From Meyerozyma guilliermondii (taxonomy: Eukaryota), in the NCBI GenBank assembly GCA_051546255.1, contig CP128815.1, positions 1 to 64,000 on the forward strand: 64,000 nucleotides of DNA. Reading direction: 5' to 3'. The notes under the pieces are model-generated. The model was given only the letters and a program-made list of their open reading frames with translations, was not told where the DNA came from and did not search any database. Shown piece by piece: positions 1 to 64,000 of the stretch. A program made the translations under genes and the position numbers. Within the stretch, counting starts at the first letter, position 1, and each line of letters begins with the position of its first letter.

Positions 1-1
1 T

Positions 2-394
2 CACCAGTACACCAGTACACCAGTACACCAGTACACCAGTACACCAGTACACCAGTACACCAGTACACCAGTACACCAGTACACCAGTACACCAGTACAC
101 CAGTACACCAGTACACCAGTACACCAGTACACCAGTACACCAGTACACCAGTACACCAGTACACCAGTACACCAGTACACCAGTACACCAGTACACCAGT
201 ACACCAGTACACCAGTACACCAGTACACCAGTACACCAGTACACCAGTACACCAGTACACCAGTACACCAGTACACCAGTACACCAGTACACCAGTACAC
301 CAGTACACCAGTACACCAGTACACCAGTACACCAGTACACCAGTACACCAGTACACCAGTACACCAGTACACCAGTACACCAGTACACCAGTAC
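2..394 (+). repeat. Telomeric repeat tract, (CACCAGTA)n, about 49 copies; C-rich strand on +, so a left chromosome end
   Basis: Uninterrupted 8-bp period from the window start to ...cagtac at 394, then unique sequence. The reverse complement ACTGGTGT matches the short telomere repeat I recall for C. guilliermondii. Confidence 0.97.
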
Positions 395-1285
395 TAATCA
401 TAAACTGTATGGGCTGCCCTATAAAGAAGTAATGGCACACGAAGGTCGAATAACAAATTGGAATGTTAAGCATCCCATTCGCTAGGCTCATCAGTCTGTT
501 ATTCGTCGCTAAGTGTCCAACTCGAAAATAAATAAGAATTTATTTAAGACAATATACCGGAACTTGATCCTCGGCTTCTTAAAAAAAAATGTACCCTTGC
601 TCCGATCATTCAATATTTATGCAGGCGGTCAGTTTTTCCGATGCTTCCATGCATGGTATTGAACTTCATCGGAGATAGCGTATATCCTCTGACTTCCGGT
701 CCCTCCATGCATAATTCACCTTCATGCTTGCCAAAATGTCGTAGCAAATTCATTCAATGCTCGCTATTAGCTTCCTAGATTGAACTTGGCTGCGAAATCA
801 AGTCAGAAATGGCATTGATAATTGTCGGTTGAAATTTTCCAATTGAGAAAAAAGTTCATGGGGTAGAGCGAACAATCATCTTTGACTCCAACGCCTAACA
901 TAAGATATGTTTTGTTCATTTATGAATATTCACGAGTTCAACCTCCTTGTTAAGATAGAACCAAGTTTCAGTAATTGTGCTTTATGACTTAAGAAGTTAA
1001 ATATCCAGATCAAGTCCTCGAGATACATACTCATATTGGTGTCAGAGATTTTCTTGTATTGAATAAAAAAGTCAACTTGATTCTTTGGAATCATAATTAT
1101 ATATTTTTTTGCAAAATTTCAAAATTTTTTGTTGTAAGCCAAAATTAGAGTACTTTAAACAGAAGCATCATTATGGTATTTCTAGAGCTGATTACGATTT
1201 TAGGCTTCTATAAAGAGTATGGTACTTGATGCTAGTCCAGCTACTGTTATGTACAGGACCAGAAGCTGCAAAATTTATATTTCAT

Positions 1286-1615
1286 TCATATTTGTTGGGT
1301 AACTCCCACTAATTTTCCCAAGCAATAGTATGCATCTTGCATCATTTCCCATCTACAATCCTTCAAAGATTCCCTGACAACCACCAAAACTGAAAATATA
1401 ATCTTGAAATCCGTAGAGTTATCAAAAGCCTCGTCATCTTCATTCCGACTCAATGCCATTGCATCTCTCAAAGTTCGAACAATAAACTCTTCTCCCTTAA
1501 GAAAACACTCATCGTGGCTTCCGTAAGTTGTTGGTGGTCTAAGTTTGATACCTAATCTCTTGGCACGAAAAAAAGAAATGCCCAAACCACGATGGTGGAG
1601 ATGTAGATACACCAT
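1286..1615 (-). CDS. Hypothetical protein (109 aa), possibly not real
   Basis: ATG-initiated ORF with protein-like composition that overlaps no other gene; no recognisable motif. Confidence 0.3.
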   Translation of the reverse strand: MVYLHLHHRGLGISFFRAKRLGIKLRPPTTYGSHDECFLKGEEFIVRTLRDAMALSRNEDDEAFDNSTDFKIIFSVLVVVRESLKDCRWEMMQDAYYCLGKLVGVTQQI

Positions 1616-1782
1616 GGTAGCAAAGCAATCTTGTCACTTTTTGCACTATAGTATTCCTCGTCTTTTCCACTAAAAGTGAAAAGGTCCAATACTGAAGTTT
1701 CTGATGTGTCTACATTCACGCCACAAATATTTACTCACACCATATATTCAGTATTCATATTTTTGAGTGCTAGTTTCAAAGT

Positions 1783-2703
1783 CTATTCTCTTGTTTCTTG
1801 AGACCAGTTTGCTGTGAATATCTCCTTCGAACAAACTGTTCCAGCCATCATTCCTTGGTACATAGCTGTAGTAACAGACCGCATAGGCGTCGTGCAATCA
1901 CCACTGGCAAACACTCCCGGTACATTGGTCTTAAACATGCCGTCTACCTTGACAAAATTGTTTTCGAGTTCAACCCCGAGACTGGCTAAAATGCCGCTTG
2001 CATTTACATTGGTGGGAGGCATCAAGTAGAGACCACCGACCGGAATGCTACTGCCATTTGAAAAAACCACTTTCTCCAACTGTGCGCCTACTCCTTCAAG
2101 GCGGTCGATGGGTTCAGTGACAACTTTAATATTCAATTTGTCCAACTCGACTTTATTTTCCAAATCGAGTGTGACACCGTTGGTCAATATTATCAAGTTC
2201 TTATTCCAATTGTAAACCACCTTGACCATTTCAGATATAATTTTTGGGTTTTGGTAATAGAGAGCCACCGGCCGATCACGGATCTCGTACCCATGACAGT
2301 ACGGACAGTGGATAGCCGTTTTACCCCAAAACTTACTCAAGTTCCCGATACCAGTTTCGTCAATCTTGTCTTTGATTCCGGCTGCAAAAATCAACTTTCT
2401 TGCTTGTAAAGTACCGCTTTGCTTGGTGGAAATGTCAAATAAATTCCCTTCTTTTTTCACACCAACCACCTCGTCCTGGTACAACTTTACTGTCAGGTAC
2501 TTTTTTACCTTTTCCCTTGCTTTTTCAAGTGCTTCAATTGGATTGTCTCCATCGAATGCAATGCTGTTATGACTACTGGGTGCAAATCGATTGCATGGCT
2601 GTCCACCATCAATGCATGCAACTCTTAAGAGCGACCTACCCAAGGTCATTGCTGCTGATAATCCTGCGAAACTACCTCCAATTACTACAACGTCCAAAAC
2701 CAT
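1783..2703 (-). CDS. Thioredoxin-reductase-like FAD/NAD(P) oxidoreductase (Pyr_redox_2; GliT-like/bacterial CxxC subtype)
   Basis: N-terminal DVVVIGGSFAGLSAA dinucleotide fold, HCPYCHGYE redox motif, C-terminal TNVPGVFASGD FAD motif; 306 aa. Confidence 0.9.
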   Translation of the reverse strand: MVLDVVVIGGSFAGLSAAMTLGRSLLRVACIDGGQPCNRFAPSSHNSIAFDGDNPIEALEKAREKVKKYLTVKLYQDEVVGVKKEGNLFDISTKQSGTLQARKLIFAAGIKDKIDETGIGNLSKFWGKTAIHCPYCHGYEIRDRPVALYYQNPKIISEMVKVVYNWNKNLIILTNGVTLDLENKVELDKLNIKVVTEPIDRLEGVGAQLEKVVFSNGSSIPVGGLYLMPPTNVNASGILASLGVELENNFVKVDGMFKTNVPGVFASGDCTTPMRSVTTAMYQGMMAGTVCSKEIFTANWSQETRE

Positions 2704-3162
2704 ATTTACTTACGATTAGAATTTGTCGCGTTTTATATTAATCGATTGCATCGCACTGGTATTGTAATTCGTCCCAAATGAGTAATAAAAATAGCGCACG
2801 GTGGTTATGGTATTAATCATCTGGATGAGTCTAGACATGCAAGGCAAACATAATTAGCTCATGCAGAGCATATATACGAACGCTAGAAATAATTTGTAGA
2901 AACTGCCGCAAAAAATTTGGCTAAGCTTTTCGGTATCGTGCAACCCGGAAACAGAATAAGCCAAAATATAGCACAAAGTATGGAGAAGAAGGTAAACAAA
3001 GGAGGTCGTCCACTGAATCTACCGTATGAGATAACGCTGCCTGTTCAATGGCTGCAAATCTGGTAAGTCATTTTGAGATAACGTTTTTAAGTCGATAGAG
3101 CATTTTGTCGTCACCATCGCCTGCACATATTTGATTTTGATAGCCTTCTTCCAATGGCCAAT

Positions 3163-3430
3163 AGGGTCCCAGCAATAGTAGTCATATGCGTCTTGAGCTC
3201 TTTGCTTGTTGAAATCAAAGACATCAAAGTTTTTGCTCAATCTTTTCGTTCTGCGACTTGGGACTCTATCGGTATTCCACCTCAAGATCACTGGGGTACC
3301 TGCTACCGAACTTTGCGAGAGTAGGATCGTTGATGTCAATGGGCAGCTTCAAGCACGATACCCAAGTCTGGCAGTACTAACACTTGCTCAATTCTTGAAT
3401 ATAGGTTTAATTTTGAAACCTTCCCAGTCA
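3163..3430 (-). pseudogene. Degenerate remnant of an aldo-keto reductase 3' half
   Basis: Broken frames give, in order, WEGFKIKP / YCQ / LGIVLEA / CPLT / VILRWN / RLSKNFDVFDF / CWDP. These match the AKR C-terminal motifs (KP..NQ, GIVVEAYSPL, QVILRW, ENFDVFDF) with deletions, stops and frameshifts. Confidence 0.55.
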
Positions 3431-3657
3431 TAAAGTTCTTTGAGATTCGTCCATTGGATTCAGAGATCATCTTAAGTAAAGTTCTTAGAAGCAAATCATT
3501 TCGTAATTTGGTTGCGAAAATGTGAGATAAGGCTTCGGTCTTCCTTGCTTAAATGTAGAACCTGTATCGGTGAATGACTCGCAGTAAGAATCGATCATTC
3601 TGTTATTCTTTTTCTCAAATCTATTTTTCCTTCATTTATTTCATAATTATCATATCC

Positions 3658-4887
3658 TCATTTCAAGTAAAGTATCAACTCAACAAAGCAGAAAATGCAC
3701 TGGAACGCAAAAGCAACCCAAATTAGTGTAACAGATTGAGATCCTTTCTTGACGGTGATTTCTTGAAGCGAAAATGCGGTGGAAATGTAAGTTGCATAAT
3801 TTTTTGCAACCACGCTGTATAGAATGTTGAATACAAATGAGTACACCACAGTCAAAGATGCGACATAAGGATTCCATTTCCGAGGAAGTATCTGAAACAC
3901 CATTCCCACAAAGAGCACTATTGACACCATCAATATCACAGACAATGGCTGAAGTGCTTTAGCAATATTGTTAGTGTGGTTCAATTTGGACTTTTTTGAA
4001 AACCCAATCTCGGTTTCCTTATAATTTAGGCCGGGCATATATATCCAAACTCTGGAGTTGGAATTGACCATTTTCGAATAATCTATTCCAGAATTGATGG
4101 AATTTCTCTTTGTCTTGTATCCACTGGAATAATAACCATAAGACCAAATACTGACGTAATAGTCGTCTGGTATGCCCATTGCCCAGCTATGACGATAGTG
4201 TCCGTCCTCTACGGTACCAAAGTAGCCCATATATGACGTATAACTTCCCAAAGGGTTTGGAAGATACAGGGCTTCTGGTACTGTATGGAATGATGATGCC
4301 GCGGCTCTTGCACTAGAAACGGTAGCAGTTCCATAGATTTGCCATGTTGCTGTCACAGAACGGAAGCTGCTTTTTGATCCAGTCAAAGTGGCAGATGTAG
4401 TAGTTGAGAAAGTGGCAGAAGTACTAGAAACGGGTGTTGGTGGGGTTGCAACCAAATTGCCCGATTCGGAAATTCCAGTAACGGCTGCAAATGCACTTGA
4501 CAGTACCTCAGAGGATACTTCCCTAAAGGCGATGGCGCTCGATTCTGTCCCGCTGGTTATCTCCCTTCTCAATGGCATGGCCGTAGCGGCATAGGTATCG
4601 TCTCTTACCAAAATACGACCTCCCACGTTATCAAAGTGAACCAAGTATAAGCTCTTTAATCCATGAACCGAGCAGCCAATGACCACCAAAAGGTAGATTG
4701 TGAACACCACGAGCGACATCAAGCTTCTGAAACAGTACCAGGGGCGCCAATAATTTTTGAAGGTGGTAATTGCTGAATAGTGTGGGAGGTTTGATTCGAG
4801 GGTCTGTTCCAATGTTACAGCTTGAGATGCGAGAGTTACCTCGCCATTTGGTGCATCTTTTTGATATGGTGGTGGTGGATCTAACAT
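3658..4887 (-). CDS. SUR7/PalI-family membrane protein with Ser/Thr-rich extracellular loop
   Basis: One N-terminal TM, S/T-rich stretch, GIPDDYYVSIWSY (cf. GLPDxYxxGLWxYC), three C-terminal TMs; PPPY motif at the N-terminus. Confidence 0.65.
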   Translation of the reverse strand: MLDPPPPYQKDAPNGEVTLASQAVTLEQTLESNLPHYSAITTFKNYWRPWYCFRSLMSLVVFTIYLLVVIGCSVHGLKSLYLVHFDNVGGRILVRDDTYAATAMPLRREITSGTESSAIAFREVSSEVLSSAFAAVTGISESGNLVATPPTPVSSTSATFSTTTSATLTGSKSSFRSVTATWQIYGTATVSSARAAASSFHTVPEALYLPNPLGSYTSYMGYFGTVEDGHYRHSWAMGIPDDYYVSIWSYGYYSSGYKTKRNSINSGIDYSKMVNSNSRVWIYMPGLNYKETEIGFSKKSKLNHTNNIAKALQPLSVILMVSIVLFVGMVFQILPRKWNPYVASLTVVYSFVFNILYSVVAKNYATYISTAFSLQEITVKKGSQSVTLIWVAFAFQCIFCFVELILYLK

Positions 4888-6240
4888 TGAAGAAGGGGAT
4901 GAAATGGCGGGTATAAGTAACCGTCTTATCGAGTTCGTAAATCAGTCCGCTCGGTGCATTGATGTGCATTGACATCTGTACCATCTGACGCGCAGTGACG
5001 TAGGTGATAACCGATCCCCGTCTAATGCCGAGACTTGGGCCGCGAGGTCATGAAATGATAACTGAAATGGGCCGACTCGATTGCTGAAGGGAAGATAAAA
5101 CGATTGCATGACCTTGTCACCAACATAAGTTTACGAGGTCGATTCGGGAAGTGATCATAAGTCAAAAAGTGACCAGGAATAGTGAAAATATTGATAAGAA
5201 TTATTAGGACAATAGCGAGAATATATTAATAAATTATTAGCAAGAGCTTTAGTTAAGAATATAGCACGACGAATAGAGTTCTCCCAGCTTATCTATGTTG
5301 TCGTAGTCAACTTACACTATCACTACAGTCTCAGATCAGAATCATAACCTGTCCTCATTTTTCCATTTCCTCGGCAATCAGCAACTCAGCCGCACCAATA
5401 AACGAGATTTCCTGTGGGGAGGTTATCTTTCGCGAAATAACCAAGATAGCTACAGTCATTTTTGCAGCCGATATGATTAACCTTTGATATTAAGAATTTG
5501 CCGAAGCAATCAATACACTAACTCATTAATGTAAGCAATTCACAAGATGAGTATCAAATTACAAATTCGAGAAACTGTAAATTCTGAAATTTCTTTCGCA
5601 TGTGGAAGTTGTGAACAAAACCAACATAGTCAACAACCACCATCTTGCAGTCCAGAAGTGGACGACCATTCCAGAGAGATTAACTAAACGATAGGCAATT
5701 TAAACTTAAGAGCTCGACTTCCAAAACTAACGCAACCAGCTACAACAATTAACGATTTTAAGAGAGTCTACAATTTCTATCGGATCAAGTTGAATGAAAG
5801 AATATCGACTGACAACTCTAATTATCTGCAAATATGACTTGACCCAGGCAAGGTGTCCAATATTCACATTAGCACCATCTTCGTATTGCAGTCCTTTGCT
5901 CAGCACAAAGCACCACACCATGGAACCGACGACAAGGACAATAATCCAAAAATTAGGAAGCGGTCTCTTATTTATTTCAACCTCCTCTCTGGACATTTGC
6001 AACATGAATTTTTGAGAAATCCAATTTCCGAAACAAACTTGTACTCATTTATACGAAAGGATAACCGGTTGTAGGGATTGTGAGACAAGAACTCGCCAAC
6101 TAGCTTGAGGTTATTGTCTAATAAACTGTACTGGCCAATAAAGATTCCCATATTTCATTGTCTTGTGGTTAGCATATAATGAATCATAAACAAGTTGTGC
6201 AAAATTCTTCTGTTTGAAATACTGTATCTTGATTCTTCGG

Positions 6241-7755
6241 CTAAAGGAACATAACAACTAATCCTAATACCACTTGAGAAAGTGACGGTAGCCCATACGA
6301 AGAAACACCTGCTGCTGATTTGCTTTTACCATGAGCACTACTAGCATGGGAATTAGATTTCGAGGCTTGAATTGGAGACTTGGTAGGAACCGAAGATGTT
6401 ATAACTTCGATATCTTCGTCCGAACTATACTTGATTGGTGCCAAAGAAACTTCGTAGTTCTCGAGGTCACAAACCACATAAGCATGTCGCAAAAAATTAT
6501 CTCCAAGTGACATATAAGGATTCGACGTGGGTTGGGGAAGCAACGTCAAAATGCAGGTACCATCTTCAGATTGTTTGATTAAATCTTGCATACGAACTGC
6601 AATTTCTTGACCACTAAATTCAAAAGTTATTGAACCTTCAGACGAACAGGGAACCGTGTATAAATCCGAATATAATGAATAAGATCCCCCCAATTTAGAG
6701 ACAATATCCGTGAGTATTGAGTGATAAAGATGGGAATACGTGGCACCCGTATCCAACAATACTGGGATAGACTCATAAGAAACATCGGAAATGGATTCAC
6801 CATCATCGACTTTGATTGCCAGATTCTCCACTTCAATTCTTAATGGAACATTGGACACATTTCTGTACGAGTTGACCATCTTCACCGTCTTGAGATTTCC
6901 AGTATATTTAGCATTGTCTATGGCACCAAATAACACCAGACCATGCCTATCAGAAATGTTTCCCAAGTACAACGAATAAAGGGCTTTGTCAATAATTCCT
7001 TGCGACTTAAGCATCAAAGGAAGGTTTGAATATTCATACCCTTCACCAGTTGAAATGTTTTTCGTAGTTTCTAGCCCAGCAAGTCCTATCCCAAGAATTC
7101 CTACGTTGGTGGTCGACTTGTTGGCTACCGCAAAACTAAGGGAGTTCACAGTTGCGTTTCCAATTTCCACTTCATCTGTTCCCCAAACTCCGGAAGCGCC
7201 TGTACCGTCAGCATAGGAAATGAAGAAATCCGGAGCAGATCCATTTACTGAAAAACTATCGGAATCCTCGGTGGAGAAACTTCCATACGAAGTACAAGTG
7301 TCTGTAGTGGGCAAATCGTAAGTGGTCTCGGAGTCGTAAGTGGTTGTCTCGGAATCGTAAAGTGTGTCGTATCCTCCAAAGTCACTCAAATAAGCCGAAA
7401 CAGTTTCGTACTCGTAGAATGAATCAGAAACAAGTTTCTCTTCTTCGCGCTTCTTGTAGCTTCTACGGTAGCATTTCAAGTCTTCACTTAAAACCACCAA
7501 GTCTGACGATCCTGTATCGACCAAGACTCCAACTTGATCTTTATTGGATCCAATTTTCAATTCAGCAACGTAGAATGTCGCTTTGTTTGTTAACTCCATT
7601 GTAAACTTGTCATCCTCGGATCTCTTTACAAATTGAGGTTCATTTTCTAAAGCCATATCATCTTTGGAGTTTCCTCTGTGGATTGCAAAGTCGAGCTTCA
7701 AGGTTGCTGCTACCAAATGAGAAGCAATGATAATTAATATTACAGTAAGCTTCAT
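6241..7755 (-). CDS. GPI-anchored aspartic protease (yapsin/Sap9-like, peptidase A1)
   Basis: Signal peptide, KR pro-site, catalytic VDTGSSD and LDTGAT, LGDNFLRHAYVV, Ser-rich stalk and hydrophobic C-terminal GPI signal. Confidence 0.92.
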   Translation of the reverse strand: MKLTVILIIIASHLVAATLKLDFAIHRGNSKDDMALENEPQFVKRSEDDKFTMELTNKATFYVAELKIGSNKDQVGVLVDTGSSDLVVLSEDLKCYRRSYKKREEEKLVSDSFYEYETVSAYLSDFGGYDTLYDSETTTYDSETTYDLPTTDTCTSYGSFSTEDSDSFSVNGSAPDFFISYADGTGASGVWGTDEVEIGNATVNSLSFAVANKSTTNVGILGIGLAGLETTKNISTGEGYEYSNLPLMLKSQGIIDKALYSLYLGNISDRHGLVLFGAIDNAKYTGNLKTVKMVNSYRNVSNVPLRIEVENLAIKVDDGESISDVSYESIPVLLDTGATYSHLYHSILTDIVSKLGGSYSLYSDLYTVPCSSEGSITFEFSGQEIAVRMQDLIKQSEDGTCILTLLPQPTSNPYMSLGDNFLRHAYVVCDLENYEVSLAPIKYSSDEDIEVITSSVPTKSPIQASKSNSHASSAHGKSKSAAGVSSYGLPSLSQVVLGLVVMFL

Positions 7756-8349
7756 GAATCAATTTCTTGACAAAAGGATCCATTTTATAGCTCGTAGTGA
7801 TAGTCATAGCACAATTTACGAACATCAACTCAAGTGACTGCATTCAACATTTATGTAAATCATTTTTTTTTTTGACAGTGCCAAGAATTGTCATCGTTCT
7901 CGCTTAATAATAATTTCCCTTCAATTTGCGAGAATGATGACAACAGAAACTTGATAACAAAGTGCTGTCTTACACTCAACACGATAAGTGCTATAGGCAT
8001 TTTCTACACTCAACAGTAATGTTTGTTGATCACAAAGAGTTCTATTTTTTGTGACCCCTGCATTCGGTTTAGCATGCGGCGCAGCGCGGCGCGCAGCTTA
8101 TCGGAAATAATGTCAATTGAATTTTGCATGATGTAATGGGACGCTAACGGTGCACGCCAATTTGTTTAAAGATATACGAACTTTGAATGGATGACCTTCC
8201 CTGAAGCTCGTATTATACCAGTAACTGATCTAAGTGACTGTAACTTTAATCTTAGTCATCTGCAACGTATCGTACCCACAAACTAGTAAAACACTCATAT
8301 TCAATTATTAATCATATATGATATAGAATTGTGGAAAACACCAAAAGCC

Positions 8350-8940
8350 TCAATTGAGCTTGGTTTCCTCAGGTTGTGATACGTCATTGACTATATTTGC
8401 TGGTGGAGCGGCCTCCAAACTAACTGCAGCTTCAATATCATTCACCGGCTCGTCAGCATATGATAAAACGTCCATCACCAAAAAAGACAGGTCTTTCCTG
8501 GAAGTAAGTCTTGCGATACAGAATATAGATCCAAGATATGAAACCCAATTGACTGCTCCAAAAGCAATCACCACCATATAAACATGACAGATTTTGCTCC
8601 AATCAAAATCAATGTAGTAATAATAGTATGACGAAGAAAAATCATAGGAACAATCTGCTCCGGACCAAACTTGAGTGACAAGAGCAAATGAAATTATCCA
8701 CAAAACAAATCCAATTATATCACAACAAAGTGCAACAATGGCAGTGAAATATTTATACAACGTCAAGGCGGAAATCAAGTAAACACATGACAATGCACTT
8801 ACTGCTATGGAAAAGTTGCCCTTTTCCCAACTTCCCATTAAATGAACTCCCGCAGCTGAAACTCCTAGCGCGGCAATACTAAAAAGAAGTTGCACAATTC
8901 TATAAATTGCTGAAAACGCTCGTTTATGGTATTTCATCAT
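8350..8940 (-). CDS. MARVEL-domain membrane-associating protein
   Basis: Four hydrophobic segments with RIVQLLFSI and D..GFVLWIISFA patterns. First ATG at 8940; the track start at 8958 is TTG. Confidence 0.7.
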   Translation of the reverse strand: MMKYHKRAFSAIYRIVQLLFSIAALGVSAAGVHLMGSWEKGNFSIAVSALSCVYLISALTLYKYFTAIVALCCDIIGFVLWIISFALVTQVWSGADCSYDFSSSYYYYYIDFDWSKICHVYMVVIAFGAVNWVSYLGSIFCIARLTSRKDLSFLVMDVLSYADEPVNDIEAAVSLEAAPPANIVNDVSQPEETKLN

Positions 8941-9584
8941 TGTGGATAACTGACACAATTATGCCATTTTATATAAAGTGAAATACGAGAATTAACTTGA
9001 GGGTTTGAGAGTGTGACCAAAGATTAGCGATCAATTCTGAAGGTGTTAAGTACGAGAATTGTGCAGCTGGGGTTTAGAGCCTTTGGTTGACCAAAGAGGA
9101 AATGAATGATACGAAAAATCTCTTGCTCGCAAATCATTTGATGTTGCCTCCATGAGAGAGAATAGATCAAATTGCATTTGAAAAAAACTTCAAAGTTATC
9201 GAAGTCTGAATTGACTGCTTCTTTGGTTCTACACGTTACTGAAGTTGTATTCAAAAAGAAAACAATCTATAAATGTTGTGACTTCTACGATGAAGACTGA
9301 ATCAGCAGACAATGACATAAATTGGTTCACAGATTTTAACTGGAATCTTGCAAGACTGACAGTAACTATTCTCACTCACGAATTCGTTATGTCTCGAATG
9401 CCGCCGATAGAAGTCACGTGCGTACCGTCGATGATCTTTCGTGTTGTATGCAGTATTCTCGGCTGCAAACAATCTGATTGTTCCCTGCATTACAATTAAC
9501 TAAAAAAACGTCAAAATTTCCCTTTTAGGCAGTACTTTCGAACGGTACCTTCTCCTCACTTCACTTTGACAACTTTTCTTCATC

Positions 9585-10958
9585 ATGAAGCCTGTTAATT
9601 TGGCTATTGGCTTTTGTCTTGCAACCAATTATGTACATGGTTACCCTACAGTACTTGACAAGAGAAATCTACTTTTAGATGGTTTTGCCAACTTATTCAA
9701 TTCTTCTGGGGATTTAAATGCTTCAATATCCGAGGGTATATTTCAAGACGTCAAAGACCTTGGGGGTATAATTCTGTCGTTGGATTTAATGATTGAATCG
9801 GTAGTGGACACTTCAGAGATCCATGGAATTTCCGGTGCTTTCAATTACCTAAAGGAAATATTTGAAAGCCAAACTTGGAAATCGATATATTCGGGAATAA
9901 TCAAACTGGTTTTTGAGGAAAATGGCCTTGAAACTGTTATTATCAATTATTCTCAACGATTGAATAACCTTAACAATACCAACGCCAGGTCTCCCAAAAG
10001 TGCAGTTTATCCTTCTGCGAATAGTAAGGACGCTCCGTACTCTTTACTGGAGCAAAAATTACGAAGTGCAATTGAAATTCCTTCTGGATATGAATATGGT
10101 AAAGGTGACAAAAAGCCTGTTCTTCTAGTACCGGGAACTGGTTCTTACGGAGGAAACGGTTTCTATACCAATTACATCAAATTGCTTAATCAAACAGATT
10201 TTGCAGATGTTGCTTGGTTGAATATTCCCAACTATTTACTTGAAGATTCCCAGCTGAATGCCGAATATGTGGCCTACGGTGTCAATTATCTTTCTGGGAT
10301 TTCAGAAGGTAAGAAAGTAAGTGTGATATCTTGGTCTCAAGGTGGGCTCATCACTCAATGGGCATTGAAATATTGGCCATCTTTACGTGAAAATATGGGA
10401 GAGTTTATTCCCGTGGCTGCTGACTTTCATGGTACAAAATTGGCCCCGGCTATTTGTCCGTCATTTCCCAAGTTGTCATGTGCTCCTTCAGTTCTTCAAC
10501 AAGAATATAATTCCAACTATGTTCGTACTCTCCGAGAAAATGATGGAGATTCTGCCTATGTTCCAACAACCTCGCTCTTTTCTGGATTTGATGAGATTGT
10601 GCAACCTCAATCTAAAAATGCTTCTGCTGCTCTCAAGGATGCTAGAAATGTTGGGGTAGGAAACTACCAGTTCCAAAACCTTTGTCCAAACAACACTGCA
10701 GGAAGATATTATACTCACGAAGGGTCCCTTTATAATCCTGTTGGCTATGCTTTAGCGGCTGATGCTTTGAAGCATGGTGGAGTGGGAGACCCAAGCAGAA
10801 TTGATCTTGAACATTTATGTACCTTACCATTTCCTGAAGAATTAGACTATGCTGATGTTTTAACCACAGAGGTCGAGTTGTTGTATTGTGGGTTCAACAT
10901 AATTTTCGGAAAAGGCAAAGTGAAGGAAGAACCTAGAATTAGAGACTACGCAAAATAA
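9585..10958 (+). CDS. Secreted lipase B (CalB-like alpha/beta hydrolase)
   Basis: Signal peptide plus KR site; PVLLVPGTG, NAEYV, nucleophile SWSQGG, DFHGT, DEIVQPQ, THEG. Confidence 0.9.
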   Translation: MKPVNLAIGFCLATNYVHGYPTVLDKRNLLLDGFANLFNSSGDLNASISEGIFQDVKDLGGIILSLDLMIESVVDTSEIHGISGAFNYLKEIFESQTWKSIYSGIIKLVFEENGLETVIINYSQRLNNLNNTNARSPKSAVYPSANSKDAPYSLLEQKLRSAIEIPSGYEYGKGDKKPVLLVPGTGSYGGNGFYTNYIKLLNQTDFADVAWLNIPNYLLEDSQLNAEYVAYGVNYLSGISEGKKVSVISWSQGGLITQWALKYWPSLRENMGEFIPVAADFHGTKLAPAICPSFPKLSCAPSVLQQEYNSNYVRTLRENDGDSAYVPTTSLFSGFDEIVQPQSKNASAALKDARNVGVGNYQFQNLCPNNTAGRYYTHEGSLYNPVGYALAADALKHGGVGDPSRIDLEHLCTLPFPEELDYADVLTTEVELLYCGFNIIFGKGKVKEEPRIRDYAK

Positions 10959-12155
10959 ATAACCGGAATTATTATCTTCATTCTTCCAATCATGCCCGCG
11001 TTTCGCGGGGTGCATAATCTATGCATAATCTCCGTCCCATCAGAATACAGCGCAACAGGTTTCCTTTTCAGAAATCCGTCTAGCTTAAAAAGCATACATC
11101 TCCTTCATTCTAAGACAGAATACGATTAAAGCCCGAGGAGGTCTGCGATATTGTAGGACGCAATTTCAGTTTGGAAATGCCTTGGTTTCGTGACGGTGGT
11201 TGGTGCACTTCTAATACATCATAGGTGGTTTCCAGGTCACATCGGAATAGGATTGTTTGGTTATGTTTTCTTGCAATGATTACTCAGGAGGGGACAATAT
11301 ATCAAAATTGCAAAATTTTGTAGAATTCAAAAATATCATTTTTTGACTATAATTATATACTAAACATCTTACCACCGAAAATTTCCAGTACGTCCCAACA
11401 GAAGTGTGTTACCTTTTGCCAGTTTCAGCCTTGAAATGGCTACGAAATTGCTCAAAGAGATAAATGCAGATTATAGAAAGTCCAGTAGTCAAGCAACTTG
11501 TATTATTCAGTTCTCGTTTTGACGAGCTGAGCATTTTGAATTAAAATAGCAACAGTATTGGTATCGAATTGTGAGTTCGGTGAGTAAGAGACATTGTACT
11601 AGCATCATTCTATATTGCATAAACTTCCCGTCTCAATATATCCAAGCATTGCATGTCTTCCGCTACCCTATTGGGTGCAAATCTGGCACAAAACAGGAAA
11701 TGCCATTATCATTAAAATTCAAGTCGAGACTTTTGTTTCGCCGGAACGTTTCTCGTCGTAGAATCGCAGCATTAATTCGTCGTCATCACTTTGCAATCTG
11801 AGGAAGAAAAGTAGCAGAGTGATTCCTGAATTTGAACTTCCTTGTTGACTCTTGGCTCTTTGGTTGATGAGAGAGTCCGTCACCTCTTGTTTAAAAGTGA
11901 ACAAAGGTCTAGTGATCCATGCTAATTTTTCTAATATAACTTGATTACCGAAGGTGTCAAATTGACATATTTTATAGTTTTCCGCATTGGGTATGACATG
12001 ATGCAAGATTATGCACGGCGGAAACGCTCGTCCTGAGGTTGCAACCAAAGGAATCAGCATAAAAGAAAGTAACTTTGATGTTTAGTCCACCCTTCGTTAC
12101 TTAATTTTAATCTGTTACTTCTCATTTTTGGAAACTTGGCCAGGACTATTCAAGT

Positions 12156-13994
12156 TCATTGCAGCACACCCTCTCTGCTTTTTTGCAGCAATTTGGTCAA
12201 CTCTGCGTCCAGCGGTAATTCCACCTTCATATCTGGTTTTTGAACTTTCACAGATTGACCGAATACAAGGCATGCATATTTGACCTTGGAATTTGCGCCA
12301 ATACGACCCACCAATTCTGGGAGGAGAACCTTCGACGACAATATATTCGTGTTTGGCTCTGGAGTGCAAACAAGAGCCTCTCTATTATTACCCAAATCAA
12401 CAATCTCGCTGAAATCATCTTCTGTACTAGCCGTAGCGACATTTTCTTCAGCGACTTGTTTGACAGAGTTCTTCTTGTTCACTGAGATTGCAAAACCTCC
12501 TTCTCTAGTGTTGACTATGGAACTCGTCTGATTCTCAATATAGTGTATTCTGATATGATACAGTTCCTTAGGAATAATCCAGGACTCCACTGTGATTCCT
12601 TCTGTAGGAATCCACTCGGATTTTAGGAGATTATTACTCACAAAAGCTCTATAATTCTGTCTCACTAAGAAGTCTTGGTTGTTGAAGCTGAAGCCGAGAG
12701 AATTATCCAAATGAGCTAGTTGGAATGTTCTTGAGTTGCTAACAACCCCGAAACCAAATCGGGTTGAGTATGCAAATTTTGTGTACTTTTCGTTCTGGTA
12801 CTCATCATGCCAAGGTCCATTTATAAGTGCAATCGTATTACCTGGAGAATGGCTAATTGACATTCCGGCCACAGAGAGCAATTTTGTATTATTTTGGGTA
12901 AAATACCAATTCAATTCAACAGGTTCCGATTTCCAAAATGGATGATCTTCACTGAGCATAAGTCCTGAAAAGCCCTTGAACGACCAGTATGGAGATTGTG
13001 GAGAATTGTACCTTTCCATCATATAACCGTTGGGATAAGAATATCCAAGTGAAAGAAAATTTGCACCAAATTCGTTGATAGGTTGTGTGGACCACCATTG
13101 AAGACTCTTAAGGTACAAACTTTTCATTACACCCCAAGGAATTTCAGGCTCTTTCTGAGGGTCCAAAGCTAGAGGTAACAACCCCCAGAAGCCAGAAGTA
13201 GCAAAGCGGTAAATCAATGATCTTCCATATGGAATACATGCGCCATTATCATCAAACCAGTGGATATACTGCTGAGCAAAAAGAGTTGCACGTTCTAGGT
13301 AGTTGTTGCACCTTTCGGGATCTTTGTCTTTCATGACTATGGTGTAGATTAGTCCATAGAAATGGAACGCCAATGCGTTGTAGTTGTCGATTCTGTGTGG
13401 TTTTCCATCTCCATACCAGCCGTCGCCAAGATAAAGCAGATCCAAATCTTCGAGATAATTTGTTGTGCCCCTCTTGTCGTACTTTACACCAACACTATCG
13501 AGACCTAGATCGACTATCACACGGAAAAACTTCCAATTGTTATGGCAATATGTCTTTGACCTTGCTTTCAAAAGGTAGTCTCCAACTCCCAATTTTTCAT
13601 TTTCGTTCAATGGCTCCCAAATATGCTCAGGCACAAAACACAAGGCAAATCCAATCGCCGCAAGGTCCACCAACAATTGGTCGTAGTCATTGGGGTATCC
13701 CCAGAACTCTTTGTGATGAGGATTTGTTCCATTCACTAGTCCTCGACGATACAAGTCCCAATGGCCAAAATTTCCTCCACCGTACTGGTAAGGCACAATT
13801 CCCCACAACGGCCTCAGATAGCCTTCAAACTCGGCAGCAGCTTCCAGGCAAGTTGACCCCAGCTCGCTAACTCTCGATCTTGCTCCGCCCGGCAGGAATG
13901 TGGAGATCAAAGGTTCCGTGAGTTCATCAAATGCTTTGCGAAGGTCGCTGGGTCCAGCAAGTTTATTTTCGTTCCATATGGTAAAAGGTGACAT
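12156..13994 (-). CDS. DUF2264 protein (GH154-like putative beta-glucuronidase), no signal peptide
   Basis: EGYLRPLWG, GTNP..EFWG, DQLLVD, NNWKFF, YLGDGWYGDG, FHFYGL, PYGRSLIYRFA, YNSPQSPYWSFK, KYTKFAYS motifs. Confidence 0.85.
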   Translation of the reverse strand: MSPFTIWNENKLAGPSDLRKAFDELTEPLISTFLPGGARSRVSELGSTCLEAAAEFEGYLRPLWGIVPYQYGGGNFGHWDLYRRGLVNGTNPHHKEFWGYPNDYDQLLVDLAAIGFALCFVPEHIWEPLNENEKLGVGDYLLKARSKTYCHNNWKFFRVIVDLGLDSVGVKYDKRGTTNYLEDLDLLYLGDGWYGDGKPHRIDNYNALAFHFYGLIYTIVMKDKDPERCNNYLERATLFAQQYIHWFDDNGACIPYGRSLIYRFATSGFWGLLPLALDPQKEPEIPWGVMKSLYLKSLQWWSTQPINEFGANFLSLGYSYPNGYMMERYNSPQSPYWSFKGFSGLMLSEDHPFWKSEPVELNWYFTQNNTKLLSVAGMSISHSPGNTIALINGPWHDEYQNEKYTKFAYSTRFGFGVVSNSRTFQLAHLDNSLGFSFNNQDFLVRQNYRAFVSNNLLKSEWIPTEGITVESWIIPKELYHIRIHYIENQTSSIVNTREGGFAISVNKKNSVKQVAEENVATASTEDDFSEIVDLGNNREALVCTPEPNTNILSSKVLLPELVGRIGANSKVKYACLVFGQSVKVQKPDMKVELPLDAELTKLLQKSREGVLQ

Positions 13995-14074
13995 GGGTTA
14001 TTGTGAGAATCCAAATTGACGCATTAATAACTAGTGAAAATTGGCTGGTGTACCCCACACTTTTTTCATGCAAG

Positions 14075-14087
14075 ATTTTGGTGGGGG
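14075..14087 (+). promoter_or_regulatory. ATTTTGGTGGGGG motif (Mig1/CreA-type GC box) upstream of the DUF2264 gene
   Basis: Fits AT-rich + SYGGRG; exact reverse complement at 18782-18794. Confidence 0.55.
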
Positions 14088-14121
14088 CGGGGTCGCACAA
14101 TTTTAGCTGCAAATAGATTAA

Positions 14122-15402
14122 TCAGTCAAGTTGGATATGTAAGAGAATAACGTATCTAGTGTTCGTTCCGGTGGCACGGCCGTCACCGGTGTTTTCTTCG
14201 GGAGCTTCTCTTTGCAAAATGTGGATGTTTTCGGAGTACCTGTCAATCAATGGTTCCCCATCAAGCTTGTCAAACGATGCAACGACGGTCCACTGAGCAC
14301 CCAAATCTTGAATATTTGATTTAACAATCACAAACTTGTGGTTTTGAAGGGGCAGAAATGCATATACAGTGTCTTCTTTGACCAACAATTTCCCCCGAGC
14401 ACCAAAGAGGACCGCAGCATAATCATTGATTCTACGTTTCGCCCATACTCCATCTTTGAAATAATGATAGTAGTAACCATTCTCTCGCCCTAGAACATGT
14501 ACCCGATTTTTCGTATCGACAAATTGACCTTCCTGGTTCATAATACCAGAAAACTTTGGAATCTCCACCACAAGAGTATCTTGCGAAACGTCAACTGGAA
14601 CGGACAATTTCTTCCCTACAGAATTGTACCAGGTGACTCCTTCATCTACAGAATACATGTAGTGGAGATCATGGTTATTTTCGGGACCATTGGGTCCAGC
14701 TTGCAGAGTTGTTTTGTCATCACTTCTATCATCAACATAATCTCTGTAAGTCCAAGTAACATGTAGAATTTTGTTCTTATAGTCAAACCCATGCAAATAT
14801 GCATTATTTTCAACTCCTTTGATGTAAATGCCAATCTCGCTCCACTTGTGTGTATCTCTGCTGAAGCGATATATACAACAGTCACCAAGACCTGATCTTC
14901 CCGATCTGAATTCCAAGAGCAAATCTCCACTTTCCAAGGTTTGAAACCTAGGATAGGTTATTTCCCCAAATTGAAAGGCCATGTTTTCACCTTCAAGTTC
15001 TGTCAATACTGGACCAAATAAATCCGTGGTCCATTCAAGCTTAAGGGGATTGTTGGCTACATCCACTTTAGACTGTCTATAATGTATCTCATCGCCATGC
15101 ATGTCCCAAGCCATATGAATGATTCCATCTCCACTGATTCCCAAAGATATTATATTGTGGCCATCATCTTTAGTTTGAATGTAATCTTTGAAAATTATGA
15201 AACTCCACGGCAGTTTTGTTTTGGGGTTTCTTCTTCCAATTGAAGTAACCCTGGGCCCATCAGGATCAGTTTGGTCTTTTGGTTGGTATAAAACCACATA
15301 CTGGAAACCGTTATATGTCATGATAGCATCCTGCTGAAATGAACAACAGTTGATTCTCCACCCGTTTGGATCGACAGCAAGTCTGGTTAGTTCGATATTC
15401 AT
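14122..15402 (-). CDS. BNR_4 beta-propeller; PL42/GH145-like L-rhamnose-alpha-1,4-glucuronate lyase/rhamnosidase candidate, no signal peptide
   Basis: SFQQDAI, DDGHN.ISLG, HMAWDMH, TYPRF, FRSGRSG, NAYLHG, WTYRD, NHDLHYMYS.D.G.TW Asp-box, IMNQEGQ. Confidence 0.8.
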   Translation of the reverse strand: MNIELTRLAVDPNGWRINCCSFQQDAIMTYNGFQYVVLYQPKDQTDPDGPRVTSIGRRNPKTKLPWSFIIFKDYIQTKDDGHNIISLGISGDGIIHMAWDMHGDEIHYRQSKVDVANNPLKLEWTTDLFGPVLTELEGENMAFQFGEITYPRFQTLESGDLLLEFRSGRSGLGDCCIYRFSRDTHKWSEIGIYIKGVENNAYLHGFDYKNKILHVTWTYRDYVDDRSDDKTTLQAGPNGPENNHDLHYMYSVDEGVTWYNSVGKKLSVPVDVSQDTLVVEIPKFSGIMNQEGQFVDTKNRVHVLGRENGYYYHYFKDGVWAKRRINDYAAVLFGARGKLLVKEDTVYAFLPLQNHKFVIVKSNIQDLGAQWTVVASFDKLDGEPLIDRYSENIHILQREAPEENTGDGRATGTNTRYVILLHIQLD

Positions 15403-15508
15403 GAGATTGAAGAAGTGAGTTGAAGAAGTGGGACTTTAAAGTGGGACTTCTTCAATTTGTCGAGTATGCACGATAACAATGCGCCGCATGATGCAGCCGC
15501 ATGAGCAG

Positions 15509-15521
15509 AAAATGGTGGGGG
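15509..15521 (+). promoter_or_regulatory. AAAATGGTGGGGG motif in the divergent BNR_4/beta-galactosidase promoter
   Basis: Same GC-box type as at 14075 and 18782/18849. Confidence 0.5.
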
Positions 15522-15575
15522 AGTGCGGAAAGTTATTCCACCGCCCCCATTACCTGTATGTGATGCCCCTCATGA

Positions 15576-18659
<3,084 letters not shown>

Positions 18660-18781
18660 ATACTCATATTTTTTAAGAGCTTTTTTAATTTTCAAAATTT
18701 ACAAACCTGATTTGCAGCTTGCAATTCGAGAATGAATGACTACGGTGATCAAGCTCCGGCTTCCAGATCCTTTGCTCGTCT

Positions 18782-18862
18782 CCCCCACCAAAATTAGCGG
18801 TTGCATACTCGAGGTCTGCGGGGTGCATCGGCGCTCGTATTTACCCCACCCCCACCAAAAAT
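18782..18862 (-). promoter_or_regulatory. Two copies of the GGTGGGGG GC-box motif upstream of the transporter
   Basis: CCCCCACCAAAAT at 18782-18794 and CCCCCACCAAAAAT at 18849-18862. Confidence 0.55.
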
Positions 18863-18952
18863 TACAATTGCACCAAAACTACGACAATTCATGCTGGTCT
18901 CCTCATTAGTTGCAATTATAAAGCGATGGATAATGGTCCCAATTCCAATACA

Positions 18953-20575
18953 ATGTCCCAGTCTTCTACTGCTGATAAAGCTCAAGTTATGGTTTCCGTT
19001 GCTTCCCCTACTGATCTGAATCCTGCTGGGGCTACCAGATTGGAAGATGTCATTCCACAACTTGATAAGCCGTGGTATCGCTACGGATGGTTGCTACAGT
19101 TGAACATATTCCTTTTGGGTGGTATTTTGGCTCAAGTTACTTCGGGATACGACGGTTCGATGATGAACTCGTTGCAATCATTACCTAGTTGGCAAGAGTA
19201 TTTCAACCATCCTACTGGTTCCAAGTTGTCTACTATGAGTAATGGTATTGCAATTGGTACATTGGTATCGATTCCATTCACGTGGTGGTTGTGTGATTTC
19301 TTTGGAAGAAGAATTACTATAATAATGGGTTGTACTGTGGTCATCATAGGCGCCATTATCCAGGGTGTAGCGAAGAATTTTGGAATGTTCACCGGAGCCA
19401 GAATTTTATTAGGGGTTGGTTCATGTTTAGCTTCCGCTGCGGCGTCGCCATTATTAGCAGAAACAGCTTACCCTAAACATCGTCCAGCAGTCACAGCATT
19501 ATTGCTCGCATCTTGGCCATTAGGTTCTTTCACGGCTGCCTTGGTCACCTGGGGCCCATACCATTCTTCCATGAAAACGAACAATTGGTCGTGGAGAATC
19601 CCCAGTTTGATCCAGTGCTTCTACCCAGCTATTCAATTGGTTATTTCTATCTTTGGACCCGAATCTCCAAGGTGGTTGATTAACAAAGGACGGGAAGAAG
19701 AAGCCCGCAAGTTTTTTGTCAAGTACCATGCTGGTGGAGACGAAGCGTCAGCCTTGGTTGCATTTGAGCTAGCAGAGATCAAGGCGATCATTGAAAAGGA
19801 AAAAGTTCAAATTCTGAGCAATTTCACCCAATGGTTCAGATCCAAACAACGTCTTAGAAGATTTTTCATTGTCTGTGCCGTTCCCATGATGGCCCAATTG
19901 TGTGGAAATGCTCTTATTTCTTATTACTTGTCCATTGTGTTGAGAAACATCGGCATTACCGACGCTAACGACCAGCTCAAAATCAACATTGGTATGACAG
20001 TTTATGGTCTTGTTTGGGCAGTTGTTGTCGGGATAAATGTTGACAGGTTCCCAAGAAAAACCATGTTCATTGGAGGCTACATCTTGATGTGCATAACCTA
20101 TGTCATTTGGACAATTCTTTCAGCCATCAACCAGCAACAAGACTTTAAGAACAAAGGTTTGGGCAAAGGTGTGGTTGCAATGATCTACCTATTTTCAGGA
20201 TTCTACCACATTGCCTCACCTGTCTCCTCCACTTATGTGATGGAAGTTTGTCCCTATCACTTGAGAGCCCAAGGCTCAACAATATACCAACTTGCTGGTA
20301 ATGTCATTGGCTTCTTCAACAATTACGTGAACAACATTGCCATGGAGGCAATAAAGTGGAAATACTATATTGTGTGGTGTGTTTGGTTGGTGGTCCAGAT
20401 GGGTATAGTCTACTTTATTTTCCCTGAAACCAGAGGATTGGGTTTGGAGGAAGTTGCCCAGGTGTTTGGTGAGGATATTTCCGACGGCTATGCAGCTGGC
20501 GAGAATGCTCTTCATTATGGCATCGACGACACAATTCCCAAGCCAAGTGTGTCTCACGACAGCAAGAGAGTTTAA
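18953..20575 (+). CDS. Sugar porter of the LAC12/cellodextrin-transporter subfamily
   Basis: GYDGSMMNSLQ, FGRR, WSWRIPSL.Q, PESPRWL, Q.CGNALISYYL, FPETRG..LEEV. The upstream ATG at 18926 lies right next to the TATAAA, so 18953 is the likelier start. Confidence 0.9.
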   Translation: MSQSSTADKAQVMVSVASPTDLNPAGATRLEDVIPQLDKPWYRYGWLLQLNIFLLGGILAQVTSGYDGSMMNSLQSLPSWQEYFNHPTGSKLSTMSNGIAIGTLVSIPFTWWLCDFFGRRITIIMGCTVVIIGAIIQGVAKNFGMFTGARILLGVGSCLASAAASPLLAETAYPKHRPAVTALLLASWPLGSFTAALVTWGPYHSSMKTNNWSWRIPSLIQCFYPAIQLVISIFGPESPRWLINKGREEEARKFFVKYHAGGDEASALVAFELAEIKAIIEKEKVQILSNFTQWFRSKQRLRRFFIVCAVPMMAQLCGNALISYYLSIVLRNIGITDANDQLKINIGMTVYGLVWAVVVGINVDRFPRKTMFIGGYILMCITYVIWTILSAINQQQDFKNKGLGKGVVAMIYLFSGFYHIASPVSSTYVMEVCPYHLRAQGSTIYQLAGNVIGFFNNYVNNIAMEAIKWKYYIVWCVWLVVQMGIVYFIFPETRGLGLEEVAQVFGEDISDGYAAGENALHYGIDDTIPKPSVSHDSKRV

Positions 20576-21882
20576 TGTAATGAATGTCAAAATTATTAAA
20601 TCACGAAATAGACTTGACTTAGAATGTAGAACAGTGTTCCTCGCTTGGATTGTTGCAAAAATTTTTTTGGGTGAATTCTCGTCTTGCGCTCATATATACA
20701 TGTTCCTTGCTTCTGCTCACATAAATGCCGTTAATGGCTCCAGGACCCTCGGATCTCCAATGGTTTAGAAGCGCAGCTGCAGATATATGCAGCGAACAAA
20801 ATGCAACCGCAGCGTATCCGGTACTCATGACATTAAATTTCATCTAGTGCCATATTGCAACTATACAATAATCTAACTAGTGTACAATTGTATCAATCAA
20901 CAATATCATTCTTATATGATATTCTTAGTGCGATATTCGTTGTCTCGTAAATAGTTACTGCGTATAGTTCCGGAACATACAGCCGTTTCGGAAGTATCAT
21001 ACGGTTCGGGTTGTAGTGGCATCCGAACCGACAGACGATACGCGCGGCGACCGACAGAGATAATGTGGAAGTGCTCGCTAAAACATACAGTACAGCCACA
21101 GCTGGTCAGATCATGTAGGGTCCGGAAGTTACTTAGTATCCGATGGGTTGCGCTTACGCTATCATAATTTGAGAGATCCCATAATCTCCGTGCGATAGAT
21201 GAAAATGATAAGAAATGAATGCAAACCGTAATGGAAATATCAAGTAGAAAGTAGCAAGTAAGTTTTCAGTATACTGATCTACGAAATGAATTAATTGGTT
21301 TTGAGGCTCAGCCACTCGGGTTCGGAAGATCCACTGTCCCTGACGTCTTTTTAATCTTCAGCCTCACCAATGCGCGGCATGGGCACCTTCCGAAGATCCG
21401 TAAACTGTCCCTTGGACACACCACCTGCAGGACAGCGATGGTGTTGGCTTTGGCTAGCCCAAAATAACCACTAGGAATGGTCATTGCAGGGCTAGTGAAA
21501 CACATGGTAGATACTATGTGGACCATGTAACTAGCTCTGGTTGAAACGGCTACAAAAATTTGTATTTGCTATTAATTATTTTGTTCTCTTCGTCCCCACA
21601 AAGATGTCTCATCGAAAGAAGGCTTGAGTGCGCCGCATTATTATGCAAGTTGTGTACGCATGCGCACTAAACCTAAACATATTGCTGCAACCGCATCCAA
21701 CCACCGCACTTAACATGCTATCGGCTTTCGGAACTTATGTTCGGCTGATTGCAATTTTCTTTTCCATCGTATTTCATAGAATGATTACTATGTGTGAGTT
21801 GCATTTAAAAGTAGCGCCACTCGTGCACTTTCAGTATAAATATATCTGTCAACTGCAGGTGTACACCAAACGCTAAAAAAGG

Positions 21883-24800
21883 ATGTCACCGAGCAAAGAG
21901 TACAAGGATTCCAGGTACTCGAATGCTAACGAAGAGGTAGAGGAGTATCAGGGTTTTGATGATGCTGCTGACAAGTCGATTAGAGAATTGGCTCGTACCA
22001 TCACCAATACCAGTATTAACATGTCTAAAACAAAAAGCAGTGAGGACCTCATTAGATACTTGAGTCATATGTCCCAGGTTCCTGGTGTTGAACCCTACAA
22101 TCATGAAGAAATTGAGGAAAGTCTCAACCCAGAATCTGATATGTTTAATGCCAAATTTTGGGTGAAAAATGTCAGAAAGTTGTTTGATTCCGACCCAGAT
22201 TATTACAAGCCCACATCGTTGGGAGTGGCTTACCGTGACTTGAGAGCCTATGGTATTGCTACCGACTCCGATTACCAACCCACCGTTACTTCTGCTTTGT
22301 TCAAGCTTGGTAAAGATTACATCAGATCGTTGAGAAAGCAAGATCCTTCGATCTACTTTGATATCTTGAAAAATATGGACGCTATAATGAAGCCTGGTGA
22401 AGTCACCGTTGTACTTGGTAGACCTGGTTCGGGTTGTTCCACCTTGTTGAAGACAATTGCTGCCCACACCTACGGTTTCCATCTTGGAGAAGAGAGTAAA
22501 ATCACCTATGATGGTTTGACCATGAAGGATATCGAGAACAATTTCCGAGGTGATGTGATCTACTCTGCAGAAACCGATGTTCATTTTCCTCATTTGTCGG
22601 TGGGAGATACTTTGGAGTTTGCTTCTCGTTTGAGAACCCCTCAGAACAGAGGTAATGTCGATAGAGAAACCTATGCTAAGCACATGGCTAGCGTCTACAT
22701 GGCCACCTACGGTTTGTCCCACACTCGTAACACTCACGTTGGTAACGATTTCATCAGAGGTGTCTCGGGTGGTGAACGTAAGCGTGTGTCGATTGCCGAG
22801 GTTTCTTTGAGTGGTGCTAACTTACAATGTTGGGATAACGCTACCAGAGGTTTGGACTCTGCCACAGCTCTTGAATTTATTAGAGCATTGAAGACTTCTG
22901 CCACCATTCTTGACTCTACACCTTTGATTGCTATTTACCAATGTTCGCAAGACGCATACGACTTGTTTGACAATGTGGTTGTGTTGTATGAAGGTAGACA
23001 AATTTTCTTCGGTAAGGCAGATGTTGCAAAGAGCTACTTTATGGAAATGGGATACGATTGTCCTCAACGTCAAACCACCGCTGATTACTTGACATCATTG
23101 ACCAATCCTGAAGAAAGAGTGGTGTTCCCAGGTTACGAAGATAAGGTTCCAAGAACATCAGTAGAATTTGAGGAATACTGGAAAAAGTCTCCACAATACG
23201 CTGCTTTGATCAAAGAAATTGATGAACATATGGCTAAAATTGAAGGTAACAACCATAAAGAGGTCTACCACAACTCGCATGTTGCCAGACAATCTAATCA
23301 CATTTCTCCAAGATCTCCTTACACTGTTTCTTTCTTCATGCAAACCAAATATATCATGCAAAGAAACATCATGAGATTCAAGGGTGATCCTTCGATTCCT
23401 ATTTTCTCCGTTTTTGGTCAGTTGGTTATGGGTTTGATTATTTCTTCCGTGTTTTACAATCTTAACCAAACTACTTCCTCCTTTTATTACCGTGGTGCCG
23501 CTATGTTCTTCGCTGTGTTGTTCAATGCCTTTGCTTCCTTACTTGAGATTATGTCTCTTTTCGAGGCTAGACCCATCGTCGAGAAGCATAAGAAATACGC
23601 TTTATACCGTCCAGCTGCAGATGCTCTAGCGAGTATTATTACCGAGTTGCCTGTGAAGTTGACGATGTCCATGTCATTCAACTTTGTCTTTTACTTTATG
23701 GTCAACTTTAGACGGAACCCAGGTCGTTTCTTCTTCTACTGGTTAATGTGTGGTGTTTGTACCTTGGTTATGTCTCATATGTTCCGTTCTTTGGGTGCCG
23801 TTTCCACTTCTTTGGCAGGAGCTATGACTCCAGCAACTGTCATTTTGTTAGCCATGGTTATCTACACTGGTTTTGTCATTCCTACCCCTAAAATGTTGGG
23901 ATGGAGTAGATGGATCAATTACATCAATCCTGTCGGTTATGTTTTCGAAGCATTGATGGCTAATGAGTTCAGTGGACGTGATTTTGAGTGTGCTCAGTTT
24001 GTTCCCGCAGGTGGACCATACGATAGTGTATCATTGGAAGAAAGAGTTTGTAACACTGTTGGACTGCGTGCTGGTACAACTCTCGTGCTGGGAACCCAAT
24101 ATCTTGCTGAACAATATGAGTACTATAACAGCCACAAGTGGAGAAACTTTGGTATTGCTGTTGCATTTGCGATTGTCTTTTTGTTTGTCTACATTTTGTT
24201 GACTGAGATTAACAAGGGTGCTATGCAGAAGGGTGAAGTTGTTTTGTTCTTGAGAGGATCCTTGAAGAAACACAAGAGAGAGAACGCTGCTAAAGCAAGC
24301 CATGCTAAAGATATTGAGGCTGCCCCAACCGACGAAAAAGTGGAAATGAAGGATCATTTGGACTCCCAGAAGTACAGTACTGACCACTCTTCTTCTAACA
24401 TCTTACCAGAAAACGCCAACATTTTCCACTGGAGAAATCTCACCTACGAAGTTAAAATCAAGTCTGAAACCAGGGTGATTTTGGATCACGTTGACGGATG
24501 GGTCAAGCCTGGTCAGTTGACTGCGTTAATGGGATCTTCCGGAGCTGGTAAGACCACTCTCTTGAACTGTTTGTCCGAACGTGTGACCACTGGTGTTATT
24601 TCTGATGGTGTTAGAATGGTCAATGGTCACTCATTGGATTCCTCGTTCCAGAGATCCATTGGTTATGTTCAACAACAAGATTTGCACTTGCCAACATCTA
24701 CAGTCCGTGAAGCTTTGCGTTTCTCTGCCTACTTGAGACAACCAAATTCTGTATCCAAAGCTGAAAAGAGCGACTATGTGGAGTACATTATCGATTTGTT

Positions 24801-26379
24801 GGATATGACCACCTATGCTGACGCTTTAGTTGGTGTTGCTGGTGAAGGTTTGAATGTGGAGCAACGTAAACGTTTGACCATTGGTGTCGAGTTGGTTGCA
24901 AAGCCTAAATTGTTGTTGTTCTTGGATGAACCTACCTCTGGTCTTGATTCCCAAACTGCCTGGTCTATCTGTCAATTGATGAGAAAGCTTGCTGATCGCG
25001 GACAAGCCATTTTGTGTACTATTCATCAACCATCTGCTATCTTGTTGAAGGAGTTTGACCGTTTGCTTTTCTTGCAAAAGGGTGGAAGAACCGTCTACTT
25101 TGGTGATTTGGGAGAAAACTGTTCGACTTTGATCAACTACTTTGAAAAGTACGGAGCTGATCCTTGTCCAAAGGAAGCAAATCCCGCCGAATGGATGTTG
25201 CAAGTTGTCGGTGCTGCTCCAGGTTCGCATGCCAAGCAAGACTATTACGAGGTGTGGAGAAACTCTACCGAGTACCAGGAAGTTAACAGTGAATTGGACC
25301 ACATGGAAACTGAATTGTCTAAGCTCCCAAGAGACGAATCTCCCGAAGCCCGCAAATCGTATGCCGCTCCAATCTGGACCCAATACTGGTATGTCACCTG
25401 GAGAGTCATTATTCAAAATTGGAGAACTCCCGGTTACATTTACTCGAAATTGTTCTTGGCTCTTTCGTCCGCTTTATTCAATGGTTTCTCGTTTTTCAAG
25501 GCTAACAAGTCGATTCAAGGTTTGAACAATCAAATGTTTGCGGTTTTCATGTACATGGTTCCATTCAACACCTTGGTTCAACAAATGTTAACTTACTTTG
25601 TGAGACAAAGAGAGGTTTATGAAGTAAGAGAAGCACCCTCCAAGACGTTTAGTTGGTTCGCATTTATCACAGGTCAAATCACTTCTGAAATTCCTTTCCA
25701 AGTTGTTGTTGGTACCATAGCATTTTTCTGTTGGTACTACCCAGTTGGTCTTTATCAAAATGCTGTTCCTACTGACACTGTGAACGAACGTGGTGCCTTG
25801 ATGTGGCTACTCTTGACATCTTTCTTCGTTTACACTTCCACCATGGGTCAGATGTGTATTTCTTTCATCGAACTTGCTGACAATGCCGCTAATCTTGCAA
25901 CATTGTTGTTCAGCATGTGTTTGACTTTCTGTGGTGTTTTGGCTACTCCCGAAGCCATGCCTAGATTCTGGATCTTCATGTACAGATGTAACCCATTCAC
26001 ATACTTGATCCAGGGTATTCTTTCCACAGCATTGGCCAACTCAGACGTGGTTTGTGCAAGTCAAGAACTTCTTAAATTCAAGCCAGCCAATGGTCAAAGT
26101 TGTAAGGATTACATGGCACCCTACATTCAAAAAGCAGGAGGATACTTGCTTGACGGCGGATCGACCTTCATGTGTGAATTTTGTCCTACGTCGTCGACCA
26201 ACACTTTCTTGAAGTCTATCAACGCTCTTTACAGCGAAAGATGGAGAAACTTTGGAATCTACATTGCATTCATTGCAATTAATATTCTTTTAACGATTTT
26301 CTTCTACTACTTGGCTAGAGTGCCCAAGGGTAACAGAGAAAAGAAGAAGAAAACTAAACTAATACCATTAATAGATTAA
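21883..26379 (+). CDS. CDR1: PDR-subfamily ABC multidrug transporter (Cdr1-like)
   Basis: GRPGSGCST, VSGGERKRVSIAE, CWDNATRGLD, GSSGAGKTT, LNVEQRKRLTIGVEL, LDEPTSGLD; 1498 aa. Confidence 0.95.
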   Translation: MSPSKEYKDSRYSNANEEVEEYQGFDDAADKSIRELARTITNTSINMSKTKSSEDLIRYLSHMSQVPGVEPYNHEEIEESLNPESDMFNAKFWVKNVRKLFDSDPDYYKPTSLGVAYRDLRAYGIATDSDYQPTVTSALFKLGKDYIRSLRKQDPSIYFDILKNMDAIMKPGEVTVVLGRPGSGCSTLLKTIAAHTYGFHLGEESKITYDGLTMKDIENNFRGDVIYSAETDVHFPHLSVGDTLEFASRLRTPQNRGNVDRETYAKHMASVYMATYGLSHTRNTHVGNDFIRGVSGGERKRVSIAEVSLSGANLQCWDNATRGLDSATALEFIRALKTSATILDSTPLIAIYQCSQDAYDLFDNVVVLYEGRQIFFGKADVAKSYFMEMGYDCPQRQTTADYLTSLTNPEERVVFPGYEDKVPRTSVEFEEYWKKSPQYAALIKEIDEHMAKIEGNNHKEVYHNSHVARQSNHISPRSPYTVSFFMQTKYIMQRNIMRFKGDPSIPIFSVFGQLVMGLIISSVFYNLNQTTSSFYYRGAAMFFAVLFNAFASLLEIMSLFEARPIVEKHKKYALYRPAADALASIITELPVKLTMSMSFNFVFYFMVNFRRNPGRFFFYWLMCGVCTLVMSHMFRSLGAVSTSLAGAMTPATVILLAMVIYTGFVIPTPKMLGWSRWINYINPVGYVFEALMANEFSGRDFECAQFVPAGGPYDSVSLEERVCNTVGLRAGTTLVLGTQYLAEQYEYYNSHKWRNFGIAVAFAIVFLFVYILLTEINKGAMQKGEVVLFLRGSLKKHKRENAAKASHAKDIEAAPTDEKVEMKDHLDSQKYSTDHSSSNILPENANIFHWRNLTYEVKIKSETRVILDHVDGWVKPGQLTALMGSSGAGKTTLLNCLSERVTTGVISDGVRMVNGHSLDSSFQRSIGYVQQQDLHLPTSTVREALRFSAYLRQPNSVSKAEKSDYVEYIIDLLDMTTYADALVGVAGEGLNVEQRKRLTIGVELVAKPKLLLFLDEPTSGLDSQTAWSICQLMRKLADRGQAILCTIHQPSAILLKEFDRLLFLQKGGRTVYFGDLGENCSTLINYFEKYGADPCPKEANPAEWMLQVVGAAPGSHAKQDYYEVWRNSTEYQEVNSELDHMETELSKLPRDESPEARKSYAAPIWTQYWYVTWRVIIQNWRTPGYIYSKLFLALSSALFNGFSFFKANKSIQGLNNQMFAVFMYMVPFNTLVQQMLTYFVRQREVYEVREAPSKTFSWFAFITGQITSEIPFQVVVGTIAFFCWYYPVGLYQNAVPTDTVNERGALMWLLLTSFFVYTSTMGQMCISFIELADNAANLATLLFSMCLTFCGVLATPEAMPRFWIFMYRCNPFTYLIQGILSTALANSDVVCASQELLKFKPANGQSCKDYMAPYIQKAGGYLLDGGSTFMCEFCPTSSTNTFLKSINALYSERWRNFGIYIAFIAINILLTIFFYYLARVPKGNREKKKKTKLIPLID

Positions 26380-27579
26380 ATGTATGCTTTTTAGAATACC
26401 CCACAAAGTCGGCCGAGCCGATAATTTTCGCACCCAAAAAATGCAACTGCAGAAATAAGAGGGAAAAAAGGGAATTTTTTGGATACTCAAAACCACTACG
26501 TGAATTTTAAGCCCAGGCCAGTCATGTGTACTCCATTCGTAACGCTACGCTGAATTCGGTTGTGAGCGTCTTCTACGGCTCGATGCACGATTTTTGACGT
26601 GCATATCTCGACGCAGGCGTATGCACCCTCAGCATCTAAGACTTTGCTTAACTTGAGGATTGATTCGAATGATCCGTAAATTCGCTTGCTATCTGGTAGC
26701 GTCCAAATGAAGTATAGGAGTGACAGCTTGTCGTTTGACTTTTGGACAAATTTATCATGGCCGCAAAATTCGGTGCATACAGTCTACCTAGATGTGAAAG
26801 TTTTCTCGGTTTTTACCACACTTTATCTCTGACTGGCAAATACACTTAGAACAGAGATCAATTTTTCCCGAATCGACTTAAGTGGTTTCAAATCGGAATC
26901 GATGTACGAACTTGGCAATATGCAAGATATTTGGCTGCAAAATGCCGTTTTTGGTTTCGGTTCTCGTACTTGAAACCGAACTAGTCAAATCACCGAGTTC
27001 TGCTGCTTCCAGCGTCAGATGCAATTGATATTCTCTGTTCTCCCACCGCTGTTTCAACTGAACGAAAGAAATGCCGGAATTTTCTGAAATTACAATTTTC
27101 AAGTAAATCTATTTAGTGACGATATATGAAACTTTCAAGAAGAGTCTGTCAAATCTTTCTTCAAATTATACAATACCAGATTGTCGAATCAAAATGATAT
27201 AGAATCAAAACCACGTATCTAGACGAGAACTCGGCTAGAAAATAAGTCTTCACACCCATTCTGGACCAAATGAATGCAATATTGGAATTTAGAAGAATTA
27301 AAAAAATGAAACTGTGGCCAACTTTAAAATGGCACATTACGTCCAGATAGTAATATCCGGAATGACTTGTGTTACTGAGTTTTTCCCTTATTTGACGTAT
27401 AGAATACATGATAGACTTTCCTGGCGGCCAAGTTCCTTTTCTGAAGCTCAAACTATTTTTATCAAGCTGCAACATATGTGCAATATTTTATAGGTTTGAC
27501 GTAAATGTAGTCTAATGGCTGGATCGACTCCTACTCTATACCAAGCTCACAGTACTTGAGCTGAACGTTTAATTTGAGT

Positions 27580-29283
27580 TCATGCCAATGAGATGTTGTA
27601 TGATTTGTTAGAAACAAATGTGTCCCAATCATTTAGCCTGTTTGAGGATTTTCCAGAAATCTTCAAGTCACCCATACTTGTTTCATCAGCGTTGAAAAGA
27701 TCTCTCTTTTTCCATATATGCATCAAGATTTCCTTAACATCTTCAACTTTCCCCAAACAATACGCCTCTATACGGTCCAACATTTGCATAGTTTGGTATC
27801 TAAAGTCGTCACTTTCGGGCATATTAGGTGAAATTTGCGAGCCAGCAATGAACACTGTCCAAAGAAGAGTTGAGACCCATTTGAAGTCATTCTGCAAAAT
27901 TGTGTAGTCCAATATACAGAAGATCTCCTTAACAAGAATTTGCACCTCTATTTGTTCTGGATGAGCATCCAAGAGGCAACATTTAAAGTATAGTAATGTA
28001 GAGAGTCGTTTAGCGTCGCAAGCTAAAAGAAACCCCAATTCTTCAATATTGATTGTCGGATCAATGGGGACATATAAGCACTTTCCCTGACCCAAGTCAC
28101 ATAGATGATGTTCTAATTTGAACCCAAGGTCTGCAGCTTGAAGATTTTGGCCAATAGTATTGCACAAGACGGAATAGTCCCCAGGTTTCATTTGATTCCT
28201 TTCGAAAGACAAGTCGGTGATATCCGAGATTGTATCGACGAGAATCTTGTTACAGCCCATCCACGACACTTTCGATGGGGCTGTGTCTTCAATTATGTCT
28301 TCTAAAGCGAAGAAACTATTATCGTCCTTACAAGCCGTGCGCCCCATACTCTCTTGATAGTTCAACAACTCAAGTGAAAACGATAAAAGTGAAAGTTCGA
28401 GTTCATTATTCGGTCTCTTGAATGTCTGGCATGACAAAATTTGCTTACAGTGCTTCAAGTTAGCACGCCAGAGTTCTTGGCGCCCATCAGCTAGCTCATA
28501 TAGCATGAGTAGAACCAAGGAAAAAAGAGTATCTGTTCCAACTGAAGTTGACGGGCAGATATTTGCACATCCAATCAGCTTGAATGCTGAAGCTAATTCT
28601 GTCCATACATGTTTCTGGTCTTCCTGAGCAATTCTGGAAATGTACTTGGATCCCAATGCCAAAACAAGAACTAGAATATCTGGTTTTTGATGGGCATACT
28701 GGATCAAAAACTTTAGATTGAGTCCCTGTTCAAACACCACTCCCTGTAAGAGCACCGAGCTAAACGCCGAAGTCTTGGAGGAGGAAATAGTGGAAGCTGG
28801 ATTGAGTATTGGAGACACGAATTCAATGTAGTAGTTTAGGGCATAGCTCCAAAGTTGCCAGTCCGCTATGTATCCAGAACCATCTTCGATCCCGTCCAAA
28901 ATCTTGTGTCTTATTCGAACCCTAGGCAGTCCACTAATGAAATCCTGTGGCCGAAAGTTGATGAATTGAAGATTGGCATTTGTTATATTGACATAGTATG
29001 CGGCACGAAATTGCAAGGCAAGTTGTTTTGAAGTTGGTTTGGGTGACGAGTTCTTCTTCCATACACCTTCCCGTCCGAATTTTTTACCAATACTTTCATA
29101 ATCTTCTCGAAAGTGGAGTTTAACTCCATATCGACATTCAAGGCCTTTAGTTAGGCATCGTGAACAAACCGGTTTTTTTTCATCACATTTGGTTCGTTTT
29201 GCTTTGCAGTTGGCACATCCAAAATGTGATCTTTTTGTGAAGCAAGCTCTTTTTTTGGTGCCACTATTCTTTGAAATAACCAT
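27580..29283 (-). CDS. Zn(II)2Cys6 transcription factor, divergent from the fructosyl-amine oxidase gene
   Basis: CANCKAKRTKCDEKKPVCSRCLTKGLEC cluster plus a fungal-specific TF C-terminal region (LLWTVFIAG). Confidence 0.92.
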   Translation of the reverse strand: MVISKNSGTKKRACFTKRSHFGCANCKAKRTKCDEKKPVCSRCLTKGLECRYGVKLHFREDYESIGKKFGREGVWKKNSSPKPTSKQLALQFRAAYYVNITNANLQFINFRPQDFISGLPRVRIRHKILDGIEDGSGYIADWQLWSYALNYYIEFVSPILNPASTISSSKTSAFSSVLLQGVVFEQGLNLKFLIQYAHQKPDILVLVLALGSKYISRIAQEDQKHVWTELASAFKLIGCANICPSTSVGTDTLFSLVLLMLYELADGRQELWRANLKHCKQILSCQTFKRPNNELELSLLSFSLELLNYQESMGRTACKDDNSFFALEDIIEDTAPSKVSWMGCNKILVDTISDITDLSFERNQMKPGDYSVLCNTIGQNLQAADLGFKLEHHLCDLGQGKCLYVPIDPTINIEELGFLLACDAKRLSTLLYFKCCLLDAHPEQIEVQILVKEIFCILDYTILQNDFKWVSTLLWTVFIAGSQISPNMPESDDFRYQTMQMLDRIEAYCLGKVEDVKEILMHIWKKRDLFNADETSMGDLKISGKSSNRLNDWDTFVSNKSYNISLA

Positions 29284-29664
29284 ATGAGAAGAATTACGAT
29301 AAGATGCCGCACCAAAATCGCAAAATCGAAAACCTAATCGGGAACTAAATCTGAATAGTCGCGCTTGCCTAATTGAGCGAGTAGATCTGAGATCTGAGAT
29401 CTAGGCAGATCTAGTCAGTGGTATTTGTAAGCCGAATCTACTTGAATCTTATGATGTGGGGTCACTTCGGATTGAGGGGTACACATTTTGGGACATGAAT
29501 TCAAAAATAGTTATTCAATATCGATAATTTTCAAAATTAACCTCACAATCGTTGGCTGCAAAATTCAATAACTCAAAAGTAAAGCCAATTCTCATTGAAA
29601 AACAAGTCTCAGTCAACTCAAATTACCTTGACTAATTTAATCTAATTTCTAAGTTTCGAAAACT

Positions 29665-29745
29665 GCGGCGGGGCGGTTTGGAGCGGTTTGCGGCAGATTT
29701 TGTTTGGGATGTTCCCCATACAGGAAGCTACCCGCACCGCACCGG
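29665..29745. promoter_or_regulatory. Cluster of CGG/CCG triplets upstream of the FAOD TATA box (candidate Zn2Cys6 sites)
   Basis: gcggcggggcggtttggagcggtttgcggc and ccgcaccgcaccgg in an otherwise AT-rich promoter; TATATAAAA at about 29774. Confidence 0.4.
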
Positions 29746-29805
29746 ATCCACCTTCCTCGTCACTTTGGTAGGGTATATAAAAGAAGTCCATGGCTCTGGA
29801 TCATC

Positions 29806-31089
29806 ATGGAGTCGATAATTATAGTTGGTGCCGGTACTTTTGGGCTTTCCACAGCCTTACAGCTTGCCAGAGATGGATACAAGAACATAAAATGTTTTGA
29901 CAAGTTTCCGGTTCCATCTGAGATAGCTGCTGGAAACGACAGTAACAAGATTTTTCACTACGATTATGTTGCTCCCCTGGCTAAACCCAATTCAAAAGAA
30001 CGGTTGAGTCTCGAAGCATTACACCTTTGGAAGACAGATCCGGTGTACAAACCGTACTATCATCCGGTAGGATTTATCCTGGCTGCAAGTTCCGATGCTC
30101 CATTACTGCATGATAAGGAATACTATGAAGAGTTGCAAAAAAACGGACTTCGCAATTATCGTTATATTTCAACTCCCGAGGAGTTTCGTGAGTATTTGCC
30201 CATTTTAAAGGGCCCGTTACCCAACTGGAGAGGATATGTTCTCGACGGAGATAACGGATGGTTGCATGCTCGAGACTCATTGAAAAGTGCATACGAAGAA
30301 TGCAAACGATTGGGAGTGGAATTTGTGTTTGGAGACGATGGGGAAATTGTCGAATTACTTAACGAAAATGGAAAGTTGACGGGAATTAGGGCCAGATCTG
30401 GTGCCATATTCTCGGCACAAAAATATGTTCTCAGCTCTGGTGCAAATGCAGTAACGTTGTTAAATTTCCAGAGACAGCTAGAAGGTAAATGTTTCACTTT
30501 GGCACATTTCAAAGTGACGGATGAAGAAGCTAAAGCATTTAAAAGCTTGCCGGTCCTTTTCAATGCCGAAAAAGGGTTTTTTTTCGAGGCTGATGAAAAT
30601 AACGAAATCAAAATTTGCAACGAGTACCCTGGATTTACCCACACAAATGAATCCGGAGAGTCTATCCCACTCTACCGGATGGAGATTCCACTCGAGTCAG
30701 CACTTGAAATTAGACAATACTTGAAAGAAACCATGCCTCAGTTTGCTGATAGACCTTTCACCAAGACAAGAATTTGTTGGTGTACCGACTCTCCCGACAT
30801 GCAATTGATCTTGTGTACTCACCCAGAATACACCAACCTTATTGTAGCATCGGGTGACTCTGGAAATTCGTTCAAGATCATGCCAATCATTGGCAAATAT
30901 GTCAGCAAGGTTGTTACCAAAGGTGATAAAGGATTGGATCCGGAAGATAAAGAATGCTGGAAATGGCGTCCTGAGACTTGGGACAAGCGGGGGCAGGTCC
31001 GCTGGGGTGGTCGATACCGTGTTGCGGATTTGAACGAAATTGAAGAATGGGTTTCTGTTGAAAATCCCACACCACACAAACTAGAATAA
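29806..31089 (+). CDS. Fructosyl-amine (fructosyl amino acid) oxidase / amadoriase, 427 aa
   Basis: IIIVGAGTFGLSTAL, AAGNDSNKI, RICWCTDSPD, ASGDSGNSFK, WKWRPE. From ATG 29806 the length and His51/Asn354 match my recollection of Pichia sp. N1-1 FAOD. Confidence 0.93.
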   Translation: MESIIIVGAGTFGLSTALQLARDGYKNIKCFDKFPVPSEIAAGNDSNKIFHYDYVAPLAKPNSKERLSLEALHLWKTDPVYKPYYHPVGFILAASSDAPLLHDKEYYEELQKNGLRNYRYISTPEEFREYLPILKGPLPNWRGYVLDGDNGWLHARDSLKSAYEECKRLGVEFVFGDDGEIVELLNENGKLTGIRARSGAIFSAQKYVLSSGANAVTLLNFQRQLEGKCFTLAHFKVTDEEAKAFKSLPVLFNAEKGFFFEADENNEIKICNEYPGFTHTNESGESIPLYRMEIPLESALEIRQYLKETMPQFADRPFTKTRICWCTDSPDMQLILCTHPEYTNLIVASGDSGNSFKIMPIIGKYVSKVVTKGDKGLDPEDKECWKWRPETWDKRGQVRWGGRYRVADLNEIEEWVSVENPTPHKLE

Positions 31090-31538
31090 AAACAAGATTA
31101 CAACATACATGTCTAAAATCAATATATGTCTACCAACAATAGATCTCTACAAACAATAATTATCTCGATTTATGATTCCTTCTGGGTAAATGGTGATATC
31201 TTTTTGGTACTATTTAGCACAATCAATTAGTAAATTATCTATACTTATCTCGGCGTCAGTTGCCTTTAAATGATGTGGGGTTCTTACTAATGCAAAGCTA
31301 GAAGGTCGATAATTCTTGCCAATTATGTTCATTCTTGGAGATAATTGGCACTGCCATCCGTTTCGGCTCTCCTCCACCTTCTGCTGATTTCGCAACCAAT
31401 TGAATTCGCAGCCGATTGCGCATTGATAAGGATACATGCAGTACATCGAATTGGGCGGAGGTTCGTTAGGAAGGTCGAGTCGCGAGCGCGGAATTGACAC
31501 TTCCAGTATAAAATGGACCAACTTTGGTGGTTGCTCTA

Positions 31539-33167
31539 ATGAGCTTTGAAACGGAAAAAAAGAACCAGCTGGTAGAGGTTGATATAGAAGAAATAAATTC
31601 CCAAGCTCCCGCTTTGGTTGTGCAAAATAAAGACGGAGAAGAATTGAAGCGTGCCCAAATTGTCGATCAACCAACAACTACAAAATGGGAAGTTTTCATG
31701 TATGCACTCTACTACTTTGGAAATAATGCTACTGGTCCTAATCACTTTACTCCTACGCAATATCAAAACTTGTTGAGTCAATCTGGTTGGATAAAAGGAA
31801 AATCAAATGTTTCATGCTCGGATGATCCAAATGGACTGTGTGTGGTATCTTTTGCCGGCACAGTCAAGACGGTGAATTCGGTTGTCTTGATAAATCTGGG
31901 CATCGGATTTGCGTTACAGTCGGTGGTTTTCTTGTTCCTTGGAGGGTTGTCTGATTATGGCCAGTTCGGTTCATGGGTACTCGTTGCCCTTTCTGTTTTG
32001 AGCTGGGGAGTTCAATTTGGTTTCTTGGGTGTACATGACGGAAGCAAACATCAAGCAGCTTTCGCATTGAGTATACTTTCTGCTTTAGGGTATCAAGGAT
32101 GTCAATCATTTTGGACTGCGATGTTTCCACGGTTGGCAAGAAATTTGCCCAAGACAAGAGCCGCTGAAGAAAAAATGCTTAACGGTTCAATCCTGGAATC
32201 TGAATACCATAAGGTGGACTCATACTATCGTAACAAAATCACAAACTACAGTCTTGCTTTTTCCATGTTGGGTTTCACCCTCGTGAGTGCCATTTCTGTT
32301 GGAATCTTAAAGTCGTTGGATTCTACTGCCAATCAAGCAAATAATAATTGGGCTATGTCTGTGTGTATAATGTTTGCAACCGTTTGGTGGATGGTGTTTG
32401 GTATTCCGTGGTTTTTCGCCGAAAAGAAAAGAGTCAATGAAAAGTTACCTGAAGGTGTGAGCTACTTGAGCTTGCCATTCAAACAATTGGGATATGCATT
32501 CAAGAGCTTTCTGAAATTGAAGCAAACTGCGTTATACTTGTTCTCTTACTGGATGTTAGGTGACGGTTTGAATACTGCTATTAGTCTTCAATCAACTATT
32601 CAAAACGAAGTGATTTCTTACGATATGGTCACTTCCATGTATTTGAATATGATCAATGGTGGTACCAATATTTTAGGTACGATATTGTTTTGGTGGTTCC
32701 AGAAAACTTTTAAAGTCTCCACAAGAAACATGTACATTATTTGTTCCGTTTTCATCACTTTGTTCCCAATTTATGGATTGATTGGAACGTGGACAAACAA
32801 GATTGGTTTCCACAACATATGGGAAGTTTGGTTTTATAACGCTTACTTTGGTATATTCATTGGTCCCTATTATGCATACTCATCTACGATGATGAGTGAA
32901 GTTTGTCCAAGAGGTAAAGAATTTGTGTTTTTTGCTATTTTTAGCACCATTAACAAGACTTCCAGCTTCATTGGACCTTTTGTTTCTTCCGCCATCATTG
33001 ACGACACAGGAAATAATAATAGTGGATTTTCATTCCTAGTGGCCCTTTGCTGTGTGTCATTGGCATCTTCATTTTTCTTGAACGAAGACAATGCAAGAGT
33101 TCAAGCTGAGGAGTTCTTACTTGAAGAGAAAAAGCGCATAGCGAATGGTGAATCGCTCGTGTTCTGA
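31539..33167 (+). CDS. ATG22-like MFS transporter, copy A (542 aa)
   Basis: About 12 TMs; GGLSDYG, FWTAMFPRLARN, GDGLNT, SEVCPRG.EF.FF..FS.INK.SSFIGP. First ATG at 31539. Confidence 0.85.
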   Translation: MSFETEKKNQLVEVDIEEINSQAPALVVQNKDGEELKRAQIVDQPTTTKWEVFMYALYYFGNNATGPNHFTPTQYQNLLSQSGWIKGKSNVSCSDDPNGLCVVSFAGTVKTVNSVVLINLGIGFALQSVVFLFLGGLSDYGQFGSWVLVALSVLSWGVQFGFLGVHDGSKHQAAFALSILSALGYQGCQSFWTAMFPRLARNLPKTRAAEEKMLNGSILESEYHKVDSYYRNKITNYSLAFSMLGFTLVSAISVGILKSLDSTANQANNNWAMSVCIMFATVWWMVFGIPWFFAEKKRVNEKLPEGVSYLSLPFKQLGYAFKSFLKLKQTALYLFSYWMLGDGLNTAISLQSTIQNEVISYDMVTSMYLNMINGGTNILGTILFWWFQKTFKVSTRNMYIICSVFITLFPIYGLIGTWTNKIGFHNIWEVWFYNAYFGIFIGPYYAYSSTMMSEVCPRGKEFVFFAIFSTINKTSSFIGPFVSSAIIDDTGNNNSGFSFLVALCCVSLASSFFLNEDNARVQAEEFLLEEKKRIANGESLVF

Positions 33168-33483
33168 TTTATATAGTTATTTTCAATTGATTACACTGGT
33201 GCATCTCACCTTTATGGTGGATGAACAACACTTTAGACTTCAGTACTATTCTTACAATTCACCAGGTTGCAACCGATTCAATGCACCAGTGCACCAGCAT
33301 CTGATACGTTGCAGAGGAACTGTAAGAGGTGCTGATTATAGCACAATTATAATGTTTGCTTGTTATTCTGCGCTCTGAGGGATTGCTGGTCGGTGCCAAT
33401 TCTCCTTCCATGTGCTTTCCTCTTCTATCACTGTGTCATTTGCAACTCTACGAATGGCTGCAAAATTTGCTAATTTCATAATT

Positions 33484-33590
33484 CTACGAACACCATTCTG
33501 TGGGATTATATAAGTCCCTTGTCCTCCTTGGTTTTCATCTGAGTAACGCAAAGGAGGCTATAAATCAATTCTAAATTGGGGCAAGAAACA
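33484..33590 (-). pseudogene. Truncated, decayed 3' end of the ketopantoate-reductase-like gene
   Basis: Near-identical to 39584-39713 (e.g. ccttggttttcatctga, taaatcaattctaaattggggcaagaaaca) with an internal deletion. Confidence 0.85.
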
Positions 33591-34042
33591 GCTACGAAAA
33601 TACAGAATTCTGTTTCCTACAGAATAACATTGGGATTTGTGGTTGCATCATCGCCTGAATTAGCAGGTGCTATATTTCAACATCAGGTTTTTACCACTTC
33701 TCTATGTGGAGTCTATGCTACTACCTGTGATTAAGTTTCATCACGCTTGGAAAGAAGTTACCCTTTACATCCTAGGTGCCTCTGGTATTAGATATCATAT
33801 ACGAGCTCTCCGCAAATGAAAGGTCACGTAATGTCATTATTGTTATTCGCATCCGCCACTTCGGTTGCAATATCTCAAGCGCTGAAAGACTCCTACTTCA
33901 TTTGCAGCTTGTGCAATTGCTGGATTTGTTTCTGGACTCTTTTGGTTCCAAATTCGCAACCTTGATAGGTTCTCAGTTTGTCGTATCACCTTCCTATTTG
34001 GGAACTTGCCTACGCAAGTGAAAACTACTCGATTGTTTCATA

Positions 34043-35966
34043 ATGAAAAGAATACGTCGAGGAACCAAACGCGGAGGATGCTTGGCTTGCAAGAAACGAA
34101 AGTAGGTATAGTGTTATGTCTTTAAGAATGTGGATTTTAACCTTACAGTAAACAATGTGACTACAATACGAAAAAAAATGCTTGTTCCTTTTGTTTGCGA
34201 GTTAACATTCCATGCGAAAGACCTGGCTTTAGTGTAATTGCATACAATGGAAACAAAAAGAAGGAGCCAATTAGTCTCAAGTTCAACCCGCTAAATAATC
34301 AGCAAAGAATAAATTTTGAGCTTTGCAATGAAATCATTAGCGATTATTTATCTTCAGCCAATCGGTGTGATTTAACTTCATTTACCATAATAACCCCGGG
34401 CATCGAAAGTATCTACGAAAGAAGTTTAACATTCTCCGAACATTTGATTTTGTATGAAAAAACTAGAGAAATTCCTCTTGTTGATGATAAAACGTCTATC
34501 GAAAGGTCTACCAAAACCGCATTTGGCATTCAAAGTGCAAACGAACTACCTCATAGGATAGCAACTTCTAAGAAGAGGATTTACCTGGAACCTAGAATTG
34601 AATTTGTGTCTGACAAAGTACCTGCGGATATTCTGAATCACGATTTACGTGATATCGATACTGGCAATTTTATCAATGAATTATTCATACAAATGCCAGC
34701 TTTAAAACTGCAAAAATTACATGTACCCAATTACATTTCTTTACAATCTGCAAGTGCATTATTCAACAGCTTTTGTTTGGAATTTCCTCAGGAAACTTGC
34801 AAACTATTCTATGCAACTTGTGATGAGAATTCAATTGCATATCGTGATTTCACCAAGCTATCTTTGAAGGTTTATATTTCGCTTGCATTCAGCAATATTA
34901 CAGTATTCAAGGCTCTCCTATATTGGTCAGCCTCATACTTCCAGCTGAAGGAGAAATCTGTTGAAGAATCACTTCTATCGAAGCTTATGAACGACATTGT
35001 TCAAGACATGAACAAAAGATTGATTTACAAATCTTCTGCCTGTTGTGATCATATGATCGCAATAGTGTGTATTTTGTTTGAAGTGGAAAATTTGAAACAG
35101 CAAGTGGACTCCAAATTTTGGTTGAAGCTTACGGGCTTGGCCATTAAAATACTTTCAATGAGAGGAGGCGTCGATCAACTAAGTAAAACGAATATGGGTT
35201 TTTCTTTGCGAGATTATTTGGAACATATTTCTTTACTAGATTCGGGTTTAATCTCTTGGATCATGAAATGCAAAGGTTTAACATACAAGACATGCAATCG
35301 ATATACATGTTACCTGCCGCTTCCAATCCAAATTCATATTATAAGTGTATGAAGAGCATTTGTTCTGTTGTTGGTGAGTCCTTACATCTTTACAACTTGA
35401 AGAAGGTCGCCATAAATGCCGATGATCTTAATGAGCTGTTAGGATATAACCATTACCAGAACATTGAAACTGTGATCAAAGATGCGAAGTTTCTATTAAA
35501 ACAATTGAGTTCAATAGATGTTCCTGATGATGATTCTGAGATAATGAGAATCGATTCTCATATAATGAGACGCATTGCAGAGTTCTCAAAAGAGGCAACA
35601 GTCCTATTGATATATCAGTTGATATACAATAATTCATCTAGGACAACCACAACTTTGCTTCAAGTTATGAAGATGATACCTTTACTTCGAGAATTGTTTG
35701 AATTGTATCATTCAAATCAAAACTCCACGCAAGTACTTTTAATACTTCCTATTTTTGTTCTTGGTTGTAACCTTTATAAACATTCTTATCGGAGGTGGTT
35801 CATTGAAAATATTGACCGGATTTATTTGAAAACAAAAACTGCTAAAATTTTGACTGTTAAAACATTGGTTAAAAAAGTGTGGACCTTGGACGATAATGGT
35901 AATAAACCAGTACAATGGCCGGAAATAAGTGAGCACGAGGGACTATTATTGCCTTTTTATATCTAA
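34043..35966 (+). CDS. Zn(II)2Cys6 transcription factor with a 47-nt intron (34102-34148) and a single-base frameshift near 35199-35203
   Basis: Splicing GTAGGT...TTTAAC..TACAG gives CLACKKRNKQCDYNTKKNACSFCLRVNIPC in frame with ORF 34195. Adding one T in the T5 run joins ORF 34195-35352 to ORF 35256-35966 (..MGFFFARLFG..LILPIFVLGC..). Confidence 0.85.
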
Positions 35967-35985
35967 AATGTTCGTCTTTTCTCAC

Positions 35986-37038
35986 TTACCTCTTTCTTGT
36001 GTTGGCGGTATACTCTTTTTCAATTTCTTCGACCAAGGTTCCTACCATATAAGCTGCACCATATGAAAAGGCATAGCCTTTACCATTGAATCCATAAGCA
36101 TGAAGGATGTACTTGTTCTTCGCAACCTGTTCTTTTTCCAATCTAAACCCTCCTTTTCTAGCAGGTCTTATTCCAACGACATAACCCGCAATATCAGGCG
36201 CTTTTGAAATCACCTCAGGTGCGAGCTTATGAGCTCTTCTGATTTCATCCTCAACAATTTCCATATCAATGTCAGCGTGAGTTTTATTGGGTTCATTCAC
36301 ACCTCCACAAACCACTACCCCAGAGAGTGGCCGAGGTATTACATATGTATACTCTTCACCGCTACGACTAAACCCTTTGTCAGTTTTCGTCCGAACAAGC
36401 ACATTTTGTCCTCGATTGGGATAGCATTTATCATCTTCCAACCCTTTGATTGTCATAGGTCCAATTCCAGATGCGTTAACAAAAACGATACTATCTTCGT
36501 AGTCTTGATAGAGCTCATCCATGGATGCAATTGATCTGCAAATAAAGTGGCCGCCAAGGTTTTCAATCTCTTGTTTTATGAATTTGAGATAACGACGAGG
36601 CTCGATTGCTAATGTTTCATACTCACAACCATATTCAAACCCAGTACCCTCATATTTTGATTTTTCCATATCTCTGAACTTTGGATTTACTCCCTTAAAC
36701 CATAGGTCCAGATCCTTGGGTTTTTTCTCAAAATATTCATCTAATTGAATAACACATACTCCACATTCAGGACTATTGAAGTTGTCACTCTTGAACCGGC
36801 GGTATGATACTGCCTCTAGATAACGATGGAGATCGTTAGGTAAGTCTGGAGCACCATGCCACAATGCACCAGCCCAGGTTGACGCATACCATATATCTTC
36901 GTCGCCAGGAAGATGTTTGGCAACAATCGTGACTTGAAATCCCTGCTGCAATAAGGTTCTTGCGGTGACACAACCGATAATTCCAGCACCTAAAACGACA
37001 ATTCTTCTTTCCTGAAATGGACTGCTACCTAATGACAT
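35986..37038 (-). CDS. D-amino-acid/D-aspartate oxidase family flavoprotein
   Basis: IVVLGAGIIG, YASTWAGA, VNASGIG, YPNRGQ, TYVIPR, VGIRPARKGG.R, HAYGFNG.GY..SYG. First ATG at 37038. Confidence 0.92.
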   Translation of the reverse strand: MSLGSSPFQERRIVVLGAGIIGCVTARTLLQQGFQVTIVAKHLPGDEDIWYASTWAGALWHGAPDLPNDLHRYLEAVSYRRFKSDNFNSPECGVCVIQLDEYFEKKPKDLDLWFKGVNPKFRDMEKSKYEGTGFEYGCEYETLAIEPRRYLKFIKQEIENLGGHFICRSIASMDELYQDYEDSIVFVNASGIGPMTIKGLEDDKCYPNRGQNVLVRTKTDKGFSRSGEEYTYVIPRPLSGVVVCGGVNEPNKTHADIDMEIVEDEIRRAHKLAPEVISKAPDIAGYVVGIRPARKGGFRLEKEQVAKNKYILHAYGFNGKGYAFSYGAAYMVGTLVEEIEKEYTANTRKR

Positions 37039-37242
37039 TCTTATGCCTCCAAGGTGCCGCGGCCATCTTATATTCACTATGCGCGCTTCCTAATTCGGAA
37101 GGTGATACGATGCATACCAGCTAATACGACTCGATTAGATACGGTTTATCCGTTTTAACATTAATTCTCACTAATCAATATGCCGAAGTCTATAGAGTAT
37201 AGATTACATCCTGCTGTTTATTGGCAATTTCTCCTTCCCAGA

Positions 37243-37256
37243 GTGTACTGGTGTAC
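37243..37256 (+). repeat. Internal telomere-like 14-mer GTGTACTGGTGTAC (candidate Rap1 site)
   Basis: Exact 1.75 copies of the telomere repeat, G-rich on +, in the DAO/ATG22-B divergent intergenic region. Confidence 0.6.
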
Positions 37257-37683
37257 AAGACTGAATAGGTGAATATATGAAGAAAGCTACAAGAAAGTAG
37301 ACTAAGAAAGAGAAGGAATACACACTCTTTGTAATTGAACAAACCTAAGGAATGAACCTAAGGTAGCTTTTTACTGAAGGTAGAACTTATGGCTTATTCT
37401 ATATCTCGCCTTCAGTTGCCCCGATGGCCGTAGGTGAGTTCCTGAAGGTGTACAGACCCAGAAGGAGAAGGCGACCGGGCCGGACTCCAGGGATTTCGGG
37501 CGATAATTGCCATTGTTTCAACTAGATCTCTGCTCCACCTGAATTTCGCAGCCAACTGGATTTGGCTGCAGATAGCGCATTGATAAGGGTACATGCAGTA
37601 CTCACATCTGAGTGGACGCTCAATTGCAAGGCCGAGTCATGAGGGAAAAACTATAAAATGGTACCACTCCGGTGAATGCTCTA

Positions 37684-39312
37684 ATGAGTTTTGAAGAGGA
37701 AAAAAAGAACCAGCAAGTAGAGGTGGACATAGAGGAGGTCAATTCTCAAGCTCCCGCTTTGGTTGTGCAAAATAAAGACGGCGAAGAATTAAAGCGGGCT
37801 CATATTGTAGATCAACCAACAACTACAAAATGGGAAGTTTTCATGTATGCACTCTACTACTTTGGAAATAATTCTTCCGGCCCCTCTTCTTTCACGCCCA
37901 CCCAGTATCAGAACTTGTTGAGTCAATCTGGTTGGATAAAAGGAAACCGGAAAGCTTCATGTTCGGATGATCCCAACGGACTGTGTGTGGTTTCGTTTGC
38001 CGGTACGACCAAGACAGTGAATTCGGTGGTGTTACTTAACCTGGGCATTGGTTTTGCATTGCAATCGGTGGTTTTCTTGTTTCTTGGAGGTTTGTCCGAT
38101 TATGGCCAATATGGTTCTTGGGTACTTATAGGCCTTTCGTTGTTGAGTTGGGGAGTTCAATTGGGCTTCTTGGGTGTTCATGATGGAAGCAAACACGAAG
38201 CAGCTTTTGCATTGAGTGTGCTTGCCTCGTTAGGGTACCATGGATGTCAATCTTTTTGGACGGCCATGTTTCCACGTTTGGCAAGAAACTTGCCAAAGAC
38301 AAGAGAAGCAGAAGAAAAAATGCTCAATGGCACAATTCTGGAATCTGAGTATCACAGTGTTGACTCTTACTATCGTAACAAAATCTCAAATTACAGTTTT
38401 GCATTTTCCATGGTTGGTTTCGTGCTCGTGTGTGCCATTTCAATTGGCATTTTGAAGGGCATGGATTCTACCGCCAGTGATGCGAACAACAATTGGTCTA
38501 TGTCCATCTGTATTATGACTGCAACAGTGTGGTGGATCGTATTTGGTACTCCTTGGTTCTTCACCGAAAAGAAAAGAGTCAATGAAAAGTTACCCGAAGG
38601 TGTGAGCTACTGGACCTTACCCTTTAGACAATTGGTATATGCGTTCAAGAGTTTTGTGAAGTTGAGGCAAACTGCGTTATACTTGTTCTCCTACTGGTTG
38701 TTGGGTGATGGCTTGAACACCTCTATAAGGCTTCAATCGACTATTCAGAACGAAGTGATATCTTACGATATGGTCACTTCCATGTACATGAACTTTCTTA
38801 ACGGTGGCACCAGCATAGTAGGTGTGTTAATGTTCTGGTGGCTCCAGAAAACCTTCAAAATTTCCACGAGAAACATGTACATTTTGTGCTCTATTTTCAT
38901 TACGTTGTTTCCACTTTACGGATTGATTGGAACCTGGACAAACAAAATTGGTTTCCATAACGTTTGGGAAAATTGGTTCTACAACGCCTACTATGGTTTG
39001 CTCATTAATCCGTATTATGTATATTCATCAACAATGATGAGTGAAGTTTGTCCAAGAGGAAGGGAATTTGTGTTTTTCGCCATTTTCAGCACTATTAACA
39101 AAACCTCAAGTTTAATTGGACCTTTTGTTTCCTCCGCCATCATTGAAGACACGGGAAACAATAATACTGGGTTCTCCTTCCTTGTGGCAATATGCATCTT
39201 GTCGTTGGTGTCCTCATGTTTCTTGGATCAAGACAAGGCAAGAGTTCAGTCTGAGGAGTTTTTACTCGAGGAACAAAGACGGATAGCGTATGGTGAGTCG
39301 CTCATATTCTAA
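37684..39312 (+). CDS. ATG22-like MFS transporter, copy B (542 aa)
   Basis: Colinear, same-length paralogue of copy A (31539-33167). First ATG at 37684. Confidence 0.85.
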   Translation: MSFEEEKKNQQVEVDIEEVNSQAPALVVQNKDGEELKRAHIVDQPTTTKWEVFMYALYYFGNNSSGPSSFTPTQYQNLLSQSGWIKGNRKASCSDDPNGLCVVSFAGTTKTVNSVVLLNLGIGFALQSVVFLFLGGLSDYGQYGSWVLIGLSLLSWGVQLGFLGVHDGSKHEAAFALSVLASLGYHGCQSFWTAMFPRLARNLPKTREAEEKMLNGTILESEYHSVDSYYRNKISNYSFAFSMVGFVLVCAISIGILKGMDSTASDANNNWSMSICIMTATVWWIVFGTPWFFTEKKRVNEKLPEGVSYWTLPFRQLVYAFKSFVKLRQTALYLFSYWLLGDGLNTSIRLQSTIQNEVISYDMVTSMYMNFLNGGTSIVGVLMFWWLQKTFKISTRNMYILCSIFITLFPLYGLIGTWTNKIGFHNVWENWFYNAYYGLLINPYYVYSSTMMSEVCPRGREFVFFAIFSTINKTSSLIGPFVSSAIIEDTGNNNTGFSFLVAICILSLVSSCFLDQDKARVQSEEFLLEEQRRIAYGESLIF

Positions 39313-39583
39313 TAGAGCTGTTTAGATTGATTTAAGTAGATGGCCAGGCGCTACTAATTTTCAAAAAATAAGATATTCCGTACGGACAAGCCCACGAGTG
39401 CACCAGTCCATCAACTTATAGTACATAGAGGTCGAGCAAATCCGAATAGTGGGCGGAGAGCAGCATATCGTAGCTTCGATCCCCTTTTGCTGGCTAGTCT
39501 ACTGCTCCTTCGGTTTTTTTCTTGTCTACCTTTTGACTTTTGCAACTTTACGAATGGTTGCAAAATTTGAAAATTTCATTATT

Positions 39584-40597
39584 TTATGAACACTCTCCAT
39601 TCTGTGGGATTGGTCGTTCCTTCGGCACCGTCACAAGACCCTTGGCCTCCTTGGTTTTCATCTGAATAACGCAAAGGAGGTTATAAATCAATTCTAAATT
39701 GGGGCAAGAAACATTGTTCCTTTTCGCAGTTCTAACGGCATTTCCACAGATGACTTCTGACTCGATATAGTTTCCCTTACGAAGGTCAACCAACATGGAA
39801 GGAGAATAATAGATCCCGTCGTCTGAACGAATCATAAAATCCATAATGTCTTCTGGAAGATCAACCCCATCAGATTTTGCAATTGCCAACACTTCTCTCA
39901 TGGCGCTTCTGACCATGGAATCAACTCCTCCAAAAAGTTCGAGTCTTCCCACATCGACTCCAGTCAAGGTACAAATTGAATTGAGGGTAGCATTATATAC
40001 CAACTTGCGCCATCTGGTGTACTTGACATCTTCATCGTAGGTGCATTCATTCTTTCCATTCAGGTATATTGACACAAACCTTTCACTGGCATTTTTTTGA
40101 GATTCAATACTCAAATTTTCGTTTATAAAATAGCCAATTTTCAACGAATCCTTACCCTCGTGATGAATGAAACCATTGTGGTTTGTAGACGAAATCATAC
40201 TAACTCCACTCAAAACAACATTTTTCGGATACCTCTTGATAACGTCAGCACCAATATCAACTCCATTTTGAAGCAAAACTATGGTGGAAGTTTCGGAAAC
40301 AAGTGGTGCTACCAAATCTTCCACTTTGAAAATGTCAGGGAGATTTTTCGTGGTGACCAAAATATACTCAAAAGGACCATATTCCACAGCTTTTTCAACG
40401 CTATCAACTACATTAGTAGGTTTAAACGACTCAACATGGCCATAATCACATGAGTCAATTTTGTATCCTTTGTTCACCACAACATTATAATCAGACCTAA
40501 CCACCGCAGTGACGGAAGCTTTACCTCCCAACTCTAGCCCATAAGCTGCAATGGTGCCAACACCTCCAGAACCAATTAGTACAATGTTACTTTTCAT
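39584..40597 (-). CDS. Ketopantoate reductase (ApbA/PanE) family oxidoreductase
   Basis: LIGSGGVG, LVTTKN, VLLQNGV, RWRKLVYNA, YSPSMLVD, ESEVICGN. Confidence 0.9.
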   Translation of the reverse strand: MKSNIVLIGSGGVGTIAAYGLELGGKASVTAVVRSDYNVVVNKGYKIDSCDYGHVESFKPTNVVDSVEKAVEYGPFEYILVTTKNLPDIFKVEDLVAPLVSETSTIVLLQNGVDIGADVIKRYPKNVVLSGVSMISSTNHNGFIHHEGKDSLKIGYFINENLSIESQKNASERFVSIYLNGKNECTYDEDVKYTRWRKLVYNATLNSICTLTGVDVGRLELFGGVDSMVRSAMREVLAIAKSDGVDLPEDIMDFMIRSDDGIYYSPSMLVDLRKGNYIESEVICGNAVRTAKRNNVSCPNLELIYNLLCVIQMKTKEAKGLVTVPKERPIPQNGECS

Positions 40598-41137
40598 AAT
40601 GCGAAATTTCGGAGATTTCGCTCGATTAAATACGATAAGCGGCTTGTCTCAAAAGGGAAGTTAGCGATTTGCAATCTAATTAGATATTTTGAATTTTCGG
40701 AACAATGAGCCCATAGAGGGCCCAGGTCTATAAACACGAGTAGCACTGGCACTAGCCAGAGAGAAAAACATCATAAGTACCTTTTTGACAAACTTTGAAA
40801 ACCTTAACAATTTCTTAGTGCCGGGTGCAATATGCTGATATAATGAGGTTACTATAAGATGCCACAGTATTAGAATTGAACTCACCAACGTGGCCGGCCA
40901 ATTCGGTGGTCACAGCTGATGTTCTGTTCTAAAAACATCTAGATCAGAAGTCATCGGAAGAAAGGCTTTTCCGAGCGTGTGGCTCTTATGAGGCCGTGTG
41001 ATGAATTGAGTTTGAAATGTAACTGGTGATACCATGACTATCAAATTTCTTTTGCGAGCAGAAAAGAACATGAGAATGCTTCTTGAAACTCATTTCTCTG
41101 TTGGCAAGTAGATCACGTTAATCTGATTTTCCATCTC

Positions 41138-41917
41138 TCATTTCACCAACGAATCAACCAACGATTCGGGGACATCGCACAATTGGACCTCCAACGTTCC
41201 GAGCAAATAGAACAGGTCCAACTTTGGATTGTAAGATAGTTCAATTGCTTTGTCGAGGTGCTCTTTCGTAATAGCCGGTCCAAATGGAGTGGCACAAAAA
41301 TAGCGTGCCAATGCAAATGTCAAGACTTGAAAGTTTGCATGGTCTGGCTTTAGGTGAATAATCAAGTAGATGAGAACTTCACTTATTCCAAGAGTATCTC
41401 GAGGAAGCAATGTGCATTTGAGCCAACTCGTGGGAATCCTTTCTTCCCCCACGGCTTTCATCTGAGCATAGTAAAGTGATGGTAACGTTCGGCCATACAT
41501 TTCCAAATATTCGAAATCATGATTGGGAGAGTGACGTACCTCCTTGTCAGATATGAAAGATTCTAGACATTCTATCAACTTCTTGCAAATTCTCACTAAA
41601 ATGAACTCTTGATCCTGGTACAATCGTTTATCATTGATATTGTATCTGGTTAAAAATTCGTTCAACAGAATAGTTTCACCAACTTTTGGCGAGTAATCTT
41701 CAATCATTTTTTTCAATTCAACATTAGTTAATGTGTTATGTTCCAAAATTTCGCAGCCATGTAGTGCTGCAATCTCATTTTCGAGCCGTGCATTTTCTCG
41801 CTCTAAAGCTTCGACTTTGGCTTCAAGAAGATTGAAACGCTCAGCATTCCGCATACGTAGCTTCTGCTGCGACTGGCGCATCCGTTCCAACCTCTTTTCT
41901 CTCTTTTCATCAATCAT
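41138..41917 (-). CDS. Atypical Yap-like bZIP protein, copy 1
   Basis: Basic region KRLERMRQSQQKLR plus leucine zipper; C-terminus (TLGISEVL..H..LTFALARYFCATPFGPAI..HLDKAI) resembles the Yap/PAP1 C-terminal domain. Confidence 0.8.
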   Translation of the reverse strand: MIDEKREKRLERMRQSQQKLRMRNAERFNLLEAKVEALERENARLENEIAALHGCEILEHNTLTNVELKKMIEDYSPKVGETILLNEFLTRYNINDKRLYQDQEFILVRICKKLIECLESFISDKEVRHSPNHDFEYLEMYGRTLPSLYYAQMKAVGEERIPTSWLKCTLLPRDTLGISEVLIYLIIHLKPDHANFQVLTFALARYFCATPFGPAITKEHLDKAIELSYNPKLDLFYLLGTLEVQLCDVPESLVDSLVK

Positions 41918-41947
41918 GGTAGTTTTTCAGTTGTACTTTTGAATGTC

Positions 41948-42024
41948 TTAGTAATGTGAATCACCATTTTCGCGCATGAATCACGATGTTCGGGTGTGAA
42001 TCACGATTTTTGGATGTGAATCAA
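41948..42024. promoter_or_regulatory. Yap site TTAGTAA followed by four (G/A)TGAATCA(C) sites at about 20-bp spacing
   Basis: TTAGTAA 41948-41954; sites at about 41955, 41976, 41995 and 42015. Confidence 0.7.
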
Positions 42025-42163
42025 CTCCGACTAACAAAGAGGAGCACAATCCGCTGTTCTGGTGATGTACCACGAGCGATTGCTGCAAAAATGGGTTCCA
42101 CTTAATAAGCCCACTTAATAAACCCCTGTAGTATAAATAGATGGAACAACCCAGTTCTCTCCA

Positions 42164-42961
42164 ATGACTTCGTATTTTGTGACTGGAACTTCCAGAGGAA
42201 TTGGTTTGGGTTTGGTCAAGGAAATCTTGAAAAGCCCAAACGCTACTGTTTTTGCTCTTGTTAGAGGTTCTTCCAACACTGACGAGTTGAAAGCTATCAA
42301 GTCTTCCAGACTTCACATTGTGACTGCTGATATTTCCAACACATCTGAAGTCGATGAAGTAGTTAAGCAAGTTGAAAAAATGACCAGCTCGTTGGATGTG
42401 ATTATCTTGAACGCTGCGTTCCCTATGTCAGACTTCAAAACCCCTTTGCAATTAACCGAGACCCCAGAAGCTTTCAAGGAGTTCGTTGAAGAGTCAAACA
42501 AGATCATGTATGTCAACACCTATTCTCAACTTTATGTGGCCAACAAGTTTCGTCCCTTGCTCTCCAAGGGAGAAAAAAAGAAGATTGTTTTCGTATCTTC
42601 TGGTCTCGGCCATGCTGGTTGGGTTTATAAGGGAGGTCAGCATTACATGACGTCTTATGCTTCCAGTAAAGCGGCTCTTAACCTCATCGTTGCTCAACTC
42701 GGTGCTGTTCTCAGAAGCGAAGGATTCACCGTGCTTGGACTCTGTCCCGGAATTGTCAACTCCGGTCGGTTAGCCGATGAGGAAGTCGAACAAACCTACG
42801 GAATTTTCTTTTCGGGCGCCAGAAGAGTCAACCCTACATTCAAGGGAATTTTGCTGTTGGAAGAGGCAAGTACCAGATTCATGCAAGCGGTTGAGTTCTA
42901 CGGCCCAATGTCCAACGGAAGATTCATTAGCGCCAACGGAACCGACGATGTGTTTGCTTAG
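42164..42961 (+). CDS. Short-chain dehydrogenase/reductase (YKL071W/Osi1-like), copy 1
   Basis: TGTSRGIG, LDVIILNA, VSSG, YASSK, LCPG.V. Confidence 0.9.
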   Translation: MTSYFVTGTSRGIGLGLVKEILKSPNATVFALVRGSSNTDELKAIKSSRLHIVTADISNTSEVDEVVKQVEKMTSSLDVIILNAAFPMSDFKTPLQLTETPEAFKEFVEESNKIMYVNTYSQLYVANKFRPLLSKGEKKKIVFVSSGLGHAGWVYKGGQHYMTSYASSKAALNLIVAQLGAVLRSEGFTVLGLCPGIVNSGRLADEEVEQTYGIFFSGARRVNPTFKGILLLEEASTRFMQAVEFYGPMSNGRFISANGTDDVFA

Positions 42962-43370
42962 ACTTGCTTAGACCATAGGTATTCGCTTAGGAAGCTAGGA
43001 ATAAAGCCGGAGCTAAAAGAGATGTAATTAAGGTAAGAAATTAATTCTCATTTTTTGCAGCCGCAGCTGATGAATTAGCCGAGACGAATCGTCGTTGGTG
43101 TTCAGTCATGTTCTGGCAGGATTACAGTAATTTCTGTAAATTTCAAGCAATTCGTGGCCTTATCTTTGGTGCCGACAAATAAAAGTGGTCAATTAGCGTA
43201 ATTCTAGAAACAGACGAACTTCTTACCAAGAACTTGCTCTCGTTCCAATTAGTATCCCTGTTAATGTTCTTGAAAATTATTCTTCGCTACTATGTTAATG
43301 GCATTAAGGCTAGAAGTGATAAGTTTGAGTATGGTGGACCCTAGTATTAGAGACTTGTTTCTTGCTTTTT

Positions 43371-44150
43371 TCACTTCACTAACGAATCAACCAAAGACTC
43401 GGGTACATCGCACAATTGGACCTTCAATGTTCCGAGCAAATAGAACAAGTCCAATTTTGGATTGTAAGATAGTTCAATTGCTTTGACAAGGTGCTCTTTC
43501 GTGATAGCCGGTCCAAATGGTGTGCCACAAATATAACGTGCCAATGCAAATGTCAAGACATGAAAGTTTGTATGGTCTGGCTTTAGGTGAATATTCAAGT
43601 AAATGAGAACTTCACTTATTCCAAGAGTATCTCGAGGAAGCAATGTGCATTTGAGCCAATTCGTAGGAATCCGCTTCTCCACCACGGCTTTCATCTGAGC
43701 ATAGTAGATTGAAGGTAAGCTTCGACCATACATTTCCAAATATTTGAAACTGTGATTGGCAATGTGAAGTACCTCTTTGTCAGATACAAAGGCTTCTAAA
43801 CAATGTATCATCGTTTTGCAAATATTCACCAAAATAAACTCTTGATCTTGGTACAACCGCTTATCATTAATATTGTTTCTGATTATGAATTCGCTCAACA
43901 GGATAGTTTCACCAACATTGGGCGAGTAAACGTCAATCATCTTTTTCAAATCAACATTGGTTAAAATGTACTGTTCCACAGTATCGCAATCTACTAGTGT
44001 TGCAATCTCTTTTTCAAGTTCCGCATTTTTCACTTTTAAAGATTCGATTTCTGATTCAAGAGAGTTGAAACGTTCAGCTTTACGCAAACGTAGCTTATGC
44101 TGCGACTGCCGCATCTGTTCCAACCTCCTTTGTCTCTTTTCATCTAGCAT
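43371..44150 (-). CDS. Atypical Yap-like bZIP protein, copy 2
   Basis: Same length (259 aa) and colinear with copy 1; basic region RRLEQMRQSQHKLR. Confidence 0.8.
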   Translation of the reverse strand: MLDEKRQRRLEQMRQSQHKLRLRKAERFNSLESEIESLKVKNAELEKEIATLVDCDTVEQYILTNVDLKKMIDVYSPNVGETILLSEFIIRNNINDKRLYQDQEFILVNICKTMIHCLEAFVSDKEVLHIANHSFKYLEMYGRSLPSIYYAQMKAVVEKRIPTNWLKCTLLPRDTLGISEVLIYLNIHLKPDHTNFHVLTFALARYICGTPFGPAITKEHLVKAIELSYNPKLDLFYLLGTLKVQLCDVPESLVDSLVK

Positions 44151-44174
44151 AGTATCAGAAGTATTTTGGATGTC

Positions 44175-44341
44175 TTAGTAATGTGAATCACAATTTCGGT
44201 GTGAATCACAATTTCGGTGTGAATCACAATTTCGCGTGTGAATCACAATTTCGGTAAAAACCACTATTCTCCGTGTGATTATCTCCGTGTGAATCACATT
44301 TCGCGGCCCAAATTCTCCTGGAAATTCTTCTGTGATTCACA
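44175..44341. promoter_or_regulatory. Yap site plus four tandem 18-bp TGTGAATCACAATTTCGG units and two further TGTGAWTCACA palindromes
   Basis: TTAGTAA 44175-44181; units at 44182, 44200, 44218, 44237; extra palindromes at 44288 and 44331. Confidence 0.8.
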
Positions 44342-44414
44342 GCATCGACCTAAAATGCTTGCCACTTATTAAGCCAATGTAGTATAAATAGATCAAAATA
44401 CTCTCTTCTTACCA

Positions 44415-45212
44415 ATGACATCGTATCTCGTTACTGGAGCTGCTAGAGGAATTGGTTTGGGTTTGGTCAAGGAAATATTGAAAAAACCTGACACTACTGT
44501 TTTTGCACTTGTTAGAGGCTCTTCCAAAATCGACGAGTTGAAAGCTATCAAGTCTTCAAGACTTCATATTGTAACTGCCGACATTTCTAACCCCTCTGAA
44601 GTCGATGAGGTTGTTAAGCAAGTTGAAAAATTGACCAGCTCATTGGATGTGATTATCTTGAGTGCTGCCCTCCTTGAGATCAGCCTCAAGACACCATTGG
44701 AGTTGACAGAGTCTCCGGAAGCTTTCAAGGAGTTTGTTGAAGAGTCAAACAAGATCATGTATGTCAACACCTATTCTCAACTTTATGTGGCCAACAAGTT
44801 TCATCCTTTGCTTTCCAAGGGAGAAAAAAAGAAGATTGTTTTCGTATCTTCTGGTCTCGGCCATGGCGACTGGGTATATAAGGCTGGCCATCAACGCTTG
44901 ACGGCTTACTCAATGGGTAAGGCTGCTCTTAACCTCATGGTTGCTCAACTCGGTGCTACGCTTAGACACGAAGGATTCACTGTGCTTGCTCTCTGTCCCG
45001 GTATTGTCAATTCCAGTAGAGCACCCCTCGAAGAAGTCGAGGAAAACTATAAAATTTTCTTTGATGCCGCCAGAAGAGTCAACCCTACATTCAAGGGAAT
45101 TTTGCAGGTGGAAGAAGCATGTACCAGATTCATGGAAGCTGTTGAGTTCTATGGTCCTATGTCCAACGGAAGGTTCATTAGCGCCAATGGAACCCACGAC
45201 GTATTTGCTTAA
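44415..45212 (+). CDS. Short-chain dehydrogenase/reductase, copy 2
   Basis: TGAARGIG, YSMGK; 265-aa colinear paralogue of 42164-42961. Confidence 0.9.
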   Translation: MTSYLVTGAARGIGLGLVKEILKKPDTTVFALVRGSSKIDELKAIKSSRLHIVTADISNPSEVDEVVKQVEKLTSSLDVIILSAALLEISLKTPLELTESPEAFKEFVEESNKIMYVNTYSQLYVANKFHPLLSKGEKKKIVFVSSGLGHGDWVYKAGHQRLTAYSMGKAALNLMVAQLGATLRHEGFTVLALCPGIVNSSRAPLEEVEENYKIFFDAARRVNPTFKGILQVEEACTRFMEAVEFYGPMSNGRFISANGTHDVFA

Positions 45213-45449
45213 ATAGATAATGCAAAAACCTCCTAAAAACCAAATGAGAAAAGTTAATTTTCGCGCGATTTTGCAGCCGCGGCTGATAAGAAATATTCAA
45301 AGCGAGATTCAAAGTACGATTCGTAAATACATGTTTTGGTGACCACAATCTGTTGATTCAGTTCCATTGATTACATTCTGTTGAGTATATTCTCAAGGTG
45401 ACATCCCGCTGACCAATTTGCTGAAATCTTCATAAACTAATATTTTCAC

Positions 45450-45704
45450 CTATTCCTTTGGCTGAGCCATTGGTTCCTTTCGTCCATCAGGATATAAAAT
45501 GTACCACACTCCTTCCTCAAATACCGTAGCTGGCTGTCCACTTTTATGAGCATCTTTGGCTACTTGGTCAAGGAATTCCTTTTTGTTTTTTTCAAACTTT
45601 TCTTCTTTTTTCTTTTCTCTGTCCAATTGAGCCTCGAGGATCTTTATATGTACCGAATCCTTTGCATCTGCAAGCTTGTCTTTCAAGTTACTGAACCTGC
45701 CCAT
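45450..45704 (-). CDS. Small highly charged hypothetical protein (84 aa)
   Basis: ATG at 45704; K/E-rich helical segment then GVWYILYPDGRKE; overlaps no other gene. Confidence 0.55.
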   Translation of the reverse strand: MGRFSNLKDKLADAKDSVHIKILEAQLDREKKKEEKFEKNKKEFLDQVAKDAHKSGQPATVFEEGVWYILYPDGRKEPMAQPKE

Positions 45705-46010
45705 TTTATCGAAAATAACCAAAGAAAATAATTAAGGATCTCGACATCTATTTACGAGAAAGTGCCCCTTGTTTCGCGGAGACAAGAAAACCACGGGGAT
45801 AAGACTGCATTGACAGGCTCGTATTTCGTAATGATAGAAGTTAGATCGGATCTGAGAATTGACATGGAGTTGACGAAATTTGAATATGTCATGGTAATCG
45901 TCATAGTAATTGTCATAGGACTTTGTCATAGGTTGAGTATGGTACTTTTCAAGTCTTTACAATTTGCGAGATTCCAATTCTCGTAAATATCCTATAATCT
46001 TATACCACTA

Positions 46011-47678
46011 CTAAACTTTCTCATCCAACGTCTGGTCAATGTTATGTATCTCCCGGCCCTCAATGGAAGAAGCCAGTTCATCAAGGTTGGATTTGGGACC
46101 GCTGTAGACTTTGTAGCCATACACATAGTAGTAAACCAACGATAAGATCCAAACTCCCACATTGATAACACTGGCATAGTTCATGGATTCCTTATCGACC
46201 AGTTTACTGGATGGAAACATCGACATGACAATGACATACAGCGTCCATGCCACAGTAACACAATGAATCATGGTGGTTATTGTTTTACCAAAATAAAATG
46301 GTCCAGGAACAAATCTCAGTTTCCCCGTAGGAAGCAATACAAGAAACACAGGCATTCCCCAGGCAAATGTGTTTCCTGCCACAGCCAACGAGAATAACGC
46401 ACCAGAGGCGGTGGGGCCAACCAAGATCAATAAACCAACGAGCAATGAAAGACAACCACCAAATATGGTAGCTCTAACAGGAACCTTTATCTTTGGGTTC
46501 ACGACCTTGACAATATTATAGAAAAACGGCAAACCATCGTCTCTACTAAACGCCCATATTTGTCTTGACGCAGCAATAAGAATCGATGCTCCCATAAGGT
46601 ATTGAGCAAACGCAATAATAGACATAAATGCAACTGCCCATCGTTTCCCCAACGCATCATAAATGATTTAAGCCATGGCCAGCCCCGTACTGGACTCCAT
46701 AACTGCGGCAACATCACCGTTCTTGATACATGCCGTGGCACAGATACAAATGAACCATCCAAGAATACCACACACACTAATGGAACCTATAATACCAATT
46801 GGAATGGATTTTTTCGATTTGGCTTCTTCCGACATGTGCACGCATGAGTCGAACGCACCAATGGTCCAAATTGCTGGCATCCAAGAAAGCATAAATGACC
46901 AGCCAGTGGTCCAAGTGAGATTATTTTCAAGTTGACCAAAGATGAACAGACCATCATTGAATCCGTGCTTGGAGGCACCAATAGGAACAGCAATGAAGAA
47001 CAAAATGATCAAAAACACATTAGCATAGATGGAAAACGCTTGTAAGAACGCCGTATGTCTGCTGGCAATAGAGCACAAAACAACGTGAGAAACTGTGCAA
47101 CCAGCGAAAACCCCATAATTCTTTGCATTAGTGATTGAAAAATCACCATCTTTACTGATAAAGACAGCTGAAAGAACCTCAGTTGCAAAACCAGAATTGA
47201 TCAGGCAGAATCCTCCACAGAGAGCGAGCGTATTGGAGCATCCCACCATGAAACTCAATGGAACTCTAAAGCTGTCAGGGCAGTAATAATTAGTCCAGTA
47301 GTACAATCCACCGGAAGTAGGAAGCAGCGAAGCCAATACTGACATTGAGGTTCCCACGCATAAAATGAACAACGAACTCACAATCCAACCCCATACCAAA
47401 CCAACAGGCCCGGCTTCATACCCAGTAGCCATAGTACTTGCAATCGATGGAAGCAACCCCATAATCGAGAATGCAATTCCAAACACCTGGATTGTGGAAT
47501 AGTTTCTGTTCAACTCTTGCTTATATCCAATTTGAGCCAAAAGTTCAACCTCGTCATCGACATGTTCGATACTACGAATTTCAGATCGGCTGGATGTAAT
47601 GGCATGGATATGTTCTCCTGTCCTCGACCGCATGGTGGATAACACACCAGCGGAGTTGTGGGTATTTGCTGGAAGCAT
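46011..47678 (-). pseudogene. UGA4: UGA4-like APC GABA/polyamine permease interrupted by one in-frame stop (46668-46670)
   Basis: LAQIGYKQEL.R, PTSGGLYYW, WTIGAFDSCVHMSEEA, ..AMA*IIYDALGK, SRQIWAFSRD.GLP; both halves are in the same frame. Confidence 0.85.
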
Positions 47679-48727
47679 AATTGAGGACTTGATCGGCTGA
47701 CCCGCCTATATATTGGAACCGCAATCATCCAAAACCATATCCGGGCGCTTACCGCACCATCCTTCCTGATCGGTAACGGCCATTTGCCGACTTATCTTAT
47801 CTTTGAGAGTGCCGCACGACTCTGCAGGAAATGTTTATGGAACGGAACCACGAAAAGTGGGGGCTAAGAACATGGTTGTTGATTGGGTCAATCATCAAGA
47901 ACAAGAATCGACAATAAATTCAAGTTTGAATCGAGATTTCAATTTCAAGTGAAATTTAGAATTGACATGGTTTACCCCTTACCCCTTGACTTCAAACCTT
48001 AATATTGGGTGTGAAGTAAGAATCAACAGATAGCTTAAGAGGACCCGATCACTTGAAAGACACCTATCCAGCTGAAAAGATCACCTACCCAGCTTTAAAA
48101 GTGCCTAGCCCGATGATCTTTTTTACCGGAATCAACTTATTTTTAGATTATTCTGAGAAGGGGGCTGATATACCCTAACAAATAATGATCAACTATGCGC
48201 TTTGAAAGAATAATTGCCGACTAAAGCTTAAGTTCACACGTTCCATTTGTATTGCAATTCGATTACCATTCGTATTGCCATTCGTATAGTTGATAATACT
48301 GGACGGATTTCAATTGACTAAGCAGTTAATTAGTGTAGATTAAATTGCCAAAGGGCTTGGTGATCTGGTCTTTCAATATATCGAGGCGACGTATAGCTAC
48401 ATTGTCTAACAATAAGTTTGTTCAGGAATGATCTTTCTATGATCATCTTTTATAATTTTGTTTGATTTGTCATAACCTCTCCGGTTATTTTCGGTTTTGT
48501 TCCTTACGGCTGCAAACGCGGCGAAATGCAGGAATTTCCATGCGAGTAATTAGGCTAAATTTACACAGCCGACTGTATAACTCATCGCCAAGAAAACAAG
48601 AAAATGTGAGTCCCTTACAGCAATGACTTCACTGCGCCACACGTACGGTTAAATACGTCGCAGATCACTGGTATCCTCATTGATTTTCCGCTCATCTTCT
48701 ATTTAACTTCATTCTCTTCCATTTTTC

Positions 48728-49438
48728 ATGCGACATCAGGGTGGCGGTTCTGGAACGTTTTGGATAGTTGCCTTGGTGCTTTTGGCATCATTGATTGCCA
48801 TAGTGGTACCACTTTCGATTCATTTTGTCAATTTGAATTCATCCAATGATTCATTCGACAATTCACCAAGTCTGTCTAGTGCAACTAGTACGCTGACATT
48901 TGCTGATTCTTCAACTCAAAGTTCACAAAGTTCACCTCTGACTACATTTAGTCGGACCTCAAGTATACCGTCTGGAGAACTCAATCAACTAGAGTTTGAT
49001 TCCTTGACAGAACACAACAATAAAAGAGCTCTTCACGGGGTTGGAAATTTGACATGGAACTGGGAATTGGCACAATTTGCTGCGGATTATGCCGCTTCAG
49101 CATTAGATTGCAATAACTTGCAACTTATACATTCTGGTGGACCATATGGAGAAAATTTGGCTGCTGGTTACGAGGGAGGGTTTCGGCCCGTAGATGTGTG
49201 GTATGATGAAATCAGTCTTTACGACTATGACAATCCAGGTTTTGCAGAAGAAACTGGCCATTTCACTCAAGTGATTTGGAACGCAACAAATGAGGTGGGG
49301 TGTGCTTATGTCGATTGTCATAACCAATGGAGCCAGTATACTATTTGTGAGTATCGACCGGCAGGTAATATTGTCGGAAGCACCGATGCACAAACTCGTC
49401 AATTGTTCAATGAAAATGTGCCGCGGCCGCTCAGCTGA
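48728..49438 (+). CDS. CAP/SCP (Pry/Rbt4-like) protein with N-terminal hydrophobic segment
   Basis: HNNKRALH, HSGGPYGENLA, WYDE, GHFTQVIW, VGCA, CEY.PAGN. Confidence 0.93.
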   Translation: MRHQGGGSGTFWIVALVLLASLIAIVVPLSIHFVNLNSSNDSFDNSPSLSSATSTLTFADSSTQSSQSSPLTTFSRTSSIPSGELNQLEFDSLTEHNNKRALHGVGNLTWNWELAQFAADYAASALDCNNLQLIHSGGPYGENLAAGYEGGFRPVDVWYDEISLYDYDNPGFAEETGHFTQVIWNATNEVGCAYVDCHNQWSQYTICEYRPAGNIVGSTDAQTRQLFNENVPRPLS

Positions 49439-49490
49439 GACCATAACGTCAATCTCTTAGAACCTCATTCGCTTCAATTCACATATATAC

Positions 49491-49997
49491 TTATAACGTT
49501 GGTAGATCCAATGAAATATCAGGTAAATCACCTCTTCCTTCAAAAATCTCATCGATCGATGCTTGTTCGGTTATCAAGTACCTATTGGTTGCAATTCCAA
49601 TTCTAGAAAGCTCTCTCCACCGCTCCAAATCTTCCCGCTTGTCTCCGTGTGCTTGCTCTGGATGCTCCCAATGACCCTGAGAAAAGGCCATGAACGTAGT
49701 AATACGTTTATTTTCAATATCCAAAATCAACGACACAACGGTTCCAGTTTCTTCTAACCAATTGACTTGCCATAAATTTTTCCTCACTCTCTGGTAGTAA
49801 CATGTCTGAAAGTTGTGCCGTCCAGCCATTGGCCCCCCATGAATCGAGTATACAATTCGTTTGTCATTGGGAACATGGAACTCGTATTTCCAGCCATTAT
49901 CATAAGTGTACTGAAAATGCTTGTTTTTCAATTCCTGGTCAAATTCTTCCTGAGGAACCTGAGCGGCGTCGACTCCAATAAGTGGTTGGTAGGACAT
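49491..49997 (-). CDS. Cofactor-free phenolic acid decarboxylase (PadC type), 168 aa
   Basis: YTYDNGWKYE, IHGGPMAGR, WLEETGT.VS motifs; length matches my recollection of C. guilliermondii PAD. Confidence 0.92.
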   Translation of the reverse strand: MSYQPLIGVDAAQVPQEEFDQELKNKHFQYTYDNGWKYEFHVPNDKRIVYSIHGGPMAGRHNFQTCYYQRVRKNLWQVNWLEETGTVVSLILDIENKRITTFMAFSQGHWEHPEQAHGDKREDLERWRELSRIGIATNRYLITEQASIDEIFEGRGDLPDISLDLPTL

Positions 49998-50065
49998 GCA
50001 AAAAAGACTTTTTGGAGAGCTATTTATATCTCATGGTTGCTCGGAGTATGAGCCGATATTTCGGG

Positions 50066-50134
50066 TGCGATTCCATTTAGGATGCGATTCCATTTAGGAT
50101 GCGATTCCATTTAGGATGCGATTCCATTTTAGGA
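50066..50134. repeat. Four-copy 17-bp minisatellite (TGCGATTCCATTTAGGA) in the PAD promoter
   Basis: Copies at 50066, 50083, 50100 and 50117 (last has one extra T). Confidence 0.9.
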
Positions 50135-50688
50135 TATCGGCACAAGATCAGCCGATGACGTTTTAGAATTGCTTCCTGTAAGTTGTTTCATTTGGAATCC
50201 TGCAAAGGTTTTTTCAAGAACTTTTGATTTTTAGGTAAACCAAAGTCAATGAAACGCTTTAGTAGATTTTTGGCTGAATACAAGGAATTAGTTCATCTTT
50301 CCACCTGACCTATATCCGGTGCGATAACCCTTATTTTCCCCATTGCAAGTCAATTTGTTCTTCTTCAGTGCTCTTTCGTTTATTTAACGTTCTGAGGCTA
50401 TAAAAGCTTAAGGATCCTTATTCTTGTATTGTTCTAGATGAAGCCTGGTTGTGACTTCCATAGATGATACTTACATTGTATGAGGAAGATACGAAACCAA
50501 TACCAATATGAAACGACACAGTTCACACGGCTCACACCTTCACTGTATCAGTTTATATGCTCCGATACAGAGTACACCAGAATTATTTTTCTAGGTCTGT
50601 TGACTGCAAATCAATTCTCATCCATTACATAAGCCAGACCTATGGCTGCGAAAAGTGTTTATGACTTTCCGTAAATTGTACTCTTAAC

Positions 50689-52116
50689 CTAATACTTTAG
50701 TTTGTCAAGTACACCTAAACGGTCACATATTCCTCGGAACCGATAATATGGATCAAGTTTGTTATAATTCTTTGCAAGAGCCAACCCCAATTTTACTTTT
50801 TGTTTCAAGTATTTCAAACTGTCTTTGGACGTTTGTGCCTCGAGCCATTGTACAGTAACCACGATCCACAACATAAGTTGTTCCTTTCTTTCCTCCCTGA
50901 GGCCCAGGTGTCTACTATCGATTGGTTTTTTAGCACTGTTCTCCAAAGTTGGTTCAATATAGTGATATTCATAATCATCCTCACCACCCAAGCGTTTAGG
51001 AATGTTGTCAGGATTGATAAATTCGGTCAAATCTTGGTACGTACGAGTGAACTTGATCCTAGCCTCCAAATCAGGACCAACCCAAGATTTGATGAGTTTC
51101 CAAAATAAATAAAATACCATCGGGGCATTGTGAATGATAATGAGATTGATACACTCGGGATACTTGTAATTGAAAGCAGTCGCAGCAAACTTGACAAATG
51201 CCAAATCTAGATTCTTGAGGGACATATCTGTCATATCAAAGAGAATGGTTCCTGTGTCCACATCGTCTTGAAACGCAGATACCATCAATCTCATCCACTC
51301 AATATAGACACACACAAGTCTCTCGAAATCACGGTCTGGACAATCCTGGCGATAGTGGATTTTCACCTGAATGTTACAAATAGGACACCCTTTCTTGTCA
51401 ACTCCTCGAACGTAAACCTGACCGTTTTTGAACGCAGAGACAAATTGGGGCTTTTCATTGTTCAAACTTGGCTCAGCGTCACCAGAAACCAACCAAGAAT
51501 CAACTGGATGCAGTTTTCCTCGCCATGATAACGTTTTTGCACCCATTTCAATGGTCGGAACTACTTTGAACTTGTTAGCAGTGACGAACCGAAGAAGCAA
51601 ATTGTCGGGTAAATCGTTTCTTAGACATGTTATAAATTGTCTCTGGAGTCCACCAGCATTATACCGACGAAGCTTGGGATGAATATCTTTAAGATCTGGT
51701 TTGTTCGAGCTGTTTGAATCTTTTCTTTCCACAGAAATAAACTCACCGTTGGTCGATGTTCCTTCAAGCCATACTTCCATATCATAAACTGACAGAAAAC
51801 TACGACGAAGTTCTGGGGGTATAGGTTCCACCACATCGTTCAAATCGTCGGTGTCACAATCCATGAAAATGCTCTTGGTAAGATGTCCTATACGACCATT
51901 CCCAGAAGCCTCGAGAGAACTAACAAAAGTTTTGGGATTCTCAATATCTTTTAATGACAACTTTTGGTCGTATCCCCAAAGTTTAAAATAGTGAGCGGTG
52001 CATTGTTTGAGAACGATTTCTTCGCTAGCTGTCAATGACCATACGCGGCGCCCTCTATCTCGTTTGGAAACTTGAGGCTTTTCTTTGTGAGTGGTTTCGA
52101 TGGTTTCCAATTGCAT
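50689..52116 (-). CDS. CRAL-TRIO/Sec14-family lipid transfer protein (Csr1/Sfh2-like)
   Basis: PDNLLLRF, GVDKKG.P, ILFDMTD.SL.N.D, YPE....IIHNAP, IPKRLGGED. Start at 52116 (TATA-like element just upstream) or 52218. Confidence 0.85.
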   Translation of the reverse strand: MQLETIETTHKEKPQVSKRDRGRRVWSLTASEEIVLKQCTAHYFKLWGYDQKLSLKDIENPKTFVSSLEASGNGRIGHLTKSIFMDCDTDDLNDVVEPIPPELRRSFLSVYDMEVWLEGTSTNGEFISVERKDSNSSNKPDLKDIHPKLRRYNAGGLQRQFITCLRNDLPDNLLLRFVTANKFKVVPTIEMGAKTLSWRGKLHPVDSWLVSGDAEPSLNNEKPQFVSAFKNGQVYVRGVDKKGCPICNIQVKIHYRQDCPDRDFERLVCVYIEWMRLMVSAFQDDVDTGTILFDMTDMSLKNLDLAFVKFAATAFNYKYPECINLIIIHNAPMVFYLFWKLIKSWVGPDLEARIKFTRTYQDLTEFINPDNIPKRLGGEDDYEYHYIEPTLENSAKKPIDSRHLGLREERKEQLMLWIVVTVQWLEAQTSKDSLKYLKQKVKLGLALAKNYNKLDPYYRFRGICDRLGVLDKLKY

Positions 52117-52609
52117 TATCACAAGAAGAGACAAAGTTGAATCATATATATTTTTTGATTTGGAGTTATGCACGATGCGTCCTCGTGCATATACATGCAT
52201 AGAACCATAGTCAGACATCGAGCATGGGTCAATTCAGATTTGAAAAAAAACCAAACAAAGAATAATTGTCTGATATGCCGACGAATGCGAAGGTCTCCAT
52301 GTGGCTTCGTTTCTTTGGCTCCGTTCTTCTCACACAATGCTGATTTCGCATCGTATTTTCAATAACATGCATGAATGTTCATGCATCTTAATGCCCTAAA
52401 TAGGATACTTTTCCCAAACGGGATATATAGCCAGCTTGTTGGTACAGGCTCAGATTTCGACCCCTTAAAAGATTAAATCGCTTTCTGACAGGTCAGATTT
52501 GGCATGTGATGCGAGATCAAGTGTAATTGAACTTTAATTAAATTTTAATTGAAATCAGGTTTCTCCTGCATAAACCCACCCATCTCAGCGCACCGGTCAA
52601 TTATCAACA

Positions 52610-53335
52610 ATGAGTGTACAGCACCTATCATCAATTAACAATGCATTCATATCCACTGTGGACCATCTACCGACGGACATTATACGTTCCTTGTGGCTAA
52701 TACAGTCATGTAATATCGAGATCAACAAGTTGGAAGACGAACTCAAGGGAAAAGACCAAATAAGCACTTTTGAATTTTCTGATTTGAAACTGAAATTGGA
52801 ACGACTATATGCCGAGGCAACGCTGGAAGCTCAAGCACTATATAACCAGCTTGTAACACACAAAATCACTTTGAAAGATGAGCTTGAACAGCTTCAACTG
52901 CTATCCAAAAACCGGAACACTTCCATCGTACAACCAGATAAACTCAAACACCAACTTGAAGAACATTATAAACAACACCCATTAGCCTCTTTCGAGAAAC
53001 AACCAAAAGCACCAATCAAACTCGTTCTCAAAGTTCTGAAAAAGAATTCTACAACCAAACCTCAAAAGAAAGAGAAACTTGTCCCGTATGTTCCTCCACC
53101 CACAATTGAAGAGCCCATCGATACTACGTTATACTGCTTCTGTAAACAGCCATCTAGTGGAGATATGATCGGATGTGATAACGAAACATCGTGCCCCAAT
53201 GGCGATTGGTTTCACTACAAGTGTGTGGGTATTATGAATAGGGTGCAAGCATTGCCATATACCACTGGCAAGAAACCATGGTATTGTTCGGAGCACTGTC
53301 GCCAAAAAGTAGAAAAAAGGCGAAGACGGCGATAA
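52610..53335 (+). CDS. YNG1: ING-family PHD-finger protein (Yng1-like)
   Basis: N-terminal DHLP.DIIRSLWLIQ; PHD YCFC..GDMIGCDN..C..WFH..C..WYC..C. Confidence 0.8.
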   Translation: MSVQHLSSINNAFISTVDHLPTDIIRSLWLIQSCNIEINKLEDELKGKDQISTFEFSDLKLKLERLYAEATLEAQALYNQLVTHKITLKDELEQLQLLSKNRNTSIVQPDKLKHQLEEHYKQHPLASFEKQPKAPIKLVLKVLKKNSTTKPQKKEKLVPYVPPPTIEEPIDTTLYCFCKQPSSGDMIGCDNETSCPNGDWFHYKCVGIMNRVQALPYTTGKKPWYCSEHCRQKVEKRRRRR

Positions 53336-53356
53336 GCTCAATTGGATGGTGTCTAG

Positions 53357-54853
53357 TTATACAGATAACAACTCTAGCATACCCTTGATCTCGCTGGCCT
53401 CGCGACACACATTGATTTCAGTTTGCACCTTTGTCATTAGATTGGCAAACACTTCTTCCAACACCACACTCTTATTGATGAGAGAACCATACATCTCGAC
53501 AATAACCCCAATATAGTCACATATCAAGTTGAATGATCTTACGTCCTGAATATTTTTAATGAACCATTGTAGGATAGGCAAGAGCGAGATCTCATCACGA
53601 CCTACCAAAGAAACCCGAACTTTTCCCCTATTGCGTAACTCATTTAATACGGTTATAGTATGTTCTTTAGGAAGCCCCGTAGCAAAGGCACTGTCCAATG
53701 CCTCGGACCATCTAAAAGCATTAAGATGTTTTTCAAACTGCTTTGGCTTTTTGGTTGATGCTTTGGCTGTCTCGACGATTCTTACCTCGTCTTCGCCATG
53801 GTATTCTGAGCCACGCATCATGCGGGAAAATGCAGAGGTTTTCACCAGTTTGGCCACGTTTGGACGTGCGTCTTTCCTGGTTCGAATTGAGAGTAATCCA
53901 GATGTGAGTCCAGTTACGAAATGCTTGTGATTTGATGGGGAAACAGCACACGATAAAACACCACCGCTTCCATATTTCCAACCAAACTTGACATCCCACG
54001 TAGGCGAGTTGGTGTCAAATATCTTCACATGGCCATCTAAGGAACCCACGAGAAGTCCACGATCGCCAGTATCATGCAAGCAGGTGGTAGTCTTTGTGAA
54101 ATTGTTTAGTTCATGAATCTGCTGTGACCGTGACAAGTCAAATACCTTGACCTGAGGACCTCCAGCACTTACTAATGTGGTGGGGGAAATTGCCAATACA
54201 TCTTCAACGGGATTGGTATGATTAAACTTGGAAACAAGTTGCTGCTGACGAGTATCAAACACCCTCACTATGCCGTCGTAACAAGCCGTGGCCACCAAGT
54301 TAGGGTTTCCAGGAATGAAACATGCACTTCGGATATAATCGCTGTGGAAAGAGTCGTCAAATTGATGAATTGGTCCAGTAGTGGTTTGAGAAATATCGTA
54401 TATCCTTAATACTCGATCATCACTACCAGTTACGAGCTGATTGCCGACAGAAGGATGGAACTTTGCCACCTGGGTCGGATGCGATGATGGTTGAAGACTC
54501 ACGAGAAGATTCCGTGGCTGATAAGCATCAAATATGGATACCAATCCAGATGCATCAGCTGCCACAAGTAACTTACCATCGAATCGATACTCGCCACTGA
54601 AAACCGTATCTTTGAACCGGGAGAACGTCTTGATCACTTGGCGTGTTTTGGAAGAAAATATCTGGATTCTGGTGGATGAGGTAACGGCAAAGTCGTGAGG
54701 TGAGGTTGGGTTGAAATCGATATGGCGAATTGGGTGGCTCTCCTTGACCAATAATGGGCTGGTGAAACCTCGCCAATATCGCTGCTCCAGCGTTGTCTGT
54801 GACGGCAACGTCGGGTTTCTTACAGTGGCTACTCCGGGCCGTACAGAGGACAT
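53357..54853 (-). CDS. UTP15: U3 snoRNA-associated WD40 protein Utp15
   Basis: EQRYW, PHDFAVTSSTRIQIFSS.TRQVIKTFSRF, WD repeats, C-terminal UTP15 domain. Confidence 0.93.
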   Translation of the reverse strand: MSSVRPGVATVRNPTLPSQTTLEQRYWRGFTSPLLVKESHPIRHIDFNPTSPHDFAVTSSTRIQIFSSKTRQVIKTFSRFKDTVFSGEYRFDGKLLVAADASGLVSIFDAYQPRNLLVSLQPSSHPTQVAKFHPSVGNQLVTGSDDRVLRIYDISQTTTGPIHQFDDSFHSDYIRSACFIPGNPNLVATACYDGIVRVFDTRQQQLVSKFNHTNPVEDVLAISPTTLVSAGGPQVKVFDLSRSQQIHELNNFTKTTTCLHDTGDRGLLVGSLDGHVKIFDTNSPTWDVKFGWKYGSGGVLSCAVSPSNHKHFVTGLTSGLLSIRTRKDARPNVAKLVKTSAFSRMMRGSEYHGEDEVRIVETAKASTKKPKQFEKHLNAFRWSEALDSAFATGLPKEHTITVLNELRNRGKVRVSLVGRDEISLLPILQWFIKNIQDVRSFNLICDYIGVIVEMYGSLINKSVVLEEVFANLMTKVQTEINVCREASEIKGMLELLSV

Positions 54854-54940
54854 GTCGATGCGATGAGGAAGATGCGATGAGATCCTATTTTTTGGTGAGA
54901 TTTTTGTATTTGGGCACGTGACTATACTAACCAGACTACA

Positions 54941-56683
54941 CTAAGCAAACGATACCGACCACCTTTTGATAGCACCATCGGCACCTCCAGATACCAATGT
55001 AGAGTCGCTATCACCATAGTTGGCCCAGCCGATCGCCGTAACTCCGTTTTGGTGAGCCAATGGGAACTTGAGCACTTTAGACGGACGGTCGACCGAGTAG
55101 ATGAATATGCCGGAATCCAATCCTCCACTTGCCAAATACTTGGAATCTGAAGTCCATTGGGCATCGAGAACTCTGCTCGAATGGTAGGCCCATCTGGTTG
55201 TCACCACATTGAAGTTGCTGTCATATAAAGTGTATTTTCCTGCCGAGTCAGCTACGGCAATGTGCTCTCCATTTGGAGATACTCTGATGAGTGTAGGAGC
55301 CGCTCTCAAGGGAGCCAGTTCCTTGCCAGTTTCAATGTTTTTAACTGTGTTTGAAGTGGTGAGAATGAGGCCATTTTCGGAAATATCACCACCATTGGTT
55401 GAAAATCCTAAATCATTGCTATGTTCTTTTTTCAAGTCCAAATCGTAAATTTCCACCTTTGACTCAAACACCACCGTGAGCTTGTTGCGCAAAATGAGTT
55501 GCTTGGGCTGCGAATCCAATTGAACTTCACCCACCAATTTTCCATCTTGCCATTTTTTCACTTTATCATCCCATCCAGCAGAATAGTAATTTGCAGAGTC
55601 CAGTACTATCAGGCACACGTACCCTGAATGGGATCCTGCCACCACTGCTTCTGGTCCATTCCACTTGATAATACTACCGTCGGAAGAAGCACTGATATTT
55701 TCAGTGACAGAAGTTATTTGTCCTTGGTGGCCGTAGATCGTAGATATACCATCTTCCTTCACCACATTGATGGTTCCATCGACAGAAAAGGTGATGATTT
55801 GGTCTTCGGAGGCTACTATGGCGACTTGCTGAGCCACAGAACCGGACAGAGGCATGTCGATTGTCTTTAAACATTCCAATTGGGAGTTCCATACTTTGAC
55901 GGTATTATCAGCACTAGCAGTAACAAAAGTGTTACTGTCGCGCCAGCTTACTCCGTAAATTCCACCCTGGTGAGCAGGAGTGGCTTTCAAGTACTCTCCC
56001 GTCTTGCCGTCGTACAAAACAATCTGTCTATCTGAGCCAACGCTTACTAGATGTGTTCCATCAGGCAGAAATTTCACCGCCTGAATCGAATTTGTATGGT
56101 GACCTCTCACACTCTTGTCAAATTTGAAAGGAGGTCCATTAAAGAACACCATTGCCTTGTCCTCAGACACAGTAGCAGCACGATAAGGACGTTGTTGGCG
56201 AATATCAACTCCAGTAACCGTGGCTGCATGGCCCTGAATATCACCAATACTATTGCCAGAATCCCACGAAAAACAATGACCAAACTTCTCCTTGCCCTCT
56301 CCAACAGCAATGATTCTTGTACCATCCGCATCCCAGGTTATAGCTCTAACCGGTCCCAGCAACACCTGAAATTCACTCTTTATTGGAGGTCGTTCAAAAG
56401 TTTGTGAGAGTTTTTCGGCACTCCAGATCTTCAAGTTACCATTAGCATCTCCAGAAGCAATGTAGTTACCCGAGGGCGAAAAAGCAGCCGCTGTAGTATT
56501 ATAAATGTGACCGGTAAATTGGATGGTATCAGTTGGATCAGAACTAGCAAGAGGTCTGACTACAATAGATTTTCCATTGGGATACGCCACACGATTATTC
56601 TTGACATCGTATGCCAATTGAGCAGCTTGGGCCCGAGCAGTAGCTGGAAGAGGAGGAAATAGCGATTTGGGAGTAATAGTCAT
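54941..56683 (-). CDS. AIP1: Actin-interacting protein 1 (double WD40 propeller)
   Basis: P.P.T.R, YPNGKS, SPSG.YIASGD, WDSGNSIG.I.GH, RPYRAAT, GPPFKF. First ATG at 56683. Confidence 0.92.
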   Translation of the reverse strand: MTITPKSLFPPLPATARAQAAQLAYDVKNNRVAYPNGKSIVVRPLASSDPTDTIQFTGHIYNTTAAAFSPSGNYIASGDANGNLKIWSAEKLSQTFERPPIKSEFQVLLGPVRAITWDADGTRIIAVGEGKEKFGHCFSWDSGNSIGDIQGHAATVTGVDIRQQRPYRAATVSEDKAMVFFNGPPFKFDKSVRGHHTNSIQAVKFLPDGTHLVSVGSDRQIVLYDGKTGEYLKATPAHQGGIYGVSWRDSNTFVTASADNTVKVWNSQLECLKTIDMPLSGSVAQQVAIVASEDQIITFSVDGTINVVKEDGISTIYGHQGQITSVTENISASSDGSIIKWNGPEAVVAGSHSGYVCLIVLDSANYYSAGWDDKVKKWQDGKLVGEVQLDSQPKQLILRNKLTVVFESKVEIYDLDLKKEHSNDLGFSTNGGDISENGLILTTSNTVKNIETGKELAPLRAAPTLIRVSPNGEHIAVADSAGKYTLYDSNFNVVTTRWAYHSSRVLDAQWTSDSKYLASGGLDSGIFIYSVDRPSKVLKFPLAHQNGVTAIGWANYGDSDSTLVSGGADGAIKRWSVSFA

Positions 56684-56952
56684 GATGAAGTGACAGGGAG
56701 GCACAGTGAAGGAGAGGTGGTGTACGGGTGCGGGAGAAACAGAAAAGAAGAGGATAGAGAAAGAAAAAGGAGAAAAGAAGAAGAAAGCGAGAAAACAAGG
56801 GAGTAAAGGGTAGAAGTAGAAAAGAGAGGAGTGACGACCAATTGAATTAGATTTGTAAATTTTCTTGCTGCACTCACATATCCATTTTTATTTCGTGGTG
56901 TGTGGATGTACACTTCTCATTCGCCAATAATGTTTCATCAACAATCACACTC

Positions 56953-58539
56953 ATGTTGAGAGCCCGATTCTCGACCCTGCGATCCGTACTCACCAAGGTG
57001 GTCACGCCGCCACCGGTCGTGCCTCCTGTGCTTCCTCCACCTGTAAAGCCTCCAAAAAAGTCATTTTCTTTGCCAAAATTTTTATTCCTGGCAACACTTA
57101 TTGGATCGCTTGCCTATGGTGGAACACTCTATGTGGCCACCAAAAACGAAAAAGTCATGGATTATGTGATTGACTACCAGCCTCCTTTCTACGAGGAAAT
57201 TCTACGCATGATCGAGACCGGGTCGATTGATGAAATCCGGGATGCATGGGACTCGCTTCGGGACCGAATTTCCAACGTTGACTTTCTGTCTTCAAAATCG
57301 AAAATAGACAAGTTTGCCAACGACTTGGAGAATCGTGGTGAGCAATTGATTCAGAAAACCCGTCAACGTTGGGGTCAAGACACTGCTCCTACTCCTCATG
57401 AACAATTGCAGAAACCAGTGGAAACAACCCAAAAACTGCCTGAACTGCTTCCCTTGCTTTCTTACAAGGGTATAAACGAGAGCGTACACGCCACCGTTGC
57501 CTCTTTCAACGAATTGATCAAACTGATCGATATAAGTGGTCCTGGTAGCAATGACTTGGTCAAGGCTATCCAAGACAATGTTGCTAAATTATCGCAAAAA
57601 GTGGACGCATTGACTGCCAGTTTCGACGATGAACTTAAGAAAAACCTCAAGGTGTCGCAAAATGAGCTTTTGTCGTCATATACCAAGAAAGAGTTGGAAT
57701 TGACCGAGAACTTGCTCCACCAATACAATACCGAACGGGCTCAATTGGAAAAGAAATTGAACGCTAGATTGGAGCAAGAGATTGCCAGTGCCAAGGAAGC
57801 CATTTCTCAGGCAGCTGTAAATGCAGTGACCATGGTTCGTATCGAACAAACCAAGAACTTTGAAAAGTTGGTCAAGGACAAAGTGGATGGTGAAAGACTG
57901 GGCCGGTTGGCCAACTTGGATAAGCTCAGCAGCCGTTTAGACGAATTAGAACAATTTGCCGAGTCTTTGGAACAACAGATCGTTGCTAACCACAACCGCA
58001 GCACTATTAACCGGTCATTGGCCGAGTTGAGGTCGCTCATCTCCAGCACCGAGGGAACTACCCCAAAGCTGTTGGCACCATACTTGGGTCAATTGATCGA
58101 GGCAGTACGTCCTATCAACGATGAACTCATTGATGCCACCTTGAAGGAAATTGTTCCTCTTCTCCAGCACGAGTCGTCTCATTCGATTTTGTCCACATCT
58201 CAGCTTCTTGCTCGTTGGGAACTCTTATCACCTGAGCTTCGGTCAGCATCGTTGCTTCCTCCTAATGCTGGTTTGCTCGGACACTTCACCTCGTTCGTCT
58301 TTTCCAAGCTTTTGCTTCCGGTAAAAGGTGCAAAGCCAAACGGTAAAGATATTGAGTCTGTCATTGGCCGGGTAGAAGCCAATCTTGTTAGAAATGAATT
58401 GGACTTGGCAGTGGAAGAGGCTGCAAGTTTGAAAGGATGGCCAAGAAAATTGGCAGACGACTGGGTCGTGGAGGCAAGAAAGAGATTGGAAGCCGAGTTC
58501 TTGTTGGGGCTCATAGAGGGAGAGGTGCGTCTGTTGTAG
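56953..58539 (+). CDS. MIC60: MICOS subunit Mic60 (mitofilin)
   Basis: Arg-rich presequence, one TM, coiled coil, ASLLPPNAGLLGH and LKGW.RKLA.DW..EAR.RLE mitofilin motifs. Confidence 0.92.
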   Translation: MLRARFSTLRSVLTKVVTPPPVVPPVLPPPVKPPKKSFSLPKFLFLATLIGSLAYGGTLYVATKNEKVMDYVIDYQPPFYEEILRMIETGSIDEIRDAWDSLRDRISNVDFLSSKSKIDKFANDLENRGEQLIQKTRQRWGQDTAPTPHEQLQKPVETTQKLPELLPLLSYKGINESVHATVASFNELIKLIDISGPGSNDLVKAIQDNVAKLSQKVDALTASFDDELKKNLKVSQNELLSSYTKKELELTENLLHQYNTERAQLEKKLNARLEQEIASAKEAISQAAVNAVTMVRIEQTKNFEKLVKDKVDGERLGRLANLDKLSSRLDELEQFAESLEQQIVANHNRSTINRSLAELRSLISSTEGTTPKLLAPYLGQLIEAVRPINDELIDATLKEIVPLLQHESSHSILSTSQLLARWELLSPELRSASLLPPNAGLLGHFTSFVFSKLLLPVKGAKPNGKDIESVIGRVEANLVRNELDLAVEEAASLKGWPRKLADDWVVEARKRLEAEFLLGLIEGEVRLL

Positions 58540-58626
58540 ATAATAAAGAGTAAATTATAAGTTGTAACTTCATTTTTCCTGCATCGGGGCCGCACCAAAA
58601 ATTTCACCAATCTGAAAACTATCAAC

Positions 58627-60018
58627 ATGTCTGGATCTGCTGTCCACGGAGGAGATGAAATCAATGCCATAGTGCTTGATCCAGGCTCATACTATACACG
58701 TATCGGGTATGCTGGTGATGATTTTCCAAAGATTACAACCCCATCGTTTTTTGCCATAGGTCCAGATCCCCCTAAAAAAGGTAAACGAACCCGCATTTTT
58801 GGTGAAGCAATTGGCGTTCCCAGAAGCAATTACGAGGTCAAACCCATCATTAAGGACTCGCTTATAGTGGACTGGGACGCTGCTATCGAACAATACAAAT
58901 ACTACTTTGAAGACGTGTTGAAAATCAACTACAAGGAACAACCAATCCTAATTGTTGAACCAGTATGGGCAACCACCGAGTACCGTCAAAAAGTGGTGGA
59001 GGAATTCTTTGCAAACTTTGATTTCCCAGCATTATATTTGGCCAAATCTCCAACATGCATCTCATTTCAGCAGGGCCGTGCCAACTGCTTAGTGGTAGAT
59101 ATTGGCCATGATTCTGTATCTATCACTCCAGTAATAGACGGTATGTCTTTGTTGAGGAACACCACAAAAACACATTACGCGGGAGCATTTTTGAATGCAC
59201 AAATTCAGGATATGTTGAACAAAAAATATCCAAACCTTGACCTCTGCGCAAAGTACCTGGTTCGTGACCGAACCCCAACCAAATACCCCGAGGAAGCCAA
59301 ATACACTCAACGCCAACTTCCAGACAATATCACCGACTCCTTCTATGAATACCAACAGTTGGCGCTTTGGCATGAAATAAAAGAGACCATGTTGGAAGTG
59401 CCTGAGAAAAAGTTGGCATCTGACCGTGAAACATACAAAGACGAAACCCATAAAAGAAGCTTTGAACTTCCTCTGGGTCAACTGATAGAGTTGGGAATTG
59501 AGAGGTTTGAGCTTGCAGACAGTCTTTTTGACCCTAAAAGTTATCCTCTTAGAGATCAAGACAAATTTCCTCCAACAAATGGAGAAGTATCTATTAAAAC
59601 CATGTATGATGATTACCGACCAGTGAAGCGCACGAAGCGTACAGAGTCGTCACAATCAAGTCCTCCACCCGAAGAGGAAGAAGCAGTGACTATTAGAGGA
59701 CTTTCGCAATTGGTGGCTCATACATTGACATCAGTAGATATCGATCTCCGAGCGTCAATGGCCCACAATATTATAATTTCTGGAGGTACCTCGCTCATCA
59801 CTCAATTGACAGAACGCATCCAAGCCGACCTTTCAAACACTAATCCAGGACTTAAAGTGAGATTGCATGCGGTAGGAAGCAGCGCAGAGCGCAGCAGCCA
59901 GTCGTGGATTGGAGGAAGTGTCCTCTCTTCTTTGGGTACATTTCACCAGATGTGGGTCACAAAAGAGGAGTACCAGCAAGCTGGGGCAGAAAAGATCTTG
60001 AACCAGAGATTCAGGTAA
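58627..60018 (+). CDS. ARP4: Actin-related protein Arp4
   Basis: GGDEINAIVLDPGS..TRIGYAG.D.PK and WIGGSVLSSLGTFHQMW, ending RFR. Confidence 0.95.
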   Translation: MSGSAVHGGDEINAIVLDPGSYYTRIGYAGDDFPKITTPSFFAIGPDPPKKGKRTRIFGEAIGVPRSNYEVKPIIKDSLIVDWDAAIEQYKYYFEDVLKINYKEQPILIVEPVWATTEYRQKVVEEFFANFDFPALYLAKSPTCISFQQGRANCLVVDIGHDSVSITPVIDGMSLLRNTTKTHYAGAFLNAQIQDMLNKKYPNLDLCAKYLVRDRTPTKYPEEAKYTQRQLPDNITDSFYEYQQLALWHEIKETMLEVPEKKLASDRETYKDETHKRSFELPLGQLIELGIERFELADSLFDPKSYPLRDQDKFPPTNGEVSIKTMYDDYRPVKRTKRTESSQSSPPPEEEEAVTIRGLSQLVAHTLTSVDIDLRASMAHNIIISGGTSLITQLTERIQADLSNTNPGLKVRLHAVGSSAERSSQSWIGGSVLSSLGTFHQMWVTKEEYQQAGAEKILNQRFR

Positions 60019-60061
60019 AGTGAAGTGAAAGTGAAAAGTGAAAAGTGAAAAGTGAAGTGAG
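60017..60061 (+). repeat. Short imperfect (A)2-4GTG tandem repeat just after ARP4
   Basis: aaagtgaagtgaaagtgaaaagtgaaaagtgaaaagtgaagtgag. Confidence 0.7.
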
Positions 60062-60355
60062 GAAGAATAGACAGAAGTAGAGTACTGTATAACTAAACCA
60101 GAAACTAAGGAAAGATTTTTAATTGAATTGTAGTCTATTATTCTGTAGTCAATTCTTTGCTCAATTCTCTGCTCATTATCTACTCAATTCTTTACTCAAT
60201 TCCCATTGCAGTTCCTGCAATGGTTCTCCCCTCAGCTCTTTGGCTCATCTCCTGCACCCCTCGCGTGGGCGACCCCGAGCCCCACATTTCCTGCAGACAC
60301 TCCGCAGAACCTGCCTTGCTTTCCCCCAACCCCTTTCCACATTTTCTTCATAAAC

Positions 60356-62431
60356 ATGGCAGATAAATCGTCAATTCAAGGAGTTTTGGACCTTGATCCA
60401 TGGTTGGAACCATTCTCGAGCCATCTTGTTGATCGTCAGAACCAATTGCAAAAATGGAAGTCGCAACTTGAGCAGTCGGAAGGTTCCTTGACCAAATTTG
60501 CGTCCTCGTATCAAACTTACGGAGTCCACGCCGACTGGCAAAATAAGAGTATTACGGTAGTGCAGTATATTCCTGATGTCAAGAGTGTTTCTATCGTTGG
60601 AGATTTCAACAATTGGAATCCTGAAGCTCATCAATTGGAACAGGTTAACAATTTTGGACTCTGGAAACTTACAATTGACTCCGTCGATGGTAAATTTGCC
60701 ATTGACCATGACTCTCGCTATAAGATATCCATGGTGTTGCCTAGTGGAGAGCGTATCTATCGTTTGGACCCATGGGTAAAGAGAGCTACCTATAATAAGG
60801 ACACCAACTTGTACGATGGTCGGTTCTGGAATCCAGACCATACGTATACGTTTGAAAACAAACGCCCCGTACCTGAATCGGGTATTCGTGTTTACGAGGC
60901 TCATGTGGGTATCTCGACCCCTAATCCAGAGGTTGGTACCTACAAGAATTTCACCCACAAGGTGTTGCCAATAATTCACAAATTAGGCTACAATACCGTG
61001 CAATTGATGGCCGTTATGGAACATGCATATTACGCTTCGTTTGGTTACCAAGTGACCAGTTTCTTCGCTGCTTCCTCTCGTTTCGGCACTCCAGAAGATT
61101 TAAAGGAATTGATCGATACTGCCCATGGGCTTGGGATTCGAGTACTTTTGGATGTGGTTCATTCGCACAGCTCAAAAAATGTTGACGATGGTCTTAACAT
61201 GTTCAATGGCACCGACCACTACTTGTTTCATGGTGGACCAAAGGGAAACCACGACTTGTGGGACTCACGTCTTTTCAACTATTCCAATCATGAAACCCTT
61301 CGATTCTTATTGTCGAATTTGAAATTTTACTTGGATGTTTACCAATTTGATGGTTTCCGGTTCGATGGTGTCACAAGTATGCTTTACAAACATCATGGCT
61401 TGAGCTTTGGTTTCAGTGGTGACTACAATGAATACTTTAATCCAGAATGGGTCGATAATGATGCTATAATCTACATGATGTTGGCACACACTATGATGGA
61501 AGAGTATAGCACTTCTGGGTTGAAATTCACTTCTATTGCCGAAGATGTTAGTGGAATGCCTGCTCTCTGCGTTCCCATTAGCAAAGGAGGTATTGGGTAT
61601 GACTATAGATTGTCCATGGCTATCCCAGATATGTGGATCAAGATCCTCAAACACTTGTCTGATGAACAGTGGGATTTGGGAAATATTGTCCACACATTGA
61701 CCAACCGTCGTCATGGAGAAAAGTGTATTAGTTACTGTGAGTCTCATGACCAAGCTCTAGTGGGAGATAAGTCGATTGCATTCTGGTTGATGGACAAAGA
61801 AATGTACACCAACATGTCTACACTCACCGAAAACACCCCAGTTATCGACCGTGGAATCGCACTTCACAAGATTATTCGTCTCTTGACATTTAGCTTGGGC
61901 GGTGAAGGGTACCTTAATTTCGAAGGTAATGAGTTTGGACACCCCGAGTGGCTTGATTTTCCTCGAGCCGGTAATAATGAGTCGTATCATTATGCCCGTA
62001 GACAATTCAACTTGATTGAAGACGATTTGTTGAGATACAAGTTTTTGTTCGAGTTTGATGCAGCAATGCAACATCTCGATGAAAAATACGAAATTTTGCA
62101 ATCGCCTCAAGCTTATGTTTCCCTCAAACACGAGGGTGATAAGGTTCTTGTTTTCGAAAGAAATGGTTTATTGTTCATTTTCAATCTTCATCCCACCAAT
62201 TCTTACCCTGATTTTAAGGTTGGAGTCGAGACACCTGGAGTGTACAAGGTTGTTTTGAATTCTGACGATAAACAATTTGGTGGGCATGGACGTATAAGCA
62301 ATGTTGATGCGGAGGGAAACGACTTGCAATTCTTCACCCACAATGAACGCTGGAATGATAGGTCTAATGCTTTATTCACCTACATTCCTTCGAGAACTGC
62401 GCTAGTGCTTCAAATTAAAGAGAAAATTTAA
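60356..62431 (+). CDS. GLC3: 1,4-alpha-glucan (glycogen) branching enzyme
   Basis: [67 protein letters not shown] at 60356. Confidence 0.96.
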
Positions 62432-62452
62432 TTCCTAAATAATACACAATAA

Positions 62453-64000
62453 TCACGACTTTTTGTACTGCAAATGGCACACTGCAAGTACCTTATTGAT
62501 AAGATCACCCAATTCTCTCATGTCGTCGGAGTCATCCTTCATGTACTTGGCGGCTTGTCGTATGGCGTGAACATTTACGGGCCATACCAGAACGTCAGAG
62601 TCGTAAGTCTTCAAGATTCCAATAATGTCCTTAGCAAGTTTGTTAGTATAGTCGGGAGTGTAATTACTGATTTGACTGGACAAAACTGGATCATCTGCGA
62701 GTCTCGTTTGCAAAGACTGATGTAAGGCTATTTTGCATAACTTGAAGTTCAAGTTGAAAATAGCAGTACCTTCGGTACCAAAAAATATTACAGGGTACCT
62801 TCTGCTGGAAGATGCTGGTTTGCAAATGATTGGTTTCATAGCCATGGGGACACTAGCTTCAAACTCATTGACACTTTGATTTAATTGGAGCCATTTCTGC
62901 GAGCATTTTTTCGACTCTGTTTCCTCTTTGGTGAGCACCATTGGTTGGAAGAGGAAATCGTGGACACAGCACAGAAGATATATCATTCTGCGAATCCACC
63001 ACACTTCTTCTTCACGAGACATCACCGATTCATCGTCCAGGTTGCCAGGATACGTTGCTGACTCAAACCAGTCAAAATACTCTGGATCCAATGGCCGCCA
63101 GAACGTATCGATAGGATACATGGTGGGCAAGTCATATTTCAATGATAAAACCATATCACTAAGTATCATGGCCCAGAATAACCCTTGGTAGAATGGGGAC
63201 GATTTCAAGAGACTAGGTTTCTGAGCTTGCATATTCTTACGCAAAATCGACGAGAAGATACTTGCTGCACCTTTGATATAGGTAGCGTCTTCAGCCACAA
63301 GGAAGAGTTCGTAGACACATAACATGATGGTACTCAAAAGACAGCGGGCAATGATTCCAGATTCATTGGTTTCAACCCCTGGCATGCTGAGATGGTACCG
63401 AATCAGCTTGATACATTGATGGTAGTAATTAATCGTCACAGACGGATCGACACTATCTGGGTTGATCCTATTGAGGATCATGGAAGCCAAGCAGTAGATG
63501 GAGTCCAGAATCATACGAGTTTCATCAAGGAGAGCCACATGAGGCACCACAAGGCGGAACATGTCACAGGGAAGAAAGATATCGAGACTTTTAGTCAAAT
63601 TGTTGACAAACAAATCGAGCAATTTAGCCTCGAACTTATCCTCCACCTTCAAGTAAAGAATGAATGGTTCCGGGACGTCAATGGCCAATGCGTCTTGAAA
63701 ATGACGGAGCATATCGTCAATCGATGCTTCTCCCACCAGGTGAGGCAGCCTCAGTTTTTTCCATGCCGCTCTGAAATCGCCGGAAAGCTTGTGGATCCGA
63801 GGCTTCGAGTTACGTTTAGTATTTTTCGGCTTGAAAGTGCCGCCTTTGGGTGCTGGTGACGATTCTTGTTTGAGATGCGGCCGACCAAGTGGTTGCGAAA
63901 CCATGGGAGCTCTGACCGGCACCAGATGCTGGCGAGGAGACGATTGTTGCCGAGGATACATGTGCTGCATGTACGGGTAGTAAGGGATCCCTGGATACTG
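62453..64000 (-). CDS. Fungal-specific (Zn2Cys6-type) transcription factor; 5' end lies beyond the window
   Basis: LLD.F...L...LDIF, VVP..AL, YYHQCI..IR, LCVYE pattern of the middle-homology region; the frame stays open to the window edge. Confidence 0.7.
   Translation of the reverse strand, partial: QYPGIPYYPYMQHMYPRQQSSPRQHLVPVRAPMVSQPLGRPHLKQESSPAPKGGTFKPKNTKRNSKPRIHKLSGDFRAAWKKLRLPHLVGEASIDDMLRHFQDALAIDVPEPFILYLKVEDKFEAKLLDLFVNNLTKSLDIFLPCDMFRLVVPHVALLDETRMILDSIYCLASMILNRINPDSVDPSVTINYYHQCIKLIRYHLSMPGVETNESGIIARCLLSTIMLCVYELFLVAEDATYIKGAASIFSSILRKNMQAQKPSLLKSSPFYQGLFWAMILSDMVLSLKYDLPTMYPIDTFWRPLDPEYFDWFESATYPGNLDDESVMSREEEVWWIRRMIYLLCCVHDFLFQPMVLTKEETESKKCSQKWLQLNQSVNEFEASVPMAMKPIICKPASSSRRYPVIFFGTEGTAIFNLNFKLCKIALHQSLQTRLADDPVLSSQISNYTPDYTNKLAKDIIGILKTYDSDVLVWPVNVHAIRQAAKYMKDDSDDMRELGDLINKVLAVCHLQYKKS

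Follow-up and report, generated by a model that had tools for sequence, protein, structure and literature searches.

Gene content and layout of the locus

The window, a 64-kb stretch of DNA from a Meyerozyma guilliermondii-type yeast, contains four neighboring intronless open reading frames 11.8 kb from the telomere. An earlier note on this DNA had described four tightly packed genes, and we confirmed their positions, with gaps of 127, 212, and 266 bp. CTG was translated as Ser (table 12); each cluster gene has only 2 to 9 CTG codons, so the family assignments do not depend on how CTG is read. The features are as follows.

2..394, no strand: telomeric array of 49 perfect CACCAGTA repeats, which sets the distance to the chromosome end at 11.8 kb
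12156..13994, minus strand: DUF2264 plus DUF2264_C protein ("GH154"), 612 aa (Pfam, PDB sequence matches, AF2 model)
13995..14121, no strand: DUF2264/PL42 gap, 127 bp, with a Mig1-type box (A/T run plus GGTGGGGG) at 14080-14087
14122..15402, minus strand: homologue of PL42 L-rhamnose-α-1,4-D-glucuronate lyase (BNR_4), 426 aa, no signal peptide (Pfam, phmmer)
15403..15614, no strand: bidirectional PL42/GH2 promoter, 212 bp, with a Mig1-type box at 15514-15521
15615..18659, plus strand: LacZ/LAC4-type GH2 β-galactosidase, 1014 aa, predicted cytosolic (Pfam, five domains)
18660..18925, no strand: GH2/MFS gap, 266 bp, containing a pair of Mig1-type boxes (18782-18789 and 18849-18856)
18926..20575, plus strand: sugar-porter MFS, 549 aa (Pfam Sugar_tr)

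We take the 8-mer CACCAGTA to be the telomere unit of Meyerozyma (Candida) guilliermondii. The three enzymes had been said to lack signal peptides, and we found no hydrophobic N terminus in any of them. By Kyte-Doolittle means, a crude test that is not SignalP, the maximum over 10 residues in the first 40 aa was 0.26 to 0.82 for the three enzymes versus 2.13 and 3.01 for two secreted-looking neighbors. The three enzymes therefore look cytosolic.

The octamer GGTGGGGG occurs five times in the window, versus 0.85 expected, and none of 100 shuffles reached five. Four of the five copies fall within the 605 bp of intergenic DNA of the cluster, and an A/T run precedes the octamer in all three intergenic regions. 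These boxes would indicate common glucose repression at most, and no common inducer.

Predicted chemistry of the PL42 and DUF2264 proteins

The BNR_4 protein (Pfam, 2e-66) matched the FoRham1 structures 7ESL/7ESK at 1.1e-74 by phmmer, versus 2e-27 for the BT3686-type GH145 (5MUK). Reading off the alignment, we found that His85, His105, Tyr150, Arg166, Ser170, Tyr202, and Arg220 of FoRham1 are kept, as are the Rha-binding residues Asn275, Gln276, Arg331, and Glu381. Tyr26, which contacts Rha in FoRham1, is Phe in the window protein, so that 11 of the 12 substrate and catalytic residues are retained (roles from PMC8377490). Across fungal homologues, H82, H102, Y150, R166, Y202, R220, N289, Q290, and E383 are invariant (17 of 17). 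The match at 1e-74 and the kept catalytic residues bear out the earlier assignment to PL42-type enzymes acting on Rha-α-1,4-GlcA; by sequence, the BNR_4 protein is a close FoRham1 homologue and a putative PL42-type Rha-α-1,4-GlcA lyase.

The DUF2264 protein (Pfam: DUF2264, 8e-117; DUF2264_C, 6e-23) matched BcGDH (9O4U/9NWF) among PDB sequences at 7e-20 and by profile at 1e-32. The BcGDH active-site residues listed in excerpts of PMC12269599, N176, N177, W178, F181, Y229, R285, Y289, and Y354, are all kept in the alignment. All 20 of 20 homologues have E57 and R61, which correspond by position and spacing to BcGDH E74 and R78. In an AF2 model (pLDDT 81), the N-terminal domain matches GH154/BcGDH and the complete two-domain model matches PL35, PL17, PL33, PL15, PL12, and PL8 lyases, which suggests a lyase-type two-domain fold. 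We predict that the protein is a cytosolic β-D-glucuronate C4-C5 eliminase (dehydratase) that yields an unsaturated GlcA cap. The earlier note had linked it to GH154 as a family founded by a glucuronidase, but this label is outdated: according to excerpts of PMC12269599, GH154 members, including the founder BT3677, were found in 2025 to be β-D-glucuronate dehydratases and not glucuronidases.

The proposal that three enzymes peel the substrate stepwise by hydrolysis is thus not supported. Because PL42 is a lyase and GH154 a dehydratase, both would stop at a 4,5-unsaturated GlcA cap, and such a cap requires a GH88/GH105 hydrolase. We found no GH88 in the 64-kb window (tblastn, best E value, 2.6). 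Without a GH88 step, GH2 would be unable to reach the galactose beneath the unsaturated cap.

One unlikely explanation is that the Meyerozyma locus is a decaying remnant that has lost GH88, so that the pathway is incomplete and only GH2 and MFS (for galactosides) and PL42 (for free Rha-GlcA) still serve. Besides the GH88 result, the nearby telomere fits this explanation, as does FoRham1, which favors the free disaccharide Rha-GlcA and whose unsaturated product opens nonenzymatically (PMC8377490). DUF2264 is truncated (491 aa) in one Candida intermedia strain, and PL42 is split in two at about residues 254 to 266 in the ATCC 6260 annotation (PGUG_00008 and PGUG_00007) and also split on one further contig. 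The splits may represent decay in some strains or may be assembly errors. The four window ORFs are intact, the DUF2264 active site is conserved, and full-length forms predominate among the listed 90%-cluster members of PL42 (10 of 15; 399 to 452 aa), DUF2264 (11 of 15; 612 to 615 aa), and GH2 (11 of 15; 1014 to 1022 aa), all of which argue against a remnant.

Related clusters and the lactose label

The earlier note would have given up its proposal had these genes not co-occurred in other genomes; we found them linked in two other yeast loci. In Yamadazyma tenuis ATCC 10573, consecutive GenBank accessions give the order PL42 (EGV61793), GH88 (EGV61794, "six-hairpin glycosidase"), GH2 (EGV61795), one intervening accession (EGV61796), and DUF2264 (EGV61797). 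EGV61794 (P0407) matches GH88 structures (1.4e-38 to 3WIW and 3e-27 to Bacillus UGL), and in the ESM Atlas the clusters closest to it come from fungi and bear the automatic name (unsaturated) glucuronyl hydrolase.

The second locus, contig L001, has a PL42 that belongs to the C. intermedia 90% cluster. Its order is Zn2Cys6 transcription factor-MFS-GH88, then PL42-DUF2264, with housekeeping genes on the flanks. Identities are 80% for MFS (to that of the window), 65% for GH88 (to P0407), 62% for PL42, and 65% for DUF2264, and the GH88 keeps UGL Asp88 and Asp149. Both the window and L001 have PL42 and DUF2264 reading one way and a second pair reading the other way, with MFS last and preceded by GH2 in the window and by GH88 in L001. 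An A/T run plus GGTGGGGG occurs in three L001 intergenic regions (three of the five L001 matches; 0.26 expected). The grouping of the four genes exceeds chance, because these families also lie together in other yeasts, where other genes flank them, and because GGTGGGGG is concentrated in the intergenic DNA of the cluster.

GH2 is absent from the L001 cluster, and in C. intermedia LAC4 lies about 900 accession numbers away from PL42/DUF2264; GH2 is thus no obligate partner. Judged by gene content, the conserved core is MFS, PL42, DUF2264, and GH88, with GH2 optional. Among 43 metagenome PL42 loci, only L001 had DUF2264 or GH88 nearby, and just 24 of the 43 extended 3 kb or more beyond PL42 in one direction or both. 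T. vanleenenianus has annotated GH154 and GH88 in separate places, and its GH154 showed no xylan induction.

The GH2 protein has all five LacZ-type Pfam domains (Glyco_hydro_2_N, Glyco_hydro_2, Glyco_hydro_2_C, LacZ_4, and Bgal_small_N) and matches the Kluyveromyces lactis β-galactosidase (3OB8/3OBA) over its full length (5e-254). It keeps NEA and a second motif (10 protein letters), which we take to be the acid/base and nucleophile motifs. On this similarity, it is a bona fide LAC4 homologue. The MFS (Sugar_tr, 6e-72) is 79 to 80% identical to the L001 MFS that adjoins GH88-PL42-DUF2264; the next-nearest representatives are at 59% and 52% (Trichomonascus) and others at 43% or less, and the nearest lactose permease named as such by its source (Trichoderma asperellum) is at 41%.

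As the earlier note expected, this pair carries a lactose label: for M. guilliermondii and M. caribbica, excerpts of PMC11784187 refer to it as "the conserved LAC cluster." Excerpts of PMC11497787 present the C. intermedia LAC4/LAC12 cluster as the system that takes up and hydrolyzes lactose, with a deletion mutant growth-tested on lactose. Taken with the full-length LAC4 match, the kept catalytic motifs, and the tendency of unrelated genes to gather in subtelomeres, these names could point to a plain LAC4-LAC12 lactose pair lying by chance beside an unrelated DUF2264 and BNR_4. We consider this very improbable. An ortholog-level MFS accompanies GH88, PL42, and DUF2264 without GH2 in L001; PL42, GH88, GH2, and DUF2264 are joined in Y. 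tenuis; one box type recurs in each of the three gaps between the window genes; a 212-bp promoter is common to PL42 and GH2; and Meyerozyma strains with the "LAC cluster" use little lactose (PMC11784187, excerpts). The pair usually labeled as lactose genes is probably part of a plant-sugar pathway.

Proposed pathway and known systems

We favor as rather probable a glucose-repressed subtelomeric catabolic cluster for imported glucuronate-capped β-galacto-oligosaccharides of type II arabinogalactan/gum arabic (Rha-α1,4-GlcA-β1,6-Gal...), with cytosolic, eliminative chemistry. The MFS, the proposed importer, would take up the capped oligosaccharide. PL42 would then remove the L-rhamnose cap by β-elimination, as its conserved catalytic residues suggest, and leave 4,5-unsaturated GlcA; this lyase chemistry has been demonstrated for FoRham1. 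On uncapped β-GlcA ends, the DUF2264 enzyme would eliminate the C4 substituent to give the same residue, an activity demonstrated for BcGDH and BT3677 (PMC12269599, excerpts). A GH88 unsaturated glucuronyl hydrolase, encoded in the Y. tenuis and L001 clusters, would free the unsaturated uronate; in Meyerozyma, GH88 would lie outside the window or the step would be missing. Finally, GH2 would cleave the exposed β-galactosides, with β-1,6-galacto-oligosaccharide as the proposed substrate and lactose possibly a side substrate. By analogy, a GH2 role on gum-arabic galactosides is supported by a Fusarium intracellular GH2 that reportedly cleaves β-1,6-galactobiose from gum arabic (unpublished data cited in excerpts of PMC13259613).

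A working cluster for another glucuronate glycan, such as host (insect/animal) glycosaminoglycan fragments, bacterial/fungal exopolysaccharides, or ulvan-like Rha-GlcA polymers, seems to us unlikely. M. guilliermondii is also found on animals, FoRham1 Tyr26 is replaced in the window PL42, and a heparinase II/III-like gene adjoins the Rhizobiales operon described below. The characterized DUF2264-GH88 pair, BcGDH and BcGH88, works on chondroitin (PMC12269599, excerpts). Against this, the Rha-binding residues are among the 11 that PL42 keeps, the β-galactosidase in the window and Y. tenuis clusters suits Gal beneath GlcA in arabinogalactan protein (AGP), and the architecture of the DUF2264 protein is shared by BT3677, a two-domain family member encoded in an AGP locus (PMC12269599, excerpts).

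The AGP side-chain pathway of the earlier note thus survives in its PL42 family, cytosolic enzymes, and yeast co-occurrence, but not in its hydrolytic three-enzyme peeling, and GH88 is also needed. Like that note, we found no published description of such a yeast cluster. We concluded that the four genes most likely import and dismantle Rha-GlcA-Gal tips of arabinogalactan gums inside the cell.

Several systems resemble this cluster in part. The Rhizobiales operon, found in the present analysis, also combines a cytoplasmic GH88 with a two-domain DUF2264 (40 to 46% identical to that of the yeast) downstream of an oligosaccharide importer, which is of the ABC type rather than MFS. A GH88 homologue lies about 3.3 kb upstream in 22 of 80 Rhizobiales DUF2264 loci, in one of them (L044) within the ABC-importer operon; PL42 was found in none of the 80 and a weak GH2-like match in one.

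The Bacteroides thetaiotaomicron AGP PUL likewise pairs a two-domain DUF2264 (BT3677) with a BNR_4 enzyme (BT3686, GH145/PL42) for AGP Rha-GlcA caps, and presumably includes a GH105. It is periplasmic/surface located with SusC/D, whereas the yeast system is a eukaryotic gene cluster with an MFS importer and predicted cytosolic enzymes, and BT3686 is only a distant relative of the yeast PL42. BT3677 has dehydratase activity on methyl β-glucuronide (PMC12269599, excerpts). In PUL25 of Bacteroides caccae, BcGDH makes unsaturated GlcA that BcGH88 removes, the order we propose for yeasts. The yeast DUF2264 protein keeps the BcGDH active site at low overall similarity; BcGDH is a single-domain (about 400 aa) chondroitin enzyme, while the yeast protein adds a DUF2264_C β-sandwich, as does BT3677.

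The closest characterized PL42 belongs to the Fusarium oxysporum 12S gum-arabic system (FoRham1 PL42, FoBGlcA GH79, and an intracellular GH2). There, GH79 cuts off Rha-GlcA extracellularly, and FoRham1 was purified from culture supernatant and is thus secreted, unlike the yeast PL42. Excerpts of its description contain no DUF2264/GH88 step or gene cluster, and the GH2 is proposed to finish imported β-1,6-galactobiose, as in our yeast scheme (PMC13259613).

LAC clusters (K. lactis LAC12-LAC4, C. intermedia, and Aspergillus nidulans bgaD-lacpA) also place an intracellular GH2 beside a sugar-porter MFS, and two sugars of arabinogalactan, galactose and L-arabinose, induce bgaD-lacpA (PMC10774165). 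Unlike in these clusters, GH2 and MFS in the window stand in tandem with a promoter shared with a PL42 lyase homologue, and the MFS ortholog in C. intermedia-like L001 travels with GH88, PL42, and DUF2264 rather than with GH2.

The four-gene cluster and its surroundings

The window begins at a telomere, because it opens with 49 perfect tandem copies of CACCAGTA at 2-394; the permuted reverse complement, ACTGGTGT, is presumably the M. guilliermondii telomere unit. At 12.2 to 20.6 kb we found four cluster ORFs with exactly the coordinates that the earlier note gave. All four lack introns, and the gaps between them are 127, 212, and 266 bp. The cluster and the ORF just upstream of it are as follows.

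9585-10958, secreted-looking ORF of 457 aa with an SWSQGG motif
12156-13994, minus strand, DUF2264 protein (Pfam DUF2264 and DUF2264_C)
14122-15402, minus strand, PL42 protein (Pfam BNR_4)
15615-18659, plus strand, GH2 protein (five-domain LacZ type)
18926-20575, plus strand, MFS transporter (Pfam Sugar_tr)

In a crude hydropathy test, none of the three enzymes had a hydrophobic N-terminus and two secreted-looking neighbours did, in keeping with the earlier claim that the enzymes carry no signal peptides. We think it probable, with some reserve, that the cluster encodes a pathway under glucose repression whose substrates are imported galacto-oligosaccharides with glucuronate caps, derived from arabinogalactan proteins.

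The cluster is flanked by a secreted lipase-like ORF, a PDR/CDR ABC transporter, and a Zn2Cys6 factor. The 457-aa ORF had no Pfam match; we take its SWSQGG motif to resemble the TWSQGG lipase motif of Candida antarctica lipase B. Elsewhere in the window, the region 29806-39312 contains a pair of paralogous ATG22-like permeases, at 31539-33167 and 37684-39312, and a FAD-dependent DAO-type oxidoreductase lies close to each of them (at 29806-31089 and 35986-37038, respectively). Between the paralogs, a Fungal_trans_2 factor is apparently split into overlapping ORFs (34693-35352 and 35268-35966) and is possibly a pseudogene. A tandem duplication with a unit of about 2.2 kb occupies 41138-45212, each copy consisting of a 259-aa bZIP-like ORF on the minus strand and a divergent 265-aa short-chain dehydrogenase on the plus strand. 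At 46011-47678, an AA_permease_2 amino-acid permease is split into adjacent ORFs (46668-47678 and 46011-46625) by either a frameshift or a short intron.

The PL42 and DUF2264 proteins

The PL42 protein matched BNR_4, a family of seven-bladed beta-propellers, at 2e-66. Its assignment was borne out by phmmer, which matched structures 7ESL and 7ESK of FoRham1, the Fusarium oxysporum PL42 lyase, at 1.1e-74 over residues 14-388; the Bacteroides GH145 structures matched at only 2e-27, versus 1e-74 for FoRham1. As far as its available description goes, FoRham1 is a lyase that frees Rha and leaves 4,5-unsaturated GlcA, with His85 as base/acid and Arg166 as neutraliser (PMC8377490). In our alignment, the anterior-site set of FoRham1 (His85, His105, Arg166, Tyr150, and Arg220) is identical in the window protein, and Ser170, Tyr202, Asn275, Gln276, Arg331, and Glu381 are likewise kept. 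Four of the five rhamnose-binding residues (Tyr26, Asn275, Gln276, Arg331, and Glu381) are conserved, Tyr26 being replaced by Phe22. The core residues are invariant in 17/17 fungal homologues. By family and kept catalytic residues, the protein is a predicted L-Rha-alpha-1,4-GlcA lyase.

The gene is annotated in two pieces in strain ATCC 6260. By exact look-up, the proteins of the window fall in M. guilliermondii-type assemblies, and its PL42 ORF matches PGUG_00008 (aa 1-254) with 100% identity over 254 aa and PGUG_00007 (aa 254-424) with 99.4% identity over 171 aa. One further contig also splits the gene, at aa 257/266. The break lies within the SVDEGVTW (BNR) motif and reflects either a genuine frameshift allele or a fault of assembly.

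The DUF2264 protein matched the (alpha/alpha) toroid domain DUF2264 of Pfam at 8e-117. Its closest solved relatives are 9O4U and 9NWF, both named beta-D-glucuronic acid dehydratase, and 8OI4, named GH154; the same three were the best Foldseek matches to its model. The available part of PMC12269599 reports that BcGDH, a dehydratase of Bacteroides caccae, and BT3677, the Bacteroides thetaiotaomicron founder of GH154, lack glycosidase activity and instead dehydrate terminal beta-GlcA to unsaturated GlcA, a product that GH88 cuts. In the text available, dehydratase activity is demonstrated for these two proteins only. Ten BcGDH residues are described there as essential, their Ala mutants being inactive (E74, R78, N176, N177, W178, F181, Y229, R285, Y289, and Y354; PMC12269599). 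Eight of the ten are identical in our alignment with the window protein, and its E57 and R61, invariant in 20/20 homologues, fit E74 and R78 by position and spacing.

In the AF2 model (pLDDT, 81; pTM, 0.86), the N-domain matches GH154/BcGDH. The whole model matches two-domain uronate lyases (PL35 GAGases, heparinase III, PL17 Alg17c, PL33, PL15, and PL8) and also dermatan sulfate epimerase. As modelled, the fold is an eliminase scaffold. Family and active site together make the protein a putative beta-D-glucuronate dehydratase. We rejected a beta-glucuronidase, given the lyase-type fold and the reported lack of glycosidase activity in BcGDH and BT3677; the role proposed for DUF2264 in the earlier note loses its support with it, as the GH154 founder is itself a dehydratase in the available account (PMC12269599). 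That the pathway targets some other glucuronate glycan seems unlikely.

The GH88 step and linked genes in other genomes

PL42 and DUF2264 would both stop at an unsaturated GlcA cap, so the stepwise peel by three hydrolytic enzymes that had been proposed is incomplete. Its cytosolic setting agrees with the N-termini; hydrolysis by the three enzymes is not supported, as the cap would remain. We found no GH88 in the 64-kb window by tblastn with P0407, protein EGV61794 of Yamadazyma tenuis (best E, 2.6).

In Y. tenuis ATCC 10573, consecutive accessions encode PL42 (EGV61793), P0407, GH2 (EGV61795), EGV61796, and DUF2264 (EGV61797). Our guess is that EGV61796 (PSN45_000480) is an MFS protein. P0407 has 409 aa and is labelled "six-hairpin glycosidase"; a newer annotation merges it with EGV61795 into a single 1415-aa model. 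It had no Pfam match at E ≤ 0.001, so its GH88 membership rests on a PDB sequence search (1.4e-38 to 3WIW and 3e-27 to the Bacillus unsaturated glucuronyl hydrolase) and on the ESM Atlas, in which the clusters closest to it come from fungi and bear the automatic name (unsaturated) glucuronyl hydrolase.

A metagenome scan with the PL42 alignment gave 43 loci, and cluster partners lay near PL42 only in L001, a Candida intermedia-like contig whose PL42 falls into the 90% cluster of C. intermedia. Its order is a Zn2Cys6 factor, MFS, and GH88, all on the minus strand, then PL42 and DUF2264 on the plus strand and a C2H2/Fungal_trans factor. MFS, PL42, and DUF2264 are 80%, 62%, and 65% identical to their window counterparts, and GH88 is 65% identical to P0407. 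The cluster is flanked by housekeeping genes, and GH2 is absent from the 21 kb examined of the 55-kb contig. In the L001 GH88, the residues Asp88 and Asp149 known from the Bacillus enzyme are conserved, at positions confirmed by a D88N mutant entry; the role of the two residues is stated in PMC4528949. The C. intermedia accessions agree with L001: PL42 (SGZ47226) adjoins DUF2264 (SGZ47227), and LAC4 is SGZ48119. The adjacent C. intermedia-type transcription factors have no ortholog in the window. Flipped, L001 reads [DUF2264<-PL42<-][->GH88->MFS], and the window reads [DUF2264<-PL42<-][->GH2->MFS]. The two layouts agree except that GH2 stands in the window where L001 has GH88.

Three yeast lineages with differing flanks share the linkage, namely Y. 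tenuis, Meyerozyma spp., and the lineage of the C. intermedia-like contig, and the co-occurrence expected of the gene families was found. Four proteins (P0123, P0140, P0287, and P0443) in the 90% clusters of the window proteins come from records labelled Naganishia cerealis, a basidiomycete. The GH2 so labelled is 98% identical to that of the window, and tags QFC19_007713-7715 are consecutive and ordered as in the window; that assembly probably contains Meyerozyma contigs.

The GH2 protein aligns end to end with the K. lactis beta-galactosidase (5e-254), has five LacZ/LAC4-type domains, and keeps the glutamates of the NEA and CEY motifs, which we take to be acid/base and nucleophile, respectively. 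The MFS protein falls in a small clade with Trichomonascus representatives at 59% and 52%, all others being at most 43% identical. Among the proteins compared, its nearest named relatives are the Trichomonascus "Hxt8p" (52%) and a Trichoderma "lactose permease" (41%). The 80% identical MFS ortholog in L001 adjoins GH88 and has no GH2 beside it, and GH2 is clearly dispensable in that cluster. A lactose pair beside chance neighbours would account for the likeness to LAC4, and in the available text of PMC11497787, the uptake and hydrolysis of lactose by C. intermedia are ascribed to its LAC4/LAC12 cluster. Against this stand the linkage in three lineages, on which we rejected chance adjacency, and the public descriptions of the Meyerozyma species concerned, which are listed as lactose-negative; we consider such a pair very unlikely. 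As described in the accessible parts of the sources, A. nidulans bgaD-lacpA is inducible by galactose and L-arabinose (PMC10774165), an intracellular F. oxysporum GH2 cleaves beta-1,6-galactobiose of gum arabic (unpublished data there), and uptake of this disaccharide is inferred (PMC13259613).

Among 23 non-yeast metagenome PL42 loci with at least 3 kb of flank, three (L017, L019, and L021) have an intron-containing PL42 gene and a divergent sugar-porter MFS gene 0.6 to 1.4 kb away, and L012 and L023 are partial cases. Therefore, PL42-transporter pairs occur in filamentous fungi too.

The nearest bacterial DUF2264 homologues are from Rhizobiales (40-46% identity). A GH88 homologue lies on the same strand about 3.3 kb upstream in 22/80 of these loci; PL42 was found in 0/80 and a weak GH2-like match in 1/80. 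In one of them, L044 of Rhizobium redzepovicii, the order is two ABC permeases, GH88 (PF07470), a MalK-type ATPase, DUF624, a solute-binding protein, and DUF2264, with a heparinase II/III-like gene upstream on the opposite strand. These loci are independent support for the DUF2264-GH88 pairing, and by analogy their logic may be that of the yeasts, import followed by cytoplasmic processing. The Rhizobiales clade of the DUF2264 tree groups with the two sequences from Pezizomycotina (support, 100/99). It is nested within the diversity of fungi, separate from Mucoromycota plus Dipodascales and from the CUG-clade yeasts. This hints at transfer between kingdoms; the tree is unrooted, and therefore we draw no direction.

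The CAZyme table for T. vanleenenianus lists four cytoplasmic GH88, two cytoplasmic GH154, and a cytoplasmic GH2, describes no pathway, and gives the GH154 genes as not xylan induced (PMC13130702, supplement 14). PL42 is absent from the listings of paper and supplement, which do give GH88 and GH154. One DUF2264/GH154 gene (TRVA0_064S00364) lies 22 tag units from a cytoplasmic, xylan-induced GH115 alpha-glucuronidase (TRVA0_064S00386), so the two are probably adjacent. Two MFS genes of T. vanleenenianus are 52% identical to that of the window and lie on a contig equal in length to the one that carries its PL42. In the CAZyme supplements of PMC8254220, Meyerozyma has no row, and neither do GH88, GH154, and GH145.

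We also considered a bolder reading, which we hold to be doubtful: the two-domain DUF2264 proteins of fungi and Rhizobiales would be general C4-eliminases, and the "LAC" pair of CUG-clade yeasts would descend from an ancestral arabinogalactan cluster of five genes. DUF2264 would expel water from terminal beta-glucuronates and also the 4-O-methyl group, as methanol, from 4-O-methyl-GlcA caps, which are dominant in many arabinogalactans. With PL42 acting on Rha caps and DUF2264 on methylated or uncapped ends, all three cap types would converge on a single unsaturated GlcA for GH88. This is suggested by the whole-protein fold, which is of the exolytic uronate lyase type, and by the T. vanleenenianus DUF2264 gene, one locus-tag step from GH115. 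In its available description, BT3677 dehydrates the test substrate very slowly (kcat/Km, 0.35 per min per mM), a hint that another compound is its true substrate. That the T. vanleenenianus gene does not respond to xylan counts against it. If true, it would give yeasts and plant-associated bacteria a 4-O-methyl-glucuronate route.

Regulation, proposed pathway and known systems

The Mig1-type octamer box GGTGGGGG occurs 5 times in the window, versus 0.85 expected, and 0/100 shuffles reached 5. Four of the five sites fall in the three intergenic regions of the cluster, each after an A/T run, which is presumably the form of Mig1 sites. In L001 we found 5 boxes versus 0.26 expected, 3 of them within the intergenic regions of its cluster. 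This distribution favors glucose repression shared by every member, including GH2 and MFS; the boxes would bear on this shared repression and not on the inducer. The cluster promoters contain no canonical Gal4/Lac9 CGG-N11-CCG site, only N10 and N12 variants. The G-box aside, 9-mers common to the promoters of both species were not above shuffles.

In the arabinogalactan pathway that we favor, MFS would import the glucuronate-capped oligosaccharide, PL42 and DUF2264 would produce the unsaturated GlcA cap, GH88 would then remove it, and GH2 may act on beta-1,6-galactosides; the substrates would be arabinogalactan-protein galacto-oligosaccharides. PL42 lyase, GH154 dehydratase, and GH88 vinyl-ether hydration chemistry are known for these families elsewhere. 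Our case is built on family membership, catalytic residues, N-termini, linkage in three yeast lineages, and the shared cis-element. Its weak points are that the window is without GH88, that the C. intermedia-like cluster does without GH2, and that PL42 is split in ATCC 6260 and one further contig. The first and last of these would fit a decaying remnant in Meyerozyma, and the four intact ORFs and the conserved DUF2264 active site speak against it; we find this alternative improbable, and it is partly compatible with the pathway.

Budding yeasts are usually viewed as users of simple sugars. If the pathway is real, they would have a PUL-like eukaryotic cluster with which to scavenge capped, acidic oligosaccharides from the gums and arabinogalactan proteins of plants. 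The lyase/dehydratase chemistry involved has so far been studied mainly in Bacteroides of the gut and in enzymes that Fusarium secretes. The pathway would also give a reason for the "lactose genes" of Meyerozyma despite poor lactose use. The clusters would supply eukaryotic intracellular PL42, GH154-type dehydratase, and GH88 for enzymology. Their MFS is a candidate importer of oligosaccharides with uronate caps and could help engineer yeasts on gum or hemicellulose side streams. The difference between GH2 and GH88 at a single position, in clusters that are otherwise collinear, is a neat case of cluster remodelling.

The enzyme families are known, and the yeast pathway and cluster appear to be undescribed: as the earlier note had supposed, we found no published account of a yeast cluster of these families in the literature searched, which had most subscription journals outside it. 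The cluster is like the Bacteroides AGP and chondroitin PULs, which combine PL42/GH145 with GH154 and an unsaturated-uronate hydrolase, and like the Fusarium gum-arabic system in how it works. Unlike those systems, the yeast version would be an intracellular, MFS-fed, eukaryotic gene cluster.

What the first reader, a model, noticed from the sequence alone, without database searches (positions are those of the whole stretch)
14122..15402. BNR_4 protein keeps a PL42 lyase-type active-site set, yet no GH105/GH88 partner is in the cluster
Seen: His82 (DDGHN) and His102 (WDMH) 20 residues apart, then TYPRF, FRSG, NAY, WTYR, NQE and a late GARG. From memory this is the order of the anterior-face catalytic and binding residues in FoRham1. 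A lyase would leave a 4,5-unsaturated GlcA, normally removed by GH105/GH88. Inference: either the neighbouring DUF2264 protein handles unsaturated glucuronides (a new activity for that family), or this propeller acts as a hydrolase, or the partner gene lies elsewhere.
Basis: partly seen in the sequence, partly recalled or inferred. Interest (0 to 1): 0.7.

Follow-up and report, generated by a model that had tools for sequence, protein, structure and literature searches.

The report
Split yeast rhamnose-glucuronate degradation cluster
This yeast gene very likely encodes an intracellular enzyme that snips rhamnose off plant-gum sugars, and the partner enzyme thought to be missing sits about 360 kb away on the same chromosome with a shared promoter motif, so the pathway is complete but split in two.

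Summary
Window 14122-15402 (-) encodes a whole, signal-peptide-less PL42 protein. It keeps 12 of the 13 FoRham1 active-site residues (Tyr26 is Phe), and its model matches FoRham1 at Z 52, rmsd 1.8 A. The posterior hydrolase histidine is absent. No GH88/GH105 lies in the window.

The puzzle does not survive. A Pfam search misses the partner, but a GH88 from a related yeast's cluster finds an intact GH88 at G000:C1:372132-373355. It sits beside the ortholog of that cluster's C2H2 regulator, an aldolase and an aldo-keto reductase. The only 9-mer shared by the three window promoters recurs in 3 of 4 promoters there and in 1 of 54 controls. PL42 and GH88 are adjacent in four other named yeasts; Meyerozyma has split the cluster.

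The DUF2264 neighbour is a GH154-type glucuronate dehydratase homologue with all 10 mutated residues kept. It would make unsaturated ends, not remove them.

Best reading: a cytosolic route for imported Rha-GlcA-Gal oligosaccharides. The parts are known; the yeast regulon and a possible KduI-free fate of 5-keto-4-deoxyuronate were not found in print. No activity or expression was tested.

The parts
14122..15402 (-). PL42 (ex-GH145) seven-bladed beta-propeller, predicted cytosolic L-rhamnose-alpha-1,4-D-glucuronate lyase
   Evidence: Pfam BNR_4; FoRham1 E 6.5e-74; model pLDDT 88.8, TM 0.87, Z 52.3, rmsd 1.8 A over 396 residues to 7esk; no hydrophobic N-terminus and an in-frame stop 9 codons upstream
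12156..13994 (-). DUF2264 + DUF2264_C protein (GH154 family), predicted beta-D-glucuronate dehydratase
   Evidence: Pfam; best PDB sequence hits 9o4u and 9nwf, E 1.7e-19 and 1.2e-18; residues matching BcGDH Y229, R285, Y289, N176, N177, W178, F181, Y354 are aligned, and an E-x3-R pair matches E74/R78 by spacing only; fold hits are GH154 and toroid-plus-sandwich lyases
15615..18659 (+). LacZ-type GH2 beta-galactosidase, single copy, no signal peptide; occupies the place that GH88 holds in the related cluster L003
   Evidence: Pfam GH2 domains; NCBIfam LacZ/Ebg-type hits E 1e-233 or better, below cut-offs; single copy; gene order
18926..20575 (+). Sugar-porter MFS transporter, ortholog of the L003 cluster transporter; predicted oligosaccharide importer
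   Evidence: Pfam Sugar_tr; TIGR00879; 79% identical to the L003 transporter; substrate is inference
14079..14087 (-). CCCCCACCA site in the DUF2264 promoter
15513..15521 (-). CCCCCACCA site in the 212-bp divergent PL42/GH2 promoter
18782..18790 (+). CCCCCACCA site in the transporter promoter
18849..18857 (+). second CCCCCACCA site in the transporter promoter

Best explanation
The gene encodes a cytosolic PL42 lyase, one step of a split, co-regulated yeast module that strips acidic caps from imported oligosaccharides, most likely Rha-alpha-1,4-GlcA-beta-1,6-Gal fragments of plant arabinogalactan-proteins. Inferred order: (1) the sugar porter imports the oligosaccharide; (2) PL42 removes Rha by syn-beta-elimination (His82 base/acid; Arg166, His102 and Tyr150 neutralise the carboxylate; Asp80 bridges the two His), leaving a 4,5-unsaturated GlcA end; (3) ends that carry plain GlcA are brought to the same unsaturated form by the DUF2264/GH154 dehydratase; (4) the GH88 encoded at C1:372 kb releases 5-keto-4-deoxyuronate; (5) GH2 removes the exposed galactose; (6) Rha enters the complete LRA pathway on C5. 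Shown here: gene identities, residue conservation, folds, gene order, the motif. Inferred: all activities, the substrate, co-expression.
For: PL42 residues and fold. GH88 in the own genome, 58% identical to the GH88 that lies head to head with PL42 in L003; it keeps the equivalents of UGL W42, F46, D88, D149, H193 (W56, F60, D111, D179, H223). The C2H2 regulator beside it is the ortholog (56%) of the regulator next to DUF2264 in L003. Consecutive accessions for PL42 and GH88 in Sungouiella intermedia, Debaryomyces fabryi, Myxozyma melibiosi and Dipodascopsis tothii. Motif derived from the window alone is in 3 of 4 promoters at the GH88 locus and 1 of 54 controls, that one sharing the aldolase's gap. 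Dehydratase-GH88 pairing shown in bacteria (PMC12269599); PL42 product cleaved by a GH105 in B. plebeius (PMC8406133). L-rhamnose genes present.
Against: Bacteroides PL42 enzymes with the same catalytic set cleave wine AGP but not gum arabic, so residues do not fix the substrate. Phe22 lacks the OH by which Tyr26 binds Rha O3, and a ~14-residue insert after Arg220 is poorly modelled. No GH43 match and no GH79 match in the genome (the GH79 control rang nowhere), so the oligosaccharide supply is unexplained and would have to come from other organisms. The motif also fits a Mig1-type site (recalled consensus) and is dense at a paralogous regulator cluster on C5, so it need not mean one regulon. 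The link is not strict: PL42 and GH88 are far apart in Trichomonascus, and no Yamadazyma tenuis or Kockiozyma GH88 appears in the 120 listed hits. Known GH88 substrates are mainly glycosaminoglycan-derived.
Confidence: 0.75

Rival explanations
1. Same chemistry, other substrate: the module removes uronate caps from another glycan (fungal or bacterial capsule fragments, glycosaminoglycan or ulvan-like oligosaccharides), and this PL42 clade accepts a different sugar at subsite -1.
For: Phe for Tyr26 in 97 of 120 homologues; insert near the +1 site; no AGP-releasing enzymes found; D. hansenii holds at least 4 GH88 and a DUF2264 while no D. hansenii PL42 is named in the lists; L004 has DUF2264 and GH88 without PL42 within its 21.6 kb.
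Against: Arg336, Asn289, Gln290, Glu383, Tyr150 and His82, the other Rha contacts, are kept; a beta-galactosidase is in the cluster; the LRA pathway is present.
Confidence: 0.13
2. PL42 is a lyase working on its own on the disaccharide Rha-GlcA; the free unsaturated uronate opens spontaneously, so no GH88 is needed and the distant GH88 serves something else.
For: FoRham1 prefers Rha-GlcA five-fold over the tetrasaccharide and its product opens non-enzymatically (PMC8377490); GH88 is 360 kb away here.
Against: It leaves the dehydratase and GH2 without a role; PL42-GH88 adjacency in four other yeasts; shared motif; no GH79 found to supply the disaccharide (inconclusive).
Confidence: 0.06
3. The DUF2264 protein removes unsaturated (or saturated) glucuronate by hydrolysis.
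For: It is adjacent to PL42; it is only distantly related to BcGDH (E 1e-19) and has an extra C-terminal domain; earlier papers reported hydrolase activity for GH154 (as cited in PMC12269599).
Against: Dehydratase residues kept; BT3677, which also has a second domain, is a dehydratase; no GH88/GH105 among the 40 fold matches listed; a real GH88 exists.
Confidence: 0.03
4. The propeller acts as a retaining rhamnosidase like BT3686.
For: Homology to BT3686 (E 2.4e-27; NCBIfam NF052497 at 133 bits against a cut-off of 700).
Against: The posterior His position is Tyr30; the full anterior lyase set is kept; it is far closer to FoRham1.
Confidence: 0.03

Closest known systems
FoRham1, PL42 L-rhamnose-alpha-1,4-D-glucuronate lyase of Fusarium oxysporum (PDB 7ESK)
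   Same: Fold (Z 52.3, rmsd 1.8 A, 38% identity in the structural alignment), His-His-Asp triad, Arg neutraliser, 12 of 13 site residues, Tyr at the posterior His position
   Different: No signal peptide (FoRham1 is secreted); Phe for Tyr26; ~14-residue insert before GPNG; linked to GH88, a dehydratase, GH2 and a transporter, whereas FoRham1 is proposed to follow a GH79
Bacteroides PL42/GH145 (BT3686, BpGH145) with GH105
   Same: Anterior lyase site; product handed to an unsaturated-uronyl hydrolase (BpGH105) encoded in the same locus
   Different: 23-26% identity; partner here is GH88; no posterior rhamnosidase site; yeast cytosol
BcGDH / BT3677 glucuronate dehydratases (GH154) paired with GH88 (PMC12269599)
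   Same: Catalytic Tyr/Tyr/Arg set kept in the DUF2264 neighbour; pairing with GH88
   Different: Eukaryotic, two-domain 612-aa form, combined with PL42; no yeast or fungal member found in my paper searches
GH88 unsaturated glucuronyl hydrolase (Bacillus UGL 1VD5, 3WIW)
   Same: W42, F46, D88, D149, H193 equivalents kept in the C1:372 kb gene; E 1.6e-44 to 3WIW
   Different: Scores below the Pfam PF07470 cut-off; predicted plant-glycan rather than glycosaminoglycan substrate
Fungal D-galacturonate pathway (GaaC aldolase, GaaD reductase) and eukaryotic AKR-type DEH reductases
   Same: A DHDPS-family aldolase and an aldo-keto reductase flank the GH88 and carry the motif
   Different: No galactonate dehydratase at this locus; entry would be by reducing C1 of 5-keto-4-deoxyuronate, a step I did not find described in fungi

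Membership tests
PL42 | Seven-bladed beta-propeller closest to FoRham1/ex-GH145 | tested here: met
   Top 8 rows are FoRham1 and ex-GH145 structures, Z 41-52; PL24/PL25 follow at Z 30-31
PL42 | BNR_4 (PF15892) domain | tested here: met
   223 bits, cut-off 27.3
PL42 | Anterior His-His-Asp triad plus Arg, Tyr, Tyr, Arg at subsite +1 | tested here: met
   D80, H82, H102, Y150, R166, Y202, R220 by sequence alignment; side-chain superposition was not available
PL42 | Rha-binding set at subsite -1 (Tyr26, Asn275, Gln276, Arg331, Glu381) | tested here: inconclusive
   4 of 5 kept; Tyr26 is Phe22, the majority residue in fungal homologues
PL42 | Beta-elimination of Rha-alpha-1,4-GlcA | not testable with these tools
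   needs assay
GH145-type posterior rhamnosidase (BT3686) | Catalytic His48 on the posterior face | tested here: not met
   Tyr30, aligned with FoRham1 Tyr34, which PMC8377490 equates with His48
GH154 / glucuronate dehydratase (window 12156-13994) | Tyr base, Tyr acid, Arg and NNW motif of BcGDH | tested here: met
   Y205, Y262, R258, N152, N153, W154, F157, Y329 aligned to 9nwf; E57/R61 by spacing
GH154 / glucuronate dehydratase (window 12156-13994) | Dehydration of terminal beta-GlcA | not testable with these tools
   needs assay
GH88 (G000:C1:372132-373355) | UGL catalytic Asp149 and Asp88, Trp42, His193 | tested here: met
   D179, D111, W56, H223 via the L003 ortholog and direct hits to GH88 structures
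GH88 (G000:C1:372132-373355) | Pfam PF07470 above cut-off | tested here: not met
   24.2 bits against 26.6; most named fungal GH88 hits also lack the Pfam label, so this is a limit of the profile
GH88/GH105 as identity of the DUF2264 protein | Sequence or fold match to unsaturated-uronyl hydrolases | tested here: inconclusive
   No such hit among 4 sequence matches or the 40 fold rows listed; unlisted families are not excluded
Bacterial KduI/KduD route for 5-keto-4-deoxyuronate | KduI (PF04962) in the genome | tested here: inconclusive
   0 candidates, control rang in 6 of 14 genomes; a family search missed GH88 in this genome, so absence is soft

The most novel reading that the evidence does not exclude
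Budding yeasts carry a complete intracellular, bacterial-PUL-like regulon for uronate caps, including a KduI-free eukaryotic route for 5-keto-4-deoxyuronate. The aldo-keto reductase beside GH88 reduces its C1 aldehyde to 2-keto-3-deoxy-L-galactonate, and the neighbouring DHDPS-family aldolase splits that into pyruvate and L-glyceraldehyde. This would show how fungi use the end product of pectin, arabinogalactan and glucuronan lyases, and dehydratase plus GH88 would be a second fungal way to consume glucuronate without a glucuronidase.
Probability: 0.35. Interest if true: 0.7.

Novelty: new variant of a known kind. Interest (0 to 1): 0.45.

Why it matters
It removes a false anomaly: the missing partner is an artefact of a split cluster and of a Pfam profile that misses yeast GH88. 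It also assigns likely functions to several unannotated yeast genes and extends two recently defined bacterial and mould chemistries (PL42 lyase, GH154 dehydratase) to a cytosolic module conserved from Lipomycetales to CTG-clade yeasts. If the reductase and aldolase step holds, it gives a short route for unsaturated uronates in a yeast, useful for engineering yeasts on lyase-treated biomass.

Tried and rejected
Pfam PF07470 search of the own genome: 0 candidates. This was a false negative, overturned by a protein search. DUF2264 as unsaturated glucuronyl hydrolase and PL42 as hydrolase: rejected (see rivals). Second copies of PL42, DUF2264 or GH2 in the genome: none. Ortholog of the L004 Gfo/Idh/MocA oxidoreductases: only 2 weak matches at 20% identity. 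KduI, GH43 and GH79 searches: no candidates (the GH79 control rang nowhere). The metagenome scan gave 2 fungal-type loci that I could recognise among 80; the rest look bacterial. The first tree run did not finish and was replaced by FastTree. Poisson P values for the motif are post hoc and are not used; the split test is. No earlier scan findings matched. Expression could not be examined. No complex prediction was sent, as no binding claim is made. The upstream lipase-like ORF (9585-10958), the ABC transporter and the Zn-cluster gene lack the motif and have no counterpart in L003, so they are left out of the module.

Full report
Setting. The window is the left end of contig C1 of a 10.66-Mb, 8-contig genome and starts with a telomeric 8-mer repeat. 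The table-12 (CTG=Ser) translation of the gene is found letter for letter in the protein collection, in a 90% cluster with Meyerozyma guilliermondii proteins. So this is a CTG-clade yeast of that group. The cluster lies 12-21 kb from the telomere: DUF2264 (12156-13994, -), BNR_4 (14122-15402, -), GH2 (15615-18659, +), sugar porter (18926-20575, +), with gaps of only 127, 212 and 266 bp.

The protein. It matches FoRham1 at E 6.5e-74 and the Bacteroides ex-GH145 proteins at E 1e-24 to 1e-27. The AlphaFold model (pLDDT 88.8) matches 7ESK with TM 0.87 and Z 52.3, rmsd 1.8 A over 396 residues. PMC8377490 (parts 1-5 of 7 read) and PMC10951650 (passages) define the site: His85 base/acid, His105, Asp83, Arg166, Tyr150, Tyr202, Ser170, Arg220 at +1; Tyr26, Asn275, Gln276, Arg331, Glu381 at -1. 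Twelve of these 13 are kept, at D80, H82, H102, Y150, R166, S170, Y202, R220, N289, Q290, R336, E383. Tyr26, whose OH binds Rha O3, is Phe22; Phe is the residue in 97 of 120 homologues. The posterior position that carries the rhamnosidase His48 in BT3686 is Tyr30, as Tyr34 in FoRham1. There is no hydrophobic N-terminus (best 9-residue hydropathy 0.66, against 2.2 and 3.4 for two secreted-type controls in the window) and an in-frame stop lies 9 codons upstream. In a FastTree of 114 of the 121 sequences (7 under 360 aa dropped), the protein sits in a clade of 20 with support 0.996, none with a hydrophobic N-terminus by this proxy; four of these start at an internal Met, so the proxy is weaker for them. 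I read it as a cytosolic PL42 lyase. The mapping is by sequence and backbone; side chains were not superposed.

The DUF2264 neighbour. Its best solved relatives are the beta-D-glucuronate dehydratase BcGDH (9O4U, 9NWF) and 8OI4. PMC12269599 (parts 1-4 of 8 read) shows that BcGDH and BT3677, the founder of GH154, dehydrate terminal GlcA to the 4,5-unsaturated form, which GH88 then cleaves, and it proposes this for the whole family. Eight of the ten residues mutated there align directly (Y205 = Y229 base, Y262 = Y289 acid, R258 = R285, N152, N153, W154, F157, Y329); E57 and R61 match E74 and R78 by spacing and are invariant in 23 yeast-clade sequences. The model (pLDDT 77) finds GH154 structures and toroid-plus-sandwich lyases, and no GH88/GH105 among the 40 rows listed. 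The neighbour would therefore add a second source of unsaturated ends, which makes a GH88/GH105 more necessary, not less.

Finding the partner. A PF07470 search of the genome gave 0 candidates. A metagenome scan with a yeast DUF2264 alignment returned 80 loci. One, L003, whose PL42 clusters with Sungouiella intermedia proteins, reads: transporter and GH88 on one strand, PL42 and DUF2264 on the other, then a C2H2 regulator. Its GH88 has no Pfam hit but matches GH88 structures at E 1.9e-36. Used as query, it finds one match in the own genome, an open 407-aa frame at C1:372132-373355, 58% identical. That protein scores 24.2 bits on PF07470, under the 26.6 cut-off, matches 3WIW at E 1.6e-44, and keeps W56, F60, D111, D179 and H223, the equivalents of UGL W42, F46, D88, D149 and H193 (residue roles from passages of PMC4528949). 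Its neighbours are a DHDPS-family protein (370783-371727), a C2H2 plus fungal-TF-domain regulator (373420-375690) that is 56% identical to the one beside DUF2264 in L003, and an aldo-keto reductase (from 375878, with a short 5' intron). In the window, GH2 occupies the place GH88 holds in L003.

An old cluster, split here. Accessions are consecutive for GH88, PL42 and DUF2264 in S. intermedia (SGZ47225-47227), for GH88 and PL42 in Debaryomyces fabryi (KSA03931/2), Myxozyma melibiosi (KAK7204069/70) and Dipodascopsis tothii (KAK9472188/9), and two apart for GH88 and DUF2264 in Scheffersomyces xylosifermentans. Four unnamed PL42/GH88 pairs share a contig length (46452, 10591, 4407, 3097 bp), which I take as the same contig. 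Of 8 named yeasts with a PL42 in these lists, 4 have GH88 adjacent, 2 have it far away (Meyerozyma: PGUG_00007/8 against PGUG_00214; Trichomonascus), and 2 are unresolved (Y. tenuis and Kockiozyma, with no GH88 among the 120 listed). A second fungal locus, L004, joins a C2H2 regulator, DUF2264, a DHDPS-family protein, GH88 and two Gfo/Idh/MocA oxidoreductases, without PL42. Over all 80 loci, 17 have a GH88 match in their flanks (13 of 43 loci of 15 kb or more); GH105 was not tested there.

Shared promoter motif. CCCCCACCA is the only 9-mer common to the three window gaps. The window has 5 copies, 4 in these gaps, against 0.32 expected from shuffles. As an independent test, it is in 3 of 4 promoters at the GH88 locus (aldolase 1, GH88 2, reductase 2, regulator 0) and in 1 of 54 control promoters, that one being the gene that shares the aldolase's gap. 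It is also upstream of DUF2264 and the transporter in L003. The rhamnose cluster and a galactonate-dehydratase-like cluster have looser SYGGRG sites but no copy of the 9-mer in 10 kb each. Against a simple reading: there are 117 copies in the genome (control 48), 9 of them at a C5 cluster around a paralogous C2H2 regulator (39% identical) with another aldolase, and the sequence fits the Mig1 consensus (recalled). The regulator's finger helices (RSDHLAR, RKDVRDK) would read a GTG-GGG core by the usual recognition code (recalled), which fits the motif but does not separate it from Mig1.

How it most likely works. Imported Rha-GlcA-Gal oligosaccharides lose Rha to PL42; uncapped GlcA ends are dehydrated by the DUF2264 enzyme; both give the same unsaturated end, which GH88 removes as 5-keto-4-deoxyuronate; GH2 takes the galactose. 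A complete L-rhamnose set lies at C5:584-592 kb (rhamnonate dehydratase above its NCBIfam cut-off, Lra1-like dehydrogenase just under its cut-off, lactonase-like, aldolase, regulator, GH78). All activities are inferred. The substrate is the softest point: Bacteroides PL42 enzymes cleave wine AGP but not gum arabic (passages of PMC8406133), and I found no GH43 or GH79 to release oligosaccharides (the latter uninformative), so the yeast would be a scavenger.

The bolder reading. No KduI was found. By stereochemistry (my inference), reducing C1 of the L-threo keto-deoxyuronate gives 2-keto-3-deoxy-L-galactonate, the substrate of the fungal GaaC aldolase (pathway from passages of PMC4990863). Eukaryotic reductases of the L-erythro isomer are aldo-keto reductases acting on C1 (passages of PMC8778563). 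The aldolase beside GH88 is 44-53% identical to three paralogues, among them those in the rhamnose and galactonate-dehydratase-like clusters. A review lists 5-keto-4-deoxyuronate catabolism only under bacteria (passages of PMC6353982), and PMC12838403 has no mention of fungi or yeast (passages). Against it: the reductase is not within 10 kb of DUF2264 in L003 or L004; it may be a general aldehyde reductase or act only on glyceraldehyde; and an oxidative route exists for the other isomer (PMC8563752, search listing only). I give it 0.35.

Print. Searches for FoRham1, GH154, GH88 with yeast and gene cluster, PL42 with yeast and arabinogalactan, Meyerozyma with GH88 or GH154, DUF2264 with fungal and cluster (0 papers), and fungal keto-deoxyuronate reductases showed no description of this yeast module in the listings. 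The library lacks most subscription papers. No supplements were opened; the alignments in the FoRham1 and BcGDH supplements could bear on residue mapping.

Verdict. What remains of interest is a cytosolic, split, apparently co-regulated yeast version of the lyase/dehydratase plus GH88 strategy, with a testable candidate for the downstream step. New variant of a known kind; interest 0.45.

Noticed in passing
window 1-392: Telomeric 8-base tandem repeat; the 123-aa ORF at 1-372 is an artefact of it.
   Followed up: yes
P0281, P0283: In the M. guilliermondii ATCC 6260 annotation the PL42 is split in two (PGUG_00007, 173 aa; PGUG_00008, 270 aa), while the window's ORF is whole; sequencing error or strain pseudogene.
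   Followed up: no
P0279, P0293; P0498: Records labelled Naganishia cerealis and Staphylococcus equorum fall in 90% clusters of CTG-clade yeast proteins; probably mislabelled or contaminating contigs.
   Followed up: no
G000:C5:29670-40478 (L124, L125): A second cluster around a paralogous C2H2 regulator: MFS transporter, esterase, D-serine-dehydratase-like PLP enzyme and a DHDPS-family aldolase, with 9 copies of the same motif; substrate unknown.
   Followed up: partly
G000:C3:1479439-1481037 (L127): A paralogue of the window transporter (55% identical) with the motif upstream, divergent from a short-chain dehydrogenase; possible further member of the regulon.
   Followed up: partly
G000:C5:3611-8682 (L126): Subtelomeric cluster of a lactonase-like gene, a Gfo/Idh/MocA oxidoreductase, an UNC-93-like transporter, an esterase and a regulator, with 2 motif copies.
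   Followed up: partly
G000:C7:34226-38409 (L137): Enolase-family dehydratase, DHDPS-family aldolase and sugar porter in a row; resembles the fungal L-galactonate dehydratase and aldolase pair (resemblance recalled, not tested).
   Followed up: partly
P0456, P0470, P0484, P0499: Debaryomyces hansenii holds at least four GH88 paralogues; an expansion that Pfam-based counts would miss.
   Followed up: no
window 41138-45212: Tandem duplication of a divergent bZIP plus short-chain dehydrogenase gene pair (259 and 265 aa, twice).
   Followed up: no
window 29704-39312: Two FAD-dependent oxidase genes, each near an Atg22-like transporter, with fungal-TF-domain genes; the one at 34195-35966 is in two overlapping frames.
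   Followed up: no
window 46011-47678: Amino-acid permease in two ORFs (336 and 204 aa); broken gene, intron or sequencing error.
   Followed up: no
window 9585-10958: Secreted-type 457-aa protein without Pfam hit, with a SWSQG motif that recalls CalB-type lipases (recalled, not tested).
   Followed up: no
window 49491-49997: Phenolic acid decarboxylase (PF05870), 168 aa.
   Followed up: no
L004:5974-18431: A fungal locus with two Gfo/Idh/MocA oxidoreductases (67% identical to each other) around DUF2264; related oxidoreductases lie near DUF2264 in 11 more of the 80 loci and may be another way of handling the GH88 product.
   Followed up: partly

Follow-up and report, generated by a model that had tools for sequence, protein, structure and literature searches.

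Why should a fructosyl-amine oxidase (FAOD) and an enzyme of the D-amino-acid-oxidase family (DAO), each accompanied by a zinc-cluster gene and a transporter of the ATG22 family, lie side by side in Meyerozyma guilliermondii? The window analyzed here, 64,000 nucleotides of DNA from this yeast (in which CTG is decoded as Ser), holds two adjacent gene groups: TF1 (Zn2Cys6), FAOD and the ATG22-family transporter T1 at 27580-33167, and TF2 (Zn2Cys6), DAO, the transporter T2 and an ApbA/KPR reductase at 34043-40597. The original prediction took them for a two-module cluster that scavenges fructosyl-amino acids (Amadori compounds) and D-amino acids, and its gene content and coordinates are borne out by profile and structure-sequence matches. 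The reading preferred here, with slightly better than even confidence, is that of a subtelomeric nutrient-scavenging island with a conserved core of FAOD and an ATG22-family transporter, accompanied by TF1, to which TF2-DAO is a secondary juxtaposition.

The window opens with a telomere-type array (2..394, no strand assigned) of the 8-bp unit CACCAGTA, with period 8, 49.1 copies (49 whole) and 100% matches. Placed by this array, the cluster is 27-41 kb from the chromosome end, and is subtelomeric.

FAOD (29806..31089, + strand, 427 aa) is an amadoriase-type enzyme, homologous to amadoriases from end to end. It matches Amadoriase I (4wct) at 8e-101 over aa 3-416 and Amadoriase II (3djd) at 2.4e-97 over aa 3-419, and sarcosine oxidase (1zov) far more weakly (4e-12). 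In the alignment to the amadoriases it keeps the N-terminal GxGxxG motif and the NDxNK motif, and its Cys324 (in RICWC) is aligned with the FAD-linked Cys335 of 3djd. (The covalent FAD-binding cysteine is Cys335 in Amadoriase II and Cys342 in Amadoriase I; PMC5459902.) Amadoriases oxidize fructosyl-amino acids, the products being amino acid, glucosone and H2O2 (PMC5813194); FAOD is predicted to catalyze the same reaction. A canonical PTS1 ending is absent from FAOD and its 30 nearest homologues, which is consistent with a cytosolic enzyme. TF1 (27580..29283, - strand, 567 aa) is divergent from FAOD. The features looked for in such a regulator were a zinc cluster of the form CX2CX6CX5-12CX2CX6-8C and a fungal-specific transcription factor domain in one frame; TF1 has both in a single intact 567-aa frame (PF00172 Zn_clus, 3.6e-10, aa 22-55; PF11951 Fungal_trans_2, 2.3e-38, aa 149-567).

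T1 (31539..33167) and T2 (37684..39312), both on the + strand and 542 aa long, match the MFS-type ATG22 profile PF11700 over positions 1-481 of 482 (3.9e-144 and 1.7e-141, respectively) and are paralogues with 83.6% amino acid identity. Self-BLAST pairs 31387-33168 with 37543-39313 (81.5% over 1784 bp) and 33439-33590 with 39539-39713 (78.9%), the homology stopping sharply at 33590/39713. Copy 1 (31387..33590, + strand) consists of proximal promoter, T1 and a relic of the 3' end of ApbA; copy 2 (37543..39713, + strand) runs from the proximal promoter through T2 into the 3' end of ApbA, which is intact here. A segmental duplication of ~2.2 kb, which took in the last ~40 codons of ApbA, gave rise to the T1/T2 pair. 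The relic, with DNA downstream of the gene (33439..33590, - strand), is cut off sharply at 33590 and interrupted by two internal deletions; ApbA aa 296-322 match it at 33589-33509 with 85% identity (1.6e-9). Since the two transporters are duplicates, to speak of two modules counts one element twice. The subtelomere here offers a clear example of how apparent "modules" are made by copying a gene beside an unrelated enzyme.

The T1/T2 pair has a dS of 0.86 and a dN/dS of 0.105, values that point to strong purifying selection on both copies. Homologue P0078 is nearer to T1 (89.7%) than to T2 (85.2%), and P0079 is nearer to T2 (93.0%) than to T1 (84.1%); by sequence comparison, the duplication dates to the common ancestor of the source species and a ~90%-identical sibling. 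In a tree of 24 rows (22 of the 117 T matches, plus T1 and T2) the two form a clade with 100/100 support, sister to the relatives and with symmetric branch lengths; by this phylogeny T2 arose, within this lineage, as a copy of the transporter linked to FAOD. Where at least 9 of 10 relatives agree (227 columns), lineage-specific changes number three in T1 and four in T2, all conservative. Both proteins and their relatives keep an acidic EEFLL motif in the C-terminal tail, which resembles di-leucine sorting signals weakly. Their yeast clade is sparsely distributed (nearest named proteins: Trichomonascus, 57%, and Atg22-like proteins of Pezizomycotina, ~42%), and CTG-clade Atg22 is absent from the 117 T matches at E<=1e-60 (scoring covered the 7999 candidates with the most words in common).

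ApbA (39584..40597, - strand, 337 aa), the convergent neighbor of T2, is an NAD(P)H reductase of the ApbA/KPR family with ApbA and ApbA_C domains; its best solved-structure match is 3i83 (2.4e-38). It shares with the ApbA/PanE family these domains and a TIGR00745 score of 163.7 bits (cut-off 141.35), and differs in falling below the cut-off of every equivalog model (the best being NF004887, 144 bits vs 360; the models are bacterial). The ketopantoate-reductase family includes 2-oxo-acid reductases, such as Lactococcus PanE and the fungal ketoisovalerate reductase; glucosone or 2-oxo acids as substrates of ApbA are guesses. ApbA had been suggested to reduce the 2-oxo product of DAO. The relic after T1 shows that the adjacency of ApbA and transporter predates the duplication; ApbA is therefore tied to the transporter and not specifically to DAO.

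The remaining pair of the second group is arranged tail to tail, the stop codons of TF2 (34043..35966, + strand) and DAO (35986..37038, - strand, 350 aa) lying 19 bp apart. The TF2 zinc cluster, CX2CX6CX8CX2CX6C, is restored only when a 47-nt intron (34102-34148) is removed between exon 1 (34043-34101) and exon 2 (from 34149). Homology backs the intron: once spliced, the N-terminus agrees with that of homologue P0308. Relative to the intact 563-aa orthologue P0307, the TF2 frame slips by one base within 35190-35202, whether by genuine mutation or through faulty assembly; in the source assembly it is not one intact reading frame. Comparison of TF1 with the TF2 orthologue gives no significant similarity. 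DAO is a flavoprotein of the D-amino-acid/D-aspartate oxidase family, matching best among solved structures Rhodotorula DAAO (1c0i, 2.9e-40), and also 7ct4 (2.6e-30) and human DDO (6rkf, 2.3e-21). It has the conserved Arg of the G-x-R-P-x-R segment and the Y-x-I-P-R-P segment that are characteristic of this family; R291, R294 and Y232 of DAO are invariant in 64/64 homologues. The position of Rhodotorula Tyr238 is Tyr in neutral-substrate DAAO and Arg in DDO. DAO has neither, but Asn248, and among the 64 homologues the residue is Asn in nine yeast relatives and Lys or Arg in 55. DAO also lacks a PTS1: its last residues are ...NTRKR, and endings in -YKL or -HRL occur in some relatives.

The divergent TF1/FAOD promoter (29284..29805) contains the 12-mer ATGATGTGGGGT (29451), a CGG-rich block (29666-29693), CCGCACCGG (29737) followed by TCCACCTTC (29747), and a TATA box near 29772. 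The T1 promoter (31090..31538, + strand) contains ATGATGTGGGGT (31270), CCGTTTCGG (31358) followed by TCCACCTTC (31373), and six GATAA cores, with a GATAAG (31425) in a conserved block at 31418-31444. The 645-bp divergent promoter of DAO and T2 (37039..37683) has CCGGGCCGG (37475) and the corresponding conserved block (37575-37601) with its GATAAG (37582); it has lost the 12-mer that FAOD and T1 share and, upstream of that block, the CCGTTTCGG site. The shared motifs were found post hoc, after looking, and none was predicted beforehand: ATGATGTGGGGT has exactly two occurrences in the 64 kb, one in the FAOD promoter and one in that of T1; TCCACCTTC occurs four times (0.52 expected), two of them in these same promoters; and of the seven CCG-N3-CGG sites in the window, three fall in the promoters of FAOD, T1 and DAO/T2, whose combined length is 2.5% of the window.

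GATAAG elements had been noted upstream of both transporters and the reductase. They are present, at 31425, 37582 and 40634 (the last 37 bp upstream of the ApbA ATG), without enrichment in the window, which has 37 sites against 30.43 +/- 5.75 expected (15/100 shuffles reach 37). Moreover, the two transporter-upstream sites are not independent, a single site having been doubled along with its promoter. The GATAAG block is 26/27 identical in the two transporter promoters and has been kept despite a dS of 0.86; and the T1 promoter, with six GATAA in 449 bp, ranks among the top 0.6% of windows. The remaining four intergenic regions are ordinary.

Conservation of FAOD, an ATG22-like transporter and a Zn2Cys6 gene in relatives had been put forward as a check on the cluster. 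The FAOD-transporter pairing recurs: in three relatives, homologues of the two lie on records of identical length (8928, 12928 and 12077 bp), identity of length (of the longest contig of each homologue cluster) being taken as same-contig linkage. On the FAOD side these are 3/6 of the closest homologues (P0002, P0006 and P0004; 62-65% identity), and on the T side 3/10 (P0084, P0082 and P0091; 54-63%), the latter spread over two subclades of the tree. The three pairs of equal-length records make the FAOD-transporter linkage look ancestral. DAO does not share in it: 0/10 of its nearest homologues have a record length in common with any FAOD or T homologue, a comparison that covers each cluster's longest contig only and species sets that may differ. 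Sequence matches also indicate that coupling of FAOD and T is not obligatory. Kuraishia and Ogataea have FAOD homologues (55-58% identity) and are absent from the 117 T matches, and Trichomonascus vanleenenianus has a 57% T homologue and no row among the 77 FAOD matches.

What stands of the two-module proposal, then, is FAOD linked to an ATG22-family transporter, rare promoter motifs shared by the two, and an adjacent divergent Zn2Cys6 gene; these features support a functional link between FAOD and the transporter. The transporter would deliver fructosyl-amino acids to the cytosol, where FAOD would oxidize them to free amino acid, glucosone and H2O2, yielding usable nitrogen. TF1 would switch on FAOD and T1 through CCG-N3-CGG followed by TCCACCTTC, and through ATGATGTGGGGT, and the GATA sites would put the transporter promoter under nitrogen control. 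The original unit may have been FAOD-T-ApbA, with T2-ApbA the other half of the duplicated unit and TF2-DAO a separate regulator-enzyme pair, which is now flanked by the truncated ApbA relic on one side and the second duplication copy on the other. (The same present order would also arise if T and the ApbA 3' end had been copied beside FAOD from an ancestral TF2-DAO-T-ApbA array.) The "D-amino-acid module" looks like a by-product of local duplication.

Two co-adapted modules, with T1 serving FAOD with fructosyl-amino acids, T2 serving DAO with D-amino acids, ApbA reducing the 2-oxo acid made by DAO, and TF1 and TF2 each controlling their own module, are an improbable arrangement. The promoter common to DAO and T2, the convergence of T2 and ApbA, the divergence of the T2 promoter from the motifs of FAOD and T1, and the existence of KPR-family enzymes that reduce 2-oxo acids speak for it, as does the retention of T2, DAO and TF2 orthologues, all at 91-93% identity, in the sibling species. 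However, T2 is a recent duplicate derived from an FAOD-linked transporter, with four conservative lineage-specific changes in 227 conserved columns and a branch symmetric with that of T1, ApbA was adjacent to T before the duplication, none of the ten nearest DAO homologues is on a same-length record with a T homologue, and TF2 is frame-shifted in the source assembly. A separate D-amino-acid module with its own transporter is, on these grounds, not upheld. It is very unlikely that there is no functional unit, merely unrelated accessory genes brought together by duplication and rearrangement in a fast-changing subtelomere. The setting suits such an account: the telomere array opens the window, and its first ~50 kb have two local duplications (self-BLAST), a permease with an in-frame stop, the frame-shifted TF2 and a mixed population of accessory genes. 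It is opposed by the identical-length records of FAOD and T homologues in three relatives at 54-65% identity, by the rare motifs common to the FAOD and T1 promoters, and by the strong purifying selection that acts, to judge from dN/dS, on both transporter copies.

An internal source of substrate is unlikely, though it fits what is established for the transporter family. T1 and T2 would then be Atg22-like vacuolar exporters, releasing glycated amino acids from vacuolar proteolysis of glycated proteins, and cytosolic FAOD would recover the amino acid. The absence of PTS1 from FAOD and its homologues and the EEFLL tails (with their weak di-leucine resemblance) agree with this account. Furthermore, vacuolar amino-acid efflux, not uptake, is the only characterized role of the ATG22 family (PMC9959203); it is the role of S. 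cerevisiae Atg22, and 2/4 Beauveria bassiana Atg22-like proteins are wholly vacuolar. On the other hand, one Beauveria paralogue is also at the cell membrane, so that plasma-membrane members of the family exist (PMC9959203), and a gene set near a chromosome end, with a GATA-rich promoter and a patchy distribution among species, is more in keeping with an accessory trait for nutrient use than with housekeeping repair.

The fungal FAOD/FPOX enzymes, including Aspergillus fumigatus Amadoriases I and II, which the FAOD of the window resembles in full-length alignment, FAD-linked Cys, GxGxxG, NDxNK and predicted reaction, have been studied as isolated proteins for diagnostics. The original prediction knew of no regulator or transporter for a yeast amadoriase, and the literature search agrees, having found none dedicated to any fungal FAOD; a published description of such an FAOD-transporter cluster was likewise not found in the literature searched. 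Bacteria have comparable loci: Agrobacterium soc (santhopine), E. coli frlABCDR and Salmonella fra each combine regulator, transporter and deglycating enzyme, as does the FAOD locus. Their transporters are of ABC, APC or Dcu type and their regulators of repressor type; frl and fra use kinase plus deglycase in place of an oxidase, and soc uses amadoriase-like FAD oxidases. In contrast to these operons, the FAOD locus is eukaryotic and has an MFS carrier of the ATG22 family, a Zn2Cys6 factor and separate promoters. In layout it resembles fungal catabolic or assimilation clusters, in which enzyme, transporter and pathway-specific zinc-cluster regulator lie side by side, such as the Hansenula polymorpha nitrate cluster with its transporter and two Zn(II) activators (PMC4559421) and the nicotinate (hxn) cluster of Aspergillus nidulans (PMC5746545). 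By analogy, substrate induction and nitrogen control would be expected of the FAOD locus too; the Amadori substrate class and the ATG22 transporter family would be new for such clusters (the candidate co-regulation is motif-based). T1 and T2 belong to the same Pfam family as S. cerevisiae Atg22 and the four Beauveria proteins, matched end to end, and fungi are known to carry Atg22-like genes in several copies, with roles outside autophagy (PMC9959203). They differ in belonging to a sparse yeast clade, family substrates so far being vacuolar amino acids only.

Possible, but in our judgment doubtful, is the wider proposal that a yeast ATG22-family clade is dedicated to Amadori compounds and forms with FAOD and TF1 the first eukaryotic regulon for them, ApbA disposing of the glucosone. 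Diabetes diagnostics makes wide use of fungal amadoriases, yet little is understood of their role in nature, of how they are regulated and of how their substrates are supplied. The conserved pairing with a transporter and the adjacent regulator make the question of why fungi have amadoriases directly testable, and provide a first candidate substrate for a non-autophagy branch of the Atg22 family. A dedicated regulon, if there is one, would give fungal amadoriases a physiological role, extend the substrates of the Atg22 family beyond autophagy, and bring in a KPR-type reductase that disposes of glucosone, a reactive product.

The original prediction divided these genes into two modules: a Zn2Cys6 regulator (TF1), a fructosyl-amine oxidase (FAOD) and an ATG22-family transporter (T1) in one, and a second regulator (TF2), a D-amino-acid oxidase (DAO), a transporter (T2) and an ApbA-family reductase (ApbA) in the other. 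All seven genes are found where it placed them (TF2 not as a single open reading frame). What finds little support is a separate D-amino-acid module with its own transporter: T2 (37684-39312, + strand) is a duplicate of T1 (31539-33167, +). Self-comparison of the window pairs 31387-33168 with 37543-39313 (81.5% over 1784 bp) and 33439-33590 with 39539-39713 (78.9%), the second match comprising the 3' end of ApbA (39584-40597, -) and DNA downstream of it. T1 is accordingly followed by an ApbA relic (residues 296-322, 85% identity) with two internal deletions, in which homology stops sharply at 33590; relics of FAOD, DAO and the two regulators were also sought near the duplicates, and the ApbA relic alone was found. 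The two matches and the relic identify a single copied piece of ~2.2 kb, made up of proximal promoter, transporter and ApbA tail. Since the ApbA tail was copied along with the transporter, the adjacency of transporter and ApbA predates the duplication.

The proteins T1 and T2 are 83.6% identical (dS 0.86, dN/dS 0.105), and both copies are under purifying selection. The duplication is also older than the split from a sibling species, in which each copy has its own orthologue: that of T1, P0078, shares 89.7% identity with T1 against 85.2% with T2, and that of T2, P0079, shares 93.0% with T2 against 84.1% with T1. In a tree of 24 transporters (T1, T2 and 22 of the 117 database matches), the lineages of T1 and T2 group together (100/100), with the other yeast relatives as their sister group. 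Lineage-specific changes were counted at 227 columns, each conserved in at least 9 of the 10 nearest relatives; three fall on T1 and four on T2, all conservative (K to R and L to I, for example), and these columns give no sign of a change of substrate in either copy. (The T2 relative P0080 is 98.7% identical to T2, yet matches T1 exactly over its first 60 residues; the mosaic suggests that the paralogues underwent gene conversion in another strain, or that the assembly is chimeric.) An EEFLL-type acidic motif in the C-terminal tails of T1 and T2 (33090-33167 and 39235-39312) and of P0082-P0091 is kept throughout the yeast transporter clade and is a possible sorting signal.

Along its entire length the oxidase FAOD (29806-31089, +) matches Amadoriase I (4wct, 8e-101) and Amadoriase II (3djd, 2.4e-97). 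Its Cys324 lies opposite Cys335 of Amadoriase II, given in a passage of PMC5459902 as the site of covalent FAD attachment. A 17-bp tandem repeat (3.2 copies of ATACATGTCTACAAACA, 31105-31158) directly follows the FAOD stop codon. DAO (35986-37038, -) is nearest to Rhodotorula DAAO (1c0i, 2.9e-40), with human D-aspartate oxidase (DDO) farther away (2.3e-21). At the active-site position occupied by Tyr238 in the Rhodotorula enzyme and by an Arg in human DDO, DAO and nine yeast relatives have Asn, and Lys or Arg is found in the remaining 55 of 64. The D-amino-acid oxidase call is sound at the level of the family rather than of the substrate class. Both FAOD and DAO lack a PTS1 peroxisomal signal. 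ApbA, at 163.7 bits, clears the cut-off of 141.35 bits in the family-level model TIGR00745 and passes none of the function-specific models.

Linkage in other yeasts, for which the original prediction had proposed a synteny search, was judged by a proxy, identity in size of the longest contig listed for each match in searches with FAOD, T1 and DAO. When the 6 closest FAOD homologues (62-65% identity) are set against the 10 closest transporter homologues (54-63%), three pairs have exactly equal sizes: P0002 and P0084 at 8928 bp, P0006 and P0082 at 12928 bp, and P0004 and P0091 at 12077 bp. Such equality is very unlikely to arise by chance, which by this proxy places FAOD and transporter on one contig, within ~9-13 kb, in three relatives. 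The transporter tree divides these relatives between two subclades, so that linkage to FAOD would be older than the T1/T2 duplication; an ancestral FAOD-transporter linkage is strongly suggested. No such partner appears for DAO: none of its 10 nearest homologues (56-91% identity; longest contigs 18579, 1082739, 30921, 148669, 3567, 2838, 10526, 7560, 64246 and 18193) matches any FAOD or transporter match in size, which with so coarse a proxy is absence of evidence and not proof. Strict coupling of FAOD and transporter is counted against by Kuraishia and Ogataea, which have FAOD homologues (55-58%) yet no entry among the 117 transporter matches, and by Trichomonascus vanleenenianus, which has a transporter homologue (57%) yet no entry among the 77 FAOD matches.

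The original unit may then have been (TF1-)FAOD-transporter-ApbA, and the simplest history would be tandem duplication of the transporter with the ApbA tail, TF2 and DAO now lying at the junction. Copy-insertion from an ancestral TF2-DAO-transporter-ApbA array would account equally well for the present gene order, and less well for the absent co-occurrence of DAO. Duplication of a whole module, with TF1 (27580-29283, -) and TF2 (34043-35966, +) as its paralogous regulators, is ruled out: comparison of the two, including tblastn, yields no significant similarity, and they are unrelated beyond the family level.

In the protein atlas, TF1 (in its table-11 reading) falls only into generic Zn2Cys6 clusters. 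The second Zn2Cys6 gene is present as predicted, and its reading requires a 47-nt intron and passes a one-base frame shift. Exon 1 of TF2 runs from an ATG at 34043 for 59 coding nt, followed by an intron at 34102-34148 (GTAGGT ... TTTTAAC ... CAG), removal of which gives MKRIRRGTKRGGCLACKKRNKQCDYNTKKNACSFCLRVNIPCE and a full CX2CX6CX8CX2CX6C cluster. Homology supports this model: P0308 (52% identity to TF2) begins MKRIRR...CFACKSRNKQCD, and several other homologues start within the second half of the zinc cluster, the pattern that gene callers would produce by overlooking a first exon. The match to the intact 563-residue sibling orthologue P0307 is in frame +3 as far as 35202 and continues in frame +2 from 35190, a shift of one base beside a short A run, with 86% identity in the first part and 90% in the second. 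TF2 resembles its orthologue as closely as the neighbouring genes resemble theirs, which makes the break either very recent or an error of assembly. A second intron as its cause is ruled out, since P0307 reads straight through the site.

The GATAAG elements predicted upstream of both transporters and the reductase are in place (31425, 37582, 40634), and the window is not enriched in them (37 copies where 30.43 +/- 5.75 are expected, a number attained in 15 of 100 shuffles). Those at 31425 and 37582 occupy homologous positions in the duplicated promoter, and the surrounding block GCGCATTGATAAGG(A/G)TACATGCAGTAC is identical at 26 of 27 positions. This block is probably a conserved cis-element, given the synonymous divergence (dS 0.86) of the genes next to it. 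GATAA cores are ordinary in number upstream of FAOD/TF1, DAO/T2 and ApbA; the T1 promoter alone stands out (6 in 449 bp, the top 0.6% of sliding windows). Three features are common to the promoters of FAOD and T1, which are not duplicates of each other: the 12-mer ATGATGTGGGGT, found exactly at 29451 and 31270 and nowhere else in the 64 kb; a CCG-N3-CGG everted repeat (29737 and 31358); and TCCACCTTC, 1-6 nt after that repeat (4 copies in the window against 0.52 expected; 0 of 100 shuffles reach 4). Three of the seven CCG-N3-CGG repeats in the window lie in the FAOD, T1 and DAO/T2 promoters, which make up 2.5% of the sequence (P ~5e-4, by our own arithmetic in a post hoc test), and are candidate binding sites of a Zn2Cys6 dimer. 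CCGTTTCGG, at 20983-20991 between the sugar transporter and PDR-type ABC transporter genes, is identical to the T1-promoter site.

The window begins at a chromosome end. Positions 2-394 are a telomere-type array in which the 8-bp unit CACCAGTA is repeated perfectly 49 times (its reverse complement matches the unit reported from telomeres of Meyerozyma (Candida) guilliermondii), which places the cluster 27-41 kb from the end. Accessory genes occupy the first ~53 kb: an aspartyl protease, a GH2 beta-galactosidase with a sugar transporter, DUF2264 and BNR_4, a PDR-type ABC pump, the FAOD/DAO cluster, a duplicated bZIP+SDR pair and an amino-acid permease. Housekeeping genes (UTP15, mitofilin, actin-related protein, glycogen branching enzyme) follow from ~53 kb onward. 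tRNA genes, as possible markers of rearrangement sites, are absent from the 64-kb window. The DUF2264 (with DUF2264_C), BNR_4, GH2 beta-galactosidase and sugar transporter genes, next to one another at 12156-20575, may be a horizontally acquired glycan-use cluster, DUF2264 and BNR_4 being mostly bacterial families. The divergent bZIP and SDR genes (41138-45212) are a tandem duplication (81.7% at the nucleotide level; dS 0.40-0.48, dN/dS 0.23-0.29); in each of the divergent promoters, 18-20-bp tandem units (41954-42023, 44182-44278) contain the palindrome-like GTGAATCAC 4-6 times, possibly as autoregulatory bZIP sites. The single in-frame stop codon of the AA_permease_2 gene (46011-47678, -) marks a pseudogene or else an error in the assembly.

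The aligned codons identify the organism as a CTG-Ser yeast (table 12). CTG is scarce (0-8 per gene in FAOD, T1, T2, DAO and other window genes) and in FAOD, T1 and DAO lies opposite polar residues in the homologues aligned (58 of 77 FAOD, 68 of 117 transporter and 64 of 112 DAO matches): Ser in 56 of 64 at DAO codon 110, Thr in 44 and Ser in 17 of 68 at T1 codon 219, and Asn in 58 of 68 at T1 codon 120. One of the nine CTG sites examined, FAOD codon 92, is hydrophobic in relatives. Other Leu codons are opposite I/L/V/M/F in 80-81%. The standard code is ruled out in favor of table 12, a difference of only 1-5 residues per protein.

The transporter would deliver fructosyl-amino acids to a cytosolic FAOD, with FAOD and T1 both under the control of TF1 and GATA factors adding nitrogen control; ApbA may act on glucosone or 2-oxo acids. 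A vacuolar version of this scheme, 'internal salvage', is also possible in view of the vacuolar efflux role of the ATG22 family and the varied locations of four Atg22-like proteins of Beauveria (PMC9959203). In the literature searched, mostly outside the subscription journals that carry much of the FAOD work, no description of a fungal amadoriase linked to a transporter or regulator was found, and none of glucosone reduction downstream of FAOD. Fungal clusters of enzyme, transporter and zinc-cluster regulator share this design and are already familiar, and bacteria have Amadori-compound operons with regulator, transporter and deglycating enzyme. The newer element would be the possibility that this ATG22 clade carries Amadori compounds.

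Follow-up and report, generated by a model that had tools for sequence, protein, structure and literature searches.

Two tandem bZIP–SDR cassettes with a methionine-bearing basic region and palindrome arrays in their divergent promoters

We found that the window, by which we mean the whole 64-kb stretch of DNA that was analysed, holds two tandem cassettes of ~2.2 kb each in its ORF list, with a bZIP gene on the reverse strand, a promoter and a short-chain dehydrogenase/reductase (SDR) gene on the forward strand. Both bZIPs have Met at the position of the near-invariant bZIP Asn, and both promoters carry arrays of the palindrome GTGAWTCAC. Among known systems, the cassettes most resemble that of the arsenic regulator Yap8, which is also without the usual Asn and lies beside its targets. 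That each cassette may be a self-contained Yap8-type regulator–target module, duplicated as a unit, is a reading we put forward tentatively, giving it slightly under an even chance.

Duplication of the regulator and the enzyme

The four ORFs leave intergenic gaps of 246 bp in cassette 1 and 264 bp in cassette 2, calculated from their coordinates (Table 1), in agreement with the original prediction of two tandem divergent bZIP and SDR pairs with about 250 bp between the genes of each pair. The paralogs are 78% (bZIP) and 82% (SDR) identical, and similarity between the aligned cassettes starts at the stop codon of the bZIP gene and ends at that of the SDR gene, which supports at the sequence level a duplication of regulator and enzyme as one unit. 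A conserved 3′ element, which appears in the cassette alignment too, has two matches in the whole window against 0.01 expected, and the one at 43057–43071 probably lies at the outer boundary of the duplication. Purifying selection acts on both gene pairs (dN/dS 0.27 and 0.21, at dS 0.43 and 0.51). Relatives have separate orthologs of copy 1 (P0002, 90%) and of copy 2 (P0004, 93%, and P0005, 84%), and one relative has a chimeric SDR, P0006, with the pattern 1-2-1; the copies thus do undergo exchange, which could homogenise promoter blocks as well.

SDR copy 1 contains TGxxxGIG at residues 7–14 and YxxxK, and its structure matches include PDB 7xwh (E=4.3e-20). It resembles sniffer-type carbonyl reductases (1yo6, E=1.1e-16; 1sny, E=2.1e-10) in length, cofactor motif and catalytic Tyr-x3-Lys, although the nearest named relative of the window SDR, 40% identical, is an ‘uncharacterized oxidoreductase’ of [Candida] jaroonii. 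Differences between the two SDR copies are concentrated at residues 83–100, 151–168 and 201–218. One of the strong Yap1 targets in S. cerevisiae is an uncharacterised SDR, YKL071W, whose induction in trr1 mutants exceeds 70-fold (PMC4172583).

Table 1. Positions of genes and sequence elements in the two cassettes
Feature	Position	Strand	Details
bZIP copy 1	41138..41917	-	259 aa; ORF; bZIP_1 25.5 bits; Met at Asn position
Conserved 28-bp block, promoter 1	41937..41964	.	holds TTAGTAA (41948-41954) and first palindrome; starts 20 bp upstream of bZIP-1 ATG
Array of four TGTGAATCAC-type sites, promoter 1	41955..42025	.	20-bp spacing; cores 41957, 41977, 41997, 42017
CTTAATAAG palindrome, then second copy CTTAATAAA	42101..42122	.	
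TATAAATA box, promoter 1	42132..42139	+	32 bp before SDR-1 ATG
SDR copy 1	42164..42961	+	265 aa; Pfam adh_short 92.5 bits; sniffer-like classical short-chain reductase
Conserved 3′ element GCAGCCGCAGCTGAT	43057..43071	.	96 bp after SDR-1 stop
bZIP copy 2	43371..44150	-	259 aa; ORF; bZIP_1 34.2 bits; 78% identical to copy 1
Conserved 28-bp block, promoter 2	44164..44191	.	holds TTAGTAA (44175-44181) and first palindrome
Array of four exact TGTGAATCACA sites, promoter 2	44182..44255	.	18-19 bp spacing
Three more promoter-2 sites	44274..44341	.	degenerate TGTGATTATC 44274-44283; TGTGAATCACA 44288-44298; TGTGATTCACA 44331-44341
CTTATTAAG palindrome	44365..44373	.	position homologous to 42101-42109
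TATAAATA box, promoter 2	44383..44390	+	32 bp before SDR-2 ATG
SDR copy 2	44415..45212	+	265 aa; adh_short 89.8 bits
Conserved 3′ element GCAGCCGCGGCTGAT	45273..45287	.	61 bp after SDR-2 stop

The bZIP proteins and their methionine

In the bZIP of copy 1, the basic region with MxxSQxxLR is N-terminal and is followed by a leucine zipper of four heptads and a C-terminal domain of ~200 aa that matches no known family. The protein's AF2 model on a 23-sequence alignment has a pLDDT of 85.4. Its Pfam bZIP_1 score falls just under the 27.6 cut-off, with that of copy 2 above it. The canonical bZIP spacing M13-x7-R21-x9-L31-x6-L38-x6-L45-x6-L52 can be read directly from the sequence, and the zipper leucines are at 31, 38, 45 and 52, with Asn42 occupying an ‘a’ position. 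The predicted replacement of the near-invariant Asn by Met in both copies was confirmed by two alignments: M lies opposite the CREB Asn when the family profile is compared with the CREB bZIP (5zko, E=2.9e-4), and in copy 2 against Jun (1s9k_E), M13 faces N, S16 and Q17 face A A, L20 faces C and R21 faces R. The DNA-contact signature of copy 2 is identical to that of copy 1, and its zipper surface has diverged. With four attractive and no repulsive g–e′ pairs (net +4), the copy-2 zipper is predicted to favour homodimers, which the palindrome would fit; for copy 1 (net 0; ortholog P0002, net -4) the e/g rule gives no clear preference for homodimers.

A family profile search returned just 19 matches among 1.84 billion representatives. 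Met occupies the Asn position in 21 of the 22 aligned members with a residue there, and since these members are 21–33% identical to the window bZIP, the comparison indicates that Met is a conserved trait of a small family and not decay. The surrounding basic region is also conserved, with R9 in 18/19, L10 in 19/19, R14 in 21/22, S or A at 16 in 21/22, Q17 and L20 each in 22/22, and R or K at 21 in 21/22.

An Asn-less bZIP is already known, as Yap8 has Leu at this position and, like the window bZIPs, Ser at +3; the two residues replace Asn and Ala of NxxAQxxFR, giving LxxSQxxFR (bioRxiv 10.1101/614503), and Leu26 is needed for DNA binding (PMC3865217). The non-canonical character claimed for the bZIP stands, the Asn replacement being conserved across the family. 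Further likenesses to Yap8/Arr1 with ACR2–ACR3 are a small bZIP whose basic region lies close to the N-terminus, a hydrophobic residue for the invariant Asn (Leu26 in Yap8, Met13 here), Ser for the next contact Ala with Gln and Arg kept (LxxSQxxFR and MxxSQxxLR), C-terminal Cys (the sensor in Yap8; two conserved Cys here), a regulator gene adjoining detoxification targets with a divergent promoter, an extended (pseudo-)palindrome that contains TGA/TCA elements and a central A/T (a candidate site in the window), and a patchy phylogenetic distribution. The window system differs in having Met and Leu where Yap8 has Leu and Phe, an SDR as neighbour instead of an arsenate reductase or efflux pump, the bZIP gene itself on the common promoter, a module tandemly duplicated whole, and a candidate site, TGTGAWTCACA, in arrays of 4–7 instead of the single 13-bp TGATTAATAATCA of Yap8. 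The Yap8 signature L..SQ..FR occurs in 0 of 17 aligned profile matches and Yap8 orthologs are absent among the 19, so that the resemblance is a likeness rather than demonstrated kinship and may be convergent.

The C-terminal domain had been proposed to be Yap/PAP1-like, with a conserved Cys. The Cys part was borne out, with C117 in 19 of 23 family members and C247 in 17 of 23, but the PAP1-like part was not: the Pfam PAP1 domain was found in 0/23 members at E<=0.1, the domain searched alone against Pfam had no match at E<=10, and Foldseek gave none at E<=0.001, with the Yap1 redox domain 1sse_B at E=5.4. Leads for homology to PAP1/Yap1 are weak. Like Yap1/Cap1/Pap1 (NxxAQxxFR, PAP1 cysteine-rich domain), the window proteins are fungal bZIPs in which Gln stands at +4 and a hydrophobic residue at +7, and a TTAGTAA Yap-type site is conserved in both promoters, but they are much shorter and without the Asn.

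Palindrome arrays and other promoter elements

The window has eight GTGAWTCAC matches, where 0.70 would be expected, and all fall inside the two promoters; none of 100 shuffles reached eight. This is in line with the multiple palindromes that had been predicted. Promoter 1 has two perfect 9-mers plus ATGAATCAC and GTGAATCAA (four sites), and promoter 2 has six perfect 9-mers (six to seven sites), including all six exact window matches to the 11-bp extended palindrome TGTGAWTCACA; TGAATCAC has a single occurrence elsewhere, at 34634. Across the 10 TGAWTCA cores of the two promoters, the 7-bp core is invariant (10/10), the flanks tG..C are kept in 9/10, spacer positions drop to 40–70%, and nine of the sites have a common orientation, with TGTGATTCACA having the opposite central base. 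Because the sites lie in tandem arrays with periods of 20 bp in promoter 1 and 18 bp in promoter 2 (TRF: 18-bp period, 4.1 copies, 96% matches), their occurrences are not independent, and the multiplicity is partly due to slippage or unequal exchange, not selection on each site. The arrays lie about 79–228 bp upstream of the SDR start and begin 37–43 bp upstream of the bZIP ATG, leaving scant room for a core promoter and making an array role for the bZIP gene less certain.

The single TTAGTAA predicted for each promoter is present, though the motif is not enriched in the window (5 matches, 8.26 expected); its weight comes from its position in a 28-bp block that is 27/28 identical between promoters, while synonymous sites of the genes differ by 33–37% (pS 0.33–0.37). 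CTTAWTAAG has two matches in the whole window, one per promoter, and adjoins a TATA element. The TTAATAA core of the promoter-1 palindrome equals that of the Yap8 response element (Y8RE; PMC6545440). The TATAAATA box lies inside a block conserved at 16/16 positions between the promoters.

A tentative model and its alternatives

Under the Yap8-type model, the 259-aa protein would be a dimeric bZIP transcription factor, with MxxSQxxLR as a variant of LxxSQxxFR, that works through the common divergent promoter to regulate the neighbouring NADPH-type carbonyl reductase and probably also its own gene. The likeliest sites would be the central-A/T palindromes, the TGTGAWTCACA array first, with the CTTAWTAAG box as second candidate; TTAGTAA would probably add input from a general Yap1/Cap1-type oxidative-stress factor, and the C-terminal domain with its two conserved Cys may be the signal-receiving part. 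After duplication, both copies would have been kept, their DNA-contact residues unchanged, while the zipper surfaces and the substrate-region residues of the SDRs diverged. We infer binding of the Met-bZIP to the palindrome from their co-location in one window, and its regulation of the SDR, autoregulation and electrophile sensing are suggested by position. Yap8 sets a precedent for specific DNA binding by the Met-bZIP, as it binds DNA specifically without the Asn; in S. cerevisiae it adjoins its only targets, and its 13-bp pseudo-palindromic site, with A at the centre, lies between divergent targets adjoining the YAP8 gene (PMC6545440). The non-polar substitutions N182I and N182V in Zta lost sequence-specific binding on arrays and bound DNA without specificity (PMC8756438), which argues against assuming AP-1-like binding.

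The array could instead be bound by another factor, either a canonical AP-1/Gcn4-type or another bZIP tolerating a central A/T, with the Met-bZIP as a neighbour or co-regulated target that would use TTAGTAA or CTTAWTAAG if it binds DNA, a scheme we judge unlikely though not far-fetched. TGAWTCA differs from the AP-1/Gcn4 site TGA(C/G)TCA at the central base alone, both having 7-bp overlapping half-sites TGA-N-TCA, and the array's distance from the SDR is normal for upstream activation, with no bZIP-gene link needed. Family members retain two residues, the Gln and a hydrophobic one, of the Pap1-type signature by which TTA half-sites are read, and the CTTAWTAAG box has the Y8RE core. By sequence, the window zipper is closest to GCN4 (E=0.0053), including the ‘a’-position Asn, but the central base is A/T in 10/10 sites, the palindrome extends to 11 bp, and the bZIP is without the Asn and two Ala contacts. 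A general-factor site would also be expected elsewhere in 64 kb, whereas the 9-mer is confined to the promoters, and identical contact residues in both paralogs accompany the same palindrome in both promoters.

Less probable still is that the Met-bZIP does not read DNA and is a CHOP-like modulator whose zipper pairs with that of a canonical bZIP, for example a Yap1/Cap1 homolog, which it blocks or redirects. The loss of specificity in the Zta mutants, the e/g balance of copy 1 and P0002, and a conserved TTAGTAA for a Yap1-type partner in both promoters would fit. However, the strong conservation of the rest of the basic region (R9, L10, R14, Q17, L20, R/K21) is unexpected for a non-binding partner, the copy-2 zipper favours homodimers, and Yap8 shows that a hydrophobic residue at the Asn position can be needed for binding (PMC3865217).

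Very improbably, the arrays are neutral, non-regulatory minisatellites that came with the duplication and stayed similar through inter-copy exchange, as their tandem periods, the recent expansion implied by 96% self-identity in promoter 2 and the chimeric P0006 would allow, but the core is invariant while the spacers vary, the promoter-2 sites at 44288 and 44331 lie outside the array with different flanks and one opposite central base, and the bZIP gene is most diverged (dS 0.53, dN 0.21) in the coding sequence beside the conserved block, against a conversion tract.

Layout and duplication of the bZIP-SDR cassettes

Reading the ORFs with the CTG-clade yeast code (table 12), we recovered the two tandem bZIP-SDR copies of the original prediction as four intact ORFs in the order bZIP(-), SDR(+), bZIP(-), SDR(+), the divergent pairs sharing promoters of 246 bp (promoter 1, copy 1) and 264 bp (promoter 2, copy 2). 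A tRNA scan of the window for the genetic code returned 0 genes. Reading CTG as Ser or as Leu altered 2, 1, 1 and 0 residues in the four proteins and left the conclusions unaffected, and CTG codons were scarce (0-9 per real-looking ORF), in keeping with a CTG-clade yeast.

Features of the bZIP-SDR cassettes and neighbouring genes, with window coordinates
Feature	Coordinates	Strand	Remarks
bZIP copy 1	41138-41917	-	intact ORF, 259 aa
Conserved Met (residue 13)	41879-41881		bZIP copy 1
TATA box TATAAATA	42132-42139		upstream of SDR copy 1 ATG
SDR copy 1	42164-42961	+	intact ORF, 265 aa
3' element GCAGCCGCRGCTGAT	43057-43071		96 bp past SDR-1 stop
bZIP copy 2	43371-44150	-	intact ORF, 259 aa
Conserved Met (residue 13)	44112-44114		bZIP copy 2
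TATA box TATAAATA	44383-44390		upstream of SDR copy 2 ATG
SDR copy 2	44415-45212	+	intact ORF, 265 aa
3' element GCAGCCGCRGCTGAT	45273-45287		61 bp past SDR-2 stop
DAO-family oxidoreductase genes	29806-31089, 35986-37038
ATG22-like transporter genes	31539-33167, 37684-39312		both 542 aa
Transcription-factor ORFs	34693-35352, 35268-35966		overlapping
Ketopantoate-reductase-like gene	39584-40597
Amino-acid permease ORFs	46011-46625, 46668-47678	-	two ORFs

Without gaps, the paralogs are 78% identical for the bZIPs and 82% for the SDRs. When the two cassettes were aligned as DNA, likeness ran from the bZIP stop codon through to the SDR stop codon between flanks that were unalignable, and the unit of duplication is therefore regulator, promoter and enzyme together. 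Both gene pairs have been under purifying selection (dS 0.43 and dN/dS 0.27 for the bZIPs, dS 0.51 and dN/dS 0.21 for the SDRs). Because database relatives carry distinct orthologs of copy 1 (P0002, 90% identical) and of copy 2 (P0004, 93%; P0005, 84%), the duplication predates those splits and both copies were retained. One relative's SDR, P0006, is chimeric at the 49 sites that differ between the copies, being of copy 1 type, then copy 2 type over residues ~130-185, then copy 1 type again, and another, P0008, is of copy 2 type with a single copy-1 residue at position 130. This pattern points to conversion between the paralogous genes of a related strain or species, or else to an assembly chimera; on the strength of the chimeric P0006 we take exchange between the copies to be real.

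Judged from their sequences, both enzymes are ordinary classical short-chain reductases of sniffer-like type. They score 92.5 and 89.8 bits against Pfam adh_short (PF00106; cut-off 26.6), and their translations retain the TGxxxGxG cofactor motif (TGTSRGIG and TGAARGIG) and the catalytic YxxxK (YASSK and YSMGK). The nearest solved relative is an uncharacterised SDR, 7xwh (E=4.3e-20), for which a literature search gave no relevant paper, followed among the nearest by the sniffer carbonyl reductases 1yo6 and 1sny; among named relatives the closest shows 40% identity. The two copies differ at 49 residues, clustered at 83-100, 151-168 and 201-218, and such regions line the substrate site in SDRs generally. 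Among yeast enzymes, Saccharomyces cerevisiae YKL071W is described as an uncharacterised SDR and a strong Yap1 target (PMC4172583).

The Met-bZIP regulators

The basic-region Asn of bZIPs is treated as invariant, and to our knowledge Yap8 is the lone well-studied exception in yeast. All 44 bZIPs of Fusarium fujikuroi are reported with N-x7-R (PMC9223689), and in the Zta study non-polar replacements of the Asn lost DNA specificity (PMC8756438). Both window regulators (the Met-bZIPs) carry Met at this position (Met13), within the signature MxxSQxxLR. We conclude that they are bZIPs from their register and, for copy 2, from Pfam. Against the bZIP_1 profile (PF00170; gathering cut-off 27.6 bits), copy 2 scored 34.2 bits and copy 1, just short of the cut-off, 25.5 bits; 14 of 23 family members matched at E<=0.1. 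The heptad register is kept through R21, L31, L38, L45 and L52, with the zipper leucines conserved in 21 (L31), 20 (L38) and 18 (L45) of 22 members and, as in GCN4, an Asn (Asn42) in an 'a' position. Alignments to CREB, Jun and GCN4 were all in register: the family profile set its Met against the invariant Asn of CREB (E=2.9e-4), and copy 2 paired with Jun as M13/N, S16/A, Q17/A, L20/C and R21/R.

The wider family was collected with A1, a profile of six close sequences searched against 1.84 billion representatives, which matched 19 proteins at E<=0.001, 12 at E<=1e-10 and 4 at E<=1e-30. P0055 was left out; it is a protein of 6770 aa with six short matched stretches, the best covering profile positions 64-90 only. 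The resulting 23-row alignment (A3) holds P0002, 17 distant matches (21-33% identical to the window protein), P0003-P0005 and the two window copies. Position 13 is Met in 21 of 22 members, Val in one and Asn in none, so that the substitution first noticed in the window copies is a conserved, family-defining trait and not a recent lesion. Gln17 and Leu20 occur in all 22, position 16 is Ser in 14 and Ala in 7 of 22, and position 21 is Arg or Lys in 21 of 22; next to them, Arg9 (18/19) and Leu10 (19/19) are also conserved, as are Trp165 and Pro172 further along (both 23/23). The predicted proteins P0004, P0005 and P0043 start exactly at the conserved Met; possible explanations are truncation of these models and use of the Met as an additional, internal start, which would give a form without half of the basic region.

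Word-index searches among the Met-bZIP relatives (5 and 7 proteins) yielded no informative names. We found no paper on the family in the literature, which does not show that none exists; a search on the invariant or conserved asparagine returned the Zta study and no Met-bZIP.

The C-terminal domain had been described as Yap/PAP1-like with a conserved Cys. Its cysteines held up across the family (Cys117 in 19 and Cys247 in 17 of 23 members), and the PAP1 assignment did not: PAP1 (PF08601) was found by Pfam in 0 of 23 members at E<=0.1, the C-terminal domain alone gave nothing at E<=10, and a PDB profile search for PAP1/Yap1 redox homology returned nothing significant. AlphaFold modelling on the 23-row alignment gave a confident, mainly helical structure (pLDDT 85.4, pTM 0.69); a model from a 6-sequence alignment was discarded (pLDDT 50.8). 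A Foldseek search of the PDB with the better model gave no match at E<=0.001; 1sse_B, the Yap1 redox domain, came at rank 22 (E=5.4, TM 0.52 over 64 columns). The ESM Atlas returned clusters bearing PAP1 for the whole protein (0.90) and for its C-terminal part (0.83), scores that by the tool's own calibration are leads only. With these leads and no significant Pfam or Foldseek match, a PAP1-like domain is unproven, and we set aside homology to the PAP1/Yap1 redox domain, as we did a DUF3425-type regulator (PF11905; 0 of 23 members by Pfam).

Promoter palindromes and candidate regulation

The two shared promoters, where these palindromes were first noticed, contain every GTGAWTCAC match in the window (eight, against 0.70 expected), and none of 100 shuffles reached eight. 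The full motif is an 11-bp palindrome, TGTGAWTCACA. Its six exact copies are confined to promoter 2, and promoter 1 has two that each differ at one base. Of the ten TGAWTCA cores, four lie in promoter 1 at 20-bp spacing and six in promoter 2 at spacings of 18, 18, 19, 51 and 43 bp. TGAWTCA by itself is not enriched in the window (21 occurrences where 21.9 are expected), in contrast to the longer palindrome. The promoter sites do not fit the AP-1/TRE consensus TGA(C/G)TCA, their central base being A or T in all ten. Literature searches on the motif GTGAATCAC gave primers or unrelated topics among the matches listed, and those on TGAATCA with bZIP gave nothing on yeast among the matches listed.

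The palindromes are tandem repeats and so do not represent ten independent events. The core is invariant in 10 of 10 sites and the flanks in 9 of 10, with spacer positions falling to 40-70%; two promoter-2 sites stand outside the array with different flanks, one of them with the opposite central base. Beside this pattern, we regard a neutral minisatellite as a very improbable account of the arrays. Against the adjoining genes (pS 0.33-0.37), three other promoter blocks also stand out. A 28-bp block by the bZIP start, holding TTAGTAA and the first palindrome, is identical between the promoters at 27 of 28 positions. TTAGTAA (5 against 8.26 expected) and TTAWTAA are not enriched in the window; the CTTAWTAAG palindrome occurs only twice, at homologous positions, which is weak by count (7 of 100 shuffles reach 2). 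TATAAATA lies within a 16-bp conserved block exactly 32 bp before each SDR start. The TATA-to-start distance in S. cerevisiae is 40-120 bp, longer than here, and a spacing of 32 bp means either that the leader is very short or that start sites are chosen by another rule than in S. cerevisiae. A start codon farther downstream is excluded for the SDRs, whose cofactor motif already begins at residue 7. On the other side, the array begins just 37-43 bp from the bZIP ATG and may fall at, or within, the core promoter or 5' leader of the bZIP gene, a position that could mean autorepression.

We tentatively favour, at slightly less than an even chance, a Met-bZIP that is a dedicated regulator of Yap8 type, linked to the palindromes by position only. 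Its dimer would bind the central-A/T palindromes of the shared promoter and so control the adjoining reductase and probably its own gene, the Cys-bearing C-terminal domain would receive the signal, and TTAGTAA would supply a general input of Yap1/Cap1 type. Against this reading stand the loss of specificity reported for non-polar replacements in Zta (PMC8756438), and the chimeric P0006, since exchange between the copies could help to hold the promoter blocks alike. Occupation of the array by a different factor is unlikely. A Met-bZIP that does not bind DNA and acts as a modulator would suit the Zta result; we consider it improbable beside the conservation of Gln17 and Leu20 throughout the family.

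The preferred reading, of a dedicated regulator, draws on comparison with Yap8. Within the Pap1 subfamily, five residues (NxxAQxxFR) are reported to contact the TTAC half-site; Yap8 lacks the 'invariant Asn and Ala' and has LxxSQxxFR instead (bioRxiv 10.1101/614503). The window signature MxxSQxxLR has the Ser, Gln and Arg in common with that of Yap8; in place of its Leu and Phe stand Met and Leu, residues that are similar in kind but not the same. Leu26 of Yap8 is described as required for DNA binding, L26A abolishing it and L26N being tolerated (PMC3865217). Yap8 is reported to recognise only a 13-bp pseudo-palindrome with a central A, TGATTAATAATCA (the Yap8 response element, Y8RE), between the divergently transcribed ACR2 and ACR3, to involve Cys132, Cys137 and Cys274 in sensing, and to be patchily distributed among yeasts (PMC6545440). 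As in Yap8, the window bZIP genes adjoin their candidate targets, whose promoter bears an extended palindrome, and we infer that the adjoining SDRs are those targets. The CTTAWTAAG box has the core TTAATAA of Y8RE, and the array motif has TGA...TCA elements in common with the Yap8 site. The Yap8 signature was absent from the 17 aligned A1 matches, and the close-family profile detected no sequence kinship with Yap8 orthologs among its 19 proteins at E<=0.001. By this analogy, an Asn-less bZIP beside a few targets and reading an extended palindrome is already known; new relative to Yap8 are the separate conserved Met family, the SDR partner, the multi-copy TGTGAWTCACA array, the promoter shared with the regulator gene itself and a module duplicated in tandem as a whole.

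The simple e/g charge rule, a heuristic for dimerisation preferences, predicts 4 attractive and 0 repulsive pairs for the copy-2 homodimer (likewise in its orthologs), a net of 0 for the copy-1 homodimer and a net of -2 for the copy 1/copy 2 heterodimer. After duplication the two modules retained their DNA-contact residues and palindrome; on this heuristic footing, the zipper surface and the SDR substrate regions would have diverged. A fuller proposal, doubtful as a whole, is that MxxSQxxLR would mark an undescribed, narrowly distributed family of Asn-less yeast bZIPs, of an origin separate from Yap8, with its own 11-bp code TGTGAWTCACA in which Met replaces the Asn contact. Each member would regulate a single adjacent enzyme gene as well as itself, in a 2.2-kb unit of regulator, operator array and enzyme that duplicates and diverges whole, giving two modules with one DNA code and separate dimerisation surfaces and substrates. 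If true, a second conserved Asn-less family, with another hydrophobic residue and a candidate site in 10 copies beside the gene, would make it possible to examine directly how bZIPs read DNA when the Asn is missing. It would also test whether Asn loss accompanies narrow, neighbour-only regulons, and the duplicated module is a natural experiment in regulator-target divergence in which contact residues are constant and the zipper and enzyme pocket differ. In practice the module is of modest use: it could provide a compact inducible promoter-regulator pair and a lead to the substrate of the uncharacterised reductase.

The 3' element and the neighbourhood

Past each SDR stop lies the element GCAGCCGCRGCTGAT, with 15-19 bp of likeness between flanks that are otherwise unalignable; it occurs only twice in the window against 0.01 expected. 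The second copy contains a perfect 12-bp palindrome, CAGCCGCGGCTG, with a CCGCGG centre. The element could be a Zn-cluster-type site, a 3'-end signal or the mere edge of the duplicated unit.

A second duplicated pair in the window is of ATG22-like transporters, 84% identical and about as diverged as the bZIP-SDR cassettes. Both have a Zn2Cys6-type factor and a DAO-family oxidoreductase close by; the DAO genes, with a 23% local match only, are not paralogous to one another. The overlapping transcription-factor ORFs have a fungal-specific transcription-factor domain in the second only, and a Zn-cluster was not detected in either; the gene may be broken or intron-containing. The sole TGAATCAC beyond the two promoters, at 34634, is just upstream of these ORFs. 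The amino-acid permease is split by a TAA stop and a frame change into parts covering positions 2-253 (N-terminal) and 278-426 (C-terminal) of the AA_permease_2 profile, which probably reflects pseudogene status or a frameshift introduced in sequencing. Genes for small-molecule handling abound across the window (e.g. at 1783-2703, 21883-26379 and 49491-49997), among them a PDR/CDR-type ABC transporter of 1498 aa, a ketopantoate-reductase-like gene, a phenolic acid decarboxylase, a pyridine-nucleotide disulphide oxidoreductase, a beta-galactosidase with a sugar transporter and a CAP-family secreted protein.
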